DNA of 64,000 nucleotides from a virus (taxonomy: Duplodnaviria; Caudoviricetes): positions 1 to 64,000 of IMG/VR virus record IMGVR_UViG_3300013947_000024. The stretch is one strand, 5' to 3'. The position numbers and the translations under genes are program-made. Numbering within the stretch: the stretch's first letter is position 1; every line of letters starts with the position of its first letter. The notes beneath the pieces were generated by a model that saw only the letters and a list, made by a program, of their open reading frames with translations, did no database searches and had not been told where the DNA came from. This document shows positions 1-64,000 of the stretch, one piece after another.

Positions 1-1
1 C

Positions 2-1300
2 TCTGGCGCATCATACAGAGATGATTTGTGTGCTCATAAAATCCATAAGAACCCGTCAAAAGAGATAGACGAGATTCTTAAAAATAATAATGGATTCCTT
101 GTTTATCAGGAAGATGTTATTAAGTTTCTTCAACAGGCTTGTGGATTGACGGGAAGCGAAGCAGATAATGTTCGTCGTGGTATTGCCAAGAAGAGGATGG
201 AAATTCTTGACAAAGCAATGCCTAAAATTGTGAACGGTTATTGTGAAAGATCTGACAAGCCGAGAGAAGAAGCAGAACAAGATCTTCAACAATTCCTGCA
301 AGTCATTAAAGACGCATCGGATTACATGTTTGGGTACAACCATAGCGTAGCATATTGTCTTTTGTCTTATCTATGCGCATATCTGCGTTATTATTATCCC
401 AAAGAGTTTATCGCTGGGTATCTTAATTTTGCGGCTAATGCAGATGATATTAAAAACGGAACAGAGCTTGCAAAAGCATATAATGTCAGAATCACACCTC
501 CTAAGTATGGCGTGTCTCGTGGCGGTTATGCGTATGATAAAGAGGCTGGAGTTATTGCAAAAGGTCTTTCTTCGATTAAATACCTTTCCAGTGATATTGC
601 TGATAGCCTTTATAACATTGCGCATAATGATAACCCGCAAGACTTCTCTGACATGCTGATTCTATCAAGTGACAAGGGCATAGATACAAGACAAATGACG
701 ATTCTCATCAATATCAATTTCTTTGAAAGATTTGGAACGGTTCCTAAGCTCGCAAGAATCTATTCGGCGTATCAGCTATTTTACAAACAAGGCAAACCGA
801 TTAAGTCCATGAGAAAGGATAAAGTCGGCAATGGAGATTTTGCAGAGGTCGTTAAGAGCCATTCTACCGATAAGACGAAGACTGGTAAGGAAGCGGCTTC
901 TTATACCTTCGCGACAGAAGAAGATGTGGCAGAGTGTCTTAGAGATTGTGAGAGACATATTCTTGCGCTACCTGTTCCTGATCTTTCATTAAAAGATAAA
1001 ATTCAAAACAGTATAGACTACCTCGGATATTGCGATGTACAGACAGGAGATCCGAAAGACAGAAGAAAACTGATTATCGGCGATGTGCACGCAAAACGCT
1101 CTAACACATCTGGTGCTATATGGGCGTATTCATTAGATGTTCAGTCATTAGGTACTGGAAAAGCCTCACAGCTCACCGTTCTTTCAAGGATGTATGACAA
1201 GAATCCTATCAAAAAAGGTGATATTGTGTATTGCAAAAACATATACAAGAATGAGAGGGGCTACTGGTACATGAACGACTGGAGCCAAATTTCATCATGA
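2..1300 (+). CDS. dnaE: DNA polymerase III alpha subunit, C-terminal part (5'-truncated by window edge)
   Basis: Frame is open from position 2. Motifs GFLVYQEDVI, ADNVRRGIAKK, YMFGYNHSVAY...AYLRYYYP and KGLSSIK match family C polymerase; C-terminal OB-like region. Confidence 0.9.
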   Translation, partial: SGASYRDDLCAHKIHKNPSKEIDEILKNNNGFLVYQEDVIKFLQQACGLTGSEADNVRRGIAKKRMEILDKAMPKIVNGYCERSDKPREEAEQDLQQFLQVIKDASDYMFGYNHSVAYCLLSYLCAYLRYYYPKEFIAGYLNFAANADDIKNGTELAKAYNVRITPPKYGVSRGGYAYDKEAGVIAKGLSSIKYLSSDIADSLYNIAHNDNPQDFSDMLILSSDKGIDTRQMTILININFFERFGTVPKLARIYSAYQLFYKQGKPIKSMRKDKVGNGDFAEVVKSHSTDKTKTGKEAASYTFATEEDVAECLRDCERHILALPVPDLSLKDKIQNSIDYLGYCDVQTGDPKDRRKLIIGDVHAKRSNTSGAIWAYSLDVQSLGTGKASQLTVLSRMYDKNPIKKGDIVYCKNIYKNERGYWYMNDWSQISS

Positions 1301-1329
1301 TTAAAATAAAGAGAGGATAAATTTAACAC

Positions 1330-2121
1330 ATGGAACAGACAAATTCACTTGAGATTTTCAATCTCCAACAGGCAGGGCAGAGCGCCGATGTGCGTATTCT
1401 GTTCACCACAACAAACGGTATCACTAAAGTGCCAACGCACAGAATCAAGAACGGGGATAAGACAAAGCGCGTTAAGTGTCTTGGAACGACAGGAGACGGT
1501 TGCCCTTGTTGCAAGGCTGGTGTTCCCGTAGAGAACAGACTTATCGTTCATCTCTACGATTATACAGATGGCAAGGAGAAAGTTTGGGATAGAACAGATA
1601 ACGCAAGGTTCCTTCAGTCTCTTGTAGATGTAGAGCAGATGTGGGGCAATCTTTGTGATGTTCCTGTGCGTATTACAAGAGATTCGCAGGACTTCCCGAC
1701 TTATTCGGTTGCTGTTCTTCCTGCACAGCAGTTCCCTCCTGTGCAAGGTATGGAGATCGGCAAGGACTGCTCTTTCCGCTTTGGATTCTATCGTAGCAAG
1801 GAAGAGCTTGATGAGGCGCTTCGCACAGGCGTAGTTCCCCCTCATGTCAAGAAGCCGAAGGTTGATAATATGACGCCTCCTCCGCAGTATGGCTCCAGAC
1901 CCGCTACAACGCCCTACAACGCGCAGAGTGTTTCTACTCCTAATTATACCGCCCCTACCTATTCAGCACCTACACAGCCTATTCAGACGCCTCCTGCGTC
2001 AAATTCGGCTCCTGCGGTTGCGCCCACATACGCAACATCTGCACAGTCGTCCACCTATACGCCGTCTGCCGACGCGAATATTTATGCAGAGTCTCTTGAC
2101 GACGAGGATCTGCCGTTCTAA
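1330..2121 (+). CDS. Single-stranded DNA-binding protein, T4 gp32-like
   Basis: Zn-type H...C...CPCC motif, Pro/Thr/Ala-rich linker, acidic SSB tail DDEDLPF, replication context. Confidence 0.7.
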   Translation: MEQTNSLEIFNLQQAGQSADVRILFTTTNGITKVPTHRIKNGDKTKRVKCLGTTGDGCPCCKAGVPVENRLIVHLYDYTDGKEKVWDRTDNARFLQSLVDVEQMWGNLCDVPVRITRDSQDFPTYSVAVLPAQQFPPVQGMEIGKDCSFRFGFYRSKEELDEALRTGVVPPHVKKPKVDNMTPPPQYGSRPATTPYNAQSVSTPNYTAPTYSAPTQPIQTPPASNSAPAVAPTYATSAQSSTYTPSADANIYAESLDDEDLPF

Positions 2122-2645
2122 TGACAGACTGTTTAGGAAAGAAGTTTGAGGCAAAGGTAAAGAGTGACTGGGACAAGATTCATGGAGCTGTTTTAGAGAG
2201 ACTCTATGATGTAGCCATCGGATATGCGACCGTTTCTAATGTTGCGGACTTCGTTGGCTACTATCCGCCCACTCTTTACTATATTGAATGTAAAACCACA
2301 CAGGGAAATACTTTTAACTTTGCGCAACTCACGCAGTATGACAAGCTAATGGAGCGAACAGGGATTTATGGCGTAGTCCCTGGGGTTGTATTGTGGTTTT
2401 ACGACCATGATGTTGTGTGCTTTATTCATATTAACGAGATTAAGAAGATGAAAGATAATGGGTGTAAGTCCGTTAATGTGAAAATGCTTGACGGAGAGTT
2501 CAACGGGGTCAAGTATGATATTCTGAAAATTCCGTCAAAGAAGAAGCGCACGTACATGGATAGCGATTATACGGTTTTGTTTGAAAAATATCGAATGGAG
2601 GGAGTTCCTAATGGAAACAACGGAGAGATTTCAGGAAGTAAATAA
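2121..2645 (+). CDS. recU: RecU-like Holliday junction resolvase
   Basis: GKKFE...ADF...IECKT...Q PD-(D/E)XK pattern typical of RecU. Confidence 0.75.
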   Translation: MTDCLGKKFEAKVKSDWDKIHGAVLERLYDVAIGYATVSNVADFVGYYPPTLYYIECKTTQGNTFNFAQLTQYDKLMERTGIYGVVPGVVLWFYDHDVVCFIHINEIKKMKDNGCKSVNVKMLDGEFNGVKYDILKIPSKKKRTYMDSDYTVLFEKYRMEGVPNGNNGEISGSK

Positions 2646-3156
2646 GACAATTGAAGAGGATTCGGCGAGATTTTCTGCTATGGCTGGTGAATATGCGAAG
2701 AAGATTACAAAGCATATTGACACGGCTATGCAGGAAGCATATAAGGCGCTTAATGATAGCACAAACACTACAATCAGTGTCGAGTATCTTGAAAGGCTCG
2801 TGCTTAATCTTTCGTCGCTTCTGTACTTTGTTTCTGACAAAGTCGAGGAGATCAATATCAGAGACGATGTGGCAACCGCAACCGCGAAGGACGCGTATGA
2901 AAAGGCGTACCTTAACGCGTGCGCAGAGAAGGATGATAAAGGCAAGAGCATTCGCACGGTAGCAGAAAATCAGTCTCTTGCAAGTCAGTCTTCAAAGGAA
3001 GAAGAGATTCTTGCTACAATCTACGACCGAGCAAGCAAGATTGTAAGAAGCAAGGTGGAGGCTGGTAATGAGATGGTGGCAACTATCAGAAAAATCATCA
3101 CGCTCCGTATCAAGCAGATGGAGCAGGAAGACGCAGTGGACAGGAGTGATAGCTGA
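2611..3156 (+). CDS. Helical/coiled-coil protein, possible UvsY-like recombination mediator
   Basis: SD GGAGG before ATG 2611; all-helical; directly upstream of recA. Function inferred from position only. Confidence 0.35.
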   Translation: METTERFQEVNKTIEEDSARFSAMAGEYAKKITKHIDTAMQEAYKALNDSTNTTISVEYLERLVLNLSSLLYFVSDKVEEINIRDDVATATAKDAYEKAYLNACAEKDDKGKSIRTVAENQSLASQSSKEEEILATIYDRASKIVRSKVEAGNEMVATIRKIITLRIKQMEQEDAVDRSDS

Positions 3157-4328
3157 TGGCAATTTCTGAAATTATGAAAAAGCTGGAAAAGAAGAACGGT
3201 GTGGCTGTTATTACGAGTGGGGTTAAGGCGGTGGCGTCTGCTGGTACGCTTTCGCTCGGATCGCCATCTCTTGACTATTGCCTGTTCAACTCTTTCCCTG
3301 AGGGTAAGATTATCGAATTTTCTGGTAGAGAGTCAAGTGGCAAAACAACCATGGCTTTCTTTGTAGCAAATAGCTATATCCGCAGAGAGCTTGAAAGAAA
3401 CCCTGATCACCCGAGAGGAATTCTCTTTGTAGATGTCGAGTGCGCGGCAGACCCCGAGTGGGCACTTAAATCTACTGGCTACGATATGAACAGAACCGAT
3501 GTTGTCACATATTGTTATCGTCCTACTGGTGGAACATCGGCAGAGGAGATTCTTCAGACAATTATTGACGCCGTTCATGATAACGAAATAGGTCTTGTGA
3601 TTCTGGACTCTATCTCCTATCTTGTATCTGGTCAGATTGCTGGTGAGGATATGGATAAGAAGGATATGGGCGGTGTTTCTAAGACGCTGAAAGACTTCTG
3701 CTGTAAGATCACGGGAGATCTTAATCGCTATGGTATCACTCTCATCGGTCTTAACGGTTGTAGAGATAACCTTTCTCCGTATGGCGAGAAGGAAATCACT
3801 CCTGGAGGTAATGGATGGAAACAGGCTTGTATGGTGAGACTTCGTTTTAAGCGTGGCGCTTTCTTTGACGAGAATGGCGACGAAGTGCCTAAGACTTGTG
3901 GTAATCCCGCTGGACATATCATTGAAATGGCAGTCCTAAAGACAAAGGTATGCGAATGGTCGAGAAAGCAGGGTATGGCGCACCTTAACTACGCAAGAGG
4001 CATGGATATTGTCGCTGATACCATTGATGTCGCGACATGCGTTGGTCTTATCGACAACAGCACGCAGGGAACATTCAAGCTCATCGACACGGAAAGTGGC
4101 GAGCCTATTCTCGGAGAAGATGGAGAGCCTGTCAAGATTCGTGGCAAGAAGAATGTTCGTATCTATCTTGAAGAGCATAAAGATGTGTGGAAGAAACTGT
4201 ATGACAAAGTCTATGAGAAGATTTCCATTAAATCCGACCCCTTCATCAAGTCCTTCGAGGAAATGCTTGGTACGAGTGTGTATGAGAAGTTCGGTCTAAA
4301 CGAAGACTCTGACATTGCTAACGTATGA
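3156..4328 (+). CDS. recA: RecA/UvsX-family recombinase
   Basis: GSPSLD, Walker A GRESSGKTT, FVDVECAAD, Walker B LVILDSI, TPGG. Confidence 0.92.
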   Translation: MAISEIMKKLEKKNGVAVITSGVKAVASAGTLSLGSPSLDYCLFNSFPEGKIIEFSGRESSGKTTMAFFVANSYIRRELERNPDHPRGILFVDVECAADPEWALKSTGYDMNRTDVVTYCYRPTGGTSAEEILQTIIDAVHDNEIGLVILDSISYLVSGQIAGEDMDKKDMGGVSKTLKDFCCKITGDLNRYGITLIGLNGCRDNLSPYGEKEITPGGNGWKQACMVRLRFKRGAFFDENGDEVPKTCGNPAGHIIEMAVLKTKVCEWSRKQGMAHLNYARGMDIVADTIDVATCVGLIDNSTQGTFKLIDTESGEPILGEDGEPVKIRGKKNVRIYLEEHKDVWKKLYDKVYEKISIKSDPFIKSFEEMLGTSVYEKFGLNEDSDIANV

Positions 4329-4678
4329 CAAAGAATAAAGATAGCACAAGATATTTCAGTACGAGACAAGAAGAGAGCGTTTGTAAGGTTGTCAACGGGC
4401 ATAGAACCGCAAACTCTGGTGCTGGCTTGTGGAATAAGTCCGATGTGTACAACAAAGAAGCGTCGCTATGTGTAGAGTGTAAAACTCCTATGAGCGAGAA
4501 GAATTCGTTCTCTATCAAGAAAGAGTGGATTGAAAAGAACAGGAAAGAAGCTAAAGACGGAAGGTTTGAAAATCCTGTTCTTGCATTTAACTTTGAACCA
4601 GACGGAGAAAACTTCTTTGTAATAGACGAAAAGCTCATGAGATTCCTTGTCGAAAAGCTGGAAGAATACAATCAATAG
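4325..4678 (+). CDS. PD-(D/E)XK nuclease, Holliday-junction-resolvase-like
   Basis: QE...NSGA...KSDV...VECK motif. Confidence 0.65.
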   Translation: MTKNKDSTRYFSTRQEESVCKVVNGHRTANSGAGLWNKSDVYNKEASLCVECKTPMSEKNSFSIKKEWIEKNRKEAKDGRFENPVLAFNFEPDGENFFVIDEKLMRFLVEKLEEYNQ

Positions 4679-4683
4679 AGCGG

Positions 4684-4720
4684 TCGGCTACTGGAGAAAA
4701 TCTGGTAGCCGATTTTTTTT
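4684..4720 (+). terminator. Rho-independent terminator
   Basis: TCGGCTAC...GTAGCCGA stem followed by T8. Confidence 0.8.
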
Positions 4721-4726
4721 GTCACG

Positions 4727-4761
4727 AAGTAGTTGACTTTTGCAATTCTTTGTGATAGAAT
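4727..4761 (+). promoter_or_regulatory. SigA-type promoter, AAGTAG-TTGAC family (P1)
   Basis: TTGACT 4733-4738, 17 bp spacer, TG-n-TAGAAT 4756-4761. Confidence 0.8.
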
Positions 4762-4785
4762 AAAGGCACAACAAATGAAAGAGGT

Positions 4786-5085
4786 GTGAATATGTATCTG
4801 ATTATAAGAGAAGATAATAGAATAGAAGTCATTAAAGATTCTATTTCCGATGAAGATGTTTACACGGTGATTAAGGGCGACCCGTGCAATAACTCTGTGT
4901 GCGCGTTGGCAGATGATTATTCTGACATTGTAGTTGTGTCTGACACGTGGCTTCGCGGTGATAAGCATGAGGTGCTTGGGACTGATTACTACGGAGATGT
5001 CATAATCGCAAGATACGGCATCTTGGACGGAGAATATCATTCGTTGCGAGACGACGATGTGCACTGGCTGTTGCCGAAACTTTAA
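4786..5085 (+). CDS. Hypothetical protein
   Basis: First ORF after P1; GAGG SD. Confidence 0.55.
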   Translation: MNMYLIIREDNRIEVIKDSISDEDVYTVIKGDPCNNSVCALADDYSDIVVVSDTWLRGDKHEVLGTDYYGDVIIARYGILDGEYHSLRDDDVHWLLPKL

Positions 5086-5094
5086 GAGATTGTC

Positions 5095-5346
5095 ATGCAA
5101 GAACCGCATTACTATCGAGTAAGAGCGCAACAAGGGCACGCAGGAGCGCGGAATTATACTGAGATTGTTTTCTACATCAAGGCACAGAATATTGTCAATG
5201 CAATGTGGAAAGCAAAGCGTATGCCGAGTGTAAAACATTCACAATCAATCATTGGCGCGACTGAGATTTCTCTTGAGGAATATCAAGAAGGAAGAAAAAT
5301 AAGCGCATACAAAAGAAACGAAGAAAGAGGTAAAGAAAATGCTTGA
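5095..5346 (+). CDS. Hypothetical protein
   Basis: Tightly packed + strand ORF. Confidence 0.55.
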   Translation: MQEPHYYRVRAQQGHAGARNYTEIVFYIKAQNIVNAMWKAKRMPSVKHSQSIIGATEISLEEYQEGRKISAYKRNEERGKENA

Positions 5347-5998
5347 AGCAACAAAGAACAATTATGCAAAATATCGTCATTATCTGAAGTCATATATCAA
5401 GAGAGAGGGCGTAGATAAGCTCATTGCCTTTCTTGACAATCAGACAGATATGGCAGTAGCGCCCGCGTCGTCGAAATATCATGGATCGTACGAGGGCGGT
5501 CTTGTACAGCACTCTATCAATGTATTCATGAGACTGCACAAACTTCTTACGAGCGAGTATGGAGAAAATTGTCCGTATTCCAAAGAGACGATTGCTATCG
5601 TCGCTCTGCTTCATGATATTTCCAAAACGAATCTTTATCAGCTCTCTATGAGAAATGTAAAGGACGAGAGTGGCAACTGGACACAGGTTCCTTTTTATAC
5701 CGCGAGAGAAGACGCGCTTCTGTATGGTGGTCATGAAGAGAATAGCGTGTTTATTCTTCGCCACTTTATCAACCTGACATATGAAGAGGAAATCGCTATT
5801 CTTCATCATAGTGGCGGGATGGGGGCAGATACTGACGCAAAGGTCGCTCAGACGATGAAGGCGCTTAGCGCTTGTCCTCTTGCCTTATTCCTTCATCAGG
5901 CAGATATGCAAGCCACATGTATCGACGAGGGCAACGCAAAGCTCTCTCCGAAAGAAATGTTTTCTGTTGAGGAGAAAGTAGATGCCACAGAGAACTGA
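5339..5998 (+). CDS. HD-domain phosphohydrolase (YhaM-like HD)
   Basis: APAS.KYH...GGLVQHS, ALLHDISK, GH, HH, HQAD motifs. Confidence 0.85.
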   Translation: MLEATKNNYAKYRHYLKSYIKREGVDKLIAFLDNQTDMAVAPASSKYHGSYEGGLVQHSINVFMRLHKLLTSEYGENCPYSKETIAIVALLHDISKTNLYQLSMRNVKDESGNWTQVPFYTAREDALLYGGHEENSVFILRHFINLTYEEEIAILHHSGGMGADTDAKVAQTMKALSACPLALFLHQADMQATCIDEGNAKLSPKEMFSVEEKVDATEN

Positions 5999-6338
5999 GA
6001 CATGGCTTGAACAATTCCGTATGCTTGAAAACCTCCCTCATAAAATCGAGGGAGGAGATAATCTTATGGGAGACTTCGATTTCGTGGTATTCTTTAAGAA
6101 TGGAGATAACATGGATAAACTCAAGGTTATCTTTGAAGATTATATCCTGTCTCCTCCTCCGCAGTTTGACCTTCATGAGCGGTGGAATCACGGAATTGCG
6201 CCTTATGCAAAGGTGATGTTCGGCAGAGTGATTGCAGAAACAAACGGAATGTATCACTTTGTCTTGCATACGGAATATAACGATAAGGTTTGGGACGGTT
6301 GGTGCCCGAAAAAATCCTGTTCGGTGGAGGCGCTGTAA
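5982..6338 (+). CDS. Hypothetical protein
   Basis: Overlap-coupled ORF in operon. Confidence 0.55.
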   Translation: MPQRTETWLEQFRMLENLPHKIEGGDNLMGDFDFVVFFKNGDNMDKLKVIFEDYILSPPPQFDLHERWNHGIAPYAKVMFGRVIAETNGMYHFVLHTEYNDKVWDGWCPKKSCSVEAL

Positions 6339-7372
6339 TGAGCAAGATTTTAATTTATGCAGACCCACATTGGTGTAAAACATCTTCTATTCTCCGTGGA
6401 TATAGCGGGGATAAAACAATGCGACTTCATCTTCTGATTCAATCTCTGTCTTGGGTTGAAGAAGAAGCTATGAGTAGAGGTTGTGATACAATTCTCTGTC
6501 TTGGTGACTTCTTCGACCGAGCAAGTCTGGACGCTGAAGAAATCACGGCGCTTAGAGAATTAAAGTTTAGCCCATCTATTAAGCACTGGTTCCTTGTTGG
6601 TAATCACGATGCTTATAACGCAGATAATAGCGTGAGCGCTACGAACCTTTTCTGTCTTATGGATGGAGTAACGGTCTTCTCACAGCCCACAACCATCACA
6701 GAAGGCACGACAGAGCTTTGTATGCTTCCTTATACCCGCGATACTAAATCGGTCAATCTTGAGCGTTTATTCGGCTCGTGGGATAGCACAAAAACAAAGC
6801 GGTATATTTTCAGCCACAACGATATTATGGGAATTCAGTATGGAGGCATTGTTACAACCTTTGGAATTCCAATTGAAGACTTATCTCGTAATTGCACATA
6901 TTGTTTTAACGGTCATATTCATAACAGAGGAATGGTCACAGATAATGTTTGCAATGTTGGGAATCTCACTGGATTAAATTTCAGTGAAGACGGATTTAAG
7001 TACAAACATGTAGCCATGATTCTTGACGCCGATTCTGGCGAGATTACAACAGTGGATAATCCGTATGCGGTGTGCTTTTACAAGTCGGACTTCCGTAATG
7101 ACAATTATAATGTTTCGTTCCCTCCGTTTGCGGTGGTGTCAGCTACATGCTATTCTGATTCCACGCAGAGAGTTAGAGAGCTGTTGGAAGCAGAGAATGT
7201 GCTTGTTTCAAGAATTGTGTCTTTCGAAAGAGAAACGGTGCAGAAAGACAAAGTAAACATTCAAGAGCTTTTGAAGAGGGATCATCTTAAATCGTTCTAT
7301 GAGTATGTTGCAGAACACATTGGAACAGACGAGTCGACTCTTGAAGAGGCGCAGAAAGTGATTGGAGGTTAA
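6338..7372 (+). CDS. Mre11/SbcD (T4 gp47-like) recombination nuclease
   Basis: ADPH, LGDFFD, GNHD, SH, GHIH metallophosphoesterase motifs; adjacent to SbcC-like ATPase; SD-supported ATG at 6338. Confidence 0.88.
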   Translation: MSKILIYADPHWCKTSSILRGYSGDKTMRLHLLIQSLSWVEEEAMSRGCDTILCLGDFFDRASLDAEEITALRELKFSPSIKHWFLVGNHDAYNADNSVSATNLFCLMDGVTVFSQPTTITEGTTELCMLPYTRDTKSVNLERLFGSWDSTKTKRYIFSHNDIMGIQYGGIVTTFGIPIEDLSRNCTYCFNGHIHNRGMVTDNVCNVGNLTGLNFSEDGFKYKHVAMILDADSGEITTVDNPYAVCFYKSDFRNDNYNVSFPPFAVVSATCYSDSTQRVRELLEAENVLVSRIVSFERETVQKDKVNIQELLKRDHLKSFYEYVAEHIGTDESTLEEAQKVIGG

Positions 7373-7375
7373 ACA

Positions 7376-9250
7376 ATGGAGCTTGTATTCAAGAAAGCAG
7401 AAATTCATAACTTCCTTGCTATTGGTAACGCAGAGGTTGATTTTGATGCGCAGGGATTCGTGGTTGTGTCTGGCGTGAATAAATGCGTTGATGACGGCGC
7501 AAAGTCCAACGGGTCTGGGAAATCTTCTATCTTCGATGCTCTTCTTTGGTGCCTTACAGGAGAAACAATCAGAGGCACGAAAGATGTATCGAATATCTAT
7601 ACTGACGATGGAGCACTTGTAAAAGTTAACCTCCTTATCGACGGAGCAGATTACACGATTCTTCGCGCCAAAGATAATAGCGAGTATAAAAGCGCATTAA
7701 AACTTTATAAAGGCACCGAGGATATTTCTGGTAAAGGAATCAGAGAAACCGCAGAAATTATTCAAAATAAGCTCCCGAGCATTGGCGCAGATATTTTACG
7801 GTCTGTCGTAATCTTCGGACAGGGACTTCCTGATAGAATCAGCAACAACACGCCGAGCGGAAGAAAACAGGTGCTTGAAAAGCTCTCGCAGTCCGACTTC
7901 ATGATAGAAGACCTTAAGGAGCGCGTAGCAAATAGGCTCAAGGCTGTCAAGAACGCCCTTAGAATCTCAGAGGACAGACTCCTTGAAGTAAATACCCGTA
8001 TTAAGAGTGATGAGGACTCTGTCGCTGAAATTTCGGCACAGATTGCAGAGCTTGAGGCGGCTACATCAATGAAGATTCAGCTTGAATCTATGAGAAAAGA
8101 CCTAAACTCCAAGCAAATGCTATTCGCACAACATAGCGCTGATTTAGCTAAGAAGCAAGAAACGGTTAGTGCCATGCGAGAGGCGTATAAGGCTATTCAC
8201 GCGCAGGAGGCGTCAGAATTGGCTACAATGCGCGAAGGCTTTTCTGAGAGTATTCATGCTTGCGAAGTAGAGATTGCGAAGCATAGAGAGATTCTGCGTG
8301 CGTCAGAGACGAATATAACGAAAGCAAACAGTATCGTGGATGTGTGCCCGACATGCGGTAGGAAACTTGATGGCGTATTTCGCCCCGATACGACCGAAGA
8401 TGTTATCAGACGAGATAACGCAAAGCGTCTTATAGGAGAATACGAATCAAAGATTGCGGAGCAGAAGGCTCAAATCGAAAAGTCTGCAAAGTTAATCTCT
8501 GAACGCTATGCTGATAAAACCGCCGAAATGACAGCGAACGGCAAACGGCTGAATGAAGAGATTGAAGAATTAAAGCGAAAGTCGGTATCTCTTAGTGACG
8601 AAATTATGAGAGATGGTGCAGAGGTGGAGAGAAGAGACAAACTTCTTAGCGATACAGAATCAAAACTTTCCCTGCTTAATGAACGCCTGTCGGCTGTGAT
8701 GGCTGACAAAGTACTATATGAACAGAAAAAATCATATATAGAAGTAGAGAAAGAGGAGAACACAAATCGCGTCTCTATTGTAACATCATTTAATACTGTT
8801 GTATCAAGAGATTTCCGTGGCTATCTTTTGGTTGGAGTCATCGAGTATATGCGAAAGAGCGCGCAGAGATATGCTTCTAAACTCTTTGGCACATCGAATG
8901 TGCTGTTTGAGCAAGACGGAAATAATCTGAATATTGGCTATAATGGGAAACTCTATGAGAATTTAAGTGGAGGAGAACGACAGAAGGTTGACATTGTAAT
9001 GCAACTTGCCGTCAGAGATATGCTCTGCAATTATCTCGGGTTCTCTTGCAATATTCTTGTTATGGACGAAGTCACGGACAATCTTGACGATGAGGGTTGT
9101 CGTGGCGTAATGCAACTTATTACAGACGACCTGAGTGATATTCAGAGTGTGTTCATTATTTCTCATAGAGTCGGTAGTTTGAACATTCCTTACGACAAAG
9201 AAATTACAGTAATAAAAGCAGAAAACGGGGTGAGCAGTATTCTTGGATAA
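7376..9250 (+). CDS. Rad50/SbcC (T4 gp46-like) ATPase
   Basis: HNF, Walker A NGSGKSS, Q-loop, coiled coil with CPTC Zn hook, LSGGE signature, MDE Walker B, ISH. Confidence 0.92.
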   Translation: MELVFKKAEIHNFLAIGNAEVDFDAQGFVVVSGVNKCVDDGAKSNGSGKSSIFDALLWCLTGETIRGTKDVSNIYTDDGALVKVNLLIDGADYTILRAKDNSEYKSALKLYKGTEDISGKGIRETAEIIQNKLPSIGADILRSVVIFGQGLPDRISNNTPSGRKQVLEKLSQSDFMIEDLKERVANRLKAVKNALRISEDRLLEVNTRIKSDEDSVAEISAQIAELEAATSMKIQLESMRKDLNSKQMLFAQHSADLAKKQETVSAMREAYKAIHAQEASELATMREGFSESIHACEVEIAKHREILRASETNITKANSIVDVCPTCGRKLDGVFRPDTTEDVIRRDNAKRLIGEYESKIAEQKAQIEKSAKLISERYADKTAEMTANGKRLNEEIEELKRKSVSLSDEIMRDGAEVERRDKLLSDTESKLSLLNERLSAVMADKVLYEQKKSYIEVEKEENTNRVSIVTSFNTVVSRDFRGYLLVGVIEYMRKSAQRYASKLFGTSNVLFEQDGNNLNIGYNGKLYENLSGGERQKVDIVMQLAVRDMLCNYLGFSCNILVMDEVTDNLDDEGCRGVMQLITDDLSDIQSVFIISHRVGSLNIPYDKEITVIKAENGVSSILG

Positions 9251-10085
9251 ACAAGAAAAAAGAATCCGATATACAGATATGTGTATTTGGGTAGACGAAA
9301 ACGCATATGCGGACAATGTGGACGAAATCAAACTCTACGAATATATTCAGGTGATCATCGATACACAAGCGAAAAAGAAAAGGTTTTTTAAGCGAGAAGA
9401 CGATTATTTTGATTTTTCGGCGTATTTTGCCACGAAGATCTTTATGCGATATAGAGATCATAGACAGGACAATATCGACGAAAACGGCAAACGGGAACTT
9501 GAACGCATTAAGAGCGTTTCTAACTATGTTCAACAGACAATCTTCTTTAATAAGCTATTGTTTATGAAAGACATTCGCGGAGATAAACGAGAGAAAGCAA
9601 CTATTGGTGTAGAAGCCAGCACACAATTCCGAGATTCTCTTGTGGAAACCATGGACTATCTTCGCGTTTCTGAATTTCGCTCTGCAATGAATAATGTGGC
9701 TTCTACAATTAGAACATTCATGAACAAGATCCCATACAAGGCTGGGAGTGTTGAGTGGCATAGAATTTATATGTCTTGCCTTCTTACAATCATGAACTAT
9801 ATCACGCTCTCTAAAGACAGGAAGCGTAGAGTTGATAAAAGCAATAGTGGCGGTCAAATCAACGAGCGTTGTCTTAACAAGCAATTTCAAAACGAAAGAT
9901 TGTCTGGCGTAAAACTCTACCGACTGGATTCGGATATGAGCCAGTATATTTATGTGCTGACCAACAAGATTATGAAAGAAGTTGCGCATGATCTCACAGA
10001 GACTCTTGGCTGTTATATCCCGACAGAGGACATGGTAAACGCCGTTGTCGAAGAGGGAATTTTTGGAGAAGACGAGGATCAGTAA
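9243..10085 (+). CDS. Conserved-looking helical protein, possibly a sigma-like transcription factor
   Basis: 280 aa helical ORF next to the gp46/47-like genes, where T4-like phages keep their late sigma; no diagnostic motif seen. Confidence 0.3.
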   Translation: MDKQEKRIRYTDMCIWVDENAYADNVDEIKLYEYIQVIIDTQAKKKRFFKREDDYFDFSAYFATKIFMRYRDHRQDNIDENGKRELERIKSVSNYVQQTIFFNKLLFMKDIRGDKREKATIGVEASTQFRDSLVETMDYLRVSEFRSAMNNVASTIRTFMNKIPYKAGSVEWHRIYMSCLLTIMNYITLSKDRKRRVDKSNSGGQINERCLNKQFQNERLSGVKLYRLDSDMSQYIYVLTNKIMKEVAHDLTETLGCYIPTEDMVNAVVEEGIFGEDEDQ

Positions 10086-10456
10086 TGGGTAAATACGCGA
10101 GCTTAAAAGAAAACGATGTATACTCGCTTGTTCTGTTTGCTCTGTATAAGATCATGGGCGACCCAGAATTTTCCACCATTGGAGAACTTGCTTATACGCT
10201 GGATCACGATAACTTCTTAAGGTTTATCGAAACATTCGGTGGCACTACAATCAAGGTGCCCACAGTAGACCAGCTCGAAACTCTTGTTTTTGCTCTTCTG
10301 ATATTTCAGAGAGTAGATGTTGGGAAAGAAAAATTCGCCAATGTTGTGAAGGATATAGACACTCGTTCCAGCGATATATCAGAAATTCTTACGGTTTACG
10401 AAAAAATTAAAGATGTCCTTAAAAATTACGAATTTACGAGGCGTAGCCGTGGATAG
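10085..10456 (+). CDS. Hypothetical protein (FGG-IKVP motif reminiscent of Mor-like activators)
   Basis: Translationally coupled ORF. Confidence 0.4.
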   Translation: MGKYASLKENDVYSLVLFALYKIMGDPEFSTIGELAYTLDHDNFLRFIETFGGTTIKVPTVDQLETLVFALLIFQRVDVGKEKFANVVKDIDTRSSDISEILTVYEKIKDVLKNYEFTRRSRG

Positions 10457-10640
10457 TGAAATGCTGGTTAAGATGATAGAAGATTTATCTTCTTTGAGCA
10501 GAGATAGCACCGAATGTATGGAGCGCAACATTGCAGAAAGGCTTGAACAATCTCTCGCTACATATCAAGAAGAATTAAACGAGTCATATCATTGGGAAGA
10601 AAAGAGAGTTAAAAGAAAGGTTGGTGGATATTATCAATAG
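10449..10640 (+). CDS. Hypothetical protein
   Basis: GTG start after GAGG; start uncertain. Confidence 0.4.
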   Translation: MDSEMLVKMIEDLSSLSRDSTECMERNIAERLEQSLATYQEELNESYHWEEKRVKRKVGGYYQ

Positions 10641-10959
10641 GCTGAGTAAGGTAGTAAAATGCGGTAACAAACGAGCGGTAGAGCGGATAGAATCTCTTCC
10701 GAAGATTTATCAGGTTGGTTGCTGGTTTCACTATGGTGTTAGAGAGTTCCCGTTTTCTGGGAAATACACGGTGGGTGGCGAAGAGCCGTTAGTATGGTAC
10801 TGGAGAGATTCTAACGGCACAGCAGATGAGTATGTGCTTCTCCCTATTTCGCACACCACAACAGGATCGACAATCTGCTGGTCGTTTAGCGAAAAGACAG
10901 CAAAGAAAATTGCAGAAGCACTTGAACAACACAGAGGAAGGAGTAATCATTTTGTATAA
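10621..10959 (+). CDS. Hypothetical protein
   Basis: Overlapping ORF in operon. Confidence 0.5.
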   Translation: MVDIINRLSKVVKCGNKRAVERIESLPKIYQVGCWFHYGVREFPFSGKYTVGGEEPLVWYWRDSNGTADEYVLLPISHTTTGSTICWSFSEKTAKKIAEALEQHRGRSNHFV

Positions 10960-11281
10960 CATTCTAAAAGATGTCTCTGTTATGACAAATATTCCAAAGG
11001 CGCGACTTGAGGCTATCACTGATTGCTTTGAGGCGGCTATTGGAGATGCCATGTGGGAGGCAAAACAGAGTGGAGAGAATAGGGTGGATATTGATTGCGG
11101 ATTTGGAGTCTTGTCTATGCTTATCACAGAAACCGAGGTTAGATGTGGCTTCAAGATGAGCGGGAAACTTTCCAAACGTATTGCAAGAACAATGGAGTCG
11201 AACGCGCCGCTTGCAGAAGTACAGCTCGAAAAACTTCTCGCTACAAGAATCGAAGAGACATATAAAGATTTGTTCCATTGA
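10952..11281 (+). CDS. Divergent HU/IHF-like DNA-binding protein
   Basis: TTG after AAGGAG; two helices then V.I..GFG.L and F..S..L pattern of the HU fold. Confidence 0.4.
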   Translation: MYNILKDVSVMTNIPKARLEAITDCFEAAIGDAMWEAKQSGENRVDIDCGFGVLSMLITETEVRCGFKMSGKLSKRIARTMESNAPLAEVQLEKLLATRIEETYKDLFH

Positions 11282-11289
11282 GGTGTGAC

Positions 11290-11772
11290 ATGGGAGACAA
11301 AGAAGTTATCGGATATGAAGACGCAAAAAGCCTTCTATCAAAAAACAGCCTTGAGCTTCAATCGGACATTGTCCAGGAACAAAACCCCGACAAGCTGAAA
11401 GATTTAACACATATGTTCAACCTTGTGCAAGCAAAGAAGAATGTGTTAAGAGCCTCGCAGTTGGACGCTCTGTATGACAAGCTCGTAGTTGAAGTGCAGA
11501 GAAGACTTGCTAATGGCGAGTTTAGGGATAACGACGACTTCATGAACGCGTGGAAGATGATTGAAGGTGCTCTTAATAGAGCAGAGGCGAAGGTCAATCT
11601 TGTAGATGAAACACCAGCTATCACGCTTCTTCAGCAGAACAACACAGTAAATGTCGGGTCTGCCGAGGCTCTTACAAAAGAGTCAAGAGATAGAATTCTT
11701 AAAGCGGTACAGAGCTTAATGAATAACAAGGACGATATTGTTGTTGACGGGGAGGATAACTCCGATGGATAA
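11290..11772 (+). CDS. Hypothetical protein, possible small terminase subunit
   Basis: Helical with QNNTVNVGS C-terminal motif resembling T4-like small terminases; weak. Confidence 0.3.
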   Translation: MGDKEVIGYEDAKSLLSKNSLELQSDIVQEQNPDKLKDLTHMFNLVQAKKNVLRASQLDALYDKLVVEVQRRLANGEFRDNDDFMNAWKMIEGALNRAEAKVNLVDETPAITLLQQNNTVNVGSAEALTKESRDRILKAVQSLMNNKDDIVVDGEDNSDG

Positions 11773-12034
11773 GTGGTCGGTTATTATTATCGGGCATACA
11801 CAGATGGCTAATCTTGTGTGCGAAGGCAATAACGAAGACCTTCAAAAGGGAAGGCAGATGTTGTTGGAGATTGCTGAGCATAGCAAGAATACTGGAGTAC
11901 ATAAGTATATCGGCGTTGGAAAGTTTTTCAATACAAAGACAGATGTATGCTTTGATGTTAATGACATCTCAAGCGTATCAATTACAAAGATAGAAGAAAA
12001 GGAGAAGACGGATAAAATTCCGTTGTTTGACTGA
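11765..12034 (+). CDS. Hypothetical protein
   Basis: GGAGG SD before ATG 11765. Confidence 0.5.
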   Translation: MDKWSVIIIGHTQMANLVCEGNNEDLQKGRQMLLEIAEHSKNTGVHKYIGVGKFFNTKTDVCFDVNDISSVSITKIEEKEKTDKIPLFD

Positions 12035-13184
12035 AATGCAGATTAAGAAAGAACCTAACGAGCAGTTAAGCGACTACATCAAACGAGTGTGCGAATACAA
12101 GAAGGAACATTGGAAAGAGTGCTCGTGGGAAGATGTAGCAGAGTGTATTAAAAACGAGGCTAATTTTGAGAAGAGCGAGAAATGGTATCGAACAGAGCGT
12201 TATCTTGCAATGGGCGTTGATGCTGACAACATTGACAAGCTAACCCTTCTTAAAATGCAGAAAGTCGCAATCTCTGATGAAAGAACGCAGGTTAATGCTT
12301 ATTACAGATCGCTTAGCAGAGAACAGACATTTAAGGACATTGCGTCTGATTGGGTAGAAAAGCTTCGTTTTTCTAAACCTTTGCTTACCACCAGAGAAGA
12401 CCTCGCTGAAGACACAGACAAGGAAGCAATCCTCCAGATTTCCGACTGGCATTATGGCTATGATATTCATAACGCGTGGAATGAATATGACCCCGACATT
12501 TGTAAGAGAAGAGTAAGTGAGCTTATTGAGAAGGTTGTCTCGCGTTGTAGGACACAGAATATCAGAACTCTTCATGTTGTGAATCTCGGGGATCTTGCGG
12601 CGGGACGCATCCATATGCAAATCAGGGTGCAGAGTAGGGAAGATCTTATTGGACAGACGATGTATGCGTCAGAAATTCTTGCAGAGGCTCTTAGCGAGCT
12701 TTCAAGATACTTTAATGTCGAATACTACGATTGTACGGATAACCATAGTAGAGTTGAACCTAATAAGAAGGAAAGCCTCCAAACGGAAACGATGACCCGT
12801 ATCATTCACTGGTACATCAAGACAAGATTTGATGGAAATGATAGAATCCATGTGAATGACAATGAATTCGGAGATGATATTATCACCTTTGAATGTAACG
12901 GTCATTCTGTTATTGGTGTACATGGAGATAAGGACGGAGCTACAAATGTTGTAGATCGTCTCTCTGGTCTCACGGGAAGAAGGTATGATCTTTGTCTTAC
13001 AGCTCATAGACACCACTTCTTTGGAGACGAGAAGAATTATACTGTTCTTCTTTCTAATAGCTCGCTTTGTGGCGCAGACGATTTTTCTATTGATCATAGA
13101 CTCACCGCGACCCCAGCACAGAACCTTATTATTGCAACAAAAGAAAATATCACAGATGGAATTCATAGAATCATCCTGAAGTAG
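12027..13184 (+). CDS. Calcineurin-like metallophosphoesterase with N-terminal helical domain
   Basis: SDWHYG, LGD, DNH, HGD, HRHH motifs. Confidence 0.85.
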   Translation: MTEMQIKKEPNEQLSDYIKRVCEYKKEHWKECSWEDVAECIKNEANFEKSEKWYRTERYLAMGVDADNIDKLTLLKMQKVAISDERTQVNAYYRSLSREQTFKDIASDWVEKLRFSKPLLTTREDLAEDTDKEAILQISDWHYGYDIHNAWNEYDPDICKRRVSELIEKVVSRCRTQNIRTLHVVNLGDLAAGRIHMQIRVQSREDLIGQTMYASEILAEALSELSRYFNVEYYDCTDNHSRVEPNKKESLQTETMTRIIHWYIKTRFDGNDRIHVNDNEFGDDIITFECNGHSVIGVHGDKDGATNVVDRLSGLTGRRYDLCLTAHRHHFFGDEKNYTVLLSNSSLCGADDFSIDHRLTATPAQNLIIATKENITDGIHRIILK

Positions 13185-13213
13185 TTGACTTTTACGATTT
13201 TGTATGATATACT
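13179..13213 (+). promoter_or_regulatory. SigA-type promoter (P2)
   Basis: AAGTAG-TTGACT 13185-13190, 17 bp spacer, TG-n-TATACT 13208-13213. Confidence 0.8.
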
Positions 13214-13268
13214 GAATACATCAAAACAAAGAGGAGGCGTGGCGACATAAACGCCACACAAGAATAAA

Positions 13269-13784
13269 ATGAAAGAAACGAAAGAAATCAAACTCACAAT
13301 TGACGGGAAGGAAGTCCGGCTGACCGATGAGCAGTTGAAAATGCTGGGGATTGAGAAAGATGAGGCAAGAAAGAATCCGTTTGACAGAGTGGAAAAAGGC
13401 GAGACATATTATTGCTCCTGCTTTGACGGGACTGCGCTTGCGATCATCGAAGAGGGTGACGCGTGCGATACTAGAGAGTATGATTCCGCTGACTACTTCA
13501 ATGATGCGCAGTTTGCAAAGCGGGTAGCCCTTCACCAGCTTCTCTATCGCAAGCTCTTAAAATTTGCGTATGACAACGAGTGCGAAGATAATCAAATATG
13601 GAGAGGCAATGGAATAGAGCATTGGCATATTGGGTATGATTTTGTAAAATGTGTATTTTATGCTGGCTGGGTTTCAAACTTCAAATATAACGATGTTTAC
13701 TTTTCAACAAAAGAAGCCACTGAGCGTGCAATCAAAGAAGTCGTCGAGCCTTTCATGAAAGAGCACCCCGAGTTTGTGTGGTGA
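13269..13784 (+). CDS. Hypothetical phage protein
   Basis: ORF downstream of P2. Confidence 0.6.
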   Translation: MKETKEIKLTIDGKEVRLTDEQLKMLGIEKDEARKNPFDRVEKGETYYCSCFDGTALAIIEEGDACDTREYDSADYFNDAQFAKRVALHQLLYRKLLKFAYDNECEDNQIWRGNGIEHWHIGYDFVKCVFYAGWVSNFKYNDVYFSTKEATERAIKEVVEPFMKEHPEFVW

Positions 13785-13797
13785 AAGGAGAAGAGAG

Positions 13798-14259
13798 ATG
13801 ATTAGGTATTTTAGCACAGAGGCGGATAAATACTATGACACATATGATGAAGCGCTAATCAGGGATACTTTGGCGCGCAAGCAGAGACTGGAAGAAAAAA
13901 TTTGCAAGTCTGCCAAGGAATTTGTTGAGGCAAGAAACAAAGTCGTCGAGCTTTACAGAGAGGCATGGTCTTTGTATGAAAAACTGGATAACGGAATGGG
14001 TCGAGATAAGGAATCATATCCAGAAATGGGCGAGGTAATTGACGGGTGGAACAAAGCCATTTCTCATCAAAACGGAATAATGTATGTGCTTCGTGACGCA
14101 CAATTGGGCTACCTTGATCTTTGTGGTGTACATTACGACTCGCCAGAGGTAGAATTAGCCCGACAAGCACGTGCGTCTATGAATAAATCTGTAGCTGGGG
14201 CGAACTCGGAATACATTACATCAGATGAAAACAAAAAAGGAGAAAATAACGATGATTAA
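13798..14259 (+). CDS. Hypothetical protein
   Basis: AAGGAG SD before ATG 13798. Confidence 0.55.
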   Translation: MIRYFSTEADKYYDTYDEALIRDTLARKQRLEEKICKSAKEFVEARNKVVELYREAWSLYEKLDNGMGRDKESYPEMGEVIDGWNKAISHQNGIMYVLRDAQLGYLDLCGVHYDSPEVELARQARASMNKSVAGANSEYITSDENKKGENNDD

Positions 14260-14539
14260 GTACAAGAGCACAGAAACAGGAAAAGAATACGACACTCTTA
14301 AAGAAGCAACAGGGGCGGAAATCGCGCTTAAAGAAAAGAAGAAAGCGGAGGAGGAAGAAGCAATGGCTCTTCAAAAAGCTATCGACAAAGCGTATGTGAA
14401 AATGATAGATAAGAGACGAGAATATCTCCAAGCAGAGGAAGAATTTAATGCCATTGCTGAAAGGCGAAAGGCTTACACAGATCATCTGTTTATTCTTAGC
14501 GATGTTTTCCGCGATCTTGTTACAAGCATCATTGGCTGA
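14252..14539 (+). CDS. Hypothetical coiled-coil protein, paralog-like to the upstream ORF
   Basis: N-terminus MIKYKSTETGKEYDT resembles MIRYFSTEADKYYDT of ORF 13798. Confidence 0.55.
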   Translation: MIKYKSTETGKEYDTLKEATGAEIALKEKKKAEEEEAMALQKAIDKAYVKMIDKRREYLQAEEEFNAIAERRKAYTDHLFILSDVFRDLVTSIIG

Positions 14540-14550
14540 GGTATAAAGAT

Positions 14551-14904
14551 ATGGCAAAGAGAGATGTGGATCAGTATTACAGACAGATTACAGAGCAGTA
14601 TCAGGAAGCTATGCGGGACTTGTCTGACATGGAAAATGCTCATGATGTGATGTATCCTCCTGAAACAATCGAAAACATTAAAATCATGGCGGATTCTATT
14701 AAGACCACCTATGATATTCTGTCTTGGGTAATGTATCTTATGAATAAGCCCGCAAAGAAGAGCAAGGCTTATAAGTACGCAAAGACCACAAAGAAAATGC
14801 GGTTCGCTATGAATCACGACAAAAAGCCAGAGGTGGTTGTTTCAACCAACAAAGAGACACTAAATCTAATTACAGAGGCTAAGCAGAGTGGAAGAAATTC
14901 TTAA
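14551..14904 (+). CDS. Hypothetical protein
   Basis: GAGG SD; packed ORF. Confidence 0.55.
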   Translation: MAKRDVDQYYRQITEQYQEAMRDLSDMENAHDVMYPPETIENIKIMADSIKTTYDILSWVMYLMNKPAKKSKAYKYAKTTKKMRFAMNHDKKPEVVVSTNKETLNLITEAKQSGRNS

Positions 14905-15151
14905 CGATTTACACATTCCCGACGAAGGCAAACACACCTCTAATGGAGCTTACGAAATTACCATTCCTAACTCCAACACATATAGTAGATACTATTCCCT
15001 CTTAGACAATAACGATGAGGTTGAGCAGATGGAAGATAACGCCCTGCTCACCCTTAACGAGGGGAGATTGCTGTACAAGTACAAGGGCTATTTGCTTGAC
15101 CTGCAGGGAGATTTCAGAAATAACATCTACAAACTTGTTATTACGAAGTAA
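14888..15151 (+). CDS. Hypothetical protein
   Basis: Overlap-coupled ORF. Confidence 0.55.
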   Translation: MEEILNDLHIPDEGKHTSNGAYEITIPNSNTYSRYYSLLDNNDEVEQMEDNALLTLNEGRLLYKYKGYLLDLQGDFRNNIYKLVITK

Positions 15152-15169
15152 AGGAAAAGATAGAAGAAC

Positions 15170-15862
15170 ATGGTAAAAGAAATTATTACAGATTTTGATT
15201 TAATGCGAGACAGAGCCGATGAGGTAGACCTTCGTAAAGAAGGAGCCAAAGTAAGAGAGATTATCCTTAACCTTAAGGATACTATTAGGGAGAAGAATCT
15301 TGTTTATCTTACTGCGCCTCAGATTGGCTATAATGTAAGAGTTTTCTGCATTAACTATAGCGGAGATATTCACACCTTTGTTAATCCCATTGTAGCGACC
15401 GCAAAAACACTTCAGATGTCGATTGAAACATGCAAGAGTATTCCCGATAAGCGGTTTATGATTCCGCGCGCCAACGATGTTCTTGCGATGTATGAGACAC
15501 CTCTGTGTAAGGTTGAAACGAGAAAGTTGACTGGTCTTTCTGCTTTTATTTATCAGCACTGCATTGAACATCTTGACGGAATCGCTATTTCTGACATCGG
15601 GCTTGAAGTTGATGAATTGTATGATAATGCAAGCGATGAAGAGAAGGGCGAGCTTATCAAGAGATATATCGACGCTCTTGGAATTAAGCAGAAGAACATT
15701 GAAGAAGAAATCAATAAAGATAAAAATCTTAAGGAGGCAAGCGACGCTATGAAGTTTGCCGAAGAGGTTGCTAAAGGAAATGTGACCTTGGAGGGAATTG
15801 AAAAGCGGAGCGATAATACCGATAATGGCAACAAAAATCAAACTGAAGAGGAAGACAAGTAA
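15170..15862 (+). CDS. def: Peptide deformylase-like protein with degenerate active site
   Basis: LTAPQIG, ETCKSIP and QHCIEHLDG correspond to PDF motifs GxGLAAxQ, EGCLS and QHExDHL; extra C-terminal coiled coil. Confidence 0.8.
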   Translation: MVKEIITDFDLMRDRADEVDLRKEGAKVREIILNLKDTIREKNLVYLTAPQIGYNVRVFCINYSGDIHTFVNPIVATAKTLQMSIETCKSIPDKRFMIPRANDVLAMYETPLCKVETRKLTGLSAFIYQHCIEHLDGIAISDIGLEVDELYDNASDEEKGELIKRYIDALGIKQKNIEEEINKDKNLKEASDAMKFAEEVAKGNVTLEGIEKRSDNTDNGNKNQTEEEDK

Positions 15863-16982
15863 TACCGCCATCTCTGATTTAACGCTGGATCAAGGCGAAC
15901 CTCTTTTTGATACAAGCACCAACACTCTGTATGTTGGTCACGAAGACGGGAAGACAGATAAAGGAGTGAGAGTAGACACTTCTCGCGCTTTAGATATTGA
16001 ATACATCAACGATCATGGAGACGACTTGGCTACAATAAATTTCAGTAACGTTAATGTCCCGCAGAAGTCGTGGAATGGCTATGTGTATGTCGGGCACCGC
16101 TGGAGTGGCGGTGCAATATCCCCAAAGATTCAGAGGTATTTGTTCCGTACCGCAGATTCCAATTCAGCAGACATTGGATGTCAAGATATTTATTGTGAAA
16201 CTGTACACGGATCAGCAGACTACCCAACTGGGTTCACATCAAGGGAAACGCCAAGTGGTAATGATCCATGGTGGAACCGAGGCAAGGACAACCCTCTCGC
16301 AAACGGTACACTCATTACTGACTGGCAATACAAGACAGACGCAACTGAGAATAATCCAGCTGACATCGCCCTTGTCCAGACCGCCTCTGGTGAGGATGGC
16401 GCAATGAATATCGTCCTCGACGGAGATGTGTTTGTACGTGGTGGGGGTGAGTCTTGGCATAGAGTTGCTACGGAAGACGGAAATATTGCAACCGCGACGA
16501 AACTCCGGAATGCTCGCAATCTTCAAGTATCACTGGGTGACACATCGGCAACATCATTTGACGGGAGTGCTAACGTTACAAACATTGGTGTGTCTGGCAC
16601 TCTTCAGGTTGGCAATGGAGGGACGGGGAAAACGACTCTCGCCGAGGTGAATGGCGTTGGCTCTGCGCAACATTTAGAGATCGTTGCGGCAAACGAAATA
16701 AGGTTTGTGCGCCCAAGCACTTGGCAAAAGAATGGGGATTTGCTTCTTGGGCACACATGGTCAGACGGCGATAGAAAAGATCTGACTATCAATACGTATA
16801 TTTTTAACAACGGTGATGGCGCTGGTGGGCTTGCTAATATTCAGTTTGATAACGCCACTGGCGATCTTAATGGAACCGCCACCAACGCTACTAATATCAA
16901 TATTAGTGGAGCTGGGAGTGTGGATGGGAACTATAAACTTACACTATCTGGCACAACATTAACACTTGAAAAGCAGTCATAA
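15825..16982 (+). CDS. Tail-fibre-like/structural protein
   Basis: N-terminal IKLKR...L..GEP..D...LYVG (Mtd_N/hyaluronidase-N-like); ATATKL..AR...SFDGS.NV and GTL.V.NGGTG fibre repeats. Confidence 0.7.
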   Translation: MATKIKLKRKTSNTAISDLTLDQGEPLFDTSTNTLYVGHEDGKTDKGVRVDTSRALDIEYINDHGDDLATINFSNVNVPQKSWNGYVYVGHRWSGGAISPKIQRYLFRTADSNSADIGCQDIYCETVHGSADYPTGFTSRETPSGNDPWWNRGKDNPLANGTLITDWQYKTDATENNPADIALVQTASGEDGAMNIVLDGDVFVRGGGESWHRVATEDGNIATATKLRNARNLQVSLGDTSATSFDGSANVTNIGVSGTLQVGNGGTGKTTLAEVNGVGSAQHLEIVAANEIRFVRPSTWQKNGDLLLGHTWSDGDRKDLTINTYIFNNGDGAGGLANIQFDNATGDLNGTATNATNINISGAGSVDGNYKLTLSGTTLTLEKQS

Positions 16983-17014
16983 ATCAATCATGCAAAAGAA
17001 AGAAGACAGAAGAA

Positions 17015-17212
17015 ATGATTAAGAAAGATTTTATTAAAAACGCCTATGGTATGATTCTCGGGCAAATCGAAGAAGATGAAAGAGGAAACAAAACAATCAA
17101 GAATCAATACGGGAAAATTCTTGGTCGATACAATTCCTCTGACGATACTACGCGAGATGAGTACGGTTATATTTTATACAGAGGAGATCGCCTTTCACTG
17201 CTTTTGCGGTGA
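17015..17212 (+). CDS. Small beta-hairpin repeat protein
   Basis: Three IKN.YG.ILG-type repeats. Confidence 0.55.
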   Translation: MIKKDFIKNAYGMILGQIEEDERGNKTIKNQYGKILGRYNSSDDTTRDEYGYILYRGDRLSLLLR

Positions 17213-17230
17213 GAGGCGTTTCTTTCCCAT

Positions 17231-17398
17231 ATGAACGAAAACAATTGTGAAAAATGTCTGCTCGGCTTGCTTTCAAAAGAATTGAATAGTGCAAGTTGCC
17301 CGTATTTTAAGCAGAATAAAGAAAAGAAATGTGTAAACTACACAAATATGCAAAAGAAAGAAGAGAAGACGAATGAGAAACAGACATCTCCAGTGTAA
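17231..17398 (+). CDS. Small Cys-containing protein (55 aa, not in ORF track)
   Basis: MNENNCEKC...CPYF...CVNY; fills the intergenic gap. Confidence 0.4.
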   Translation: MNENNCEKCLLGLLSKELNSASCPYFKQNKEKKCVNYTNMQKKEEKTNEKQTSPV

Positions 17399-17439
17399 GT
17401 ATATTTTTGATCGAGTCCATATTGAGGGCGGGTCACGGG

Positions 17440-18633
17440 ATGGCAAAATATAAGTTCACCGATTTGAGCGGGCAAAGATTTGGAAGATTAACAGTCGTTA
17501 AAAGAGTGGAAAATAAAGTTCAACCAAACGGATCTCATAAAATAATGTACGAGTGTTTGTGTGATTGTGGAACTGTAAAAACTGTGTGCGCTTCTAATTT
17601 GAAAATGGGAACGACGAGAAGTTGCGGATGCTTAAATCGAGAATTGGCATCGAAAAGAAGCTCAAAGAATCTTATTGGACAAAAATTCGGTCGACTAACG
17701 GTAATTGAAAGAGCGGATGATTATGTCGGACCATCTGGAACGAGAGCCACAAAATATCGTTGCCTTTGCGAGTGTGGGAACATGGTCGATGTTGTTGGGG
17801 CGAGTTTAACAATTGGATATACCAATTCTTGCGGGTGCTTACATAGAGAGGTTGTTCGCAAGTTTAATGATTTATCTGGTCAAAAATTTGGCAAGCTAAC
17901 TGTAATTGAGCGTTTTTATGATGAAGAAAAATATAAACGCAGAATTATGTATCGATGTGTTTGTGAGTGCGGAACAGAGACTATTGTAGACGGTAATTCC
18001 TTAAAACGAGGCGTTACAAAAAGTTGCGGCAGATCACTTTGTATGTTTGATGGTCCTCCTAAAAATTTCATAGATCTGACGGGAAGAAAATTCGGGAAAT
18101 TGACGGTTATTGAGAGGTCTCAAAATCAAACTTCTCCAAATGGATATTGCGCTACAATGTATCAATGTTTATGCGACTGCGGCACCGTAAAAGATATTTG
18201 GTCGAGATCTCTTTTAGCTGGACACACACAATCTTGCGGTTGCACAACAATGTCACATGGTGAAATTAAAATACAACAAATGTTGGACTCAAACAGCATC
18301 AAATATTTGTATGATTCGAGCTATTTTGACGATCTTAGAGTCGGGCATAAAAAACTTCGATGCGATTTTATTATATTTAGCGACGGAGATCCGATTCGAG
18401 TAATTGAGTTTGACGGTGCTCAGCATTTTGAAAACATACAATATTTTGGGAATAAACTTTCAAGGCAGATACAATGCGACAATGTTAAAAACGAGTATTT
18501 TTTGACTCGCCACATCCCATTGATTAGAATACCATATACTGACGAGAACATTTTTATCTACGAGGATATATGGTCTGACAAATATTTGATTAAGCAGAGA
18601 AAAGAAGGAGACAAGAACGATGAGAAAATTTGA
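17440..18633 (+). CDS. Free-standing homing endonuclease (4 Cys-rich repeats + DUF559/Vsr-like nuclease)
   Basis: Four DLxGxxFGxLTV...CxCxCG...SCG repeats; C-terminal S.GE...DF...IEFDG.QH...IPLIRIPY. Confidence 0.8.
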   Translation: MAKYKFTDLSGQRFGRLTVVKRVENKVQPNGSHKIMYECLCDCGTVKTVCASNLKMGTTRSCGCLNRELASKRSSKNLIGQKFGRLTVIERADDYVGPSGTRATKYRCLCECGNMVDVVGASLTIGYTNSCGCLHREVVRKFNDLSGQKFGKLTVIERFYDEEKYKRRIMYRCVCECGTETIVDGNSLKRGVTKSCGRSLCMFDGPPKNFIDLTGRKFGKLTVIERSQNQTSPNGYCATMYQCLCDCGTVKDIWSRSLLAGHTQSCGCTTMSHGEIKIQQMLDSNSIKYLYDSSYFDDLRVGHKKLRCDFIIFSDGDPIRVIEFDGAQHFENIQYFGNKLSRQIQCDNVKNEYFLTRHIPLIRIPYTDENIFIYEDIWSDKYLIKQRKEGDKNDEKI

Positions 18634-19087
18634 AGAGGTGAAAGATGTGCTTAAAAAATTTCCAGAGATTAAAACCAAAATGCCAGCAAGAGCCACCACG
18701 CACTCCGCTGGGTATGATTTTTTTAGTAAAGAAAATTACATCTTAAATCCTGGTGAACATCACATTTTTTGGACGGATGTAAAAGCGATAATGTACTTTG
18801 ACAATTTTTTACAGATTCATACACGGTCTGGAAATGGTTGCCAAAGAGGCGTCATTCTCAGAAATTGCACAGCAATCATTGACGAGGATTATGCAAACAA
18901 CCCAGACAATGATGGGAATATTGGAATTTGCTTGAAGAATTGCGGAGACGCACCATTTAGCATCGTCATTGGAGACAAAATTGCAGAGGGCATTTTTTTA
19001 AGATACATGATCGTGGATGATGATGAGTATATGAATTCAAAAGAGTCTTCTAAAAGAACAGGAGGCTTTGGTTCCAGTGGAAGATAA
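18620..19087 (+). CDS. dut: Trimeric dUTPase
   Basis: SAGYD, RSG, IIDEDY, RTGGFGSSG motifs. Confidence 0.93.
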   Translation: MRKFEEVKDVLKKFPEIKTKMPARATTHSAGYDFFSKENYILNPGEHHIFWTDVKAIMYFDNFLQIHTRSGNGCQRGVILRNCTAIIDEDYANNPDNDGNIGICLKNCGDAPFSIVIGDKIAEGIFLRYMIVDDDEYMNSKESSKRTGGFGSSGR

Positions 19088-19289
19088 GATTGTTCTTTAT
19101 ACAACACACTGTCCTAAGTGTGAAATCTTAACGAAGAAATTAAACGATAAAAACATTAAATATACAGTCTGCGAAGATGTGAATCTCATGGAAGAAAAAG
19201 GATTTACTTTTGCTCCTATGCTTGAAGTAGGAGAAAAAATCATGGGGTTCAGCGAAGCAGTTAAATGGGTCAATAGTAAAGAGGGGTAA
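19077..19289 (+). CDS. nrdH: NrdH/glutaredoxin-like redoxin
   Basis: CPKC motif, cis-Pro AP motif; immediately upstream of nrdD. Confidence 0.8.
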   Translation: MEDKIVLYTTHCPKCEILTKKLNDKNIKYTVCEDVNLMEEKGFTFAPMLEVGEKIMGFSEAVKWVNSKEG

Positions 19290-19295
19290 TTGAAT

Positions 19296-21218
19296 ATGGA
19301 TATTTCTGTCAAACTTGACAAAAACTTTACAACGCAGTTTAATAAGCTGAAAGAAAAATATGGCGATAAAATGCTTTCCATTAACGGTTTCGCAGAAAAG
19401 AACCTCAACCTCTCTGGGTTTATTGACAATTTTGTGGATTCCGAGAATACGGCAAACTCCACTATTGACGCTAATGCAAATGTTCAATCAAAAGATATTG
19501 TAAATTTGATGAACGAAATCTCAAAGCCGTATCTAAAGCTCCTTGGATATAATAAACTGTTTTATGAGATGAATAAAAAATACGGTTATCAGCGTGCTTG
19601 CGAGATGTTAGAGGCTGAATGGAGAGGGGATATTTTTATCCACAACTCTTCTGATATTAGTTTTCGCCCCTATTGTTTTAATTACGATCTTGAATCACTT
19701 GCGACAAAGGGAATGTTCTTCATCGGGAATCTTAAGACAAAACCAGCACAACACCTTTCGACATTCTGCGATCATCTTCTCGAATTCATTTCGTGGGTAA
19801 GTAACAGGCAGAGCGGGGCGGCTGGTATTGCAAACGCTCTTATGTGGTTATATTGGTTCTGGAAGAACGATGTCTCCAACGGACATTATATCAAATCCCC
19901 TGAATATTATAGAGATCAGTGTTTTCAGAAATTCATCTTCGACCTCAATATGCCATACCTACGTCTGACGCAATGTAGCTATACGAACTGTTCCGTTTAC
20001 GATAGAACATACTGCGAAGAGATGTTTGGCGATTTCGTATATCCCGATGGGCAACTCTTTATTGACTGCGTAGATGGCTTTATGGACTTCCAGAAGGCTT
20101 TTATGGAAATGCTGTCTAAGATGAGAGAGACGAATCTTTTCACATACCCCGTAATGACTTATTGCCTCGTATACAGAAACGGCAAGTTTGAAGACGAAGA
20201 ATTTGCAAGATATTGTTCTGAGCATAATATGAGATGGGCTGACGCAAACTTCTTAATCTCTCCCAACACCACCTCCGCCGCAAGCTGTTGTCGACTTCTT
20301 TCTTCTGTTACCGATCTTAAAGAAAATAAGCTACATGGCGTCATGAATTCCATCGGAGGCTCTTCTCTTGATATTGGTAGCGTTTCTGTTGTAACAATGA
20401 ATCTTGCTGGATATGCAGAACAGGCACAGACAACAGACGACTTCTTTGAAATTCTCGACAAGAATATCAGACTTGTTATTGATACAAACGATGTGATTCG
20501 TGGCATCATTAAGAGAAATGTAGACAAGGGGCTTCTCCCTAATTACAAGTATGGACTTATGAAATTTAATCGACAGTTCTCTACCATCGGTCTTAATGGT
20601 TTGTGGGAATCAGCGAAGAAATTCGGTCTTGCTAAACAAGATGAATTCGGGTATTGGGATTACACAGACGAAGGCGTAGAATTTGCCTCTCGTGTTCTTG
20701 ATACCATCAACGCAATCAAAGATAGCTATGATTTTGAATATTCCATCAATGTTGAACAAACGCCGATGGAGAACGGCGCTATCAAAGTGGCGACGAAAAA
20801 CCAGATTTTGTACGGGACTACCGACTATATTACTGGCAATCAGTGGATTGCTCTGAAAGACAAGGCATCGATTAAAGCGAGAACGCGTATCGCTGGAATT
20901 CTTGATAACAAGTGTGGCGGAGGTTGCATTACACATATTCAGATTGATGCGCCATTTAGCGATGAAGAGCAAGCATGGAAATCTCTAAATTATATCGCAA
21001 GACAGGGTGTTATCTATTTTGCGTTTAACCTTAAAATTAACACAGACAACGAACATCATAGTTTTACATCTGGCGTTTGCCCTATTTGTCTTTCTTCCCC
21101 GACCGATACATATCAAAGATGTGTTGGATACCTTGTGCCAACGAAGTCTTGGAGCGACGGTCGCAAGAGAGAACTTTCCGAGAGAGATTGGATGAATCTG
21201 AATGATGTTATTCTGTGA
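19296..21218 (+). CDS. nrdD: Class III (anaerobic) ribonucleotide reductase
   Basis: PYC, QSGA, FTYPV, SCCRL finger loop, EQTPME, GGG.I.H, CPIC and glycyl-radical RCVGY motifs. Confidence 0.92.
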   Translation: MDISVKLDKNFTTQFNKLKEKYGDKMLSINGFAEKNLNLSGFIDNFVDSENTANSTIDANANVQSKDIVNLMNEISKPYLKLLGYNKLFYEMNKKYGYQRACEMLEAEWRGDIFIHNSSDISFRPYCFNYDLESLATKGMFFIGNLKTKPAQHLSTFCDHLLEFISWVSNRQSGAAGIANALMWLYWFWKNDVSNGHYIKSPEYYRDQCFQKFIFDLNMPYLRLTQCSYTNCSVYDRTYCEEMFGDFVYPDGQLFIDCVDGFMDFQKAFMEMLSKMRETNLFTYPVMTYCLVYRNGKFEDEEFARYCSEHNMRWADANFLISPNTTSAASCCRLLSSVTDLKENKLHGVMNSIGGSSLDIGSVSVVTMNLAGYAEQAQTTDDFFEILDKNIRLVIDTNDVIRGIIKRNVDKGLLPNYKYGLMKFNRQFSTIGLNGLWESAKKFGLAKQDEFGYWDYTDEGVEFASRVLDTINAIKDSYDFEYSINVEQTPMENGAIKVATKNQILYGTTDYITGNQWIALKDKASIKARTRIAGILDNKCGGGCITHIQIDAPFSDEEQAWKSLNYIARQGVIYFAFNLKINTDNEHHSFTSGVCPICLSSPTDTYQRCVGYLVPTKSWSDGRKRELSERDWMNLNDVIL

Positions 21219-21227
21219 GGGCGCATA

Positions 21228-21701
21228 ATGAAACTTAAAGGACTTGTAGACGACGATTTCGTTAATTACAAAAAGTGCTCTATGTTTCTTATCTTCCCTT
21301 ATTGTTCTTTTAAGTGTGAGCGTGAATGCGGTAAGAGGATTTGTCAAAACAGTCCTCTTGCTACCGCTCCTATTATCGAAATATCTGAAGATGATATTGT
21401 GAGGCGCTTTTTGAATGATGATATGGAAGAGGCAATTGTTGCTGGCGGTCTTGAGCCGATGGATTCTTTTGATGAGTTGGTTTCTCTTGTTACGAAGCTC
21501 CGTGAAAAGACCTACTGCGATTTCGTAATTTATACTGGCTACAACAAAGAAGAAATCGAAGACAAGATTGAACAGTTAAAACAATTCCCTAATATCATTA
21601 TTAAATATGGAAGATTCATTCCAGATCAACCACATCACAACGACCTTGTTCTCGGAGTAGAATTGGCTTCTCCAAATCAATATGCAGAGAGGATTTCATA
21701 A
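21228..21701 (+). CDS. nrdG: Radical-SAM RNR activase
   Basis: DFVNY, Cys cluster CSFKCERECGKRICQN, GGLEP, YTGY, GRF, SPNQ. Confidence 0.88.
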   Translation: MKLKGLVDDDFVNYKKCSMFLIFPYCSFKCERECGKRICQNSPLATAPIIEISEDDIVRRFLNDDMEEAIVAGGLEPMDSFDELVSLVTKLREKTYCDFVIYTGYNKEEIEDKIEQLKQFPNIIIKYGRFIPDQPHHNDLVLGVELASPNQYAERIS

Positions 21702-21702
21702 G

Positions 21703-21906
21703 ATGTTAAGAGTAAGATTAAGTGAAGACACAGACCTTGTTAATTCCATTAGAGCAAAACTGAAAGAGAATTCGGGTTATTGCCCGTGCGCTCTTAAAAA
21801 GACAGAAGATACAAAGTGTATGTGTAAATATTTTAGAGATATGATTGAGGCAAAAGCTGTTGGTGAATATTGTCATTGCGGGCTGTATCACATTGTAGAA
21901 GAATAA
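21703..21906 (+). CDS. Ferredoxin:thioredoxin reductase catalytic-subunit-like protein
   Basis: GYCPC...CMC...CHCGLY is the FTR-c CPC/CxC/CHC signature. Confidence 0.85.
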   Translation: MLRVRLSEDTDLVNSIRAKLKENSGYCPCALKKTEDTKCMCKYFRDMIEAKAVGEYCHCGLYHIVEE

Positions 21907-21912
21907 CATCGG

Positions 21913-21943
21913 AAAGAGGAGACTAAAAATCTCCTCTTTTTTT
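21913..21943 (+). terminator. Rho-independent terminator
   Basis: AAAGAGGAGA/TCTCCTCTTT stem plus T run. Confidence 0.8.
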
Positions 21944-21946
21944 GTA

Positions 21947-21981
21947 AAGTAGTTGACTTTTACGATTTTGTGTGATAGAAT
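21947..21981 (+). promoter_or_regulatory. SigA-type promoter (P3)
   Basis: AAGTAG-TTGACT 21953-21958, 17 bp spacer, TG-n-TAGAAT 21976-21981. Confidence 0.8.
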
Positions 21982-22014
21982 ATAGTCACCAAGAACGAAA
22001 GAGGAGATAAACCA

Positions 22015-22347
22015 ATGAAAGCAATCACCATTCGCGTATTCAAAAACGATTTGTTTACAAACTGTTCCGCAGGAGGAATTTCCGAAAGGTACGATACCCT
22101 GTATTTTCTGTGCGATGATGGGTACATTGATATTCCCGATGATAATGTTCCCGAAAACACTGTTGTTTTTGTAAGGCGCAATGTTGGCGGGAGAGATTGT
22201 GGATGTCTTCGTCCCTATCACGCACCCACAGAACATATCCCGTTCTACTGCTTTGGAGGAGCATACGGAGCGACTTCTGACGCAAGATTCAACAAAGTAA
22301 CGCAAATTTATGGAGCCGTTCCGATTCACGATAGAGTCGAATCTTAA
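22015..22347 (+). CDS. Hypothetical early phage protein
   Basis: First ORF after P3; GGIS, FGG...SD.RF, HDR.E motifs. Confidence 0.6.
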   Translation: MKAITIRVFKNDLFTNCSAGGISERYDTLYFLCDDGYIDIPDDNVPENTVVFVRRNVGGRDCGCLRPYHAPTEHIPFYCFGGAYGATSDARFNKVTQIYGAVPIHDRVES

Positions 22348-22370
22348 CAACAAACACAAAGGAGTAAAAC

Positions 22371-22589
22371 ATGAATAAAGAAATTTTTGAAGGACTTTCT
22401 ATCGACGAGCTTCAAACGGCTCTCGGAGTCATGGATTTTTGCGAAGAAGAGCATTTCGACGAAGAGCTTACTGAGGATATGATTGACTATAGTCTTCATT
22501 CTGATAGTGAGGAATGGTCTGATGGCAAGAAGTATTCGTCTATGAGCGAGTTCTGGAAGGAATTCAACGCGGAGGGTGATGGAGTATGA
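22371..22589 (+). CDS. Putative DinJ/RelB-like antitoxin lacking the RHH domain
   Basis: Small, acidic; C-terminal GKKYSSMSEFWKEF resembles the DinJ/RelB toxin-binding tail; ATGA overlap with the YafQ-like gene. Confidence 0.55.
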   Translation: MNKEIFEGLSIDELQTALGVMDFCEEEHFDEELTEDMIDYSLHSDSEEWSDGKKYSSMSEFWKEFNAEGDGV

Positions 22590-23758
22590 GAAGCATTGTC
22601 ATTTCTCCAAAGTTTAAGAAGCATTTGAAGAAGGTTGTCAAATACCCGAAATTCAATCAAAGCCTTCTTGACGACACGGTAGGAAAGATTCAGAACGGAG
22701 AGAAACTTGACACCAAACTTCGCGACCACGTGGCGTCTAAATCTTCCCCGAGAGAATTGCTGGGGACGAGAATTCTTCATCTTTCTCCGAACATCTGTAT
22801 GATCTACAAGCTGTCTGACGACGCGGTAACACTATTAGACATCGGCTCGCATCAAGACACAGGATTAACGGAGGACGCAATGAAATTTTTGTCAGTAGAA
22901 GCAAGCGATGATATTTTCGCAAAGGCAAAGCTCACAGAGGATGTTCTTACAGAAGACAAGGTTGTTAAATTCAACGGTCAGACAAATCCGCCCTATGGAT
23001 GGTGTGTGATTCTGTGCGGTGGCTCTGGAATCGGAAAGTCTACTGCGGCTGATTTGCTTGTTCCTATCAATGCAAGAAGATATGATGTAGACGCTCTTAA
23101 ATCCGACAGATTCTACAAGATTTCATATGATGGAGACGACCATACCATCACCTTTAACAATGGCGAGAGCTATGTTCTTGAAGACGAGGGCATCTTCGAG
23201 CCTTATGATATGCAGAATCCTGATTTTGTTAGTTGGCTTCATCAAAAGAGACGCCCTATGGCAAAGAAGCTAAAGAAGTCTATTTTTAAGGCGGGAGAGT
23301 ATGCCGACAAGGAGAGACTTCCTAATATTCTGTTTGACATCACAGGTAAGGATGTTGAGGATTTTGAATCTATCATTTCCGAAGTTAAGCCCATCGGTTA
23401 CAAGGTTGCTGTTGTGTGGGTTCTTGGAGAGATTAAACAGGCTATTTCACAGAATGAGAAGAGAGCAAGACAGGTACCTCGTGATGTGCTCTTGAAGGCT
23501 CATAGAGGCGTTTTCACTGCAATTGGTGATATTGCTATGGACGCCAAGTTGTTCTCGCAAATTGACGAATTCTGGGTCATTCTACAAAGCGTTTTCGATG
23601 TCGGCGACCCTAACGATGTAGACAGATACAGAAAGCTCGCCAATGTATATAAGATTGCGCGGAGAGGCGACGCGCTTATGCTACCCGACAAGGTTAAGCA
23701 GATGTACGACGACCAAATTCGCGAAATCGCAAAACTAATTTCAGAAAGGGAGGATTAA
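22586..23758 (+). CDS. YafQ/RelE-family RNase fused to a zeta-toxin/AAA_33-like P-loop kinase
   Basis: N-terminal ~95 aa has FKK..KK, RDH, R.LH..P...IY, GSH (YafQ). C-terminal part has GGSGIGKST, DVD, D.TG, N..R.R.VP. Confidence 0.75.
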   Translation: MRSIVISPKFKKHLKKVVKYPKFNQSLLDDTVGKIQNGEKLDTKLRDHVASKSSPRELLGTRILHLSPNICMIYKLSDDAVTLLDIGSHQDTGLTEDAMKFLSVEASDDIFAKAKLTEDVLTEDKVVKFNGQTNPPYGWCVILCGGSGIGKSTAADLLVPINARRYDVDALKSDRFYKISYDGDDHTITFNNGESYVLEDEGIFEPYDMQNPDFVSWLHQKRRPMAKKLKKSIFKAGEYADKERLPNILFDITGKDVEDFESIISEVKPIGYKVAVVWVLGEIKQAISQNEKRARQVPRDVLLKAHRGVFTAIGDIAMDAKLFSQIDEFWVILQSVFDVGDPNDVDRYRKLANVYKIARRGDALMLPDKVKQMYDDQIREIAKLISERED

Positions 23759-23761
23759 AAA

Positions 23762-23953
23762 ATGCAGAAAAATGATTGTGTATGTGTCCCGCATCTTGAC
23801 ATGGATGGTAAAATGACATTCACTGTGAAATGCGAGTCCGATCCGCTGTTTGCTGGATATGGAGATACTGTTGCTGAGGCAATTGACAATGCACACGCAA
23901 ACAAGCTTCGCCATCTTGAAGCGCTGAGCAAGATTAAAGACGAGGAGAAGTAA
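23762..23953 (+). CDS. HicB-like antitoxin domain (orphan)
   Basis: GYGDTVAEAIDNA matches the HicB GxTxEEAxxN motif; no DNA-binding domain. Confidence 0.6.
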   Translation: MQKNDCVCVPHLDMDGKMTFTVKCESDPLFAGYGDTVAEAIDNAHANKLRHLEALSKIKDEEK

Positions 23954-23955
23954 AG

Positions 23956-24189
23956 ATGGATCGCAAAAGAAACCTCACGATAAAGTATGAGACGCTTACT
24001 CACACCGATGGCAAACTCTACTACATTGTGAGATGCGGTGGCGTTGTTGGGTTCATTGGGAGCGGTGAAACATTCATTGAAGCCATAGAAAACGCGTATA
24101 CCAACGCTAAGAGACTTGAGAAAATTCTCAAGCGAAACAGGCTTAGAGGGAAACAAGAGCATGACAAACAACATTCGAGTAATTGTTAA
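23956..24189 (+). CDS. Second HicB-like antitoxin domain (orphan)
   Basis: GFIGSGETFIEAIENA. Confidence 0.55.
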   Translation: MDRKRNLTIKYETLTHTDGKLYYIVRCGGVVGFIGSGETFIEAIENAYTNAKRLEKILKRNRLRGKQEHDKQHSSNC

Positions 24190-24631
24190 GTACTACAATG
24201 TCAATAGCCGAAAAATCGAAGACTATGATGTTCTTCTTCGTAGGATGGATGACGTAAAGAAACTGAAAAAGAAGTCTCTTAACAAAGCGGGGTTCGCCGA
24301 TGCGCTTAAAAGAGAATTCATGTGGAGATTTTGGTCAAAAGCAGAGTGGGAGCTTATTGTCACCAAAACCGAGGAGGGTAGAATTATTCTATCACCTTGG
24401 TGTGGGTGCTCAGACCCCGATTCCGTAGCGATTGATGTCACGGATGATACAAGTTTCGATTGGGTTGGATTTGCGGATGAAAATATTCGCGAGCAGATTT
24501 TTAAGAATAAGGCAAAGATTGATATTTATGACCAGATTATGTACGGAGACAGATTTGCCAATCTTGTTGACGAATTGTGGCACACGCGACTTCGTTACGA
24601 GCGCGACAACCCTAAATTTCACGAGGTGTAA
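24161..24631 (+). CDS. Hypothetical phage protein
   Basis: FWSKAEWE and KIDIYDQI motifs; SD before ATG 24161. Confidence 0.6.
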   Translation: MTNNIRVIVKYYNVNSRKIEDYDVLLRRMDDVKKLKKKSLNKAGFADALKREFMWRFWSKAEWELIVTKTEEGRIILSPWCGCSDPDSVAIDVTDDTSFDWVGFADENIREQIFKNKAKIDIYDQIMYGDRFANLVDELWHTRLRYERDNPKFHEV

Positions 24632-24633
24632 GC

Positions 24634-24789
24634 ATGAGCGCGATGACAATCTTTTTAATCGTGATCTCTGCAGTCGTTGCTCTATGTGTTGTACTTGGCA
24701 CATGGTGCGTTATGGCAATTGCTGGTAGAGAATCAAGAATGGAAGAACAATTTTGGAAGGAGAATAACGAAGATGACAGAAGAGATTAA
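24634..24789 (+). CDS. Small single-pass membrane protein (51 aa, not in ORF track)
   Basis: MSAMTIFLIVISAVVALCVVLGTWCVMAIAG...; GAGGTG SD. Confidence 0.55.
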   Translation: MSAMTIFLIVISAVVALCVVLGTWCVMAIAGRESRMEEQFWKENNEDDRRD

Positions 24790-25072
24790 AAATGAAGCGG
24801 TGACAAATGAAAAAGAGCCGTATGTAGCAAGACTCTCTCACATGCAGTTGGACGTTTACCAGCAGAACGCGATTTGTTCTTGCGGTGGGTTTGTTAATGC
24901 GGTTGGCACGAGATCGGAAAACGGTACGACAGCATTTGTGAGCAGATGCACGAAGTGTGGGCATGAATACCTTCTTGCGTATGAATTCCCGAGACTTGTT
25001 TATCAGAGACGAGGAGATCGCGCTCCTGAAGATGTGATGCTTGGCAATCCGAACAAGAAGGTTGAGGAGTAA
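24773..25072 (+). CDS. Zn-ribbon protein
   Basis: CSCGG...CTKCGH; AAGGAG SD. Confidence 0.55.
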   Translation: MTEEIKNEAVTNEKEPYVARLSHMQLDVYQQNAICSCGGFVNAVGTRSENGTTAFVSRCTKCGHEYLLAYEFPRLVYQRRGDRAPEDVMLGNPNKKVEE

Positions 25073-25076
25073 AAAA

Positions 25077-25517
25077 ATGTCAAAGAAAAAGTTTTGGATT
25101 TTATCTCTTACATGGGGACTCCCCATGACCATTATCGGATTCTTTGCGTCCCTATTCCTACTGTGTACGGGACACAAGCCTGAATGGTTTGGCTATATGA
25201 TTCACTTCACTCTAAAATCTTCTAATGGGTGGGGAGTTAGCCTCGGACCTGTTATTATCACCACGAACGACTGCAAAGATGACATCGATATTCTCTCTCA
25301 TGAGTGTGGTCACTCCTCTTATCAGATGTTTTGGTTTGGGTGGTTCTTCCCGTTCATTGTCTCTATTCCTTCGGCTATCAGATTCTGGCATAGATACTAT
25401 CTACTGAATCATGGTAAGCATCTTTGGGAACTCACTCCGTACAATAGTGTGTGGTTTGAAAGAACAGCCACGGATTACGGCAAGAAATTTGTTGAAATCA
25501 TGAATAACAACGCTTAA
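25077..25517 (+). CDS. Membrane protein with HExxH metallopeptidase-like motif
   Basis: Two hydrophobic segments; HECGH and downstream FE..A. Confidence 0.6.
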   Translation: MSKKKFWILSLTWGLPMTIIGFFASLFLLCTGHKPEWFGYMIHFTLKSSNGWGVSLGPVIITTNDCKDDIDILSHECGHSSYQMFWFGWFFPFIVSIPSAIRFWHRYYLLNHGKHLWELTPYNSVWFERTATDYGKKFVEIMNNNA

Positions 25518-25522
25518 ACATG

Positions 25523-25559
25523 AAATCAGCTCGTCTTAAAAAGATGGGCTGATTTTTTT
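25523..25559 (+). terminator. Rho-independent terminator
   Basis: AATCAGCTCGTCT/AGATGGGCTGATT stem plus T run. Confidence 0.8.
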
Positions 25560-25563
25560 GTAA

Positions 25564-25598
25564 AAGTAGTTGACTTCTGCCTCTGAATATGGTACAAT
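25564..25598 (+). promoter_or_regulatory. SigA-type promoter (P4)
   Basis: AAGTAG-TTGACT 25570-25575, 17 bp spacer, TG-n-TACAAT 25593-25598. Confidence 0.8.
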
Positions 25599-25629
25599 AG
25601 AATCACCAAGGACGAAAGAGGTGTTAATC

Positions 25630-25812
25630 ATGAGGAATCCGCGATACTACGCGAAGAAGCAGAACAACAAGGGCTATCTTTACGACAGAGAATTCAGTGA
25701 TAATGTGCCGATGGCGGTTGAAACCACTTATGAGCTTGCAGAAGCCTACGCAAAGAGATACAACGAAGAGGAGGAATGGGATGATGATGAGTTTGACAGA
25801 GAAAATCGCTAA
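25630..25812 (+). CDS. Small hypothetical protein
   Basis: GAGGTG SD, first ORF after P4. Confidence 0.5.
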   Translation: MRNPRYYAKKQNNKGYLYDREFSDNVPMAVETTYELAEAYAKRYNEEEEWDDDEFDRENR

Positions 25813-26230
25813 CAAGCACAAAGGTTCTTTCGCGAGAATCTGTTATCAGGTGGAAGTCAAGCCTTCTGCCGCTAATTCCTCTCATACCATCAAGAAGGTG
25901 GCTACAACGACTGTTCGTGTCGGAGTGGCATATTCACACATTAAGAGCGTAAAAGAGCGTCAGAGCGAGTCTACGGGTGCCACAAGAGCACATTGGTGGA
26001 AGTGGGTTGATGGTCTTCGCAATATCATGAAGGAAAACCTGAAAGACCCCTCTAAGAAGTATTACACCTTCGCTACGGCAAGAAACGCACATACTCATAT
26101 TGATTACTTCGTAGATGGAAAGAATGCAACCGTAGAAGAAGTCAAAGCTCTTACCGTCCCTTCGTACTGGAATTCGAAAACAGTCGAGGTGTTCGATGTA
26201 AAAGCCGAAAACCTTCTGTGGGTCGCTTGA
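25787..26230 (+). CDS. Hypothetical basic protein
   Basis: Start approximate (MMMSLTEK). Confidence 0.55.
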   Translation: MSLTEKIANKHKGSFARICYQVEVKPSAANSSHTIKKVATTTVRVGVAYSHIKSVKERQSESTGATRAHWWKWVDGLRNIMKENLKDPSKKYYTFATARNAHTHIDYFVDGKNATVEEVKALTVPSYWNSKTVEVFDVKAENLLWVA

Positions 26231-26245
26231 TTGGAGGATATAGAC

Positions 26246-26446
26246 ATGTATAAGACTGGCGATTATGTGCGGTTCACAACCGATAGCATTCGCGAAAAAG
26301 ACGGAGAGCCTCACCCTACTGTTGGCACGGTTGGAAGAGTCATTTCAGTTCTTCGAAACACCAGAATTCTCTGCGTGAGACTGATCGACATTAAACAACC
26401 TCGAGACATCTGGTGGGTGCGAATGGACGATGTAGAGCCTGTGTAA
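26246..26446 (+). CDS. Small SH3/KOW-like beta-barrel protein
   Basis: YKTGDYVRF...GTVGRV; GGAGG SD. Confidence 0.5.
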   Translation: MYKTGDYVRFTTDSIREKDGEPHPTVGTVGRVISVLRNTRILCVRLIDIKQPRDIWWVRMDDVEPV

Positions 26447-26530
26447 CGGCAAAATAAACAAACAAAGTTAAAGAAAATCATAAATATCGGTTAATAATGA
26501 AGACTAAAACAAATAGTCAATAACACTCTG

Positions 26531-27541
26531 ATGGGAGCAGATATGAAAGAAGCACGCAGTAATATAGATGGTCATTCCACAAGAGGAGCATATAACTGTT
26601 ACGGCTATATTTCCAATAGCGTGAGATTTGATAAAGACAGAATGATTGTTAAATCTAAAAATCTCACAGAAGGAATTGATTGGGAAGTTGATAGAAGCCA
26701 ACTCGGCGGTATTATCGTTATCTCCACCGATGTAAATGCAATTAAGTTAAGTACCAACCAACTTAAAAACTGGATCAAACAGAAGTGGGAGACGCTTAAA
26801 AACAGAGTGTCTTACAACAAGAAGATTGACAGACTTTCCAAGAAGTACGGAGACATCTTCGCATGGACAATCGGAAGATATTTACATGGAAGATATAAAG
26901 CAGATAACGGCGCAGTGTTTGATGAGAATTCAATCTCTATCGAACTTCTTAATGTGCCAACAGATACAATCATTTCATTTGCAGAGGATCTGTGTTATGA
27001 CTTCTCACAGGAGACAGTTCTTGTAAAACTCTACGGAGAAGACAGAATCCTCTTCGTTAAACCCAAAACAGATTACAAATCCATTGATGGAAACAAATAC
27101 AAAGTAGAAAATCTTAAGGAGAATACACAAATGACAGAGCAGGAATTCAAAGATAAAGTAAAAGAGATTATCGAAGACATGGATAGAGGCGATCTTGTTT
27201 CCCTCTATAACGATTATGCGAGCGAGAATAACTACGAAGAAATTCACGACATGGACGATATTAACGATTATCTGAGTGGCATGGAGCCGAGAGATATTCT
27301 TAACAAAGCGTTCTACGGAGATTTCAATCCCTCTCATGATTACTTCAAGTTTAACGGCTATGACAATCTTGAATCCACTGATTACCCCGAAGACAGCTGG
27401 ATTGATAAAGATGAGCTTGCAGACTTCATTTTTGACGAGAAGGATGGCTCCTACTACGAATTCGATGATAAGATTCAGGAAGTCATTGATGAATACAACG
27501 GTTCTGACGAAGCAGATGCCGAAGAAGAGGATGAAGACTGA
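26531..27541 (+). CDS. Multidomain protein: SAM-lyase-like domain + acidic putative DNA-mimic domain
   Basis: IIVIS...GRY...DENS...AEDLCYDFSQETVLV resembles T3 SAMase (VLVS...GCY...EE...ARLACNEWEQDCVLV). C-terminal ~135 aa is highly acidic, with FNPSHDYFKFNGYDNLES. Confidence 0.55.
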   Translation: MGADMKEARSNIDGHSTRGAYNCYGYISNSVRFDKDRMIVKSKNLTEGIDWEVDRSQLGGIIVISTDVNAIKLSTNQLKNWIKQKWETLKNRVSYNKKIDRLSKKYGDIFAWTIGRYLHGRYKADNGAVFDENSISIELLNVPTDTIISFAEDLCYDFSQETVLVKLYGEDRILFVKPKTDYKSIDGNKYKVENLKENTQMTEQEFKDKVKEIIEDMDRGDLVSLYNDYASENNYEEIHDMDDINDYLSGMEPRDILNKAFYGDFNPSHDYFKFNGYDNLESTDYPEDSWIDKDELADFIFDEKDGSYYEFDDKIQEVIDEYNGSDEADAEEEDED

Positions 27542-27918
27542 TGACTCTCACATATAACTACGGCGGGGACATGGACATCTACGGAGAAGATTTTGAATAT
27601 GATGTAGACCCTCTTAAGGATGGAGTATACGGACAAATGCTTCAGGACGAGAGAGAAGAAATGATTCATATCATCTTCGACGAAATCCTTACCGATAAAG
27701 AAAAAGAAGAGATTAAAGCCTCGTTTGGAGAAGATGATTTTCCCGAAATCAAAACCATGGACGATGTAGTGAAGTGGTATACAGCTAAAGAAAACTCTAA
27801 AGAGGCTAATGAGCTTATTTCTGAATACGAAGAAGACTTAATGGAAGACAGTGACTGGTTCCACGATTATGTCTATGCGCAATATGAAGAAGAGGCAAGA
27901 GATGCCTACGAAGGATAA
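27541..27918 (+). CDS. Highly acidic protein, putative DNA mimic
   Basis: Very D/E-rich with aromatic residues. Confidence 0.5.
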   Translation: MTLTYNYGGDMDIYGEDFEYDVDPLKDGVYGQMLQDEREEMIHIIFDEILTDKEKEEIKASFGEDDFPEIKTMDDVVKWYTAKENSKEANELISEYEEDLMEDSDWFHDYVYAQYEEEARDAYEG

Positions 27919-27923
27919 AAAGA

Positions 27924-28778
27924 ATGATTAAGGTTGGCTCTGAAAATATTAACCGGATTATTGTTTCGCAAGATCAGGCGCAAACAGACCTACTTAGAGT
28001 GCTGAAGCCACAAAGCGTAACCGAAATCAATGACACAGATATGCTCTGGTTCGGTGCAAATTCGTATAAGACGGCATTTGCGAATCTACCAGAAACAGAT
28101 CGTGCATTGTATTTCAGTGGAAGAAGGACAGATACGACATATGGGTATACAACAATCCCGTCAAGTGGATTCGTTTTGGAATTTCCAAATGTTTCGACAC
28201 CATCTGGCACATCACAGCAGGGGGCATCGATATTTTCTGCTTGGATAGCTTTTGCACAACCGTATCAGTATCTCTCGGATGATTCTCAACCGAAAATTTC
28301 CCGTATAGGGGTCGTGATTGATGTCAGCTATGTTGGCACACAAACTCTAAACACGCTTGTGTATGTTAGGCGGGTTATGACTGACGGGACACAGACGGCA
28401 CTCGTAAGCGCGAACGACACAATATCTGCTGGCGGATCATTGTCTGCATCCTTGTGGATTGCCGATGATTTCAGAATAAGATCCACAATTGTAAAAAGAG
28501 AAAATGGTGCCACAAAGACTACGTTGTTGATTGGAGAAGCTCACGCGAATCAACTGTTTCCCGTCCCACTTCAATCCAAAAATCTTTCTGACGGAATATA
28601 TTCAATGATTGATGAAATTTCATTATACGGAATGAACAATCCAACAGCGAGATTCGCGGGGTATTACAAACCATCAAACATTGCAAGCAACTATATTCTG
28701 CGCAACTCAAGTAGCACAATTATCCTTAATGGAGTGTCGTTGGACGGGAGTATTGACTTTGAAAACAGAATCTACTAA
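27924..28778 (+). CDS. Hypothetical beta-rich protein, possibly virion-associated
   Basis: S/T-rich composition. Confidence 0.5.
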   Translation: MIKVGSENINRIIVSQDQAQTDLLRVLKPQSVTEINDTDMLWFGANSYKTAFANLPETDRALYFSGRRTDTTYGYTTIPSSGFVLEFPNVSTPSGTSQQGASIFSAWIAFAQPYQYLSDDSQPKISRIGVVIDVSYVGTQTLNTLVYVRRVMTDGTQTALVSANDTISAGGSLSASLWIADDFRIRSTIVKRENGATKTTLLIGEAHANQLFPVPLQSKNLSDGIYSMIDEISLYGMNNPTARFAGYYKPSNIASNYILRNSSSTIILNGVSLDGSIDFENRIY

Positions 28779-29316
28779 AAAGAAGAAAAAGAAATCTTCC
28801 CTCTATACCAATACAGGCTATGGAGATGTGGCATACGGATTAAAGATGTTCAATAAAGAGATGGGAAGTATTCCTGCTTCTGGTTCTTTCTTCTCTTCTG
28901 ATATAGGAAGTGTAGGAGGAATGATGGAAGATATTTCGGAAGATGACATCTTTTCTGAATTCATCCTTAAGCCAGCCACAGAATACATTGAGCAATTCTC
29001 GGAAGACGAAAATGAATATTCTAACATTAAGACTGAATATTCATGCGTTTCTAAGTTGCTGAATACGCCTATTAAAGACTTATTTGTTCTTTTAACAGAT
29101 GTTGACCTTACATCTACGCCGAATACTTACCGTACTTTCAGCGTGGTTGAGCGGTCGACAGGAGTCAGAATGAATAAATATACACACGATGAAATTAAAT
29201 TTGTCGAGGAAATTTCAAATAATTGCATAAAATATACATTTCCTTCGCATAAATATGCATTAGCTATGTTAAAAGCCTATGAAGAGGCGCAGAGGGGTAG
29301 GAGAGAAGACAGATGA
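28759..29316 (+). CDS. Hypothetical protein
   Basis: Start uncertain; poly-Lys then GD....MFN..MG...GGMMED. Confidence 0.45.
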   Translation: MKTESTKKKKKKSSLYTNTGYGDVAYGLKMFNKEMGSIPASGSFFSSDIGSVGGMMEDISEDDIFSEFILKPATEYIEQFSEDENEYSNIKTEYSCVSKLLNTPIKDLFVLLTDVDLTSTPNTYRTFSVVERSTGVRMNKYTHDEIKFVEEISNNCIKYTFPSHKYALAMLKAYEEAQRGRREDR

Positions 29317-31283
29317 GTAAATACAAATACAAGATTGACGGATATACGGATTTTGCAGAATATGCAATGAACCATGATGTATATCTTACAAAGGGATTAA
29401 GCTGGGTAGCAGACCCTAACGATATTTTGGTTTCCCATAGAGCTGTATTTGATATTGCGGATGATTCGGTTGTTTCGGAAGTGAACAATGGGATTAGGGC
29501 TAACAGAGAACAGTTTGAGCTTATTCCTATTACCCTTAGAGAGCCTTCTGATAATATGCACTCTTATAGAGGAGTAACATATCTTCAGGGATATAAGGCG
29601 AGATTAAAGACACAGAAGGGCGCCTCTTATACTTCTACTCTTAAGGAATCCTCTATTGGACGAATGAATCAGCATTTGACCGAGGATAAGAATTTTGCCA
29701 TTGTTTCTCCTTGTAAGAACGGAGACAGCAAAGAAGAACACAAGAAGAATCTCGCAAAACTTAAAAACGAAGTATATAACAAATATGGACTCGGATTCAT
29801 CGAACTTATCTCTAAATGGGTAGATGAAGATGGGAATGTTTTTGATGAATACGCTTTGTTTATCCCTAACATGAGCAAGAAGGTAGCAATGAAGCTCGGA
29901 GAAGAATACTCCCAGTGCTCTGTTATTGTTTGTGATGATGGGAAATGCGAGGAAATTTGTACTACTCCTTTTGATACATACAATGTCGGAGATACAGTAA
30001 GAACATTTAATCTTTCCTCCGATATTCCGATGAATATTACTCTTGCAAAGTCCATTCTCGATAAGGGCAATATGGGCGCAGTGAGTGTTACGAGAAAAGG
30101 AAATGTCCCGTTCCATCTTTCAGAAGTATTAGAGGTAATTCCCGCTAAGGCTTCTATGTTTGAAAAAGAAGAGAGATACAACAGAATCTATTGTGAAGCA
30201 TTCTCTATTCTCCCTATTGGAAAGAATACAGTCGCCAAGAAGGTTATCAAGGAAGAGCTTAAAGAGAAGTATAATCTTGATTTGTCTAATCTTGATTCTA
30301 CTAACGGAATTGTGTACGGTCTTTCTAAGAAGAGAGCAATTAAGATATGCGAGAAATATTCTCTCCCTTATACAATTCATTGTGATGGCTATAAGGCAGA
30401 TGTTGTTTGCACTTCTACCTTCGATGGCTTTGTAGAAGGCGACAAGCTGTCTTCTTTTAATGTTCCCTTTGATGGCAGTAAGAATATTACCGAGAGTGTT
30501 GTCGCTCGTTGTAGCAAGTTCTCACGCCTCGTGGAAGGTCTTGAGGAAAGTAAGAGATATAGAAAGGTTCAGAAGAGCCTTTATGGCGATCCGAATGGAA
30601 AGATCAAGACGTTTGCCATTGTCTCCCCTGAAAATCCAGAGGGTGCTCTTGGAGACAAGAAAGACCCTAATTTCAAAGAGAATTATCTGAACTACCTCGT
30701 AGATAAAGACAAGGGGCAATTTGATGGCAAGACAAGAGAAGAGCTCGCCACAGGAATCAGACGAGAGGGAGACAGAATCTTTCATATCGGCAGACTTCCT
30801 TATGTGCGATTGATTGGAGAATATGACGGGAGAGAAGAATCTTATATGATTTTTAATCTCACCCCGAGCGATGCTTTTAAGATTGCTCACGCATACGGGC
30901 AAGAGAGCTTTTTCTTCGGACATGTTTTTGAAGACCATTCTGATATTGCCTATTACAAAACTACGAACTTCTGTAAATCATATCGACTTGTTGAAGTATC
31001 GCAGACGGTATCGGATGAGACTAAGGCGGATAATTACTTCTCTAAGTTTGGAGCGAAATTCAAGATTAACATGAATGAATTTGATGATGTGGTCCCAGAA
31101 GTCAAGAATCCATCTGCTTTTGATGCTTCTCTGTCGGAGGGTTTGTCATATATGATGAAAGCCGAGGCGAGAAAGCACATACCGTATGATACGCCAGAGG
31201 ATTTCAGAGAAGAATATAGTGTATTTAATCATGTAACGCCGTATGAAAGGAAAGAATTTCCTAAAATTTTCATTAGACGGTAA
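29313..31283 (+). CDS. Protein with three tandem SAM-lyase/DUF3293-like domains
   Basis: FAIVSP...W...DE...LGEEYSQCSV; a degenerate copy; FAIVSP...GEY..REES...AHAYGQES. Internal duplication CTTPFD...GD...FN...NIT vs CTSTFD...GD...FN...NIT. Confidence 0.55.
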   Translation: MSKYKYKIDGYTDFAEYAMNHDVYLTKGLSWVADPNDILVSHRAVFDIADDSVVSEVNNGIRANREQFELIPITLREPSDNMHSYRGVTYLQGYKARLKTQKGASYTSTLKESSIGRMNQHLTEDKNFAIVSPCKNGDSKEEHKKNLAKLKNEVYNKYGLGFIELISKWVDEDGNVFDEYALFIPNMSKKVAMKLGEEYSQCSVIVCDDGKCEEICTTPFDTYNVGDTVRTFNLSSDIPMNITLAKSILDKGNMGAVSVTRKGNVPFHLSEVLEVIPAKASMFEKEERYNRIYCEAFSILPIGKNTVAKKVIKEELKEKYNLDLSNLDSTNGIVYGLSKKRAIKICEKYSLPYTIHCDGYKADVVCTSTFDGFVEGDKLSSFNVPFDGSKNITESVVARCSKFSRLVEGLEESKRYRKVQKSLYGDPNGKIKTFAIVSPENPEGALGDKKDPNFKENYLNYLVDKDKGQFDGKTREELATGIRREGDRIFHIGRLPYVRLIGEYDGREESYMIFNLTPSDAFKIAHAYGQESFFFGHVFEDHSDIAYYKTTNFCKSYRLVEVSQTVSDETKADNYFSKFGAKFKINMNEFDDVVPEVKNPSAFDASLSEGLSYMMKAEARKHIPYDTPEDFREEYSVFNHVTPYERKEFPKIFIRR

Positions 31284-31297
31284 GAGAGGATAAATAA

Positions 31298-32065
31298 ATG
31301 GACGAAAGAGATACTTTTTTTGATAGTGGATATGAGTGGGAAATCACTTCTATCCTAAGAGAAACCGAAGGTCAAGACTCCGATGGTTGGCTTACCAACT
31401 GGCTCGTTGTCGAGGCTAAGAACGAAGACGGAGATAAGAAATATTTCGTCATTGAAGAGGACGCTGGCTATGCAGATTGGGGTCCTCTTGATACCCCCAA
31501 GGAAGCTATTGAGTGGCTTCTTCACAAATGGGATAATGTAGACGAAGATGAGAAGGAATATGATGATGATTATATTCCCGAATCAAAGTGTGAAGAGTGC
31601 GAAGAAGATCTCGCTCTTGATGATGTGGAGATTGACGACGCCTTCATTAACAGTCTTTCTGATACCCCCGTTGTGACTGCTGAAGTTGTAGAGGAAGAGC
31701 CGAAGGAAGATAAGCCTCCTCAGACACCCAAAGAGAATGGTCTTGCTACCACTCTGAATAAACTGATTGTCGGAGAGCTTGATACAATCAACGATTATAA
31801 TGCGGCTATCCAGCAGTGTAAGGATTGGGGATTTGAAGACAAGATTCCCTCTCTTGAAGATATCGTTAAGGAAGAGCATGTTCACATCGGTCAGCTTCAG
31901 GAGCTTCTTAAAACTGTTTCCTCTAACGCCAATGCTATTGAACAGGGCGAAGAAGAGGGAGCTAAACAGATTGCAAAGGCTGAATCGGAAGATGATATTC
32001 CCATGATTTACGCTAACGACAACGATGTCTTTGTGGATGCGGAAGACTTTGTAGAAATTGACTGA
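31298..32065 (+). CDS. Acidic protein with C-terminal ferritin/rubrerythrin-like domain
   Basis: GELDTINDY...DIVKEEHVHIGQL (E...Y / EExxH). Confidence 0.65.
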   Translation: MDERDTFFDSGYEWEITSILRETEGQDSDGWLTNWLVVEAKNEDGDKKYFVIEEDAGYADWGPLDTPKEAIEWLLHKWDNVDEDEKEYDDDYIPESKCEECEEDLALDDVEIDDAFINSLSDTPVVTAEVVEEEPKEDKPPQTPKENGLATTLNKLIVGELDTINDYNAAIQQCKDWGFEDKIPSLEDIVKEEHVHIGQLQELLKTVSSNANAIEQGEEEGAKQIAKAESEDDIPMIYANDNDVFVDAEDFVEID

Positions 32066-32077
32066 GGAAATTCTTAA

Positions 32078-32112
32078 AAGTAGTTGACAAACAATCCCTC
32101 TTGTGATACAAT
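32078..32112 (+). promoter_or_regulatory. SigA-type promoter (P5)
   Basis: AAGTAG-TTGACA 32084-32089, 17 bp spacer, TG-n-TACAAT 32107-32112. Confidence 0.8.
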
Positions 32113-32134
32113 AGAACCATAGGAGGGATTTTTG

Positions 32135-32617
32135 ATGAAACTCGTACACACCGACCATCTTTTAGAGATGGCGAATATTCGCGGGAAGGATATGAAGAGA
32201 GAGGATATTCACTTCTCTTTCTTCTTCTCGCGCAAATATCCTAATCACGCTCCCAGAATCAAGATTTGCTGGAACAGAGAAAAGATGACTCATGATACAG
32301 GTAATCTTGAAATTCATGGTGATTACGCCTATACACAGGATTCTTCTTGCAGGTATAAACCAGATACGGTTGATATTGCTACGGCTCGGTATTTTGCAAA
32401 GAAGTACAAAGTCCTTTTGACTGCTGTATGGGAAGAGAAACTCGACCCTAACGATTTGATCGACTGGTTCAGAGAGAGAATCGGCTGGAAGGAACTTATG
32501 AGTTGCTTTGTCAATATCGACCCAACCATGTCAAGACTTCTTCTATGCGTAGCGCCGAGTGTGAGTAATCTGGAGCTGTTTGTACGCGAGCACAACCTTT
32601 GGAATCTATACGACTAA
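32135..32617 (+). CDS. DUF4160-like protein (LxEMAN...H.PRIK type)
   Basis: HLLEMAN followed by NHAPRIKI. Confidence 0.45.
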   Translation: MKLVHTDHLLEMANIRGKDMKREDIHFSFFFSRKYPNHAPRIKICWNREKMTHDTGNLEIHGDYAYTQDSSCRYKPDTVDIATARYFAKKYKVLLTAVWEEKLDPNDLIDWFRERIGWKELMSCFVNIDPTMSRLLLCVAPSVSNLELFVREHNLWNLYD

Positions 32618-32636
32618 TTAAACAGGAGATATAATT

Positions 32637-33356
32637 ATGAAACTTCTTAAAGAAGAGAAGCTCGACAGAAAGCAGATTGCTATTGAAGAGCTTGCCAAGA
32701 AACTTGAACTTGACCCGAAGACGCTTAAGGCGGAGGAAGAGCGTTCGGATAATCAGTACATCTACTATACCGTAGAGACGGAAGACGGTGAGAGATATGT
32801 GGTAGCAGATCATGTAACAGCGGAAGATCTTGCCAAGTCAGATGTTAAATCCGTTGTTGATGACCTCGGTATTGAATCTTTTACGAAAGAGTATCAGAAA
32901 AAGATTTTCGATAAATTCGCAGATGAAGAGCCTTTTCGTCAAGCGTTTGATGAGTCGTATCGTTCTTATATTGAAGATATTAAGAGCGAAGATGACGACG
33001 AGTACGAAAATCGTTTTGTAAGAGAGCTTGTTGAAAATGAGATTGTCTCTGATGATGATCTTGTGGAAAACGAAGACGGACTTCTTGCTCTGAAAGAAGA
33101 CGCTGATGAAGACGACCTTGTTGACCGCTTTGTTGACGCTATGGCTAATGCGTGGAATTATGATTATGTCAATTGGATGAAGACTGAATTTGGTCTTGAT
33201 GAAGTGACTCGTTTTATTAAAGAGACCGACGCTGTTGATTGGGACGCAGTTGCCAAGGACGCTGTTGATGTTGATGGCATTGCTCATTTCGTAGCCTCTT
33301 ATGACGGCGAAGAGCTTGAACTTGGCGCTGATCTTTACGCATACAGAATTGACTAA
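32637..33356 (+). CDS. Highly acidic protein, putative antirestriction/DNA mimic
   Basis: D/E-rich; DGIAHFVASYDGEE; starts MKLLKEE. Confidence 0.5.
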   Translation: MKLLKEEKLDRKQIAIEELAKKLELDPKTLKAEEERSDNQYIYYTVETEDGERYVVADHVTAEDLAKSDVKSVVDDLGIESFTKEYQKKIFDKFADEEPFRQAFDESYRSYIEDIKSEDDDEYENRFVRELVENEIVSDDDLVENEDGLLALKEDADEDDLVDRFVDAMANAWNYDYVNWMKTEFGLDEVTRFIKETDAVDWDAVAKDAVDVDGIAHFVASYDGEELELGADLYAYRID

Positions 33357-33374
33357 AATAGAGAGGGAGAAACA

Positions 33375-34100
33375 ATGAAACTTAATAAAGCAATTAACGA
33401 AGCCATGGAAGCGAAGCCTTTTGCTATCAGAGAGCCGAAGGTTATTGCGGCTGACAGACAGTCCTATGTAGTGGCTGTTGACGACATCAACAAGGCGGCA
33501 GATGAAGCAGAGAAAGTGAATGCAGAGCTTGAGAAGACCATCGATGATTCTATTGTCCCGAAGGTTACTAAGGCAATGGAGGATAAAGTCCTCTTCCGTA
33601 AAAAGCTTGATGAATCCCTCTTTGACGGCGAAAAGAAATCCGTTGTAGAGAGAATCATGATTAAGCCCAAACGCAAAATTGAAGAGTCGAAAGTTGAAGA
33701 GGAAGTACTCGAAGAGAAGAAGAAAGAGATCGAAGGCGTCCCCGAGGATGTATGGACTGTTGCTTATGACAGACTTTTCCCTGGTAACCGTTTTAAGAAG
33801 CCTCTTATCGCACAGGACATTAAGAAGCAGTATGACCCTTCTCAGTATTATAAGACGGCTGGCTCTATTCATGACATCGGTATCTTTGTGGAATCTCCTG
33901 AAGACGCCGACCTTGCCAAGAAGGTAGCCGACGAGCTCCTGCTTATCAGCACAAAGCCGAAGAAGGTTGACGAAGACAAGTATGCGGTTGTTATCAGAAT
34001 CACAGAGGACGATTTCAATCTTCCCTTTGAAGAGTACTGCAAGAAGTATGGTCTTGATTATTCCGCTATCATTCCTGTCGCTTCTTCTACCAAAGACTAA
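33375..34100 (+). CDS. Hypothetical protein, probable head-internal/core protein
   Basis: Multiple L/I/M-x-E motifs in the N-terminal half. Confidence 0.45.
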   Translation: MKLNKAINEAMEAKPFAIREPKVIAADRQSYVVAVDDINKAADEAEKVNAELEKTIDDSIVPKVTKAMEDKVLFRKKLDESLFDGEKKSVVERIMIKPKRKIEESKVEEEVLEEKKKEIEGVPEDVWTVAYDRLFPGNRFKKPLIAQDIKKQYDPSQYYKTAGSIHDIGIFVESPEDADLAKKVADELLLISTKPKKVDEDKYAVVIRITEDDFNLPFEEYCKKYGLDYSAIIPVASSTKD

Positions 34101-34126
34101 TACTACAACGAGGGAGTGATATAGCT

Positions 34127-34768
34127 ATGTCGATGTTCGACAATTACAAAAACCTTAATCCAGACTATATTCCCGACAACAGAAAAGAAACACTCCCTTC
34201 TTGCAATGTTGAATTCGATGACACTCTCCCTAAAGTCTTAAAGGGCTATTGGGGAGAGCCTATCGGATATACATGGCATTATGGAGATACTTTTACGGCT
34301 CATATCAATCTGAACAAGCTCATTACCATTGACGAGAGCGATATTGTATATACGGAAGCAGGAGAAGCGCCCGATGAAAATACAAAGGGAGAATTTCTCC
34401 AGAGCATCTACAATACATACGACCTTAAAAGATGGGTTTGTATGTCTATCGGTCAGTCTGTTTATACATGGAAAGAGATGATCCCCTTCTCTTATCCGCA
34501 ACACGCCAAGAAGCAAGTATATCTTCAAGACGCAAGAGCGTATGAAGGTAAGCCTCTTATCTTCTCTATTCTTAATTTCAGAGGCGAGCCTCTTTATACC
34601 ATAGAGATAGAAGGAACGCAGATTGCAGATATTACCATTGACGAAGAGACTGCTAAGAAACTTATTCCTGGACTTTATAGAGCGTACTTTGTTTCCGACA
34701 ATGACCTTACTGTAAAGACTGTTAAGAGCTTCCAGATTGAAGTCTTGGGCGAGAAAGGAGTTTTCTAA
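34127..34768 (+). CDS. Putative virion structural protein
   Basis: Beta-rich; precedes BppU-like gene. Confidence 0.45.
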   Translation: MSMFDNYKNLNPDYIPDNRKETLPSCNVEFDDTLPKVLKGYWGEPIGYTWHYGDTFTAHINLNKLITIDESDIVYTEAGEAPDENTKGEFLQSIYNTYDLKRWVCMSIGQSVYTWKEMIPFSYPQHAKKQVYLQDARAYEGKPLIFSILNFRGEPLYTIEIEGTQIADITIDEETAKKLIPGLYRAYFVSDNDLTVKTVKSFQIEVLGEKGVF

Positions 34769-35154
34769 TGTTTCAGATTGCACAAGATAATTCTGTCCGC
34801 CTTTCCAGAGGAGATTATGTTGTCTTCTCATGCTTCATCAATGCGGGGAATAAACTGACACTAAGGCGATATACTCTTAATGCAGATAATGAGGCAAGAA
34901 AGGGAGATATTCTCTATTTTGCTATTATGGAGCCTAACCATAAGTTTGAAGACGCAATTGTGAAGAAGACATTTACCGCTGATTCTCCTACAAACGAATT
35001 TGGAGATACTCTTATTGAACTTAAACCAGAAGACACCGAGAATCTTCTCACTGGTCTTTACTATTACACCGTCAAGCTCCAGAGGTTTGCTGATGATGGC
35101 TCGTATTATGTAGACACTATCATTCCTGACAGGCGCTTCGTCATCGAGGATTAA
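34768..35154 (+). CDS. BppU-N-like baseplate/structural protein
   Basis: LSRGD...IELKPEDT..L..G.Y.Y.VKL...VDTII pattern. Confidence 0.55.
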   Translation: MFQIAQDNSVRLSRGDYVVFSCFINAGNKLTLRRYTLNADNEARKGDILYFAIMEPNHKFEDAIVKKTFTADSPTNEFGDTLIELKPEDTENLLTGLYYYTVKLQRFADDGSYYVDTIIPDRRFVIED

Positions 35155-35273
35155 GCCACAGGAGGCGTCAGAATTGGCTCTGTTGGGCGTTTGACTATTT
35201 GTTGGTGTAGTAAATAGACTACGCAACAAATCGCAATACGGAGAGTTTTAGAGCCTCTCACGCTAAACCAATC

Positions 35274-35325
35274 AAGACTGTATATTTATGCAGTGCGACG
35301 CATATTTATACAGTCTTTTTCTTTT
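35274..35325 (+). terminator. Rho-independent terminator
   Basis: AAGACTGTATA...TATACAGTCTT followed by T-rich tail. Confidence 0.65.
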
Positions 35326-35433
35326 GTCTTTCGACACACCAACAAAGAGTGTCAATTTAATAAAACCGTGAAGAGATAGCGACAAAATCTATTAGAAAAA
35401 TAAAAAATATTTTTGGAGAGAGGAGATTCGTGT

Positions 35434-35745
35434 ATGGACAATCAAGTTCTTATGATTATTCTCGATGTGCTGGCGGCTATTGCTATTCTTATCCCTGTTG
35501 GATATAGCATTTTCCGTGTAGTCTCGAAGGCTTTCAAGGACAAGGATTATGCTAAACTTCTCTCTAATGCACTTGATCTTATCGTAGTTGCAGAAGAGAA
35601 GTACAGCAATGGAGAAGACAAGAAGAAATTTGTTCTTGATATGCTTTCCGAGATTGCCAAGAAGGCAGGAATTAAGTACGACGCTGATAAGCTGTCTGCT
35701 ACAATTGACGAGATTATTGCACTCAGCAAGAAAGTAAACAAGTAA
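35434..35745 (+). CDS. Holin, LL-H-like
   Basis: N-terminal TM helix; AEE....GEDKK..V...I..I. Confidence 0.7.
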   Translation: MDNQVLMIILDVLAAIAILIPVGYSIFRVVSKAFKDKDYAKLLSNALDLIVVAEEKYSNGEDKKKFVLDMLSEIAKKAGIKYDADKLSATIDEIIALSKKVNK

Positions 35746-35812
35746 CCAAGCAAGGGTAGAGAAAATCTTATCATCTCTGCCCTCTTTTCTTAGAGACGAA
35801 AGGGACAATACG

Positions 35813-36190
35813 ATGGGCGGAGAAATTTTTTGGGAAATTGTTCGTGCCTCTGCGGCACCTATTGCAACAGCTATTGTAACATTTCTCATTACTAAAATCA
35901 GAGCTATTGATAAGCAGAGACAAACCGAACGGGAGATTGCCGAGCGCATGAAAAAAGAGCAGACAGAAACGACGGAGAAGCTGACTGACAGTATGAAGGT
36001 TCTTTTAAGACGCACAATCAAAGAAGATTGCGAGGAATATCTTAAAAGAGGGTTCTGTTCTGTTGAAGAAAGAGAAGAGCTTGAAGAGGCATATAATCTC
36101 TATACTGGCTTTGGAGGGAACCACACAATTCCTCAGTATATGAAGAGGATTGAAAAACTTCCTTTTCACGATCAAAACGCAACACACTAA
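35813..36190 (+). CDS. Holin-like/lysis-associated membrane protein
   Basis: N-terminal TM, coiled coil, Y...GGNH motif. Confidence 0.55.
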   Translation: MGGEIFWEIVRASAAPIATAIVTFLITKIRAIDKQRQTEREIAERMKKEQTETTEKLTDSMKVLLRRTIKEDCEEYLKRGFCSVEEREELEEAYNLYTGFGGNHTIPQYMKRIEKLPFHDQNATH

Positions 36191-36213
36191 TCCCACAAGA
36201 AGGGAGATTAAAC

Positions 36214-38940
36214 ATGAATCAAGACAATATGCTTTTCGGTCAACTTAACCAAGAGATCGAATTGCTTGAATATATCGGGGAAGACACTGATACGGCTAAG
36301 GTTACTGTCGATGGAAAAGCACAGGCAATTGCTGTTGATGTTAAGAAAGTACCGAACAAACTTGTTATCACGGAAGATAGCACAGGAGAAACTCTTATAC
36401 ATGAGTTCGATGGCTCTTCTGAAACTCTTGTAGATCTGACTGGATATGCAAAAGAGGAAGCGACACAAGAAAAACTTGATGCTAAAAGAGACAAGATTGT
36501 AAGAGATGAGACACAAGACCCTCAGTATACTCTTGTCTATTCGCAGAACACTAACGGAGTAGAATCTTCTATCCCTACTACGACCTCTGCTGTTGCTGGA
36601 TCTATTCCTATCCGTAATGCTAACGGAAACTTAATCGGTTACCAAGCACAAGGGCAGGAATACACGCCGTTTTCTCAGGTAGATGCAATTGCTAAAACCA
36701 AGGTCGCAAAGATCACAATACCCAGTGGTAATCCTGCAAAAGTATATGGAGCCAACTCTGCTGGCGAGACCTCTATTCCTGTAGACAAATCCGCTTTAGC
36801 TGATGCTATTGCATGGAGAAACGCAAAGGGGAATCTTGTTGGCAACGACGCCACTGCTGATAACGAGTACACCATTTTATCTCAGGTCAACGCAATTACC
36901 CAAAAAGAAGTAGCAGACTTAGGAGCGGACATCGACGGTAGGCTTTATGAAGTAGAAGAAGATGTACAGACCAAGTATGATAACAGTGTCCATAGAACAA
37001 AGTTGCCTTCGAATCAGGCGGCAAGAGTATACACCGAATATTATGATACTGCAACAGGCACATCTAAGCAAGGGAGTACCGCATATAGTCCCAGTGCTCA
37101 GGCTGGGTACTTTGCTATGCGTACTTCTAACGGACAGCTTAATGCCCCTAATCAGGCTACTTATGAACCGAGTGATGATCAATTCGTTTCTAAGAGATTC
37201 ACCAGCGCTCATTATGTTCCTATAAATGGGAATAGTACAATCACTGGTAATCTTGCTATTACTGGAGATTTAGCTGTATCTGGTACAACTACAACTGAAC
37301 ATCAGAGTCAGCTTTTTGTAGATGCAAATGTCATTGCCACTAACTCTAACAAACAACCTCTTCAGACTGCGTTGTCTGGTCTTGCGATTAACAAGAATGA
37401 AACTTCGACCTATGGTATCATGTATGATCCTTCTGATGATACTGTGAAATTTGGAGAAGGCACTCTTGACGCTGATAATAAGTTTGTGTTTAATACCGGT
37501 GAAGGACACCCTCTTGCTATTCGCGCAGATAGTTCTAAATTCACCGATACTCATCTTGTAAAATGGGATGCAGATTCTATGAGTTTTGTGGATGCGGGCA
37601 TTTCTCTTCTTGGCGGAGACAATGACGCAAAGGAAGCGATTCAGCAGAAGAAACAAACAGGGACTAAGGGAGATGTATTCTATAATACCATTGTAGGATA
37701 TGCGATGAACGATCCCGAAGGGAAAACTGTTGGATTTGATGCGTATAATAAGTATATAGACCCGATCACACACCGAGAAGAAGATAGCGCTACGCCAATT
37801 CTGAATACAGCCGATTACTCCACTGTACTTGGTGGCATTTCCGAAAATACAGCTGGAGAACCTACCGTTGTTCGTCCGCAATGGTCAAGTGACGCAACAA
37901 TCTCTTTTATTGCAGGAAAAAGAAATATTAACTTCGGCAAACATAACGCAATCTTCAATACAGACAATATTGCTTATGGCGCTGACTCATTTATCGCTGG
38001 ACTTCAAAATATTGCCGTTCAAGATGCTGTCAGTATGCTTGGAATGGGACTTATCGCAAATAAGTACGGACAGGTCGTCGTTGGTAGGTGTAATGAACCA
38101 GATGACAGCGCTCGTTTCATTGTTGGCGGTGGATGGCAAGCCGTAAGAGTCGACGGAACCAATCCCGACGGTTCTAAAAGATATGTTCTCGACTCAATTA
38201 CTCGTAAGAACCTTCTAACCGTTAACGATGATGGCGATACGCATTCTTCTGGCAGAATGATTGCTGATGGTGCACCAGTCGGAGATACAGATGTTACGAG
38301 GCTGAAAGAGCTCAATGGTGTCAAGGAATCCCTTTCAGATGATATAAACACCGCTATTACAACCGAAACTGATAGAGCTAAGGAAGAAGAAGAGAAACTT
38401 CAAACCAACATCAATGGCAAGGTAGATAAACTTCTCAAAGATGATCTTACTACCAGAGTATATGCGCAGGAGAAAGATGGAACAGAGACTTTCATTGTCG
38501 CCTCTGTTAATGCTGATGTTAATACCATTCCTTTAAGAGATGATAAAGGAAATATTACTGCTCCTGATCAGACCACCGATGCTCCTGCTGGAAATCAGTT
38601 CATTTCTCTTGATTATGCAGATGGCAGGTATGTTAAGGGCGCGCTTCCTACTATTGGTACCTCTACATCTTCAACCGATCTTAAGAAGATTGTTTATACT
38701 GCCGATGCAGATATTCCCGCTACTCCAGAAGAAGGGGTAGAGTATGCGGTCACTGATTTTATTAGTGAAGCCGATCTTGATAATGCTCTTGCTACTAAAA
38801 TCAATAATGCTCAAGAGAAACTTACTTTTGATACTACTCCTACTTCTGGCTCTACTAATCCCGTTACTTCTGGAGGAATTTATGATGCTATCTCTAAATT
38901 CCTTACTATTCAAGTTTCAGATAGCCTGATGGGAGGCTGA
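36214..38940 (+). CDS. Tail fibre/receptor-binding protein (908 aa)
   Basis: ITGNLAITGDLAVSG beta-repeats, YadA-like head segments, modules shared with ORFs 40490 and 47119. Confidence 0.7.
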   Translation: MNQDNMLFGQLNQEIELLEYIGEDTDTAKVTVDGKAQAIAVDVKKVPNKLVITEDSTGETLIHEFDGSSETLVDLTGYAKEEATQEKLDAKRDKIVRDETQDPQYTLVYSQNTNGVESSIPTTTSAVAGSIPIRNANGNLIGYQAQGQEYTPFSQVDAIAKTKVAKITIPSGNPAKVYGANSAGETSIPVDKSALADAIAWRNAKGNLVGNDATADNEYTILSQVNAITQKEVADLGADIDGRLYEVEEDVQTKYDNSVHRTKLPSNQAARVYTEYYDTATGTSKQGSTAYSPSAQAGYFAMRTSNGQLNAPNQATYEPSDDQFVSKRFTSAHYVPINGNSTITGNLAITGDLAVSGTTTTEHQSQLFVDANVIATNSNKQPLQTALSGLAINKNETSTYGIMYDPSDDTVKFGEGTLDADNKFVFNTGEGHPLAIRADSSKFTDTHLVKWDADSMSFVDAGISLLGGDNDAKEAIQQKKQTGTKGDVFYNTIVGYAMNDPEGKTVGFDAYNKYIDPITHREEDSATPILNTADYSTVLGGISENTAGEPTVVRPQWSSDATISFIAGKRNINFGKHNAIFNTDNIAYGADSFIAGLQNIAVQDAVSMLGMGLIANKYGQVVVGRCNEPDDSARFIVGGGWQAVRVDGTNPDGSKRYVLDSITRKNLLTVNDDGDTHSSGRMIADGAPVGDTDVTRLKELNGVKESLSDDINTAITTETDRAKEEEEKLQTNINGKVDKLLKDDLTTRVYAQEKDGTETFIVASVNADVNTIPLRDDKGNITAPDQTTDAPAGNQFISLDYADGRYVKGALPTIGTSTSSTDLKKIVYTADADIPATPEEGVEYAVTDFISEADLDNALATKINNAQEKLTFDTTPTSGSTNPVTSGGIYDAISKFLTIQVSDSLMGG

Positions 38941-38946
38941 TGATTT

Positions 38947-39867
38947 ATGAGTTATAAGAAAGTATTGATTACTGGATCAGACGGTTCTTATTGTACAAGT
39001 TATAAAAAAGCATTGATTGCGAATACAAAGAACCTCTTTAATCCTGCTACGGCTAATATTATAGATCATACAACTTATTTTACCCCCACAGGTGGCTCGA
39101 CTACTCATTTCTATAAAATGGCGGTTGAAGCAGGGACAACCTATTATGCGTCATTTGATTTATATGCTCAAGGAGCTAATGAACTAGGATTAGGCATTCA
39201 AACAGGAGATCACTATAGAGATGGTGAGCAACTTGCGATCAATTTAATTGGGCAAGAATCTACCAAAGGATTCGTTCGACATACTGTAAAATTTACAGTC
39301 CCCGCTGACATTACGGAGGTCACTTTTTCAGGATTGCTACCTAATCAATATCGCAACTTCCAAATTGAAAAAGGTGATAGTGCTACTTCTTATGTTCCTT
39401 ATGGATATCTAAATGAAACAAAATCTGCTCTTATCACTCCGACAATCAATCTATTTGATGAAAGTAAAATCATTAAAAAAATCCAACATGATGGCTACTG
39501 GACTTCTTCAGCTGATATTTCTGGAACAACGGGTCACTTTTATGTGATGACAGTTGAACCTAATACGACTTATACTGTTATAAGCGGCTGCTATAATTCT
39601 ACGGCAGGCGACAATAATTTGCTATATTCGGTACAAGTTGGCAACAGTTTCTATGATTATACTACAAGACTTGTCACAGGTCTCGTAGCTTCTTCAAACA
39701 AAGGCTGGAATCGGAGACCATATACTTTTACTGTTCCTGCCAATGTTATGGAAGTCACATTTTCTGCTTTTACTACTACGCAATTTAGGGGGTTTATGGT
39801 GATAAAAGGAAATATCCCTACTGCGACTGCAATTAAACAGCCATACATTCCATATCAATACATTTAA
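38947..39867 (+). CDS. Tail-associated protein with two carbohydrate-binding-like domains
   Basis: Duplicated NLF...GHFY.M.VE..TTY...FTVPA...EVTFS; QIEKG..ATSYVPY. Confidence 0.65.
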   Translation: MSYKKVLITGSDGSYCTSYKKALIANTKNLFNPATANIIDHTTYFTPTGGSTTHFYKMAVEAGTTYYASFDLYAQGANELGLGIQTGDHYRDGEQLAINLIGQESTKGFVRHTVKFTVPADITEVTFSGLLPNQYRNFQIEKGDSATSYVPYGYLNETKSALITPTINLFDESKIIKKIQHDGYWTSSADISGTTGHFYVMTVEPNTTYTVISGCYNSTAGDNNLLYSVQVGNSFYDYTTRLVTGLVASSNKGWNRRPYTFTVPANVMEVTFSAFTTTQFRGFMVIKGNIPTATAIKQPYIPYQYI

Positions 39868-39882
39868 GAGAGGAGGAGACTT

Positions 39883-40485
39883 ATGGCGACAGCTTATAAA
39901 AATAAAATATATACTGGCAAAAATATTACTTGGAATCAGTTAATTCAAGATAATACTGGTTTAACCACAAGAACAGTAAATGGAATAACCTATACAAACA
40001 ATAAAGATGGCACATTTACAGTTTCTGGTATTGCTACCACTGTTTCAACTTGTATTGTTGGAAAATTTACAAATCTTGACTCCTCTCATAAATATCTTTA
40101 TTGTGGCACTCCGTATGGTGGAGCGGGTAATACTTATTCAATGAGAGTCTATGCGTCTGGGGTGGGTCAGTCCGTTGCTTCAGACCTTGGAGAGGGTGCT
40201 GTTATTACTGGAACAAGCGCCAATGAGATGAGAGTTGTTATTGCTGGCACAAATAAAGATTTTGGAATCTTGACATTTACTCCTCAACTCTTCGACCTCA
40301 CTCTTATGTTTGGAGCGGGAAATGAGCCTGCAACAGCTACTGAGTTTTGGAGCCATTTTGATAGAAAGTATTATCCATATAATACTGGAGAAAGTCAGCC
40401 TCTCTTCTTGATTAGTAGAAAGAGAAAGATTAAATCAGGCGATGCCACTCTAATAAGTTATAAGACAAAGATAAAGGAGGGATAA
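39883..40485 (+). CDS. Tail-associated protein
   Basis: NGITYTNN.DGT.TVSG, FDLT.MFGAGNEP. Confidence 0.6.
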   Translation: MATAYKNKIYTGKNITWNQLIQDNTGLTTRTVNGITYTNNKDGTFTVSGIATTVSTCIVGKFTNLDSSHKYLYCGTPYGGAGNTYSMRVYASGVGQSVASDLGEGAVITGTSANEMRVVIAGTNKDFGILTFTPQLFDLTLMFGAGNEPATATEFWSHFDRKYYPYNTGESQPLFLISRKRKIKSGDATLISYKTKIKEG

Positions 40486-40489
40486 ACGA

Positions 40490-42451
40490 ATGGCAGAAAT
40501 TACAATGAAACCTATTACAAGACAACAAACAAGATATATGACAAGAGCCGAATTCGATGCTCTTGATAAAACTACCGTTTCTGTCGGTACTGAAATTTGT
40601 ATCGTAGATCAAATTCAAAAAGAGGATTTATCTACTGATTTACAAAATGCGATAACCAAAGCGGAAGATTCTCTTTCTGCTACTGGCGGGACTGTATCAG
40701 GTGATCTTACAGTATCTGGAAATCTTACCGTTAATGGCACGACCACAACGATTGAGTCTACTACTCTTAAAGTAAAAGACAAACTTATTGAAGTCGCCTC
40801 TGACAATACCGTTGCTCTTACTACTCCCGCTGGTATGGTTGCTCCTAAATATGACGGAACGAATAGTGGCGCTCTTGTGTTTGACTATACAGGTACTGCG
40901 TATGTTGGTGATGTTACTCTTAATGCGGATGGAAATATTGATGTTGGCTCATCTGAACTTCAGCCTCTTGCTACGAGAAATCTTTCTTCTGATGATGACG
41001 GAAAACTTGTTCAGTGGGACGAGACCAATAAGACACTGGTAGCTTCTACTAAGTCTTTTGATGATGTCAGCTCTGCTACCAATCTTCAGAATGGCACTGG
41101 CACAAATACTCTTCAGCAGGCTCCCGCACAGTCTACATTTATCAATACGATTGTTGGATATACGAAGAACGACTCCGAAGGTTCTACCGCAGGTGTTGAT
41201 GCTTATGGAGCTTATGTAGACCCAGTCATTTACAACGCTACTGACAATACAACAACAGTGGTGAATAGTGGCGAGAATACCGTTATGCTCGGTGGACTCT
41301 CTCATAGTGCTCACGGAGTCCCTACTGCTGTTCGACCTGACTACACAGGAGATGCCACACAATCCTTTATCTTTGGTCGAAGAAATATCAATATCGGAGA
41401 CTATAATGCCGTTTTCAATACAGATAATATTATTTATGGCGATAACTGTTTCGTAAGCGGATTGAGAAATGTTTCTCTCGCTAATGAGACTACTATGCTT
41501 GGTACAGGACTTGTTAGCAATCACTTAAGACAAATTGTTCTTGGATATTGCAACGAACCTGATGACACTTCTCGCTTTATGATCGGTGGCGGTTGGATGA
41601 CCCAACATAAAGACGGAACTAATCCAGATGGCTCCAATAAGTATGTTCTTGATTCTATCACTCGCAGAACAATCTTCAAAGTAAGTGAGACAGGCGATAC
41701 TTATGCTTATGGTAAGATGAGCGCGAGACTGACTCCTACCGATGATATTGATGTTGTTAGACTGCAGGAGTTGAATAATAAGTCAACAGAGTTAAGTACA
41801 CAATTTGATAATAAACTTAATGGCAAACTTGATAAGCTCACTCCAAAAACAAGCAGTTTGTTGTATGGTCTTACTCCCGAAGGTAATAATATCGGATTCT
41901 CTACGGGCACTGCTACTGTGTCGCAGTACGCTATCCCTCAGAGAGGTACAAATGGTCAGATTGCAATGCCTAACCAGATCACCTATGCACCTACTGATGA
42001 CCAAGCTATCTCCAAGAGATTTGCAGATAATACTTATGTATTAAAAGGTGAGTCTCCTTCTGGTTCCTCAGCTTCATGGCATGATACTGCACCATCTGAT
42101 ACGAGCAAAGTGTTAATGACGGAGATCACAATTAATCCAGCTTCTACAGATGAGGCTTATATTTTCCATGACTCTAAGTGCATTGTTGCTGGTTATCAAG
42201 TGAATGCCATCAGAGGAACATTCCCGTTGAGTTATCTCACTGAAGAATCGAGATATTGGTATGGCTCTTTTACTGGAACTGTATCTGCTTCTGGTAGCAC
42301 ATCCACTCTGGTAGGTGCTTCAACTATCTCTCTTGCTGGCGTTGTTAATGCGGCTACTGCTCAGAGCGGTGATACCGCTGGGACAACGACATATGCGTAT
42401 GATGGCGGAGATTATAACGACGCCTCTGTGACGTTCAGATTCTTATATTAA
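40490..42451 (+). CDS. Tail fibre/receptor-binding protein (653 aa), paralog of ORF 36214
   Basis: GGTVSGDLTVSGNLTVNG; shared NTIVGY...LDSITR domain. Confidence 0.7.
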   Translation: MAEITMKPITRQQTRYMTRAEFDALDKTTVSVGTEICIVDQIQKEDLSTDLQNAITKAEDSLSATGGTVSGDLTVSGNLTVNGTTTTIESTTLKVKDKLIEVASDNTVALTTPAGMVAPKYDGTNSGALVFDYTGTAYVGDVTLNADGNIDVGSSELQPLATRNLSSDDDGKLVQWDETNKTLVASTKSFDDVSSATNLQNGTGTNTLQQAPAQSTFINTIVGYTKNDSEGSTAGVDAYGAYVDPVIYNATDNTTTVVNSGENTVMLGGLSHSAHGVPTAVRPDYTGDATQSFIFGRRNINIGDYNAVFNTDNIIYGDNCFVSGLRNVSLANETTMLGTGLVSNHLRQIVLGYCNEPDDTSRFMIGGGWMTQHKDGTNPDGSNKYVLDSITRRTIFKVSETGDTYAYGKMSARLTPTDDIDVVRLQELNNKSTELSTQFDNKLNGKLDKLTPKTSSLLYGLTPEGNNIGFSTGTATVSQYAIPQRGTNGQIAMPNQITYAPTDDQAISKRFADNTYVLKGESPSGSSASWHDTAPSDTSKVLMTEITINPASTDEAYIFHDSKCIVAGYQVNAIRGTFPLSYLTEESRYWYGSFTGTVSASGSTSTLVGASTISLAGVVNAATAQSGDTAGTTTYAYDGGDYNDASVTFRFLY

Positions 42452-42583
42452 ACGAAATAAACACTCTACAAGGCTTCTAATTGTTTTGGTAGGTAAATTA
42501 TATACCCAAACGCATTTCGCGCGTTATAGCGAATTCTGGAGCCTTGTAGAGCCATATTATTGAAGAAAGGAAGATATATTATT

Positions 42584-42889
42584 ATGCAAATGCGTGAATA
42601 CAAGTTCCAGTATCAACTTAACGGCAAGAATATTGTCCGTATTGAAGCCGTTTCTGATTCTGTACCAGCAGAAATGCCAACCTCTGACAAGATTGACGGC
42701 TTCCCTCAGATGTGGGCACCAGAAACAATTCAATGGGCGGCTGGTAGTCTTGTGTATGTAGTGAATACTGGAGACACCTACATGGCAAATGAAAGCGGTG
42801 TGTTCAAAAAGGTTATTCAAAGCAGTTCTTCTTCTGGTGGTGGCGGCACTGGCGGAGACGATCCTGATGGTGAGACTACCTACTTCTAA
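42584..42889 (+). CDS. Small structural protein
   Basis: AAGS.V....G..Y.A motif, Gly/Ser tail. Confidence 0.5.
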   Translation: MQMREYKFQYQLNGKNIVRIEAVSDSVPAEMPTSDKIDGFPQMWAPETIQWAAGSLVYVVNTGDTYMANESGVFKKVIQSSSSSGGGGTGGDDPDGETTYF

Positions 42890-42912
42890 TGTTGATGGAG
42901 TGATAGCACATT

Positions 42913-43407
42913 ATGAAATTTGCCTGTGGACCGAAAGAGCGAATTTTAAATGCCATTTCTTCTGGTAAAATAGCAAAAGAGTCGTTGATTCTTACAAGTG
43001 ATGACACGATTGTAGAAATCTTATTTTACGACAAAGACGGGCAACTAAAACAAGCAGATAGAAAATCAAAATTTACCTCCCTTGATGAGGCTCGTACATG
43101 GGCTACTGCATGGGGAGAAGAGGGAGATCTTATCACAGTCAAAGGAAGTGCTGGTTGGCTCCCTTACTATGTTGATACAGATAAGACAGTAAAACAACTT
43201 CCTTCTTCTGGTGGAGGAAGTTCTGGATCATCTGAGGGAATTCAATTCTTTAACTCTGATTTAGATTTTCCTACTAACGGAAGCCATAATATGTTGTATG
43301 TCGATTATGAAAATCGGTATCTGTATTTATGGGATTCTACGGAGGCGAAATACGCTCCGATGAATTATAATTTCCAAAACATTATTATAAATGGAGGACA
43401 AATTTAG
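42913..43407 (+). CDS. Structural protein
   Basis: FP..G....LYVD...Y.W motif; ends INGGQI. Confidence 0.5.
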   Translation: MKFACGPKERILNAISSGKIAKESLILTSDDTIVEILFYDKDGQLKQADRKSKFTSLDEARTWATAWGEEGDLITVKGSAGWLPYYVDTDKTVKQLPSSGGGSSGSSEGIQFFNSDLDFPTNGSHNMLYVDYENRYLYLWDSTEAKYAPMNYNFQNIIINGGQI

Positions 43408-43408
43408 T

Positions 43409-44677
43409 ATGGCACAAAACACTATTTTGACCACGATTCAGAACAAGCGTGGTCCTGCCGCTAACTGGCAGACAAAGAACCCCGTGCTTGCGGCTGGCGA
43501 GATTGGCGTTGAAACCGACACTCACAAATTTAAGTTTGGTGACGGCGCTACCGCATGGAACGATCTTGCTTATGCTGGTGCAGACGAGGCTCAGATCAAT
43601 GGTCTGATCGCGGCGGCAGAAGACAGATACTTCTCTGTTGTTCGTAATGCTGACGAAGCCGACAACGACGCTATTGCAAGAGCACTCGGAGAAGAGACTG
43701 CAAGCAAGGGCGATATTTGTGTTATCAAGACTGCGCTCGGAACCACTCCTGAATCCTATTCCTTTATGGGATATGTATTCGACGGAGAAAACTGGGGTGC
43801 TATGGATGGCAACATTAGTTCCGAGAACGTTATCCTGTCTAAGGACATCGTGTGCGCTGGCGCGTATACACAGGTCGGAAACATCACAAAGTCTCAGTCT
43901 GGTACTACCACAATCTCTGGAAAGGGCAAGACACTGAACAAGGTTCTTGAATCTATCTTTACGAAGGAACAGAACCCCTCTAAACCCACTCCTACTTGTG
44001 GTGTTACTCTTACTGGTGCTGGCGCAAAGGAAGTTGGTACGGTATTCACTCCTGCTTATACGACTTCTTTCGATAAGAAAGCATACGCTTATGCTCCTAC
44101 CGACACTGGTGTTACGGTAACTGCATGGGAAGTCAAAGACAGCAACGATGTTACGAAGACGACTGCTACTGGCACTTTTGATTCGTTCACTGTTACTGAA
44201 ACCACGAACTATAAGCTGACTGCTAAAGCTACTTATAGCGATGGTAATATTCCTAAGACAAACCTTGGTAATGATTATCCTGCTTCTCAGATTAAGGCTG
44301 GCACCACTGCTTCTGTCAACTCTTCTGCTGTCACTGGTTATCGTAACTGGTTCTATGGTTATAAGAACGCTTCCGGTGTTCTTGATGTTACCGCACTTGA
44401 TTCTGCTAAGATTCGTGCTCTTACCGCTCGCAACGGTTCTTTCCCCGCTACGATTGACACGAACGGAATGCAACAGATGTTCTTTGCTATTCCTGCTGGC
44501 AAGAAGAGCTCGGTTAAGTGTTCTAACAATGTCAACGGCGCTCCCTGCACGATGGTAAAGACTACTGTCAGTGTTGAAGGTGCTAATGGATTTACTGCAA
44601 TTGATTACGATGTTTGGTATGTCAACTCTGCTTCTGCGGACAGTGGCGCCAACACTTACAAGATCGTTGTGGCTTAA
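43409..44677 (+). CDS. Tail protein with Mtd_N/hyaluronidase-N-like domain
   Basis: W...NPVLAAGEIGVETDTHKFKFGDG.T.WNDL.Y. Confidence 0.75.
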   Translation: MAQNTILTTIQNKRGPAANWQTKNPVLAAGEIGVETDTHKFKFGDGATAWNDLAYAGADEAQINGLIAAAEDRYFSVVRNADEADNDAIARALGEETASKGDICVIKTALGTTPESYSFMGYVFDGENWGAMDGNISSENVILSKDIVCAGAYTQVGNITKSQSGTTTISGKGKTLNKVLESIFTKEQNPSKPTPTCGVTLTGAGAKEVGTVFTPAYTTSFDKKAYAYAPTDTGVTVTAWEVKDSNDVTKTTATGTFDSFTVTETTNYKLTAKATYSDGNIPKTNLGNDYPASQIKAGTTASVNSSAVTGYRNWFYGYKNASGVLDVTALDSAKIRALTARNGSFPATIDTNGMQQMFFAIPAGKKSSVKCSNNVNGAPCTMVKTTVSVEGANGFTAIDYDVWYVNSASADSGANTYKIVVA

Positions 44678-44698
44678 TGAGGATGGAGGAATAATAAC

Positions 44699-47092
44699 AT
44701 GACAAGAGAAGAATTTTTTGCCGCTAAAAACGCTGGTGCCCTTTGGGATGTCGGCGTAAGTATTAACAGAACTAACCCTCTGCCTCTGGATAAAAACGCG
44801 GTATTTGACACTCTCGAAAACGCACAGGCATATGCCGAAGGCGTCCTTGCTTATCCTGGTCAGTTTATCGCCGTTGTTGGCGAAACCGCCGTTGATGGCT
44901 ACCTGATTGTAAAGGCTGGAACTGGCGCAGAACTTAGAAAGCTCGCGTCGCAGACTGCAAGCGGAGATATCGTTTCTGACCTGAACTCACTGGCTACCAG
45001 AGTAAGCGGTCTCGAAACTTCAGTTGGAGATATCAAGGCTGAAATCGGTGCCAAGAAAGACGGTGACACTGCCGCTACTGGTATCTACAAGTATGTCGAC
45101 GACGCTGTTTCTGCCGCTACTCCTGATGGATACGACGGCGTAAAGGCTGATGTTGCAAAGCTCGTCGGTACAGACAAGGGTGAAGATGGCAGAGCTAACA
45201 AAACGGTTAGAGAGATTGCAAAAGCCGAAGCAGAAGCCGCAGTTAAGGTTGTCATGGGTGAGGATGTCAACGAAGCATACGACACCCTGAAAGAGATTTC
45301 TGACTGGATTGGTACTCACGGACAGGAAGCTACTGACCTTACAACTCGTGTTAAGGCGAACGAAGATGCGATTACAAAGCTCAACGACGAAGCCACTGTT
45401 GAGGGTTCCGTAGCTCACACTGTTAAGACCGCTATTGATGGCGCTCTTAAAGCTGACGGAAAAGATAAGTATGCTCTTGCTTCTGAGCTTGCTACCACTA
45501 ATACAAATGTCGAGACGGCTAACGGTAAAATCACTGCTCTTGAGACGAAGACTGCTGGTCTGAAGAACGCAGATGGTGAGGATGTTACTGTTAAGGCTTA
45601 TGTAGATGCTGGCGACAATGCTCTCGACGCGAAGATTACCGCTGTCGATCAGAAGGTGGGTAATCTTGGGGCTCTTGCTTCCAAGAGTGAGGTTGCAGAG
45701 GCTGACCTCGCTTCTGCTCTGAAAACAAAGATTGATGGTAAGGCTGATAAAGCTACAACCCTTGCTGGATATGGTATTACTGACGCATATACGAAGTCTG
45801 GTGCTGATGATGCTATCTCTGGTGCTATTGACGCTCTTAAACTTGGCACGATGGCTAAAGAGAGTGCGGCTGATTACAGCAAGACGACGGTTCTCAACGG
45901 AAACGCAGAAACTGACACAGCCGAATCCAATACATTCGCTGGCGTAAGAAAGTATGCCGACTCTAAGGCTTCCTCTGCTCTCACCGATGCCAAGACTTAT
46001 GCTGATGGTCTTGTTGGTGCTGACAGCGCTATTGCTGGTAGAGTGGCTGATCTTGAAAGTAAGCACGCCACTGGTAAGACGGTTGCTCAGGAAGTAACTG
46101 CTGGTATTGAGGCTCTTGATCTTGCTAATACGTATGCGGCAAAGACTCATGCCCACGCGATGACCGATGTTACAGGTCTTTCTGATGAACTTGCGAAATA
46201 TGCGACGACTGATAGCGTTCAGACGATTGCTGAAGGACTGAACACCAAAATAGGATCAATCACTGGGTTTGATTCGATGAGGGCATATGTGGATGATGTC
46301 ACTGGTGCAATCAATAGTGCCGCTAATAGTGCGGAAGCGGGCGTTGCGGCGATCAACACCAAGATCGGCGCAGTCCCCAATGACAAGACTATCGTTGGGA
46401 TGATCGCCGATGCAAAGACCGAGGCTACCTATGACGACGCCGAAGTTAAAGCTAGCATTGCTGACAACAAGGCAAAGATCGAGACTCTTAATGGTGCTGA
46501 GACAGTTGATGGGTCTGTTAAAAAGACTGTTAAAGACGCCATCAATGAGTGGGCAAATCAGGTCACAGAAGACAATAACACCATAGATACCTTCAAAGAG
46601 TTGGTCGATTATGCCGCGTCGCATACTGCAGAATATTCCACACTCGCTGGCGAGGTTCAGTCCAACACAGATAAGATTGCCACTCTCAACGGAGAGGGTG
46701 TCGGCTCCGTCAAGAAAACCGTCGCTGACGCAATTGACAAGATTGGTATTGGCGAATACGCGAAAACCGCTGATATTGAAGCTGGTTATGTTGCTAAAGA
46801 AGAAGGCAAGAGCCTTGTTTCTGACACCGAAATCACAAAGCTCGGAAAGCTGGCTGGTAACGAGCAAGCAAACGTTATTGAAGCGATCAAGGTCGCTGGC
46901 GCAGATGCTGATCTTGCTATTACTGGCAAGAAGGTCACTATCCCTTATGCTACCGAAGATACTGCGGGTATCGTAAAGATCAGCGACGAAGTTGGTCTTA
47001 ATGCAAGCAATCAGCTTGAACTTAAGAAGGTTTCTACCGACCTTCTCTTCAATGGAGTGAACGAACTCATTCTTAACGGTGGAGAAATTTAA
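44699..47092 (+). CDS. Long coiled-coil tail fibre protein
   Basis: DTLKEI..WI, GSV..TV repeats, TTLAGYGITDAY, H.H..V.GL; ends LNGGEI. Confidence 0.75.
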   Translation: MTREEFFAAKNAGALWDVGVSINRTNPLPLDKNAVFDTLENAQAYAEGVLAYPGQFIAVVGETAVDGYLIVKAGTGAELRKLASQTASGDIVSDLNSLATRVSGLETSVGDIKAEIGAKKDGDTAATGIYKYVDDAVSAATPDGYDGVKADVAKLVGTDKGEDGRANKTVREIAKAEAEAAVKVVMGEDVNEAYDTLKEISDWIGTHGQEATDLTTRVKANEDAITKLNDEATVEGSVAHTVKTAIDGALKADGKDKYALASELATTNTNVETANGKITALETKTAGLKNADGEDVTVKAYVDAGDNALDAKITAVDQKVGNLGALASKSEVAEADLASALKTKIDGKADKATTLAGYGITDAYTKSGADDAISGAIDALKLGTMAKESAADYSKTTVLNGNAETDTAESNTFAGVRKYADSKASSALTDAKTYADGLVGADSAIAGRVADLESKHATGKTVAQEVTAGIEALDLANTYAAKTHAHAMTDVTGLSDELAKYATTDSVQTIAEGLNTKIGSITGFDSMRAYVDDVTGAINSAANSAEAGVAAINTKIGAVPNDKTIVGMIADAKTEATYDDAEVKASIADNKAKIETLNGAETVDGSVKKTVKDAINEWANQVTEDNNTIDTFKELVDYAASHTAEYSTLAGEVQSNTDKIATLNGEGVGSVKKTVADAIDKIGIGEYAKTADIEAGYVAKEEGKSLVSDTEITKLGKLAGNEQANVIEAIKVAGADADLAITGKKVTIPYATEDTAGIVKISDEVGLNASNQLELKKVSTDLLFNGVNELILNGGEI

Positions 47093-47118
47093 TCTATAAC
47101 AGCGGAGGGTAACAACCT

Positions 47119-49998
47119 ATGGCTGAATTGAATGTAACTCTTCAAGAGTTGCGTGGCACCTACAAAGAGTTCACGGCTAAGAATCCGATTTTGAAGAACG
47201 GACAGCTTGCGGTTGTGGCTATCGAAACTGGAGATTCCGTAGGGGGCTTTATCGCCCCCTCTACGGGTCTTAAATGTGGAGATGGAGTCACAGCTTTTAA
47301 CAACCTTGGATGGTTGGCTGGTCGTGAACAGCTTATAAATACAGGCAGTGTAGCTTCTAATGCAATACTGCACAAACAAAATCAAGAATTATATATGACA
47401 AGGGCGGAGTTTGATGCGTTAGACAAGACGACTCTTCCTATGGGAACCGAGATCAATATCGTAGACCAAATTCAAAAATCCGACTTGTCAACTGAAATAC
47501 AAAAATCTCTTACAAACGCAGACACAGCGCTCACTAATGCTAATACCGCTAATACCACAGCGAATACAGCGCTCACCACTGCTAACAACGCTCTTCCTAA
47601 AGCGGGAGGAACTATTTCTGGTAATCTTGCCATCACTGGAAATGAGACACTTGATGGTGCTCTTACTGTCTCTGGTCTAGCTACTCTTAATAACACAACA
47701 TTTAATGCTGATAGCGTTATTAAGAGAGTCGATGAGTACGGTGATGAAATCGGAATTGTACAGTTCAAGCATGTTGAAGCTGAAGCACTTCCATTTGGTG
47801 AATTTAAGTCGGGTTATGATTTTCGCATAGGAGATGCAGAGGGAGTTGAATATTTCTTCCCCGAGACGATCTCTAACGACTTCTGGTGTGTTCTTCATTT
47901 CAATAGTGGTACTGAGGCTACCACTTATTATACCGATGATGACTGCGTAATTACTGGGGATGATTGCAAAGATGGGGTCTTTACTCCTGTTGCTAATAAG
48001 AGATACACAGTCCTTGTATGGTATGATGGAACAAAACAGGCGATTGTAAGAGGTGTCCCTACTGACGGTCAGTGGGCTGATGATAATACATCGGCTACTA
48101 TCGGAGCTCTTACCGATTCCGCTCCTGCCTCCCTGAAGAAGATTATCTATTGCAAGTCTTCCGATATTCCTTCTACCCCTGAAACTGGTGTAGAGTATGC
48201 TTGTACTGATTTTATCGGGGAAGCAGACCTTGATACCGCTCTTCAGACAAAACTGAATTCTTTTGCTACAAAGACCGATATGTCCGCTGTTTCTACTGTT
48301 GCCAATAACGCGTTGCCAAAAACTGGTGGCACGGTAACTGGCAACATTGCGGTTCAGCAAGGCGATATTACGATTGACGGCGAGAATGTTGCCAAACAAT
48401 CATATGTAGATCAAGAAGTCGCAAAGGTTAAGAGCGGTTATGACTACACATTTACCGATCTTACATCTCTTAAAGCTCTTCTTACCGCGCAAACGACAAC
48501 CGATTCACTTAAAGGTAAGCACATTCTTTATACTGGCTCTTGGGAAGATTATGGGACAGACGTAGGTGGCGCACAGACGGAAGGAATTTTGGACTTCCAT
48601 GGAGCAGACGTTACGCACGAACATCATTACTCCTATACCGCTGGTAGCGGAGATCACATCTATGGTTCTTTGACAAACATTGGAACTCTCTATGGATATA
48701 AATGGACTGGCGATTATGGCGAAGATATTTGTCCGTGGATTACTGTTCAAGCAGAGACAATCAGAGGTATTGGATGTGGAACTGGTGTAACTCCTACTGC
48801 TGATTTTATTTATGATTCGCATGTTGGTACCTGCATTTCAAAAACTGGAACCACAAGTGCTCCGTTCGGCACAATCGCTAATTGTTTGTTCGATGGAGAT
48901 ATTATTGTATATAATTATTCAAGCGTTATCAACTGTTCTACAACGTCTGCTGACGGTGCTACTACTTTCACTAACTGTACCTATGTTGGTAAGCAATTAG
49001 AGGCTTCGCAGATTGGTTCGTCTGGTGGAAGTGGTGAAGAGTACGACTATACATTTACTAATTATTCGGATCTTCAAACATTTTTGAGTGGTTATACCGA
49101 TGCCAATGCACTTTCTGGTAAGCACATCTTATTTACTGGCGAGTTGGGTGCGTCACTTGATTTTCATAATGCCGATTTGACCTATGAGCATCATTATGAT
49201 CTCCCAAACGCATATTGCTCTTATGGCGGGACGAATAGCGGCACTCTATCCAACATCAACACCTTCTACGGCGACAAATGGACGGCTACATTCGGAGATA
49301 CTTATTCGTATTTTGGAACGACTATTTCTGCTAATACTATTCGTGGTCTTGGGTATGGAGCGTTTCCGACGATTATTGCGGACTATGTGTATAACGCCTG
49401 TGTTGGCAGTTGCATTTCTAAAACAGGAACAAATAGCTCTCCATATGGGACAATATTCAACAGCGTGTTTTACGAGTCGGCGAGCATAAAAAATTATCAA
49501 AGCGTTCTTAACTGTTCAACCTTTAATTCAGAAGGAAAGTTAACAGTTATCGGACTGTCGCCCGTAATCGGAAAAGAGTTGAAAGCCAGTCAACTTTTGT
49601 CATCCGGAGGCTCTTCCGCTAAATGGCACAACGATGATAGTGGCGCAACTCCAAGCAATCCCGTTCAGTTTATTAAGATTCATTGTTCGTCATGGTCGAT
49701 GAATTATTGCAGTAGCGCTCTTACAGCAGATATAACGCTCGCAATTACCCCAAGCACATATGGTTGTAGTGCCAGTACGATGGCGTATGCAGTGGATGCT
49801 GGTCAGATGTATTGTTTCATCGTGAATTTTGACACCAACTCTACTGGTATGATAGAGTCTGGAACGTTAAGTGTGTATCATGCGTATAGTAATTCTAATA
49901 ATTATAGCCTTCTTACATATGCGCAGTGGGCAAGCGGTCATTGGATGGCGGATGATCAGGGCACGGACTTATACACAGAAATGCAATATTATTATTAA
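47119..49998 (+). CDS. Tail fibre/receptor-binding protein (959 aa) with internal duplication
   Basis: NPIL..G...K.GDG N-terminus; ALPK.GGT..GN repeats; duplicated YDYTFT...GKHIL.TG domain. Confidence 0.7.
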   Translation: MAELNVTLQELRGTYKEFTAKNPILKNGQLAVVAIETGDSVGGFIAPSTGLKCGDGVTAFNNLGWLAGREQLINTGSVASNAILHKQNQELYMTRAEFDALDKTTLPMGTEINIVDQIQKSDLSTEIQKSLTNADTALTNANTANTTANTALTTANNALPKAGGTISGNLAITGNETLDGALTVSGLATLNNTTFNADSVIKRVDEYGDEIGIVQFKHVEAEALPFGEFKSGYDFRIGDAEGVEYFFPETISNDFWCVLHFNSGTEATTYYTDDDCVITGDDCKDGVFTPVANKRYTVLVWYDGTKQAIVRGVPTDGQWADDNTSATIGALTDSAPASLKKIIYCKSSDIPSTPETGVEYACTDFIGEADLDTALQTKLNSFATKTDMSAVSTVANNALPKTGGTVTGNIAVQQGDITIDGENVAKQSYVDQEVAKVKSGYDYTFTDLTSLKALLTAQTTTDSLKGKHILYTGSWEDYGTDVGGAQTEGILDFHGADVTHEHHYSYTAGSGDHIYGSLTNIGTLYGYKWTGDYGEDICPWITVQAETIRGIGCGTGVTPTADFIYDSHVGTCISKTGTTSAPFGTIANCLFDGDIIVYNYSSVINCSTTSADGATTFTNCTYVGKQLEASQIGSSGGSGEEYDYTFTNYSDLQTFLSGYTDANALSGKHILFTGELGASLDFHNADLTYEHHYDLPNAYCSYGGTNSGTLSNINTFYGDKWTATFGDTYSYFGTTISANTIRGLGYGAFPTIIADYVYNACVGSCISKTGTNSSPYGTIFNSVFYESASIKNYQSVLNCSTFNSEGKLTVIGLSPVIGKELKASQLLSSGGSSAKWHNDDSGATPSNPVQFIKIHCSSWSMNYCSSALTADITLAITPSTYGCSASTMAYAVDAGQMYCFIVNFDTNSTGMIESGTLSVYHAYSNSNNYSLLTYAQWASGHWMADDQGTDLYTEMQYYY

Positions 49999-50023
49999 AA
50001 TCCTCAAAGGAGGTATAAAGTTT

Positions 50024-50683
50024 ATGAAAATTTTTGGAAATAGCATTATAACAAAAACAAAAGTAATCTCCGTGGGGGATCACGAAACGGCAGGGCTTGC
50101 GGTGAAAAAATCCGCAAACCTGTCCCTTATCAATCAAGCCGTAGTAGAGGAGAAGGCGTGGAAAGAATTCATGATCTCTGCGGCTAAAGCAAATAAGAGA
50201 TATTATCTTTCCTTCAAGACTTCCGCTCCTATGTGGGTAAGAATTCAGTCTTGCGATGGAATTCAGAACACTTATCATATCATGACTGTTCGTAGTATCC
50301 CGAATGTTCCGTATATGATTCCGATCATGCTTCGTTATGACGCATGTATCAAGATTTGTCTTGATGCTGTCGGAACGGTGTCTAATATTTGTTTCGCTAC
50401 GGAGCAGATTCCTTTTGTGGAATCGAATAACATTACTGTTCTTCTCCCTGCCGATTATCCGCTTCGTGCATGTGGCGAAGTGAGAGACTACTTTGATATT
50501 AGCGAAAATGTCGTAAAATATACGAAGTGCGCCGATGTTGTAGGCGGCAAGCTTGTCGCTCTTGAATCACCTGTTACGACCGAAGTAACTGATGAAGCGC
50601 TTGTTGATGGACTGAAATCCCTTCTCGGCGAACAGAATATTGAAAGCATGAACTGCGTCTCTATTGGCGCGATTGAAGAATAA
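50024..50683 (+). CDS. Putative tail-associated protein
   Basis: AGGAGG SD before ATG 50024. Confidence 0.5.
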   Translation: MKIFGNSIITKTKVISVGDHETAGLAVKKSANLSLINQAVVEEKAWKEFMISAAKANKRYYLSFKTSAPMWVRIQSCDGIQNTYHIMTVRSIPNVPYMIPIMLRYDACIKICLDAVGTVSNICFATEQIPFVESNNITVLLPADYPLRACGEVRDYFDISENVVKYTKCADVVGGKLVALESPVTTEVTDEALVDGLKSLLGEQNIESMNCVSIGAIEE

Positions 50684-50697
50684 GGAGGAGAGAAATT

Positions 50698-52074
50698 ATG
50701 GCTACAAACTTTACTATGGAAGAACTGATGAATTTTCCTCTTCTTCACTTTGCGCAAGCAAACTATAAGCTTCATGACAACGTGTTTAACAGCGCCATGG
50801 ATTTTTACTATCTTGTCCTGAATTATCGTCATACAGAAGACGATAATGTCAGAGATCGGATTATCGAACATATCAATCTTTTTACATCTCCTGGCAGAGA
50901 ACCGCAATTTGATGTGCACGCCTTTCACTCTTATGTTCCGACCGTCGCGGGTCTGGCTTTGGTAAAGCATACCCCGAATCTCTTCGCCGCATTGAAGAAA
51001 GACACGAAACACAGAGTCAATGTCCTCATGAAAGCGTTTGCCGTGCTTGGAATTATGTATACGAGCTCCAACAACTGGTACCTTTACAACCTTGCCATGT
51101 TTCATGCGTGGTCTAAAGAACAGGCTCCCAATCTTTCCATTCCTACATTCTTCGCGGCTCTTGGCGCTCGGTATTATGCAGGTTCTGAGGAAGCATTTAA
51201 GGAACTGGTCATGGGAGAGGGAGAAGCCTTTGATTATGACGGATTTATTGCAGAGCTTCAGGAGTGCGGCTTCAATAGAGCAATCAGAACTTTTGCTCAT
51301 CAAACACAAGAGTCTGATATTGATGGCATTGAATTCGCAACTATCAAAGATCTGATGGAAACCAGAGCGCAGGAAAAGCAGTTCTATGGCATCACAGTCA
51401 ACAAGATCCCCGAAGAAATCGGTCGCGGCAGAGGCGTCCACTTCCCGTATAGCATCAAAGATTTTATCTCATCCAAAGACGGGTACGCGGCATGGTACAA
51501 TATCGACACTACTGAAGAGCGCCACGAAAAATCGACTTGTGCCTTTAAGAACGGCGTAGATATTTATGGAGAGTGCTATAAGGACAGAATTCCAGCCTAT
51601 CTTCTTCGTTATATTTTCCATGGTGGAAAGTGTAAGAACGAAATCGCCGTAAACAAGTACGCAAGCTGGATTCAGCATACCGGGACGGAGCAGATTCTCG
51701 ATTCGAATGGCGGTACTCTTACCGCGCATACAATGGAGTCCGACAAGATCAATCCTTCTCTCGGGAAAGACGGAATGATCTCTGAATTCGATGTGGGCGG
51801 AAGAAGTGACATGACCTATTGCTATCTTGACTTCGCTATGGCGTCGGTCATCGTTTCTGTTTGCAAGGAGCTCGGATATATCGACGACGGAGAGGTTTGG
51901 ACAAACGCAATCTCTCTTTATAAGAATGGCGCAGAGGATCTGTTCTACAAAGACGAGGTTGGATTTGTTGGATATAATGCATGGGATCAGGACTATAAGG
52001 CTGTTGAATGTCAGAATTGCAATTTCCCGTTCTATCGCATTTCTTGTATGATTCATCAAGAAAATTTGAAGTGA
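50698..52074 (+). CDS. Hypothetical protein (458 aa), helical and aromatic-rich
   Basis: Strong SD; no recognised motif. Confidence 0.6.
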   Translation: MATNFTMEELMNFPLLHFAQANYKLHDNVFNSAMDFYYLVLNYRHTEDDNVRDRIIEHINLFTSPGREPQFDVHAFHSYVPTVAGLALVKHTPNLFAALKKDTKHRVNVLMKAFAVLGIMYTSSNNWYLYNLAMFHAWSKEQAPNLSIPTFFAALGARYYAGSEEAFKELVMGEGEAFDYDGFIAELQECGFNRAIRTFAHQTQESDIDGIEFATIKDLMETRAQEKQFYGITVNKIPEEIGRGRGVHFPYSIKDFISSKDGYAAWYNIDTTEERHEKSTCAFKNGVDIYGECYKDRIPAYLLRYIFHGGKCKNEIAVNKYASWIQHTGTEQILDSNGGTLTAHTMESDKINPSLGKDGMISEFDVGGRSDMTYCYLDFAMASVIVSVCKELGYIDDGEVWTNAISLYKNGAEDLFYKDEVGFVGYNAWDQDYKAVECQNCNFPFYRISCMIHQENLK

Positions 52075-52103
52075 ATAATTATTCAGCAGGAACGCATATT
52101 TAT

Positions 52104-52254
52104 GAGGACATGAAAACTTACGACTTTAGTCGTGAGATGACTCGCTAACACGCGAGCACGCAGGGTCGGGACGACCCGTAGAGCCTGTGGAGACGCCCGC
52201 GTTAGCGGGGTCGATGAAGCAGGAATCTTGCCACTTTAGTGGCGAGAGGTTCAA
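52104..52254 (+). mobile_element. Non-autonomous IS200/IS605 mini-element (PATE-like) carrying a stand-alone omegaRNA
   Basis: Follows TTTAT (52099-52103). LE hairpin CTTACGAC-TTTA-GTCGTGAG 52117-52136; RE hairpin CTTGCCAC-TTTA-GTGGCGAG 52227-52246; ends TTCAA; no ORF. Interrupts a 13-bp inverted repeat. Confidence 0.85.
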
Positions 52255-52302
52255 ACAAAAACCATGCGTTCCTGCTATCAAAATAGATGAGGAGAAAGAC
52301 AT

Positions 52303-52905
52303 ATGGAATATTTTGACGGCGTAGTAGCCGCTAAACTTTTTGGAGGCGGTGGTGGCGGTGGAGAACCCGTAGATGTTAGTGGCAAGCTCGACAAGGTAAC
52401 AACGACAGCTCTCGTCCCTCGTGTATACGGCGTAAAAGAAGATGGTAGCCAGCTGACTTATTTTGCCACTCCGAGCACAGACGCAAATACCATTGTCATG
52501 AGAGACGCCTCTAAGCATATCGCCGTCGAAGACGGTGTTGCTCCCAAACAGGCAGTAAACAAATCGCAGTTAGACAAGAAGCTCGACATTGAAGGCGGAG
52601 ATATTACTGGAGACCTTTCTGTGGCTGGTAATGTCGACATCACCGGGGTAGCAACACACACAGCGGAAGCGATTTTTAATAGTGGGCTTGAATCTGATGG
52701 TCCTGTTAATGTGAATAATTCCCTCGTAAAGATTACGAATGTTACGAAAGACATTGTTACACAGTATAACGCGGACATGATTACCCTTGAAGAGAACGGA
52801 GATGCCAAACAGTATAATTATACATTTCCTCGCTCTTCTGGCGCGCTTGCTGTTACAGCTCATTCAGAGATTATCAACGAAGACACAGCGGAACAAACGG
52901 TTGAT
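52303..52905 (+). CDS. Tail fibre gene, exon 1 (IStron-interrupted)
   Basis: KLDK/GGDITGDLSVAG fibre motifs; last codon GAT ends the TTGAT target site. Confidence 0.85.
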
Positions 52906-53360
52906 TAAGAGCACAACACAAACTTTTGACTTTAGTCATGAGTTAAAGTGTGCAAATAGTTAGCACATAGGGAAACTTGTGTGTAGTGGCGCTTACGGCG
53001 TCCAATATTACTTGAAATGCTGGAAACTCCTAAAGCTATTTGAACCACAACATAATTCATTAAATGGAATAAGTGTGACGGTAACGAAAGTAGAAAGAAT
53101 CAAATAGATGGTGCAGGGTTAAATCCTAAACACTCTTACAAAAAAATGGAGAATCAGCAGGGAAGCTCGAAAGAGAACCCCCAACGACTATTCCTCTTGA
53201 GGGAAGTAGGAGCAAGCGCTCCGAAGTGGGTAAGCCCAAACAGGCAAGCTGTGGGATAAGATATAGTCTGTGCTCATGTGAAAGCATGAGATACCTACCG
53301 CTAAACAATACGGCGGATAAGGATGTGTGAGAGTAGCGACCTCATGCGAACGACAACCTC
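52906..53360 (+). ncRNA. Group I intron ribozyme core (IA-like, with P7.1/P7.2)
   Basis: P AAATGCTGGAAACT 53015-53028; Q AATCAGCAGG 53152-53161; R CCAACGACTA 53181-53190; S AAGATATAGTCT 53258-53269. P7 GACTA/TAGTC; P7.1 TTCCTC/GAGGGAA; P7.2 GGAGC/GCTCC; P9 CTCATG/CATGAG. Confidence 0.92.
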
Positions 53361-53478
53361 TAAGCGACCGATAACCACGGTTATTGTGTCTTCTACAAAA
53401 TTAACAATTGAATATTGGTAACATCACTCTGAAAGCAAGTGTAAAAAAACTTATATAGAAGTAAGAGGAGGTGTTACA

Positions 53479-54585
53479 ATGGAAAAAGCATACAAGTTAA
53501 GAATCTATCCAAACAAACAACAACGGATTCTTTTAGCTAAAACATTTGGATGCGCCAGATTTGTGTATAATCACTATCTCAACAAGAAGATTGATTTATA
53601 CAAAGAGTCTGGCGAATCAATAAGTAATAACGAATGTTCGAGAGATTTAACACTCTTAAAACAGGAGTTAGAATGGCTACAAGAACCTGACAAGTGCGCT
53701 CTTCAAAACGCTCTAAAAGATTTGGATGCTTCGTATAAAAACTTCTTCAAGAATCCATCTCATTTTGGATTCCCAAGGTTTAAGTCGAGGCATGACAATC
53801 ATAGAGCGTATAGAACGAGCTTCTCCAACGGCAACATTGCAATCGCTGGAAATCATATCAAACTTCCTAAACTCGGACAAGTAAAAATCAGAGATAAGTA
53901 TCTTGTTCAAGGAAGAATTTTGAATGTGACAGTATCGCAAGCGCCGAGCGGGAAATATTTCGCCTCTGTTTGTTGTACGGATATTCCGCAAATAGATCTG
54001 CCGAAGACTGGCTCTGCTATCGGAATTGATGTTGGATTAAAGGAATTCTTAATTACAAGCAACGGCGACAAGGTTGCTAATCCAAGATATTTGAGCAAAT
54101 CCTTAGAAAAACTTGCAAGACTTCAAAGAGAGCTTTCGCGAAAACCAAACGGAAGCAATCGGAGAAATAAGGCAAGAATCAAGGTGGCGCGTCAATATGA
54201 AAAGATTAGCAATCAACGAAAAGACTTCTTAAATAAACTCACAACGAACCTTATTAAAGAGAATGACATCATCTGCGTTGAGGATTTACGGGTTGAGAAT
54301 ATGGTTAAGAACCATAAGCTCGCAAGGTCTATTTCAGATGCGTCGTGGGGTGAGTTTAGACGGCAACTTGAATATAAGGCAAGATGGTACGGAAAGAGAA
54401 TTTCTGCGATAGATTCTTTCTTCCCATCAAGTCAGACTTGTAGTTGCTGTGGATTTAAGAATGTAGGGACAAAAGACTTGTCCGTAAGAGAATGGGTGTG
54501 TCCACAATGCAATACGAAGCACGATAGAGACATCAATGCGGCTATCAACATTCTCAACGAAGGATTAAGACTTGTTACTGCATAA
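53479..54585 (+). CDS. tnpB: TnpB RNA-guided endonuclease (IS200/IS605 OrfB)
   Basis: KAYK.RIYP...FGC.RFVYN; RuvC GIDVG / VEDL / [10 protein letters not shown] intact; CSCC...CPQC Zn finger. Confidence 0.96.
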
Positions 54586-54589
54586 ATTG

Positions 54590-54719
54590 TTAATAATGTA
54601 GAATATACAATAACCGCTGGAACGGCGGGGATAGCTCGGTAAATATCCCGACAGTAGTCGGGAGTTCCCGAGAACCCTGCGACTTTAGTCGCAGGAGGTT
54701 CAGTCTTGGAAGATTAAAG
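54590..54719 (+). ncRNA. TnpB omegaRNA (right-end RNA); guide = first ~16 nt of exon 2
   Basis: Hairpins CCGCT-GGA-ACGGCGG, CTCGG/CCGAG, CCCGAC/GTCGGG, RE hairpin, then TCTTGGAAGATTAAAG. 5' boundary approximate. Confidence 0.8.
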
Positions 54720-56017
54720 ACTCGACTTCTTCTGTCTCTATCTATTACGCAGACAACGGGGTACACACTGGCGCCTTGGTACAGAATGGGCACGCAAGCC
54801 TGACATACTCCGATGCGACTAACACCTCCTCTATTATCGTCGGAGATGGTATTGTTTCTCTTTCTTATCAGCCAACAACTGCTGGCGAACAAGCTACCGC
54901 TCTTGTAATCTCCGAAGAGGGCGCGAAGATTAACGGGCAGAAAATCGTCGTTGCTAATGAGATTACAGGCATTCCTTCTCATATCAACATTATTGCTCCC
55001 GAAGGCGCTACAAGTGGCACTCTTGAAACTGTTCAACTCGAAATTCTTCAAGCCAACCTTAGCAACTTTATCGTATTCGCGCATAAGGAATATCACCTTA
55101 ATGCAGACGGTCTCGTAGAAGGGTATCTCACCTATACCTATGGCGGTTATGAAAACAATAAACACATCACGGAATCTATTACTGTTACGGTAAACACAAG
55201 AGCGTGGGTACTTAATAGAGGGCAACTGGTCACTACTACCGATTATGCTAACGGTAGCGTGTCTGGCGTTGTGAATGTTGACGAAGATTTCAGCAAGGGT
55301 CTTCAGGTGTCAAGCACTGGTAATCTTGGCATTTACAGAGCACTTGATACTGATATTTCGTCTCGTACGACCCTTCGTCCTATCACCCCTCTTAATCTTA
55401 ATACGGCTGTTCTTGCGGCTCTTACAGACGCAAACAAGGTAGCGCCTAACGACACGCAGAAAACTGCTTTTAAGACTGCATGGGGTATTACAAGCGCTAA
55501 CGGCACGCGAGTAATCTTTGCCGCTGACGAACCCGCTACTGGAGATTATTCAGAGGGCGATGTGCTTATCAACACCTCAGATGAGTGCTTCTATTGCTTG
55601 CAGAATGGCGCATGGACAAAGCAGGATTCGTTCGGCAAGCCTTCTTGGCATACAACCGCTCCCGCAGATACCTCAAAGGTTCTTCGTACAGAGATCACAT
55701 GGACGAAGGCTATCCAATACAAGAGTGGGTCTCAAGACACGGTTGAATGCCACTTCTTAAGCTCTGGTGATGGCTATGCGAGGTTCGATACCAACGCAAG
55801 CGGAGAGAAACTCTTGCAGGGTTGTACAAACTGGACAGTCAGCGGTTCTTCTAATGGCACGGACGAAGACGGAACAGCCGTAATTATCAACGGAGTTATG
55901 TTCCACGATGTAGATACCGATATTGCGAAGTTTATTGTATACAGATTTTCTGATAGCTCGTCTCTGTTCGGTATGCACTTTGTGCCTACAGACGCTACAT
56001 TCAGATACTTGTACTAA
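54704..56017 (+). CDS. Tail fibre gene, exon 2 (spliced product 638 aa)
   Basis: Open frame SWKIKDSTSS... continuous with the ORF called at 54776; C-terminus paralogous to ORF 40490. Confidence 0.85.
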   Translation, partial: SWKIKDSTSSVSIYYADNGVHTGALVQNGHASLTYSDATNTSSIIVGDGIVSLSYQPTTAGEQATALVISEEGAKINGQKIVVANEITGIPSHINIIAPEGATSGTLETVQLEILQANLSNFIVFAHKEYHLNADGLVEGYLTYTYGGYENNKHITESITVTVNTRAWVLNRGQLVTTTDYANGSVSGVVNVDEDFSKGLQVSSTGNLGIYRALDTDISSRTTLRPITPLNLNTAVLAALTDANKVAPNDTQKTAFKTAWGITSANGTRVIFAADEPATGDYSEGDVLINTSDECFYCLQNGAWTKQDSFGKPSWHTTAPADTSKVLRTEITWTKAIQYKSGSQDTVECHFLSSGDGYARFDTNASGEKLLQGCTNWTVSGSSNGTDEDGTAVIINGVMFHDVDTDIAKFIVYRFSDSSSLFGMHFVPTDATFRYLY

Positions 56018-56038
56018 GGCGGAAAATTGAATAAACAC

Positions 56039-56087
56039 AGGCGGATTGCTGAATTAGAGCAACAAAATCTAATAGGCAATCCGCCTT
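56039..56087 (+). terminator. Hairpin/terminator-like element
   Basis: AGGCGGATTGC...GCAATCCGCCT stem. Confidence 0.5.
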
Positions 56088-56122
56088 AATTATGTATTTT
56101 TATGCAAAGGAAATGAATATTT

Positions 56123-58105
56123 ATGCGCATCAGATTAACAGAAACATACCGTTTACACAAGGATATCGGCGAGAAAGACAATCATGGAAACCAACTGACC
56201 AAAGAACAGAAGATCTTTTTCAAGAATAGCAAGGTTCGCGATCAAGATGGCAGACTTCTTGTATGTTATCACAATACAAACGCGGACTTTCAAACATTTG
56301 ATACGCAGAAACAGGGAAGTCGTTTTACTGGTAATCTTGGCAACGGATTTTATTTCACGCCATATAAAGATCAGGCGGATTATTATGGTGGGAAATATAC
56401 GATGGAGGTATATCTTCTCGCCACCAATCTGTTTGACACCAACAGCCAAGAAGATATGGAAAATTTGCTTAGAAAAAATCAAATTGTGTATGATAAAAAA
56501 GCGGTACGCGATGCTATGCAAAAGGGCATGGCAACAAGAAATATTTTGCAGTCTGTCGCAGACTATCGCACGCACACGGGCAACATCAACGACGATTTTA
56601 TCGAGCTAATCATGCGTGCTGGATATGACGGTGTTGTAAATGGCGTAATAGGCACTAATGAAGAATATATGGTTTTTGAACCAAATCAGATTAAATCCAT
56701 ATCAAACACAAACCCCACTCATTCTGACAATATAAACGAATATTTTGGATCGTTGAAAGAATCCTATCTTAACGAAGACATTGACGGAATGAGAAAGTTC
56801 TATCCCAATATCGAAGACGATGCCTTTATGACGTTCATAGAGCTTGACCCTACATATACGAATGGTTCTACAAACGCAGGAAAATACGCCCGTTGGATTC
56901 TTGGGCTCGCCAACAAGGGAATGGGAAAGATTGAAAATATTTCGCACCTTTCTGACGCTCTTCGTAGATTTGACGAAGTTCGTAACGACCTCATCAACAA
57001 AGACGTTATGAGATACAAGAGCGTACAGGAGCTTGAGGACGCACTTAACGCGCCCGAATCATACGCGGAGAAATCTCATAGACAAGAGGTTCGTGGTAGA
57101 CAACAGGCTCGTAAAGAAGCCGATATTACCAAAGACGCTGATATTGTATATCAGGATGCTACATGGACTGTGTATGTACCAAAAACCTATGCGGCTTCTT
57201 GCAAGCTCGGTCAGGGGTCTAAATGGTGTACAGCAAGTACAGAAAGCGATTATTATTACAATTACTACCTTTCTGCATACCCCGACTCCAAATACTACAT
57301 CGTTATCAATAACTCTAACCCAGATGAGAAATATCAACTCCATTTTGAAAGCGGTCAGTTCATGGATAAAGATGATGAGCGCATTCACGGAGGAATTGAC
57401 GCATTTAAGGAATATAAGGGGCTGTATGAATTCTTGAAGGGATTGCAGGCATCTCTGTTCTTGAATCAAATCGGAGTCTCAGCAGAGGAAAAAGAATACG
57501 AAGTGAAGATTACTCACGCGGATTTAGCAGAAGCGCTTAGCGACAACTATAGTCGCGACGCGCTCGGAGCAGATGCCATTCGCAACATACTGGATGGGAA
57601 TGCGTGGGACTTGTTTGATGGGTTTAGCAATTTACCCAGAGACGAAATACAGTCCGTATACGACTACGAGATTAGCTCTGAAAATCTGCAAAAAATCGAA
57701 GAGCTTGGAGCAACAGAAGAGTCTATCTTTGACGATAGGGATGATGTGTATTATGCCATTGGTGGCGCCCTTGCTGATGCTTTGCTTGACAACGCGGTAT
57801 CCAACATCGAACGATCGGTGGAAAGTGGGATAGAGGAGGCAATGCCAGCATGGGCACATATCGACGATATTGGGTTTGGATACAAGAAGTCCACATTCAC
57901 AGTCGACACACAAACCTTCAAGGATGCTGTTTCAGACATCATGAACAACTATGACACTGATGCAATGGGGTCTTTAGAGGAAGTACTTCAAAATGTCATT
58001 GACAACAATAGCAACGGAATTTACTACGAAGATGACTATGACTACGACAAAGACACATTTAACGCATTGCTCGCTGACAACCTTTCGGAATTAAAACCAC
58101 AGTAA
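56123..58105 (+). CDS. Polyvalent protein: ART-PolyVal-like ADP-ribosyltransferase + WCT-motif (PcfJ-like) domain + acidic tail
   Basis: SKVRD.DG.LL..YHNT, GFYFT, GYDGV, EYMVFEPNQIKS; linker LKESYLNED; VYVPKT..ASC..G.GSKWCTA. Confidence 0.7.
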   Translation: MRIRLTETYRLHKDIGEKDNHGNQLTKEQKIFFKNSKVRDQDGRLLVCYHNTNADFQTFDTQKQGSRFTGNLGNGFYFTPYKDQADYYGGKYTMEVYLLATNLFDTNSQEDMENLLRKNQIVYDKKAVRDAMQKGMATRNILQSVADYRTHTGNINDDFIELIMRAGYDGVVNGVIGTNEEYMVFEPNQIKSISNTNPTHSDNINEYFGSLKESYLNEDIDGMRKFYPNIEDDAFMTFIELDPTYTNGSTNAGKYARWILGLANKGMGKIENISHLSDALRRFDEVRNDLINKDVMRYKSVQELEDALNAPESYAEKSHRQEVRGRQQARKEADITKDADIVYQDATWTVYVPKTYAASCKLGQGSKWCTASTESDYYYNYYLSAYPDSKYYIVINNSNPDEKYQLHFESGQFMDKDDERIHGGIDAFKEYKGLYEFLKGLQASLFLNQIGVSAEEKEYEVKITHADLAEALSDNYSRDALGADAIRNILDGNAWDLFDGFSNLPRDEIQSVYDYEISSENLQKIEELGATEESIFDDRDDVYYAIGGALADALLDNAVSNIERSVESGIEEAMPAWAHIDDIGFGYKKSTFTVDTQTFKDAVSDIMNNYDTDAMGSLEEVLQNVIDNNSNGIYYEDDYDYDKDTFNALLADNLSELKPQ

Positions 58106-58115
58106 TTTTAACACA

Positions 58116-58150
58116 AAGACAGTATGGATTTTCTGTACTGTCTTTTCTTT
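58116..58150 (+). terminator. Rho-independent terminator
   Basis: AAGACAGTAT/GTACTGTCTT stem plus T-rich tail. Confidence 0.75.
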
Positions 58151-58659
58151 GTGCTATTTCACACACGCACATTATGGTTGAATGCTCGCCAGACCCACCA
58201 GAATTCGCCACACTGCACGATAATGATGTTGGAGCAATAATCGGAGGGTGAAATGTTTCCGTCGATTTTAGGCATATTCTCGCGCCTTGTGGAGCGTTGT
58301 GCTGTTTTGGCATTAGCAACGAGATGGTTAGTGTGGCTATCCACCTGCGTGATTACAGAAATGAAACGGCGTAGAAGCCGTCAGAATTGCCTACAACGCG
58401 TTTTGCTAATCACACCCTCCAATTACACACCACAAATCCATTCGTCGATTCTGCGCATATTCTCGTGGTTCACAGAGCCATATTACACCCGTTTGGGTAC
58501 GAACACACGCATAGGAAGACGAAAGAATACCCGAAGAGGTGTAATTGGTAAAATATGGAAGCGCGCATTTTCATTGACGCATACCAACCGCTAACGCGGA
58601 GCCCGTACACCGAAAAGGAGGATTAGGAGGATAAGCCTTGTTCTCTCTTTTCTTGCGTA

Positions 58660-59045
58660 GGAGTAAGAATAAGCCTTAAAAGATTTTGATTAAAAATATC
58701 TATCCGTAACAGAAAAAAGAAATAAGATTAAATACCTTAAAATATGGATTAAATATCTATTTCTTAAAACTTGTTTGTTTGTAACTTCTTTTTTAGCTTT
58801 TAGGAGTTGAATATTATGAGATATTACGAAGTAATATCGAATAATATGAAAACTCCTATCTATGGAATAATATGAGATATACTTTAGTATATCGAATATT
58901 ATGGAATAGATATTTTTGATATTTTAATTTCTTTGTACTCCGTATAGATTATATTATACTTACTAAAGAGAGTAAGAGGTAAAGATTATATATACTAACG
59001 TATATTTATATCTCACTTAATACAGAGTAATTAACGTATATCGCA
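58660..59045. repeat. AT-rich non-coding region with iteron-like repeats and hairpins (candidate origin/pac region)
   Basis: GAATAWTATG at 58809, 58839, 58865, 58894; hairpins GATATTAC-GAA-GTAATATC and GATATAC-TTTA-GTATATC. Confidence 0.55.
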
Positions 59046-59290
59046 CGCACGCGTATTTACGCGCATGACCCGTCTAACACTTCGTCTCCTTTTGATACGG
59101 AGAAAATGAGCAAAATACACGAAATGCTCTCCAACCACGACTAAATCTAATAGTGGCTCTTTACGAGTCAAACAACCAAGAAGCGCGCATTGCACGGTCT
59201 GGAAATCATACAGCCTCCCCTTACCCGCCTTCTTGTTGTAATACACAGGATCGCGGGTTTTTCTTATTCCAGAGGAAAGGAGGAAACAAA

Positions 59291-61723
59291 GTGGAGAATC
59301 TCCCAAAGGAATTACAAGGACTATCGGAAGAAGAATTAAGAGTAGCCAAAGAAATTCTCTCCCAACTTGCTACAGAGGGAAAATCAGAAAAGTTAGATGA
59401 CCTTAAATATGCAGACTATGCAGAGATACCAGTGGATATTGAGACATTTTTGCACGAAAGACAGTATCTTGGCAATGCTCTATACGATCAAGACGGACGA
59501 TTTACCTTGTTCCCCTATTGGGAAGAGAAATTAAAGGAAATCTTTCCAACGAATACGGAAACAGCCTATAATACTGTTATTTTTACAGGCGCTATCGGAC
59601 TTGGAAAGTCGACCATAGCCGTTATCTGTCTTTTGTATATGCTATATCGGCTACTTTGCTTAAAAGACCCATACTTACACTTTGGCTTGCAACCAGTCGA
59701 TAAGATTACAGTATCTCTGATGAACATCACCATTGAAAACGCCAAAGGCGTTGCTGGTGACAAAATGAATCAAATGATCCTGTCAAGTTCATGGTTTATG
59801 AGCCACGGAGAAATGAATGGGACATCGAACCTGTCATACAAGCCGAACAAGCACATTGAGGTTGTAGCCGCGTCAAGCAATAACCAAGTAATTGGTCGCG
59901 CTATTTATTGCTTAGATGGCGATACTGTTATTTCGACATCTACTGGCTCGTATAAAATCAAAGACCTTGTGTATAAACCAATTCGCGTTTATACCGTCGG
60001 AGAAGATAAAAAACAAACACTTAGTGATATTTGTTGCGTAAAACCAACAATCAGGACAAATTGCGAATGCCGTGTTACTTTGGAAGATGGCACTGTAATT
60101 AGGTGCACCGCGAATCATAGACTAATGCTCCATGACGGTGCATACAAGGAAGCATTCACATTGCATAGCGGAGATCGTCTGTATAGTGTTGGTTTTAATT
60201 CGATGGTCGTTAAATCGGTAGATACTGTGAAATTGTATGAAAAGAAGCAGTTTTATGATGTGGTAGAGTGCAATCCGAATCATAATTTCATTATTAAGAC
60301 GATCACGGGAGAAATCGTCTCGCATAACTGCAACTTTAGTGATGAGGTCAACTGGGGAATTACCAACGACACAGAGAAGCTAAAGAAGAAGTATAAACAA
60401 CTTATTGCGCAGATTGACGCTCGTATGAAGTCTCGTTTCTTGCGAGGGACATATCTACCGACAATGAATATCATTGCGTCTTCAAAGAACAACGAACAAT
60501 CGTTCTTGGACGAATATATCAACCTAAAAAAGAAAAACGAGTCAAAGAATACTCTTATTGTTGATGAGCCACAGTGGGTGGTTGATAATCGAAAAGACAC
60601 GAAGGAAAAGTTTTTTGTAGCAATAGGTAATAGATTCCTTGCTAATGAATTGTTGCCAAGAGACGCCTCTGAAATATTGCTTGATGAATATAGAGCTAAG
60701 GGGTATTCAATTCTTAAAGTCCCTATGGGGTATTTGGAAGACTTTCAGCAGAACATAGACCAAGCGCTTATGGATATTGCTGGAATTGCTACGGCAAGTG
60801 CTACAAAATATATTTCTGGCGTCAGATGGAATGAGATTAAGAATGATAAATATCAGAATCCGTTTGTAAAAGAAATTATCGAAGTCGGAACCGCTAAAGA
60901 CGATATTGCACAGTATAGCGATTTCTTCGATATTTCAAGAATTCCACCAGAGATTCGACATAAGCCGATATATCTTCACCTCGACCTATCTGTTAAAGGA
61001 GACAAAACAGGTATAGGTGCAGTTGCCGCAATAGGCAAAAAACCATCGGTTGAAGGTGCTGACGCGTCGAGAGACATGATATACCGCATTGTTTTTAGTG
61101 TGAGCGTGCAGGCACCAAAAGGCTATGAAATCAGCTTTGATAAATCACGCACATTTGTTAGGTGGTTACGGGAAAATGGATTTAACATTAAGGGCGTTTC
61201 ATTCGACTCGTTCGCCTCCCCACAGTTAAAACAGCAGTTAATAGCAGATGGATTTGTGGCGCAAACAATCTCCGTAGATAGACTTGACCCCGAAACAAAG
61301 CAGTGTCTTCCGTATGCTTATTTCAAGTCAACGGTATATGAGAGACGCATTGAGGTCTATGCTGATTGCCCATTCTTAACAGAGGAAGTTTTAGGGCTTG
61401 AAAGAGAACTTGATGGGCATGTAAACCACCCCGATAATGGTAAAAACGGATCGAAAGATGCAATCGACGCAATCGTAGGAGCGCTCTATCATGCCTCTCA
61501 GCACGCTGAAGAATACGCCTATGATTACGGAGAATCAATAGATGTGATGCTGGAGTCAAACCAAGACGAAGGAATCAATCAAGCAAAAGAACAAGCAACA
61601 GTTGATTTTGCACAAGAGCTACAAAAGGTAATTATGCAAAACCGATCTATTTCCACACTACACCAAGAAGAAGCACAACATCAAGACCTACACGACAACG
61701 GGTTCTATGATGTTGTCATCTGA
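59291..61723 (+). CDS. terL: Large terminase subunit (intein-containing)
   Basis: GTG start after AGGAGG; Walker A GAIGLGKST; Walker B FSDE; nuclease HLDLS..GD; FD; H....SKD..DA; upstream of portal. Confidence 0.9.
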   Translation: MENLPKELQGLSEEELRVAKEILSQLATEGKSEKLDDLKYADYAEIPVDIETFLHERQYLGNALYDQDGRFTLFPYWEEKLKEIFPTNTETAYNTVIFTGAIGLGKSTIAVICLLYMLYRLLCLKDPYLHFGLQPVDKITVSLMNITIENAKGVAGDKMNQMILSSSWFMSHGEMNGTSNLSYKPNKHIEVVAASSNNQVIGRAIYCLDGDTVISTSTGSYKIKDLVYKPIRVYTVGEDKKQTLSDICCVKPTIRTNCECRVTLEDGTVIRCTANHRLMLHDGAYKEAFTLHSGDRLYSVGFNSMVVKSVDTVKLYEKKQFYDVVECNPNHNFIIKTITGEIVSHNCNFSDEVNWGITNDTEKLKKKYKQLIAQIDARMKSRFLRGTYLPTMNIIASSKNNEQSFLDEYINLKKKNESKNTLIVDEPQWVVDNRKDTKEKFFVAIGNRFLANELLPRDASEILLDEYRAKGYSILKVPMGYLEDFQQNIDQALMDIAGIATASATKYISGVRWNEIKNDKYQNPFVKEIIEVGTAKDDIAQYSDFFDISRIPPEIRHKPIYLHLDLSVKGDKTGIGAVAAIGKKPSVEGADASRDMIYRIVFSVSVQAPKGYEISFDKSRTFVRWLRENGFNIKGVSFDSFASPQLKQQLIADGFVAQTISVDRLDPETKQCLPYAYFKSTVYERRIEVYADCPFLTEEVLGLERELDGHVNHPDNGKNGSKDAIDAIVGALYHASQHAEEYAYDYGESIDVMLESNQDEGINQAKEQATVDFAQELQKVIMQNRSISTLHQEEAQHQDLHDNGFYDVVI
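59909..60328 (+). other. Mini-intein (140 aa, no endonuclease) in terL
   Basis: Starts CLDGDT; block B CTANHR; block F/G FYDV...HNF...SHN followed by Cys(+1). Confidence 0.92.
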
Positions 61724-61738
61724 TGAAAGGAATTTTAT

Positions 61739-63628
61739 ATGTCGAAACTTACTGAAGACGGAGTGAACAACGGCGCGCCTTCTGTTTTTGAAACAGACGA
61801 CAAGGTGTACAACAATCCGATTAAACCTATTCCTAAACCAGCAAAGAATATCGGTATTGATACCGAGGGCGAATTTTATGACAACCTAATTGAAGCGGGT
61901 GAGTCTGGAATTCTTGCTACAGCAAATATTGAACGCTTTTCTCAAGTGTCCGATATGCGTAATCAGCTTTATAACATGATGGATAGCATGATGTCAGACC
62001 CAATCATTTCGACTGGCGTTGAGATTTATGCGGAGAACTGCGCAGAAGCGAATGATAGAGGACATGTGGTATGGGCGGAGTCAGAACAGAAAGAAGTGGC
62101 TGATTATGTCAACCATCTGCTTGATGTTATCAATGTGGATAAACACGCGTACACATGGATTCTTAGCTTAATTAAGTACGGCGACCTTTATCTCCGACTT
62201 TACAGAAATTCAGAATACAACGGTTCAATCTTCAAAAAGAAAGAAAAAGAGAGACTACAAGAGCAGGTCAACATTAAGGCGTACAGCAAGAACGATAAAT
62301 ACGCAAACTATGTAGAGATGGTGAAAGACCCGTCCGTCATGTTTGAGCTTACGAGATTTGGCAAGACAGAGGGGTATATTGAGGCGTCAAACCCTACACA
62401 GATGTATGAGGGTTCCCAGCTTACAGATAACTATGTCAAATTCCAGTTTAATAGTGGAGATGTGAATATCTACGAGGCGACAGAATTTGTTCATGCCTAT
62501 CTTGCGGATAATTCTTCTCGTTATACAGAAACTGTGAATATCGCCAATGGAGAAGACGGCAGGGAATATGAGTATGCTGTTCGTAAAGGAAAGCCAATGC
62601 TCTACGACTTGTACAAGCTATGGAGACAGCAAACTCTTCTTGAAAGCTCTGTGATTCTTAACCGTGTAACCCGTTCGGCTATCACTCGTATTCTTTCCGT
62701 TGATGTCGGAGATATGCCAAAAGATCAGGTACAGAAGCGACTCTCCAAAATCAAGGCTCTCATTGAACAGAAGTCTGCTATTCGTCAGGGCGATGGAATG
62801 ACTGATTATACCGACCCGAGTCCCATCGAGAATATTATTTATCTTCCTGTCAATGGGGAGAAGGGTGCTATCCAGCAGTTGACCATTGGCGGAGATGTGA
62901 ATGTGGGCGACCTTACAGACCTTGATTACTTCAAGAACAAGTATTACGGCGCTCTTGGTATTCCGAAGCAGTACCTTGGTGATACTGGCGATTCTGCTGG
63001 ATTCGACGCTGGTTCAAGCCTTGCACAAATTTCTTCGCAGTTTGCAAAGAAGGTCGGAAGAATTCAGGATTCGTTCATTCAGGCTATCGAAGAGCTTGTT
63101 AACCTTATGCTCCTTGACAGAGACCTTGGCGGGTATATCAATAAGTTTTCTATCAAGATGGTTTCTCCTGCAACGAAAGAAGAAACGGATAGACAGAATA
63201 ACGCCGTTGCTCGTGTTAGCTTTGCAACCGATGTCGTGAACGCCGTAAGTAATGTCATTGACGATGAGGAGACAAGGCTGAAAGTTCTTCGCGCTATGAT
63301 GACCAATGCGGTAGGCGAAACAGAGGTTCCTGCCATTATCGACGAATATATCACTCGCAGAGACGCAGAGATTGCCGAGGACGAGGCAAAAGGCGAAGAC
63401 GAGGGTGAAGATACCGCCGAAGAGGAAACGCGCGAGGAAGAGCCTGTAATGCCCGTTGGAGGCAGTGCTCTTAACAGAGGTATCGGCAGAGCGCCTTTCG
63501 GAGCAGAAGAAGAGACAGAGACGGAAGTATCGGTAGAAGCTCCTGAAGCTCCAGAGGAAAGAGAAGAGACAATTCTTCCTACGCCCGCAGAGCTTAATTT
63601 AGACTTGACAGACAACAGCGAAGCGTAA
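61739..63628 (+). CDS. Portal protein, T4 gp20-like
   Basis: KYGD.Y, LE.S..L.R.TR....RI..VDVGDMP, DLDYF..K.Y.ALGIPK; acidic tail. Confidence 0.88.
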   Translation: MSKLTEDGVNNGAPSVFETDDKVYNNPIKPIPKPAKNIGIDTEGEFYDNLIEAGESGILATANIERFSQVSDMRNQLYNMMDSMMSDPIISTGVEIYAENCAEANDRGHVVWAESEQKEVADYVNHLLDVINVDKHAYTWILSLIKYGDLYLRLYRNSEYNGSIFKKKEKERLQEQVNIKAYSKNDKYANYVEMVKDPSVMFELTRFGKTEGYIEASNPTQMYEGSQLTDNYVKFQFNSGDVNIYEATEFVHAYLADNSSRYTETVNIANGEDGREYEYAVRKGKPMLYDLYKLWRQQTLLESSVILNRVTRSAITRILSVDVGDMPKDQVQKRLSKIKALIEQKSAIRQGDGMTDYTDPSPIENIIYLPVNGEKGAIQQLTIGGDVNVGDLTDLDYFKNKYYGALGIPKQYLGDTGDSAGFDAGSSLAQISSQFAKKVGRIQDSFIQAIEELVNLMLLDRDLGGYINKFSIKMVSPATKEETDRQNNAVARVSFATDVVNAVSNVIDDEETRLKVLRAMMTNAVGETEVPAIIDEYITRRDAEIAEDEAKGEDEGEDTAEEETREEEPVMPVGGSALNRGIGRAPFGAEEETETEVSVEAPEAPEEREETILPTPAELNLDLTDNSEA

Positions 63629-63645
63629 TCGGAGGATTAAGATAG

Positions 63646-64000
63646 ATGCTTACAAAGAATGACTGCCTGTTACTCCTTCTCGGAATTGATGGAGAAGAGG
63701 CAAAGAAGATGGCAAACGAAGTAGCAAGAACAGGAAAGCTCACATCGCAGATTATTAAATTTATCAACGACAAGAGACCTCTTGACCTTGCGAAATTCTA
63801 TGAAAAGATTCGTCATAGCTACAATCAAAAGAAATCGTCCCTGTATATCAATATCGTAAAAGAGACAGAGGACACAACGGATGTTCTTACGACCCTGTCT
63901 GCTATGGCACTGCAAATCCTCCTGTTCGGCAAGAATGTAGAGGATAAGATGATGTTTTTCCGTCAGGCGAGACTTGCAGAAATATACAAAGCTCTGCATG
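63646..64000 (+). CDS. Hypothetical head-module protein (3'-truncated)
   Basis: GGAGG SD, ATG 63646, MLTKNDCLLLL..., frame open to window end. Confidence 0.6.
   Translation, partial: MLTKNDCLLLLLGIDGEEAKKMANEVARTGKLTSQIIKFINDKRPLDLAKFYEKIRHSYNQKKSSLYINIVKETEDTTDVLTTLSAMALQILLFGKNVEDKMMFFRQARLAEIYKALH

Follow-up and report, generated by a model that had tools for sequence, protein, structure and literature searches.

The SAM lyase of phage T3 and the Ocr protein of T7 are early proteins made from incoming DNA. Proteins can also be directed into the phage head. The capsid-targeting sequence of T4 is MKTYQEFIAE (PMC8442874), in which residues 4 and 7 serve targeting and residues 8 and 10 serve processing (PMC9026906). 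The T4 genes ipI, ipII and ipIII are assigned to the class 'early-RNA_late-Protein' (PMC9697503 supplement). In giant phages of the phiKZ type, gp21-like proteases process many head proteins by cutting after Glu, and the propeptides carry redundant sites (PMC9026906).

The window analysed here is a stretch of 64,000 nucleotides, positions 1 to 64,000 of IMG/VR record IMGVR_UViG_3300013947_000024 (Caudoviricetes), and the block under study extends from 22371 to 34100. In this uncultured phage, whose head is of the T4 type, the block forms a conserved accessory region that probably serves counter-defence or host take-over. The first-pass annotation had described it as a polyprotein cargo system. 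The block is not a dedicated polyprotein factory; at some junctions the motif is a side effect of a ribosome-binding site or is intrinsic to the domain. Since protease motifs exceed chance in the block, the capsid may take up some of the encoded proteins, with the kinase as the likeliest one, and judging from sequence we place the case for head cargo only just short of an even chance.

The head genes lie at the end of the window and beyond it:

61739..63628, + strand: T4-type portal (PF07230, E 1.1e-40)
genome 64681-66204, beyond the window: protease-scaffold fusion of 507 aa (phrog_207, E 4.6e-33)
genome 66229-67578, beyond the window: Gp23-like capsid protein (PF07068, 57 bits)

A gp21-like protease had been expected downstream of the portal, and a predicted gp21-type protease-scaffold fusion was found there together with the Gp23-like capsid protein. 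The fusion scores 24.8 bits against PF03420, slightly below the 27-bit cut-off, and a tblastn search with it hit 445 phage records, with 'prohead core scaffolding and protease' genes among the matches. The capsid protein carries LNE at residue 51, ahead of the Gp23 core.

The proteins considered are as follows:

22371..22589, + strand: ORF 22371, acidic, 72 aa, its stop overlapping the next start (ATGA)
22586..23758, + strand: ORF 22586, 390-aa fusion of a YafQ/RelE-like RNase and a P-loop kinase (Pfam, PHROG, AlphaFold2)
26531..27541, + strand: ORF 26531, 336-aa fusion of an N-terminal module and an acidic module (PF23780, phrog_4534)
27541..27918, + strand: ORF 27541, very acidic, 125 aa
29313..31283, + strand: ORF 29313, SAM-lyase-fold protein of 656 aa (Pfam, AlphaFold2, Foldseek)
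31298..32065, + strand: ORF 31298, 255 aa, with a ferritin-like segment at residues 152-218 (PF00210, 30.3 bits)
32132..34100, + strand: three adjacent ORFs beginning MKL, of 161, 239 and 241 aa, with [LI]xE by residues 6-12
56123..58105, + strand, outside the block: ORF 56123, ART-PolyVal protein of 660 aa (PF18760)

The block proteins are built from independent modules, namely a YafQ RNase, a P-loop kinase, SAM-lyase-fold domains, and acidic and ferritin-like modules, and their fusion and fission among relatives proceeds mostly via stop codon loss. Most of the earlier domain labels stood: YafQ, Zeta/AAA_33 kinase, ferritin-like and ART-PolyVal by Pfam, and the SAM-lyase fold of ORF 29313 by Foldseek and DUF3293. 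The SAM-lyase label was not sustained for ORF 26531, where the PF23780 match at residues 117-187 is below threshold (13.5 bits, E 0.073), and acidity is the sole basis of the label 'DNA mimics'. ORF 22586 comprises the RNase domain at residues 3-91 (PF15738, 44.1 bits, cut-off 30), a disordered linker at 89-121 and a kinase of Zeta/AAA_33 type at 122-390 (PF06414, 26.5 bits, cut-off 22.3). It matches phrog_5268 (E 3.7e-31), the solved chains nearest to the kinase, both weak matches, are 2ga8 and the Clostridium Pnkp kinase domain, and pLDDT in the AlphaFold2 model is 78-96 over the kinase and falls below 50 in the linker. No DinJ-type antitoxin was recognised upstream of YafQ, the gene found there being the coupled, acidic ORF 22371, which lacks a Pfam match. 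ORF 22371, whose orthologue in the relative L005 is 73% identical, is a possible inhibitor partner of the RNase.

All the L/I-x-E motifs named in the first-pass annotation were found in place when the sequence was re-read. Shuffling inside 20-residue blocks was used as a control for Glu-rich patches, and a cluster was defined as two or more [LI]xE within 12 residues. Under this local shuffle the block contains 59 [LI]xE against 42.5 expected (P 0.0075) and 13 clusters against 5.1 (P 0.0025). The objection that Glu-rich composition alone explains the motifs therefore fails, and the block-level excess is real. The sole other enriched region is the head/neck/tail module, with 21 clusters against 13 expected (P 0.03); the replication region, where the first-pass annotation had noticed no such clusters at comparable positions, has 10 against 8.2, not a significant difference. 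In whole-protein shuffles the ratio of observed to expected is 1.43 in the block versus about 1.17 genome-wide. Additionally, between orthologues of the block proteins 53 of 83 [LI]xE (64%) are kept versus 227 of 494 control motifs (46%; nine classes, among them [LI]xD, [LI]xK and [VM]xE), and in control genes the values are 64% versus 61%.

A substantial possibility, though one somewhat below even, is that no block protein is packaged and that all are ordinary cytoplasmic proteins expressed early from incoming DNA, the [LI]xE excess arising from amphipathic helical linkers, kept ribosome-binding sites and motifs of the kinase and SAM-lyase folds. This explanation does not account for the confinement of the local-shuffle enrichment to the block and the structural module, or for a preferential retention of [LI]xE that the block shows and control genes do not. 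It is favoured by an early-region protein at genome 115117-115965 that is as enriched as any (11 motifs versus 2.9). It is also favoured by the N-terminal motifs, counted when their Glu is residue 5-15: the leaders had been considered special, yet their frequency is background (4 of 17 in the block versus 37 of 167, or 22%, genome-wide). Within the block, the only single proteins clearly above expectation are ORF 22586 (9 versus 3.4) and ORF 29313 (14 versus 6.5). Shuffles gave no motif excess in ORFs 26531, 27541, 31298 and 32132, four of the larger block proteins, which counts against both the cargo reading and the polyprotein reading.

The junctions between modules were compared with three internal features:

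22870..22882, + strand: GGAGG and ATG (Met99, MKFLSVE...), the former ribosome-binding site and start of the kinase
22931..22954, + strand: LTE-DV-LTE, residues 116-123, at the kinase domain boundary, a family-wide [LI]xE-D-K motif
27116..27133, + strand: AAGGAG and ATG (Met201), encoding the LKE of NLKEN

ORF 22586 has LTE at residues 94-96, 116-118 and 121-123, and the linker, predicted to be disordered, carries 3 of the protein's 9 motifs. The GGAGG encodes the first LTED, and stand-alone kinase homologues begin MKFK.... ORF 26531 contains NLTEG at 44-48 and NLKEN at 194-198, and its acidic module (residues 201-336, phrog_4534) is a stand-alone gene of 134 aa in L005 and the relative L007. 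To judge from the sites kept before the old ATG codons, the first LTED and NLKEN, both earlier taken for linkers, are Shine-Dalgarno relics of stop-codon-loss fusions, as would be expected if nothing in the block were packaged. At the kinase boundary, [LI]xE is found in 116 of 163 family representatives, and E123 and D124, at the margin of the confidently predicted kinase fold, are invariant. This motif may simply belong to the fold, because the invariant Asp124 and a conserved K-x-V-K-F follow it, again in agreement with early cytoplasmic proteins.

The strongest support for cargo, newly recognised here, comes from the kinase family, through its leaders and its co-occurrence with S77 proteases, neither of which is explained if no block protein is packaged. 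The family of ORF 22586 has 1803 matches at E up to 0.001. Its 147 short leaders contain 127 [LI]xE versus 48 +/- 6 in shuffles, or 5.2 per 100 residues, compared with 0.75 per 100 residues in the kinase bodies. T4-like members begin MKSFKQFTE, MKKFSEFITE or MKTFLEFFQQITE, leaders that read like the T4 capsid-targeting sequence, and other relatives begin MKFKLLKE or MKILKE. The excess is partly one conserved consensus and not many independent events. PF03420 (S77 protease) is above cut-off in 16 of 19 kinase-bearing viral contigs and in all 11 that are at least 90% complete. A kinase homologue occurs in 214 phage records; all 25 of the matches listed come from phages with genomes of 170-236 kb, both records inspected belong to Straboviridae, and cultured phages include Slopekvirus (phT4A, KP15 and KP27), Aeromonas phage 65 and Cronobacter S13. 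Against the cargo reading, a canonical T4 late promoter was found upstream of only 1 of 48 T4-like kinase genes, and ORF 22586 itself begins MRSIVISP, without a leader. A search for virion proteomes of the T4-like phages with kinase homologues found none.

It is quite unlikely that the full proposal holds, in which the whole block encodes swappable cargo polyproteins, matured at L/I-x-E in the head and injected before gene expression. The fusions are recent and lineage-specific and have kept their start codons, and four larger proteins lack enrichment, as described above. The proposal draws on the block-level enrichment, on the acidic module of ORF 26531 that stands alone in relatives, and on the kinase, which is found by itself or following other N-terminal domains, in which case the junction carries [LI]xE. 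It also draws on ORF 29313, which consists of an N-terminal domain (1-98), SAM-lyase-fold domain A (128-233), a degenerate copy B (297-383) and C (433-590), with motif clusters in linkers of low confidence in the AlphaFold2 model. DUF3293 (PF11697) scores 33.1 bits (cut-off 25); Foldseek matched the T3 SAM lyase 8bb1_E with probability 1.00 and Svi3-3 (6zm9) with 0.97; the DUF3293 and S-AdoMet_lyase profiles match the same stretch of a relative; and Y-x-Q-x-S-like motifs are present in domains A and C.

The motif sites of ORF 29313 are LKE 110-112, LTE 122-124, LSE/LE 269-274, ITE 392-394 and LVE/LEE 406-412. Glu412 shows no variation, and ahead of domain A the pattern [LIM]xE-[ST]S is conserved. 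The LTED, claimed as a linker site, is not conserved and becomes LTDD or LTGD in relatives, contrary to the full proposal. Ahead of each SAM-lyase-fold domain, E-[ST]-S and its flanking residues are conserved together, and this extends to two-domain proteins of another lineage, which favours the explanation without packaging. The first motif is at residue 75, leaving the N-terminus without a leader, which counts against cargo. Known SAM lyases (T3 and Svi3-3 structures) are trimers with active sites between subunits. The three linked domains may therefore need to remain together, a further difficulty for maturation by cutting. Domain swapping at the motifs was borne out in part: modules fuse and split in relatives and kinase junctions carry [LI]xE, and in a 978-aa relative (P0008) the ferritin-like protein is fused to SAM-lyase-fold repeats and a Pfam S-AdoMet_lyase domain, as swappable cargo would predict, but its SAM-lyase/ferritin junction reads GRENKKKM and contains no [LI]xE.

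The leaders MKLVHTDHLLE, MKLLKE and MKLNKAINE are present in the three MKL proteins and conserved in L005 and L007, and the fold core of ORF 32637 begins near residue 10-13. Outside the block, ORF 56123 has an MRIRLTE leader, an ART domain at residues 40-199 (PF18760, 78.2 bits), INE/LKE/LNE at 204-218 directly after it, and about 440 further residues. It is a candidate Alt-like cargo protein, better than most of the block. The leader set formed by these four and the leaders of the kinase relatives is to be compared with the 22% genome-wide frequency, and ORFs 22586 and 29313 are without leaders.

Transcription of the block is assigned to three promoters:

21947..21981, + strand: host-type promoter 1 (AAGTAGTTGACT, 17 bases, TG-n-TAGAAT)
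25564..25598, + strand: host-type promoter 2, of the same type
32078..32112, + strand: host-type promoter 3 (TTGACA, 17 bases, TG-n-TACAAT; 11/12 matches)

A terminator-like hairpin directly precedes promoter 1. This promoter type has 13 copies in the genome, all 13 intergenic and all 13 on the + strand, which also drive the replication and small-ORF regions; a genome scan found none from 32132 to 96290. The positions of all three block promoters are kept in L005, a pattern that favours early proteins made from incoming DNA. The AAATCTAATAG element precedes holin-like, ART (ORF 56123), terminase and protease genes. It is absent from the block, where all promoters are host-type, and this counts against head cargo. 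Early transcription is nevertheless no bar to head cargo, because the ip genes of T4 are likewise early-RNA_late-Protein.

Taken together, the polyprotein cargo claim keeps the block motif excess, the protease and the kinase leaders, and loses the junctions that are ribosome-binding-site relics, the unconserved LTED and the leaders at background frequency. Under the preferred reading, some block proteins would enter the prohead and be trimmed by the gp21-type protease, in the manner of the internal proteins and Alt of T4; the case is strongest for the kinase and weaker for the three MKL-leader proteins. The analysis shows the domains, the motif statistics, the leader common to the kinase family, its link with the protease, the promoters and the fusion junctions, whereas loading, cleavage and injection are steps that we infer. 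A broader reading, which we consider unlikely, is that the kinase family of about 1800 members is injected head cargo with a T4-style leader, and that in this phage lineage the cargo has grown into protease-jointed chains. RNase plus kinase, and linked SAM-lyase domains plus the ferritin-like module, would be cut apart inside the capsid and enter the cell along with the DNA, so that SAM depletion and RNA attack would precede any phage gene expression.

If the kinase family is capsid cargo, the T4 rule of loading by leader and protease would cover a large enzyme family in T4-like and related phages, and a simple sequence rule would be available for spotting injected effectors in uncultured phages. 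If SAM lyases or the RNase are also delivered as protein, counter-defence would precede the moment at which restriction or SAM-dependent defences see the DNA. If nothing is packaged, the analysis still documents a conserved early accessory block and gene fusion by stop codon loss with the ribosome-binding site kept, and it cautions that Shine-Dalgarno relics can mimic L-x-E sites.

Compared with T4 and its IPI, IPII, IPIII and Alt, this phage similarly has a T4-type head module and a predicted gp21-family protease, short N-terminal leaders ending in [LI]xE, and cargo-like proteins that are anti-defence or host-modifying enzymes with genes in early-transcribed DNA. As in Alt, which is cut at both ends (PMC9026906), the motifs of ORF 56123 lie at both ends of the ART domain. 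Unlike in T4, the candidates share no common leader, they are large multi-domain enzymes and not small basic proteins, protease and scaffold form one fusion protein, and the putative sites, known here from sequence alone, lie also between modules and not only in a 10-residue leader. Polyvalent proteins (Iyer et al. 2017, PMC5512222) likewise carry unrelated effector domains per polypeptide and are predicted to enter with the DNA. Two or more effector domains in one chain are found in ORF 22586 (YafQ and Zeta-like kinase), with ORF 56123 (ART-PolyVal plus its further residues) as the second case; a polyvalent hallmark domain near portal and terminase is found only in ORF 56123. The block proteins differ in having no hub domains (metallopeptidase, ArdC-N, MuF), and PMC5512222 does not mention YafQ, Zeta-like kinase, DUF3293 or ferritin; the lack of hallmark domains and a distance of 28-39 kb from the portal argue against a block-wide cargo system. 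Any processing here would fall to the head protease and not to a built-in peptidase. With the ejection and inner-body proteins of phiKZ, 201phi2-1 and SPN3US, the block shares putative cutting after Glu at a three-residue motif; in those phages the motif is S/A/G-x-E, the genes lie among head genes and the proof is by mass spectrometry, whereas here the genes form an early accessory block. Finally, the domains of ORF 29313 share the fold of T3 gp0.3, Svi3-3 (PF23780) and DUF3293, and unlike phage SAM lyases this protein contains three linked copies, of which one is degenerate, and is extended at both the N- and the C-terminus.

The accessory genes at window 22371-34100 (the block) had been read in the first-pass annotation as a system of head-packaged polyproteins, cut by a gp21-type prohead protease at the T4-type motif [LI]xE and injected with the DNA. 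Every motif that it named is present at its position. According to whole-protein shuffles, the observed/expected ratio of [LI]xE is 1.43 in the block and about 1.17 elsewhere in the genome. The excess traces to ORF 22586 (9 motifs against 3.4 expected) and ORF 29313 (14 against 6.5; ORFs are named by their start in the window). Glu-rich composition alone does not explain this frequency, since the excess survives a local control, shuffling within 20-residue blocks.

Motifs and motif clusters under shuffling within 20-residue blocks
Block: 59 motifs observed, 42.5 expected (P 0.0075); 13 clusters observed, 5.1 expected (P 0.0025)
Head/neck/tail: 142 motifs observed, 121.7 expected (P 0.015); 21 clusters observed, 13.0 expected (P 0.03)
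Replication: 94 motifs observed, 80.4 expected (P 0.05); 10 clusters observed, 8.2 expected (not significant)

An excess of clusters was also absent from the two remaining genome regions in the same shuffles. No protein in the genome is more enriched than the protease-scaffold fusion of the head module, which has 19 motifs against 8.4 expected. N-terminal leaders are not a special feature of the block as had been supposed, with an N-terminal [LI]xE in 4 of 17 block proteins compared to 22% genome-wide. Across 18 block orthologue pairs, [LI]xE is retained in 53 of 83 cases (64%) and nine control motif classes ([LI]xD, [LI]xK, [VM]xE and others) in 227 of 494 (46%); the corresponding values for ten pairs of control genes are 64% and 61%. 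The better retention is a modest, block-specific effect. Additionally, a 282-aa early-region protein (genome 115117-115965; L004:117-965) contains 11 motifs where 2.9 are expected; it also has an internal repeat (FYPRGRV...) and no Pfam match. It is either a counter-example or a further substrate.

The main new evidence comes from the kinase family. In ORF 22586, a Zeta/AAA_33-type P-loop kinase follows a YafQ/RelE-like RNase (44.1 bits) in one chain, and a 72-aa acidic ORF is coupled upstream of this fusion through an ATGA overlap. Stand-alone kinase homologues were found in 214 phage records; all 25 of the homologue records listed, out of these 214, are phages of 170-236 kb, and both records opened are Straboviridae. 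The family has 1803 members in a profile search against 1.84 billion representatives, and [LI]xE lies exactly at the kinase domain start in 116 of 163 aligned representatives. This position may be structural, because E123 and D124 are invariant in the family. The 147 short leaders N-terminal to the domain hold 127 further motifs, or 5.2 per 100 residues, compared to 48 +/- 6 in shuffles; the kinase bodies have 0.75 per 100. The leader excess is partly one conserved consensus. PF03420, the gp21-type protease family, scores above cut-off in 16 of 19 kinase-bearing IMG/VR records, including each of the 11 with a completeness of 90% or more, in a comparison made without a size-matched control.

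In T4, the capsid-targeting sequence reads MKTYQEFIAE (PMC8442874), in which residues 4 and 7 serve targeting and residues 8 and 10 processing (PMC9026906). Kinase leaders of T4-like phages (MKSFKQFTE-STLTE, MKKFSEFITE, MKKFSEFIKLEE, MKTFLEFFQQITE) have an aromatic residue at position 4 and Phe (His in one) at 7; the residue at 8 is often bulky and hydrophobic, and Glu occurs at 9-14. In the window's own kinase group the leader is MKFKLLKE..LLxE-DK. The entire old leader is retained within the linker of the ORF 22586 fusion, where AlphaFold2 gives residues 89-121 a pLDDT below 50 (disordered) and a confident kinase begins at about residue 122.

Two 'hypothetical' proteins of cultured T4-like phages, phT4A ANN86490.1 (L008:3082-3921) and Aeromonas phage 65 65p142 (L009:2995-3843), are P-loop kinases whose leaders, MKSFKQFTE.. 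and MKKFSEFIKLEE.., resemble the T4 capsid-targeting sequence. From their sequences, both are predicted to be internal head proteins. No paper naming them as such was found, and the literature yielded no usable Slopekvirus virion proteome. A back-translated pattern of the leader gave no clear set of other proteins in these two phages, and the leader is absent from the 'capsid and scaffold' genes adjoining the phT4A kinase.

Two of the junction motifs named as linker cut sites arise as side effects of translation signals. In ORF 22586, the first LTED is encoded by TTA ACG GAG GAC, containing GGAGG five bases 5' of an ATG (Met99, MKFLSVE...), and the LKE of NLKEN in ORF 26531 by CTT AAG GAG, containing AAGGAG nine bases 5' of an ATG (Met201).

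Window 22870-22882: Shine-Dalgarno sequence and ATG, both intact, within ORF 22586 (Met99)
Window 27116-27133: Shine-Dalgarno sequence and ATG, both intact, within ORF 26531 (Met201)

The retained signals at the junctions indicate that ORFs 22586 and 26531 are stop-codon-loss fusions, and each may give a fusion product plus a separate downstream protein. The comparison covered two syntenic relatives, L005 at about 74% identity and L007 at about 45%. In both, a separate gene starting at the Met equivalent to residue 201 encodes the acidic half of ORF 26531, and in L007 a 978-aa chain (L007:10001-12937) unites SAM-lyase-fold repeats, a Pfam S-AdoMet_lyase domain and the ferritin-like protein. 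Modules thus do swap between relatives as proposed, yet the swaps do not always fall on the motif; at the L007 junction, GRENKKKM, the old start Met is kept and there is no [LI]xE. The LTED of ORF 29313 is not conserved, varying to LTDD or LTGD. Several homologues of this ORF do not have its first 110 residues and begin with M-x-N-[IL]-K-E-S-S. A conserved or invariant Glu precedes domain A ([LIM]-x-E-[ST]-S) and domain C (Glu412), which fits either a cut site or an N-terminal fold element. The motif observation of the first-pass annotation stands. For part of the block the mechanism that it proposed is plausible, with the kinase as the best-supported case; a dedicated polyprotein system was overstated and, in the full form first written, is improbable.

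The other cargo labels were examined by domain and fold. ORF 29313, which carries DUF3293, was modelled by AlphaFold2 with a mean pLDDT of 58 (domains 70-88) as one fold in two good copies and one degenerate copy. Foldseek matched this fold to the T3 SAM lyase 8bb1_E (probability 1.00) and Svi3-3 6zm9 (0.97), and DUF3293 and Pfam S-AdoMet_lyase match identical residues in a relative. For ORF 26531, the SAM-lyase match is sub-threshold (13.5 bits), and BLASTP against a relative's SAM-lyase domain gave only E 1.5. ORF 31298 contains a ferritin-like segment. Acidity is the sole basis of the label 'DNA mimic'. PHROGs assigns no function to most block proteins, and the ESM Atlas yields none for ORFs 32637 and 33375. 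No matches were obtained against 50,697 phage records with the block (megablast) or ORF 29313 (tblastn), or in IMG/VR single-sequence scans with ORFs 29313 and 22586.

The virus record is linear, 129,560 bases long and an estimated 83% complete; the window is its first 64 kb, and the + strand carries nearly all genes.

Replication genes, then NrdD and NrdG (window 19290-21701)
Block (window 22371-34100)
Holin-like gene
Tail-fibre genes
TnpB element
ART-PolyVal protein (ORF 56123)
Terminase
T4-type portal (window 61739; PF07230, E 1.1e-40)

A protease had been forecast downstream of the portal, and a 507-aa protease-scaffold fusion indeed lies directly past the window end, together with a Gp23-like capsid protein (57 bits). 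The fusion occupies genome 64681-66204, and its protease domain spans about residues 1-190. It matches phrog_207 (E 4.6e-33); on PF03420 it reaches 24.8 bits where the cut-off is 27. Its 445 tblastn matches include 'prohead core scaffolding and protease' genes; a sequence search of the PDB with the protease domain found no match. LNE at residue 51 of the capsid protein, N-terminal to the Gp23 core, would fit a T4-like propeptide. Several other features were observed nearby. The terminase ORF (window 59153-61723) weakly matches an intein-splicing profile (PF14890, 22.2 bits), and an HNH homing endonuclease lies between the capsid and neck genes (genome 67705-69201). Next to the head-tail adaptor gene in the head-neck run, two big modular ORFs of 780 and 605 aa (genome 70494-74643; L001:7494-11643) both have an N-terminal [LI]xE, the larger with 19 motifs against 12.4 expected; judged by position, they are better candidates for packaging and processing than the block.

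Two elements bear on timing. The first, AAGTAGTTGAC[TA], 17 bases, TG-n-TA-n-AAT, is a host-type promoter with 13 copies, all intergenic, which probably mark early transcription units. The second is the 17-base element GC-r-AC-w-AAATCTAATAG.

Window 4727, 13179, 21947, 25564, 32078, + strand: host-type promoter
Genome 96290, 98205, 108799, 111309, 111992, 118067, 120200, 125772, + strand: host-type promoter
Window 35385, 56065, 59143; genome 64171, 100500: GC-r-AC-w-AAATCTAATAG

Three putative host-type promoters (21947, 25564, 32078) drive the block, and none occurs between 32132 and 96290 or in the structural module. Their positions are kept in L005 and L007, with variants AAATAGTTGAC and CTACTTGAC at matching places. 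The second element precedes the holin-like (also in L005 and L007), ART, terminase and protease-region genes and one tnpB; a 10-bp hairpin has the copy at 56065 in its loop. This second element may act as a late promoter or be tied to IS elements. By these elements, the block appears early and the ART gene late. However, T4 ipI, ipII and ipIII are classed 'early-RNA_late-Protein' (PMC9697503 supplement), so the early look, once taken as strong evidence against packaging, is only a weak argument. That no block protein is head cargo, a reading that this timing favours slightly and the kinase leaders oppose, retains a serious chance, clearly short of even. Arguments from late promoters were discarded, as TATAAATA (T4 late promoter) has only two copies here, both within genes, and lies upstream of 1 of 48 T4-like kinase genes.

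A 908-aa protein of a 171-kb viral contig (L102:2911-5637) shares residues 227-421, the module in the middle of ORF 56123. Its gene comes after an NrdG-like one, and the protein begins MTFLNE-ILDRIE-FEQLLE, three motifs within its first 19 residues.

That some block proteins are head cargo is given nearly an even chance. Nearest among known systems are T4's internal proteins and Alt, the ejection proteins that are cleaved in phiKZ-like phages, and the polyvalent proteins described by Iyer et al. (PMC5512222), to which only ORF 56123 belongs by domain.

What the first reader, a model, noticed from the sequence alone, without database searches (positions are those of the whole stretch)
52085..52276. 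Protein-free 151-bp IS605-type mini-element that is essentially a stand-alone omegaRNA, 650 bp from the IStron
Seen: the element reads TTTAT|GAGGAC...TTCAA, with LE and RE hairpins sharing the TTTA loop of the IStron ends. Its guide rules also fit, with different specificity: GL AAAA selects TTAT, GR GAAT selects TCAA. The interior matches the IStron omegaRNA architecture with compensatory changes (GGGTCG/CGACCC vs CCGCT/GGCGG; CCTG/CAGG vs CTCGG/CCGAG; CCCGC/GCGGG vs CCCGAC/GTCGGG; RE hairpin; AGGTTCA). Excision regenerates a 13-bp hairpin AGCAGGAACGCAT-ATTTAT|ACAAAAACC-ATGCGTTCCTGCT. Inference: this is a second, independent IS lineage that lost tnpA and tnpB but kept its guide RNA, a parasite borrowing TnpA/TnpB in trans. 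The predicted guide (ACAAAAACCATGCGTT) overlaps the downstream arm and would be sequestered by the upstream arm in read-through RNA, a possible switch. It might also load or titrate the neighbouring TnpB and so tune splicing of the gene directly downstream.
Basis: partly seen in the sequence, partly recalled or inferred. Interest (0 to 1): 0.8.

Follow-up and report, generated by a model that had tools for sequence, protein, structure and literature searches.

The report
Gene-less TnpB guide-RNA mini-transposon in phage
The flagged stretch is a 151-base, protein-less miniature of a TnpB "jumping gene" that sits 48 kb away in the same phage; it keeps both transposon ends and the whole guide-RNA scaffold, and elements of this kind are already described.

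Summary
Window 52104-52254 is a 151-bp ORF-less IS200/IS605-type element. It follows a TTTAT target, ends in TCAA, and has left- and right-end hairpins with the same loop as the neighbouring IStron. It sits in the loop of a perfect 13-bp hairpin (arms 52085-52097 and 52264-52276).

Its interior is a complete compact TnpB omegaRNA scaffold. A covariance model built only from 10 unrelated viral contigs hits it at 84 bits (E 3e-19).

That record holds:
- Element B, a TnpB-only element at 100.4-101.8 kb whose omegaRNA is 85/92 identical to the mini-element's.
- Element C, at about 104.4-106.1 kb, with an intact Y1 TnpA plus a TnpB.
- Element D, a TnpA fragment plus a TnpB.

So the likely partners act in trans from the same phage (TnpB-B and TnpA-C), not from the adjacent IStron. 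Another metagenome holds a copy with different flanks and the same TTTAT.

No empty site, RNA evidence or binding evidence could be obtained. PATEs that encode omegaRNAs used in trans were described by Meers et al. 2023, and this scan has already reported such mini-elements in many other phages. Verdict: real, tidy, a new member of a known kind. The idea that it titrates the IStron's TnpB is not supported.

The parts
52085..52097 (+). Upstream arm of the 13-bp target-site hairpin. It is flanking DNA, not part of the element.
   Evidence: Perfect 13-nt inverted repeat with 52264-52276. The arms are absent from the flanks of element B and of the X2 copy.
52099..52103 (+). Target / transposon-adjacent motif TTTAT (core TTAT). 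Insertion is 3' of it.
   Evidence: Sequence. TTTAT also precedes the differently flanked copy in run X2, and ATTAT precedes element B.
52104..52254 (+). The 151-bp ORF-less IS200/IS605 mini-element (PATE).
   Evidence: An identical filled site is in an independent ENA contig.
52113..52136 (+). Left end: putative guide tetranucleotide AAAA (52113-52116) and left-end hairpin (52117-52136, loop TTTA).
   Evidence: I8. 22/25 identical to the left end of element B. The AAAA/TTAT pairing parallels AAAG/TTAC of IS608 (PMC3201880).
52141..52156 (+). Small 5-bp hairpin at the junction between left-end and right-end material. It has no counterpart in element B.
   Evidence: Folds; alignment. Contigs of run X2 align across it.
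52158..52225 (+). Core of the omegaRNA scaffold (stem 1, stem 2, inner hairpin); RAGATH-18-like.
   Evidence: Covariance model from 10 unrelated viral loci: 84.2 bits, E 2.6e-19. 9 of 18 pairs show compensatory changes. Rfam RAGATH-18 scores 27.5 bits, below its cut-off of 44.9. 85/92 identical to the element B omegaRNA.
52223..52254 (+). Right end: GAAT (52223-52226), right-end hairpin (52227-52246, loop TTTA), and terminal GGTTCAA with cleavage motif TCAA (52251-52254).
   Evidence: I4. Element B ends in the same TTCAA. TCAA is also the right cleavage site of IS608.
52255..52274 (+). Predicted guide (16-20 nt of flanking DNA). Its 3' part overlaps the downstream hairpin arm.
   Evidence: Inferred from its position next to the scaffold, as for all TnpB omegaRNAs. 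There is no second match in the record. It is paired with 52085-52097 in the predicted read-through RNA.
52264..52276 (+). Downstream arm of the target-site hairpin.
   Evidence: I1.

Best explanation
[quoted passage not shown] It is a 151-bp, protein-less derivative of an IS200/IS605-family TnpB element of the type present as element B at 100,422-101,807 of the same phage record.

It consists of about 57 nt of left end (guide tetranucleotide, hairpin and a short junction hairpin) fused to about 94 nt of right end. That right end is the entire omegaRNA scaffold, which in this family lies wholly downstream of the tnpB stop codon.

Shown: the anatomy, the kinship to B, the structural conservation of the RNA, the presence of a catalytically intact-looking TnpB-B and of one full Y1 TnpA (element C) in the same genome, and a differently flanked copy elsewhere.

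Inferred:
1. It was inserted by a Y1 TnpA into single-stranded DNA, 3' of TTTAT exposed in the loop of a 13-bp intergenic hairpin.
2. It has no promoter of its own, so it is transcribed by read-through from the co-oriented upstream structural gene.
3. TnpB-B cuts out the omegaRNA 5' end and binds the scaffold.
4. The complex, guided by the 16-20 nt to the right of the element, cuts genomes that carry the uninterrupted site (TTTAT followed by the guide match). These would be excision products or co-infecting relatives. Repair from a filled copy then restores or spreads the element.
For: - BLAST of the element against its own record finds a second locus, 93% identical over 94 nt. That locus lies directly after a 380-aa tnpB.
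- The alignment gives 85/92 identity for the scaffold and 22/25 for the left end.
- The 7 differences leave every stem intact. Two of them are a compensatory G-C to A-T change in the right-end hairpin, and three lie in a loop.
- TnpB-B matches ISDra2 TnpB at E 9e-67 and keeps the three RuvC acidic residues.
- An RNA model built without any sequence of this genome scores 84 bits on the element and 86 bits on B.
- 11 of the 13 viral loci that share the core follow a tnpB gene.
- A Y1 TnpA is present at 104,499-104,867 (118 bits).
- All ends share the hairpin loop TTTA closed by a C-G pair.
- Contigs of run X2 align over 52124-52255 with unrelated flanks on both sides and again TTTAT on the left.
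- TnpB-B has about 30 close cluster relatives (88-99% identity) on many contigs, so this IS type is common in that habitat.
- Literature: PATEs 'often encode omegaRNAs' that TnpB acts on in trans (PMC10055086); TnpB processes read-through RNA into omegaRNA (PMC10278001, abstract).
Against: - No empty site was found in any collection.
- No RNA run holds the locus, so transcription and processing are unshown.
- Binding of this RNA by TnpB-B, the TAM of TnpB-B, and recognition of these ends by TnpA-C are all untested.
- The left end differs from B's in the 16 nt before the hairpin, including the putative guide tetranucleotide (AAAA against ATGA). The resident copy of B is therefore a cousin, not the direct parent.
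- The Rfam RAGATH-18 score is below threshold.
- Only one copy is present in this genome.
Confidence: 0.8

Rival explanations
1. Inert fossil. A full-length B-type element once sat here and lost its interior by deletion in place. The remnant is neither mobile nor used as a guide RNA.
For: There is a single copy in this record. It has no promoter of its own. No empty site was found. The same filled site occurs in a second sample. The left end differs from B's.
Against: Both ends, both guide/cleavage motifs and every RNA stem are intact, with compensatory rather than random differences from B. Contigs in run X2 span the mini-specific junction and have other flanks. That pattern is expected for a mini-element that moves as such.
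Confidence: 0.12
2. Domesticated regulator. The structured RNA acts in cis on the tail-fibre gene 49 nt downstream, or soaks up the neighbouring IStron TnpB-A and so tunes IStron splicing.
For: It lies in the 5' leader of the IStron-bearing gene and has the same orientation. TnpB binding represses IStron splicing in the Clostridium botulinum system (10.1101/2023.11.20.567912). The architecture is shared with omegaRNA-A.
Against: The conserved single-stranded motifs of its RNA class are absent from omegaRNA-A, and the class model does not detect A at E up to 10. TnpB-A is only 34% identical to TnpB-B. A matching TnpB exists elsewhere in the genome. There is no conservation evidence for a host-type function.
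Confidence: 0.05
3. The unit is the whole 192 bp (52085-52276): a MITE of another transposon class, with the 13-bp repeats as its terminal inverted repeats.
For: Perfect 13-bp inverted repeats bracket the stretch.
Against: The repeats do not accompany element B or the X2 copy, whose flanks differ right outside TTTAT and TTCAA. There is no target-site duplication outside the repeats. The repeat occurs nowhere else in the record (for the right arm region).
Confidence: 0.02

Closest known systems
PATEs (palindrome-associated transposable elements) of IS200/IS605 that encode omegaRNAs, as in Geobacillus stearothermophilus (Meers et al. 2023, PMC10055086), and the ORF-less PATE with IStron ends in Clostridioides difficile (10.1101/2023.11.20.567912, fig. 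S3 legend)
   Same: It has no ORF, left- and right-end subterminal hairpins, insertion 3' of a short motif and no target duplication. It carries an omegaRNA that must be used by a TnpB encoded in another element, and it needs TnpA supplied in trans.
   Different: It resides in a phage genome. It is very small (151 bp) because the scaffold is only about 94 nt. It was inserted in the loop of a long hairpin, so the guide overlaps one arm. It has no promoter of its own.
IS608 / ISDra2 (IS200/IS605 family, Y1 TnpA, peel-and-paste single-strand transposition)
   Same: The layout is the same: cleavage site, guide tetranucleotide 5' of the hairpin foot, and right end closing in TCAA. TnpB-B is a close sequence relative of ISDra2 TnpB.
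   Different: The target is TTTAT/TTAT rather than TTAC (IS608) or TTGAT (ISDra2 and the neighbouring IStron). Spacings are shorter: 13 nt at the left end and 4 nt at the right end, against 19 and 10 in IS608.
RAGATH-18-derived reRNA of IS607-type TnpB (Ren et al. 2024, PMC11061315)
   Same: The conserved core motifs are shared. The guide RNA lies entirely downstream of the tnpB coding sequence.
   Different: The score is below the Rfam threshold (27.5 against 44.9 bits). The inner region is 17 nt instead of 46, and the scaffold is about 94 nt instead of 187. The ends are IS605-type hairpins and the TAM is not AGGAG. TnpB-B is nearer to ISDra2 TnpB (E 9e-67) than to the 384-aa chain 8iaz (E 1e-34).
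Guide-RNA-only mini-elements reported earlier by this scan in other phage genomes (for example e1-5340334, e1-5709394, e1-5848975, e1-5747154)
   Same: Each is a protein-less miniature of the phage's own TnpB element that keeps the omegaRNA scaffold, and each was judged PATE-like.
   Different: Those notes mostly describe an own promoter. This one has none and sits in a hairpin loop. Those notes were not re-tested here.

Membership tests
IS200/IS605 PATE | Subterminal imperfect hairpins at both ends, with no terminal inverted repeats belonging to the element | tested here: met
   Hairpins at 52117-52136 and 52227-52246. The 13-bp outer repeat belongs to the target, not the element.
IS200/IS605 PATE | Insertion 3' of a conserved 4-5 nt motif, without target-site duplication | tested here: met
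   TTTAT precedes this copy and the X2 copy; ATTAT precedes element B. The flanks are not duplicated.
IS200/IS605 PATE | Guide tetranucleotides 5' of each hairpin foot that match the cleavage sites | tested here: inconclusive
   AAAA with TTAT follows the IS608 AAAG/TTAC pattern, and the right cleavage site is TCAA as in IS608. Element B's tetranucleotide (ATGA) does not fit the same rule, and no cleavage was assayed.
IS200/IS605 PATE | No protein-coding capacity | tested here: met
   No ORF lies within the 151 bp. Only spurious ORFs cross it.
IS200/IS605 PATE | Mobility: several copies at different sites, and/or empty sites | tested here: inconclusive
   Differently flanked copy or copies exist in run X2. 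There is one copy in this record. No empty site was found.
IS200/IS605 PATE | A Y1 TnpA available in trans that recognises its ends | tested here: inconclusive
   A full Y1_Tnp is at 104,499-104,867, and the hairpin loop is shared. Recognition was not tested.
TnpB omegaRNA | Conserved structured scaffold at the right end, next to tnpB in full-length relatives, ending at the transposon boundary | tested here: met
   The same scaffold follows tnpB-B. 11 of 13 viral loci with the core follow a tnpB. Covariation is seen in 9 of 18 pairs. The independent model scores 84 bits.
TnpB omegaRNA | Expressed, processed and bound by TnpB; directs TAM-dependent cleavage | not testable with these tools
   No RNA run is listed. 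No RNA-protein prediction tool was available.
Rfam RAGATH-18 (RF03064) | Score at or above the curated gathering threshold | tested here: not met
   27.5 bits against 44.9. Related viral loci also fall below threshold.
IStron | Group I intron joined to the IS | tested here: not met
   The only group I intron match is at 52916-53290, in the neighbouring element.

The most novel reading that the evidence does not exclude
The mini-element works as a cheap second 'address' for the phage's TnpB-B, in effect a phage-against-phage gene drive placed just upstream of the tail-fibre gene. Co-infecting relatives that lack it would be cut at the intact hairpin and repaired from this phage, dragging the adjacent tail-fibre region along (localized marker exclusion). 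The target hairpin would gate the guide until TnpB has processed the read-through RNA.
Probability: 0.12. Interest if true: 0.6.

Novelty: new member of a known kind. Interest (0 to 1): 0.3.

Why it matters
It is a clean, minimal natural example of the modularity of OMEGA systems: about 150 bp is enough to carry transposon ends plus a complete guide-RNA scaffold that gives a nuclease encoded elsewhere a new target. The roughly 94-nt scaffold, lying wholly outside the coding sequence, could interest people who trim TnpB guide RNAs. The setting is also of note. One phage carries four TnpB elements, one mini-element and one further reduced remnant, which adds to the picture of phage genomes as arenas for RNA-guided homing. 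It does not open a new question, because the class and its logic are published and this scan has met it repeatedly.

Tried and rejected
- Rfam at gathering thresholds found nothing in the window.
- BLAST of the locus and of the element against 50,697 phage records gave only a 70-nt match of the IStron's 5' end to a Clostridioides phage, plus chance hits.
- Exact or degenerate pattern scans found nothing useful. The left flank plus TTTAT in viral contigs gave 0. The mini-specific junction in viral contigs gave 0. A B-type scaffold pattern and a 'left end close to scaffold' pattern in metagenome contigs gave 0 and 0. A scaffold 20-mer in GTDB genomes gave one chance match inside a coding region. 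A left-end pattern in viral contigs gave four chance matches with no hairpin.
- The search for related loci with the upstream 458-aa protein, alone and as an alignment, found no relative in viral contigs.
- The look-up of encoding contigs gave one independent contig with the identical filled site.
- No RNA holder is listed for the locus. The two DNA runs laid are contigs with small shares, and none bridges the site in the relative's own context.
- No off-target of the guide exists in the record.
- An internal promoter was looked for and not found.
- The 8-nt and 10-nt complementarities inside the element (I2 and I7) are near chance level and were not pursued.

Full report
**What is there.**
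- The window is the first 64 kb of a 129,560-bp IMG/VR virus record.
- At 52099-52103 the sequence reads TTTAT. A 151-bp element runs from 52104 to 52254 and ends in TTCAA.
- It carries two 8-bp hairpins, each with one T.G pair and the loop TTTA, at 52117-52136 and 52227-52246. The ends of the neighbouring IStron (hairpins at 52927 and 54680) have the same loop.
- The four bases 5' of the hairpin feet are AAAA and GAAT.
- A perfect 13-nt inverted repeat brackets the element, at 52085-52097 and 52264-52276. Taking the element out leaves a 13-bp stem with a 15-nt loop that contains TTTAT.
- The whole record holds only four other perfect hairpins of 11 bp or more, so this hairpin is not background.
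- No ORF fits inside the element, and no sigma-70-like promoter was scored in it.

**What the interior is.**
- Rfam gives a sub-threshold hit to RAGATH-18 at 52184-52225 (27.5 bits, cut-off 44.9). RAGATH-18 is the core of the guide RNA of a group of TnpB nucleases, and in that group the guide RNA lies entirely downstream of the coding sequence (PMC11061315).
- A pattern taken from the conserved core found 13 viral contigs. In 11 of them the motif lies just after a tnpB gene.
- An alignment of these loci with the element gives a consensus of 18 pairs, 9 of which show compensatory changes.
- A covariance model built only from the 10 distinct foreign loci scores the element at 84.2 bits (E 2.6e-19). 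It does not detect the IStron's own omegaRNA.
- Single-sequence folds show the same three-part architecture for the element and for the omegaRNAs of all four TnpB elements of this phage.

Searching the whole record with the element finds a second locus, 93% identical over 94 nt, at 101,714-101,807.
- *Element B.* That locus is the 3' end of a TnpB-only element (100,422-101,807; tnpB 100,558-101,700). Its scaffold starts 14 nt after the stop codon and ends in the same TTCAA. The left ends match 22/25 around the hairpin. Seven differences separate the two 92-nt scaffolds. Three lie in a hairpin loop, two are a compensatory pair in the right-end hairpin, and none opens a stem.
- *TnpB-B.* It has the three TnpB Pfam domains. 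It matches ISDra2 TnpB at E 9e-67 and keeps the RuvC D, E and D residues.
- *Elements C and D.* Two further TnpB genes lie at about 104.9-106.0 kb (C) and 116.4-117.5 kb (D).
- *TnpA.* The only complete Y1 transposase is at 104,499-104,867, in element C. Element D carries a TnpA fragment.
- All of these ends share the TTTA hairpin loop closed by a C-G pair.
- The mini-element therefore has a matching nuclease and a candidate transposase on the same phage.

**Evidence on mobility.**
- An independent ENA assembly carries the identical filled site.
- In run X2, contigs align over 52124-52255, which includes the junction peculiar to the mini-element. Their flanks are unrelated on both sides, and the left flank again ends in TTTAT at the same distance from the hairpin. 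This indicates at least one more copy at another site.
- No empty site was found in viral, metagenome or genome collections.
- The phage has no close relative in IMG/VR or in the phage record collection.
- No RNA run holds the locus.

**How it most likely works.**
- The layout follows IS608. There, a tetranucleotide 5' of each hairpin foot pairs with the cleavage site: AAAG with TTAC on the left, and TCAA as the cleavage site on the right (PMC3201880). Here AAAA would select TTAT, and the right cleavage site is again TCAA. This is consistent, but it was not assayed, and element B's own tetranucleotide does not fit the simple rule.
- I infer that a Y1 TnpA inserted the element into single-stranded DNA at the TTTAT exposed in the hairpin loop.
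- Because the element has no promoter and is co-oriented with both neighbouring genes, it should be transcribed by read-through.
- TnpB-B would then process and bind the scaffold, as shown for other TnpBs (PMC10278001). Using the 16-20 nt to the right of the element as guide, it would cut any genome with the uninterrupted site and so favour retention or spread of the element (the mechanism of PMC10055086).
- In the predicted read-through RNA, the 13-bp flank helix closes the whole element and pairs the 3' part of the guide (z -9.1). Whether this matters after processing is unknown.

**Rivals.**
- *In-place deletion fossil.* This remains possible (about 0.12). It is disfavoured by the intact ends, by the compensatory pattern of differences from B, and by the differently flanked X2 copy.
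- *Regulator of the tail-fibre gene or sponge for the IStron's TnpB-A.* I found no support for this. The RNA classes differ and the proteins are 34% identical.
- *A 192-bp MITE with 13-bp terminal repeats.* This is contradicted by the flanks of element B and of the X2 copy.

**Comparison with the known, and verdict.**
- Meers et al. state that PATEs often encode omegaRNAs that must be acted on in trans by TnpB from other elements.
- An ORF-less PATE with IStron ends is shown for Clostridioides difficile.
- This scan has already followed up similar guide-only mini-elements in many other phage genomes. Another note flags a still more reduced omegaRNA-like remnant at about 78.9 kb of this same record, which I saw.
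- The finding is thus real and well formed, but it is a new member of a known kind.
- Its particular features are the very small size, the compact RAGATH-18-like scaffold in an IS605-type (hairpin-ended) element, the insertion into a hairpin loop, and its company: four TnpB elements in one phage.

Noticed in passing
G000 100,422-101,807 (outside the window; L003:3423-4808): Element B is a TnpB-only IS605-type element with a promoter-like stretch before tnpB. It is the closest relative of the mini-element. It has no group I intron.
   Followed up: yes
G000 about 101,830-102,063 (L003:4830-5063): Directly 3' of element B lies only the C-terminal ~90 aa of an N6/N4 DNA-methylase-like frame. It has no start codon, and no N-terminal half lies upstream of B's left end. 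Joining the flanks does not restore a gene.
   Followed up: partly
G000 about 104,400-106,124 and 116,200-117,646 (L004): Element C carries a full Y1 tnpA plus tnpB. Element D carries a tnpA fragment plus tnpB. Both have longer omegaRNAs of the same architecture. C appears to lie just inside the start of an ORF.
   Followed up: partly
G000 about 78,870-78,990 (L025): A further stand-alone, much reduced omegaRNA-like stretch follows a tail gene. It has stem 1 and the core motifs but lacks the inner hairpin and any left end, and a terminator comes after it. Scan note e1-5950449 also flags it.
   Followed up: partly
window 52906-54703: The TnpB IStron in the tail-fibre-like gene: group I intron at 56 bits, preceded by TTGAT. 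Joining 52905 to 54704 keeps the frame of ORFs 52303-52908 and 54776-56017.
   Followed up: partly
whole record: All five IS605-type insertions and the remnant lie on the + strand, the strand of the surrounding genes.
   Followed up: no
window 52143-52152 / 52198-52207 and 52218-52225 / 52269-52276: Two short complementarities lie within the element (I2 and I7). The junction hairpin loop is complementary to the inner omegaRNA hairpin (9 of 10). The conserved omegaRNA 8-mer is complementary to the downstream flank arm. Both are near chance level.
   Followed up: no
window 56123-58105: A 660-aa ORF with an ART-PolyVal ADP-ribosyltransferase domain (E 1e-21) lies just after the tail-fibre-like gene.
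   Followed up: no
L016:4191-4350 and L017:474-631 (other viral contigs): The same omegaRNA core occurs without an upstream tnpB in these two contigs, so they may be further stand-alone copies.
   Followed up: no

Follow-up and report, generated by a model that had tools for sequence, protein, structure and literature searches.

The 1,798-bp segment at positions 52906–54703 of the 64,000-nucleotide stretch of viral DNA analysed here (hereafter the window) is, judging from its sequence, a tnpA-less group A (CdISt1/IS605-type) IStron inserted directly after a TTGAT motif, carried by an uncultured large phage whose host is probably one of the Bacillota. IStrons are a known kind of element in which a self-splicing intron is combined with a transposon carrying an RNA-guided nuclease. 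We consider it highly probable that this copy is a non-autonomous group A IStron in a late, tail-fibre-like gene, with an anatomy that can be followed part by part and with splicing, omegaRNA formation and homing expected from what is known of IStron and TnpB biology. The anatomy of the element and the existence of an uninterrupted homologous gene in close relatives are the solid parts of this reading; what it predicts is self-splicing of the transcript, cutting by TnpB and homing in mixed infections.

Boundaries of the element and restoration of the host gene

The IStron lies on the plus strand, in the same orientation as its host gene (the plus strand also holds for the exons and for all parts of the element described below), and its bounds were set from restoration of the open reading frame, colinearity with homologues and the end motifs of the family. 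Exon 1 (52303–52905; 201 codons, from the list of open reading frames, with the ribosome-binding site GAGGAG upstream of the ATG) ends in GTT GAT and is immediately followed by TAAGAG, of which TAA is in frame, while at the other end the element closes with TTCAG at 54703 (TCAG being 54700–54703) and exon 2 (54704–56017) adds 437 codons and the stop, its C-terminal ~115 residues forming a variable tip. The insertion after TTGAT and both of these end motifs, reported in the initial annotation, can be read directly in the sequence. The TTGAT (52901–52905) would be the IS605 target with its left cleavage site and, at the same time, the 5' splice site (with U as the last exon base) and the expected TnpB TAM. 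Related IStrons were found after TTGAT, GTGAT or TTTAT, and group A IStrons are described as inserting 3' of TTGAT, ATTAT or TTTAT, with a 3' terminus of TCAG (PMC4227781).

When 52905 is joined to 54704, the 201 and 437 codons give an uninterrupted frame of 638 codons, with EQTVD before the junction and SWKIKD after it (GTTGAT|TCTTGG in the DNA), and this frame is gap-free across the junction when compared with five uninterrupted homologues (P0003 to P0007; 632–662 aa, one of exactly 638 aa and 99% identical over residues 1–520). Exon 1 is 99.5% identical to residues 1–201 of P0003, and the whole frame is about 99% identical to the same protein over residues 1–520, identity falling to about 50% in the C-terminal ~115. 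The claim that splicing out the insert restores a 638-aa protein was thereby borne out by colinear homologues, and uninterrupted proteins running across the proposed junction were indeed found. Since P0003 and P0010, both uninterrupted, are ~99% identical over residues 1–520, an intron-less allele exists, at the protein level, in very close relatives. The interrupted allele is likewise present in independent assemblies, namely those of P0002 (on an 84.5-kb contig) and P0009, an exon 1 variant that also ends in EQTVD. At the DNA level, no relative was found in the IMG/VR scans (with P0003 and with an alignment), in a JGI metagenome scan that used this alignment or with a degenerate junction pattern; the empty site, with its TTGAT and 16-nt target, is thus documented at the protein level only. 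A tblastn search of GenBank phages with exon 2 returned no match.

In each of four related phage IStrons (L007, L008, L010 and L011), removal of the element similarly restores an open reading frame, the host genes being TerL, an integrase, a tail fibre and a small ORF. The record under study is a metagenome-derived contig, and a bacterial IStron mis-joined into a phage contig during assembly could in principle produce such an arrangement. We regard this as scarcely credible, given that both flanks belong to one phage ORF that continues in frame, that the same interrupted halves recur in other assemblies from other sources, that sister elements occur on related phage contigs and in a phage record from a cultured-host source, and that the nearest bacterial TnpB is ~61–62% identical as against 71–77% in other phage contigs.

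Assignment of the host gene

The host gene has been proposed to encode a phage tail fibre, and this proposal is moderately supported. Exon 1 and its homologues match PHROG 8780 ("minor tail protein") weakly (E 1e-6 to 1.6e-8, the latter for exon 1), and no Pfam or PHROGs match was obtained for exon 2. This weak match, the position in the tail module and the combination of a conserved shaft with a hypervariable C-terminal tip make a late tail fibre or receptor-binding protein plausible. The upstream neighbour (43391–44677) has an Mtd_N/tail-fibre N-terminal domain. The AlphaFold model of the protein, built from a 5-sequence alignment, has a mean pLDDT of 37.8 and is too poor for use; a wide fold search (VIA-align) returned, for residues 527–637, generic beta-barrels alone (Z <=5.8), which speak neither way on a fibre fold.

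Ribozyme core and splicing

A group I ribozyme core (P3–P9, with the P, Q, R and S elements) occupies 52916–53290. In a scan of the local region, Rfam RF00028 (Intron_gpI; gathering cut-off 50 bits) matched over the full model (1–253) with 56.3 bits and an E-value of 6e-13, all four core strings (P, Q, R, S) being aligned, and the full core claimed in the initial annotation was thus recovered with a group I model. A scan of the whole window at Rfam gathering thresholds returned no match, the ribozyme being reported only by the local-region scan. The ribozymes of the relatives L008, L010 and L011 score 58.7–67.5 bits; for L007 Rfam reported no ribozyme, but its sequence can be seen to contain the P, Q, R and S strings.

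The internal guide sequence TAGTTAG (52957–52963), which forms the 3' strand of P1, pairs with the exon TTGAT together with intron positions +1 and +2, placing a U-G pair at the splice site, and this P1 fits the published description for group A (PMC4227781). Covariation in P1 extends over the four related phage IStrons, guides GTTAG or GTCAG occurring with TTGAT and GTAAG with TTTAT; L011 shows the compensatory change and L007 a Watson-Crick variant. The last intron base, G54703, is the expected omega-G. From established IStron biology, the pre-mRNA would be expected to self-splice at 52905/54704, from which the 638-aa fibre protein would be made.

Two observations appear to count against this reading. 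The start of exon 2 forms no consistent P10 with the bases 5' of the guide sequence, either in this copy or in its relatives, and the terminal hairpin is unusually stable (-13.3 kcal/mol, the highest stability of six elements, the others ranging from -5.2 to -11.3). Greater stability of this stem was found, for an IStron of the IS607 type, to tip the outcome from splicing towards the guide (PMC13521648). The stable hairpin would also suit an insertion that is a dead end, one that is not spliced in vivo and leaves the fibre gene either inactive or producing two polypeptides (201 aa and 413 aa), and gene callers do give the halves as separate ORFs (P0012, 201 aa; P0002, 413 aa). Such an outcome seems improbable to us, as the ribozyme core elements, the P1 with its U-G and the terminal G are all intact, the exons meet exactly in frame and in line with the homologues, and several independent assemblies retain the interrupted allele. 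Four relatives are likewise arranged in frame, in essential genes such as TerL among others, which also argues against it, and the TTG at 54776, where the 413-aa product would start, has no recognisable ribosome-binding site.

TnpB and the predicted omegaRNA

Downstream of the ribozyme, tnpB (53479–54585) encodes an intact protein of 368 aa preceded by an AGGAGG ribosome-binding site and containing three Pfam domains (HTH_OrfB_IS605, OrfB_IS605 and Cas12f1-like TNB). It matches the ISDra2 TnpB structures 8BF8 and 8H1J with E 1.9e-112 over residues 2–363, its motifs GIDVG (182), VEDL (267) and HDRD (348) align with those of the best structural match, and two CxxC pairs of zinc-finger cysteines are present. 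The description of tnpB as intact therefore holds, with catalytic-type motifs retained. Together with the TnpBs of L007, L008, L010 and L011 it forms one clade (support 100/99), apart from the other three TnpBs of the genome, and identity is 71–77% among phage contigs and no higher than 62% with the bacterial reference genomes that were found, the clade having so far been encountered mostly on phage contigs. TnpBs of roughly 95% identity (P0014, P0015) appear to be encoded on contigs equal in length to those that encode P0003, P0010 and P0004 (61,352, 122,368 and 124,535 bp). No group I match was obtained at the nearest bacterial tnpB loci, L021 and L022, the L021 sequence starting 113 nt upstream of tnpB. 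A search for an internal promoter of sigma-70 type that could drive tnpB or the omegaRNA gave none, promoter-like sites being fewer than in shuffled sequences.

The right end (54614–54703) has the form of an omegaRNA-type scaffold with three stem-loops, at 54614–54628, at 54634 to about 54672 and at the right-end hairpin (54676–54695). Compensatory changes support 13 of 26 pairs in an RNAalifold analysis of six elements; Rfam has no omegaRNA family for comparison. By position, and on the published TnpB/IStron model (PMC10690162, PMC13565253), the first 16 nt of exon 2 (54704–54719) are the predicted guide segment, so that TTGAT followed by these 16 nt would be the TnpB target at an empty site. 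As an alternative to splicing, the 3' part of the transcript would thus be bound by TnpB as an omegaRNA with the start of exon 2 as its guide.

Transposon ends and candidate transposase

The left end carries the guide CAAA (52919–52922), matching the cleavage site TGAT, followed by a hairpin (52923–52942) with an 8-bp stem, a T-T mismatch and a TTTA loop, and the right end carries the guide GAAC (54672–54675), matching the cleavage site TCAG, next to the right-end hairpin. Guide and cleavage tetranucleotides were compared by the rule known from IS608. CAAA and TGAT show Watson-Crick pairs at G1:C2, G2:C1 and G4:C4, the same pairing holds for GAAC and TCAG, and both ends thus obey the rule at the positions named in the initial annotation. 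Across seven left ends and some ten right ends, guide and cleavage site covary, apart from occasional wobbles or mismatches in relatives. In L011, the left guide is AACA where the target is TTAT, and within this phage genome the rule holds at 5/5 right ends with three different specificities. The ends thus appear intact and should be competent as TnpA substrates.

No tnpA was found in the element or in the 64-kb window, a situation usual in group A IStrons (PMC10690162, PMC13565253), and the element, with its own TnpA missing, is on sequence grounds non-autonomous. It had been proposed that mobility would require TnpA from the host or another trans source. The absence from the window stands, but the phage genome itself encodes a full-length TnpA (Y1_Tnp) at genome positions 104469–104873, about 50 kb downstream and inside a different IS605 element, so that a transposase acting in trans need not come from the host. 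This candidate, on which moves to new TTGAT-type sites might depend, may be non-cognate, since its element belongs to another TnpB clade and has different hairpin stems.

Besides this TnpA, the phage genome holds several other TnpB elements and a protein-free guide-RNA mini-element. A search around the genes for the HNH endonuclease and NrdD (14–24 kb) revealed no second intron, NrdD being complete in one ORF.

Discussion

On the preferred reading, TnpB would cut TTGAT-flanked intron-less copies of the gene, whether these arise by TnpA excision or are met in a co-infecting sister phage, and recombinational repair of the cut would copy the element back in. This is the standard published IStron model applied to the present copy, and nothing found here appears to contradict it. 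The function of TnpB could also be purely restorative: the element would splice and stay, with TnpB re-cutting the donor site of a single genome once TnpA has excised the element, and with no spread into intron-less alleles of co-infecting phages and no part in their competition. This is the sole TnpB role experimentally demonstrated for IS605 and IS607 elements (PMC10690162, PMC13565253), and with a full-length TnpA in the genome excision events could occur. We nevertheless see it as a possible rather than a likely account, as this element and its four phage relatives lack tnpA yet keep an intact tnpB and scaffold, a pattern taken by reviews as a hint of intron homing (PMC13565253), and as empty and occupied alleles both circulate in ~99%-identical phages, which supplies a substrate for homing.

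A further proposal, which we put forward tentatively and hold to be rather doubtful, is that these elements form a phage-adapted IS605-type IStron lineage in which TnpB acts as an RNA-guided homing nuclease in mixed infections. The element lies in the conserved fibre shaft, the hypervariable receptor-binding tip following ~1 kb downstream, and if the proposal is true, cleavage of intron-less alleles with co-conversion could pull the adjacent host-range determinant into competitor phages, while splicing would keep the carrier phage viable throughout; the other TnpB elements, the TnpA and the guide-RNA mini-element would then amount to a resident OMEGA "ecosystem" on the virus.

IStrons are the one system in which a single transcript has either to mend the host mRNA or to arm an RNA-guided nuclease, and in the 2026 literature their homing still awaits validation. 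As a natural case, the present copy lends itself to tests of whether introns home between viruses under RNA guidance, owing to its ~99%-identical occupied and empty alleles, its intact ends, the TnpA in the genome and the sister elements in TerL, integrase and another tail-fibre gene. It also illustrates that IStron-interrupted genes come out of annotation pipelines as two ORFs and that the ribozyme can escape a default Rfam scan. The complete IStron inside a gene that had been proposed for this locus was recovered with all its parts in place (by Rfam, Pfam, homologue colinearity and covariation); the accompanying statement that IStrons are known mainly from Bacillota chromosomes overstated its novelty, as phage IStrons have been in print since 2014 and a relative is carried by a Clostridioides phage in GenBank. 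Both phage IStrons and the homing hypothesis are thus already published, and this copy leaves the concept unchanged.

Comparison with known systems places the element most directly beside CdISt1 and the CdiIStrons of Clostridioides difficile and relatives, reportedly described by Braun in 2000. Shared features are the 5' group I ribozyme followed by an IS200/IS605 module with tnpB and hairpin ends, insertion after TTGAT, the TCAG end, a P1 in which the U-G is flanked by base pairs, the frequent absence of tnpA with tnpB intact, and a 3' splice site that coincides with the boundary between omegaRNA scaffold and guide, here predicted (Tourasse 2014, PMC4227781; Zedaveinyte 2023 preprint, PMC10690162). 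Those elements reside in bacterial chromosomal genes, whereas this copy, known from sequence, occupies a phage structural gene and has a TnpB from a clade found mostly on phage contigs. Group B IStrons, comprising CbISt3 and CbISt4 of the Clostridium botulinum phages c-st and D-1873 together with CboIStron, resemble it in including phage-genome IStrons (CbISt3 and CbISt4) and in the threefold overlap between splicing, transposition and guide-RNA functions, the antagonism between splicing and omegaRNA having been shown experimentally for the group B type. They differ in being IS607-type elements with a serine TnpA, in inserting after GG and ending in CGG with a 5' exon that ends in G, and in having long AU-rich inverted-repeat stems instead of the IS200/IS605 hairpin and guide system. 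ISDra2 (IS200/IS605) shares a closely related TnpB, the target and TAM TTGAT, subterminal hairpins and a guide-RNA scaffold derived from the right end, but has its own tnpA and no ribozyme, and the gene it interrupts is not restored in the RNA. Phage group I introns that carry homing endonuclease genes (T4 td/I-TevI, Twort and SPO1 types) likewise place a self-splicing intron, in the present case presumably also of the IA2 type, with a nuclease gene in an essential or structural phage gene, and their expected spread is also by cleavage of intron-less alleles in mixed infection; in contrast to these, the nuclease of the present element would be RNA-guided, with a specificity predicted to come from the flanking exon via the omegaRNA, and the element additionally possesses transposon ends and so could move to new sites.

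The interrupted gene and its phage

The virus record to which the element belongs is 129,560 bp long and 83% complete (CheckV), the window being its first 64 kb, and every long ORF there is encoded on the + strand. Because an SbcC-like nuclease, exonucleases, an HNH endonuclease, an anaerobic ribonucleotide reductase, a terminase and a portal are among the PHROG matches, and the portal is at most 33% identical to those of phages of Streptococcus, Listeria and Bacillus, the genome is assigned to an uncultured large phage, probably with a host among the Bacillota. Among bacteria, the closest relatives of the IStron TnpB come from Eubacterium ruminantium and from a Clostridiales MAG.

The identity of the interrupted gene as a tail fibre is plausible, given a weak 'minor tail protein' match in the N-terminal third of its product, its place downstream of Mtd_N-type fibre genes and a variable tip which, together with a conserved shaft, forms the pattern of receptor-binding proteins; the structure model of the protein was of too low quality for use. 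The Mtd_N (major tropism determinant N-terminal) domain is present in two ORFs of the window (15798-16982 and 43391-44677), the latter of which has further matches to many tail-fibre PHROGs at its N-terminus; the phage thus has several fibre-like genes. Directly 3' of the interrupted gene lies a 660-aa ORF (56123-58105) that has an ART-PolyVal ADP-ribosyltransferase domain at its N-terminus (E 1.4e-21), a domain known from the polyvalent proteins that phages and conjugative elements encode.

Anatomy of the IStron

All features listed for the element in the initial annotation were found in place, including the full group I core, the conserved strings of which are aligned in the Rfam match, and the intact tnpB. 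Exon 1 (52303-52905, 201 codons) ends in GTT GAT and is followed immediately by TAA, the group I ribozyme (52916-53290) matches its Rfam model over the full length with 56.3 bits (cut-off 50, E 6e-13), and the tnpB ORF (53479-54585) encodes 368 aa with three TnpB Pfam domains. The ribozyme match was absent from the output of a default Rfam scan of the whole window. TnpB aligns over nearly its whole length with solved ISDra2 TnpB structures (E 1.9e-112) and keeps the GIDVG, VEDL and HDRD motifs as well as both CxxC pairs. The element terminates at 54703 with GGAGGTTCAG, its final intron base is G, and exon 2 (54704-56017) continues as an open frame of 437 codons.

P1 is formed between TAGTTAG (52957-63) and a segment made up of the last five bases of the exon and the first two of the intron, with a U-G at the splice site, as described for group A IStrons (PMC4227781). 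This pairing covaries across four related phage IStrons, in which the guide GTTAG or GTCAG accompanies the target TTGAT and GTAAG accompanies TTTAT. No consistent P10 pairing was found, which is unsurprising since the element inserts into unrelated exons. By every sequence criterion tested, the element is a group A IStron.

Occupied and empty alleles

A search with exon 2 retrieved five homologues that lack the interruption; they are 632-662 aa long, and one has exactly 638 aa. That removal of the element restores a 638-aa frame is borne out by protein alignment, in which joined exons 1 and 2 are colinear with all five and gap-free over the junction (...EQTVD/SWKIKD...), with D201 and W203 invariant. 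Over residues 1-520 the 638-aa homologue (P0003) and the joined protein share ~99% identity, which falls to ~50% in the last ~115 residues; a further copy (P0010) differs from P0003 at only 2 residues. Because of this ~99% identity, the intron-less allele is, at the protein level, present in very close relatives. Scans of IMG/VR and JGI for the DNA of the empty allele gave no match.

The interrupted allele also occurs elsewhere, in a protein (P0002) on an 84.5-kb contig and in an exon-1 variant (P0009) which likewise stops after EQTVD, and its presence in other assemblies argues against an assembly artefact. Two further TnpBs (P0014 and P0015), 94-95% identical to that of the IStron, lie on contigs of 122,368 and 124,535 bp. 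The contigs bearing the uninterrupted fibre genes P0010 and P0004 are of these same sizes, an indication that the element occupies a different site in sister phages.

Transposon ends and transposase

Both ends of the element carry an 8-bp hairpin with a TTTA loop. The guide was taken as the four bases 5' of the hairpin foot and the cleavage site as the four bases that immediately precede the cut; under the IS608 rule the two pair at G1:C2, G2:C1 and G4:C4. As claimed initially, the rule holds at both ends, all three pairs being Watson-Crick at the left (CAAA/TGAT) and at the right (GAAC/TCAG), and it also predicts every other IS605-type right end of the genome, where three specificities are found (GAAC-TCAG, GAAT-TCAA twice and GAAG-TCAC twice). 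Left-end guides change from CA.. to AA.. as the target goes from TGAT to TTAT. In some relatives the fourth position is a wobble or mismatch. Judged by their sequence, the ends appear fit to serve as TnpA substrates.

The window indeed holds no tnpA, but a candidate transposase acting in trans need not come from the host, as the phage genome itself encodes, outside the window, a full-length Y1 transposase (104469-104873; Pfam 118 bits, profile positions 2-121 of 121), with another tnpB a short way downstream of it. Four tnpB genes are present in total, and in a tree the products of the three besides that of the IStron group in a separate clade. These three genes belong to IS605-type elements on the + strand, also outside the window: a TnpB-only element (380 aa, ~100420-101808) with a left-end hairpin identical to that of the IStron, a complete element (tnpA 134 aa and tnpB 364 aa, 104469-106124), and one with a truncated tnpA, located at ~116.2 kb, and a tnpB of 363 aa, adjoining tRNA genes (~116223-117645). 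None of the three gave a group I match.

A protein-free IS605-type mini-element of 151 bp (52104-52254) lies in the intergenic region just upstream of exon 1, with hairpins at 52117-36 (left) and 52227-46 (right), the terminus GGTTCAA and guides that fit the rule (AAAA with TTAT, GAAT with TCAA). The right end of the genome's TnpB element at 100.4-101.8 kb recurs almost unchanged as the right part of the mini-element. A sub-threshold Rfam RAGATH-18 match lies at 52184-52225 (27.5 bits, cut-off 44.9). The mini-element resembles an independent omegaRNA module, one that might be served in trans.

Related IStrons in other phages

A search of IMG/VR with the IStron TnpB gave matches of 63-77% identity on phage contigs, every one of them from metagenome dataset 3300045988. 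Four related loci share the ribozyme-tnpB-right end layout, with targets TTGAT, GTGAT or TTTAT and the terminus GGTTCAG, and removal of the element restores an ORF in each. The first (L007, CP067352.1 2989-4890, 1,902 bp, target TTGAT) interrupts the large terminase gene of Clostridioides phage ES-S-0173-01, an unannotated GenBank record, and its removal gives a frame of ~597 aa; the ribozyme of L007 was not among the Rfam matches, though the core strings are visible. The other three, from the IMG/VR dataset just named, lie in an integrase gene (L008, 1875-3717, TTGAT), in a tail-fibre gene that has strong matches in PHROG (L010, 1875-3708, GTGAT) and in a small ORF (L011, 2006-3705, TTTAT). 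Another locus (L009) has the same right end and TnpB clade without a ribozyme, and in the tree its TnpB forms a well-supported clade with those of the present IStron, the four loci and the E. ruminantium copy.

Two further phage loci with TnpB gave matches to HEARO, the IscB-type omegaRNA of Rfam, one of 108 bits (L014, 2839-3054, within ~1.1 kb downstream of the TnpB match) and one sub-threshold (L013, 4047-4284, 41.9 bits, within ~0.5 kb downstream), so these phages carry IscB-type elements too.

Guide RNA, proposed mechanism and known systems

Immediately upstream of the element end, the last ~90 nt form three stem-loops, the last being the right-end hairpin, and an alignment of six elements has two-sided changes preserving pairing at 13 of the 26 predicted pairs. 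In this the scaffold agrees with a published description in which three consecutive stem-loops precede the guide (PMC10690162). The 16 nt 3' of the element are the start of exon 2, and at an empty site would directly follow TTGAT, the TAM reported for related C. difficile IStrons (PMC10690162).

The right-end hairpin (54676-54695) has a perfect 8-bp stem of -13.3 kcal/mol, the most stable of the six compared; the stems of the five relatives contain wobbles and range from -5.2 to -11.3 kcal/mol. In an IS607-type IStron a stabler terminal stem tilted the balance away from splicing (PMC13521648), and by analogy the stable hairpin could bias this copy toward guide formation.

While our data concern anatomy, a mechanism may be inferred from experimentally studied IStrons (PMC10690162, PMC13521648, PMC13565253). 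The late transcript would either self-splice, giving the 638-aa fibre protein, or have its 3' part captured by TnpB as omegaRNA, two fates that would be mutually exclusive because the 3' splice site cuts the scaffold from the guide. TnpB would then cut empty sites flanked by TTGAT, and recombination would put the element back; in a phage, such sites might arise by excision or be supplied by the alleles of sister phages in a co-infection.

Phage IStrons have been published since 2014, when group B elements were described in C. botulinum phages c-st and D-1873 (PMC4227781), and according to a 2026 review the spread of tnpA-less IStrons by intron homing, including between co-infecting phages, awaits validation (PMC13565253). 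Both phage IStrons and the homing idea are therefore already in print, and the GenBank Clostridioides phage already holds a relative. The present element is of particular value because it joins a clean empty/occupied polymorphism with ends that obey the rule, a TnpA encoded by the genome itself and several sister insertions.
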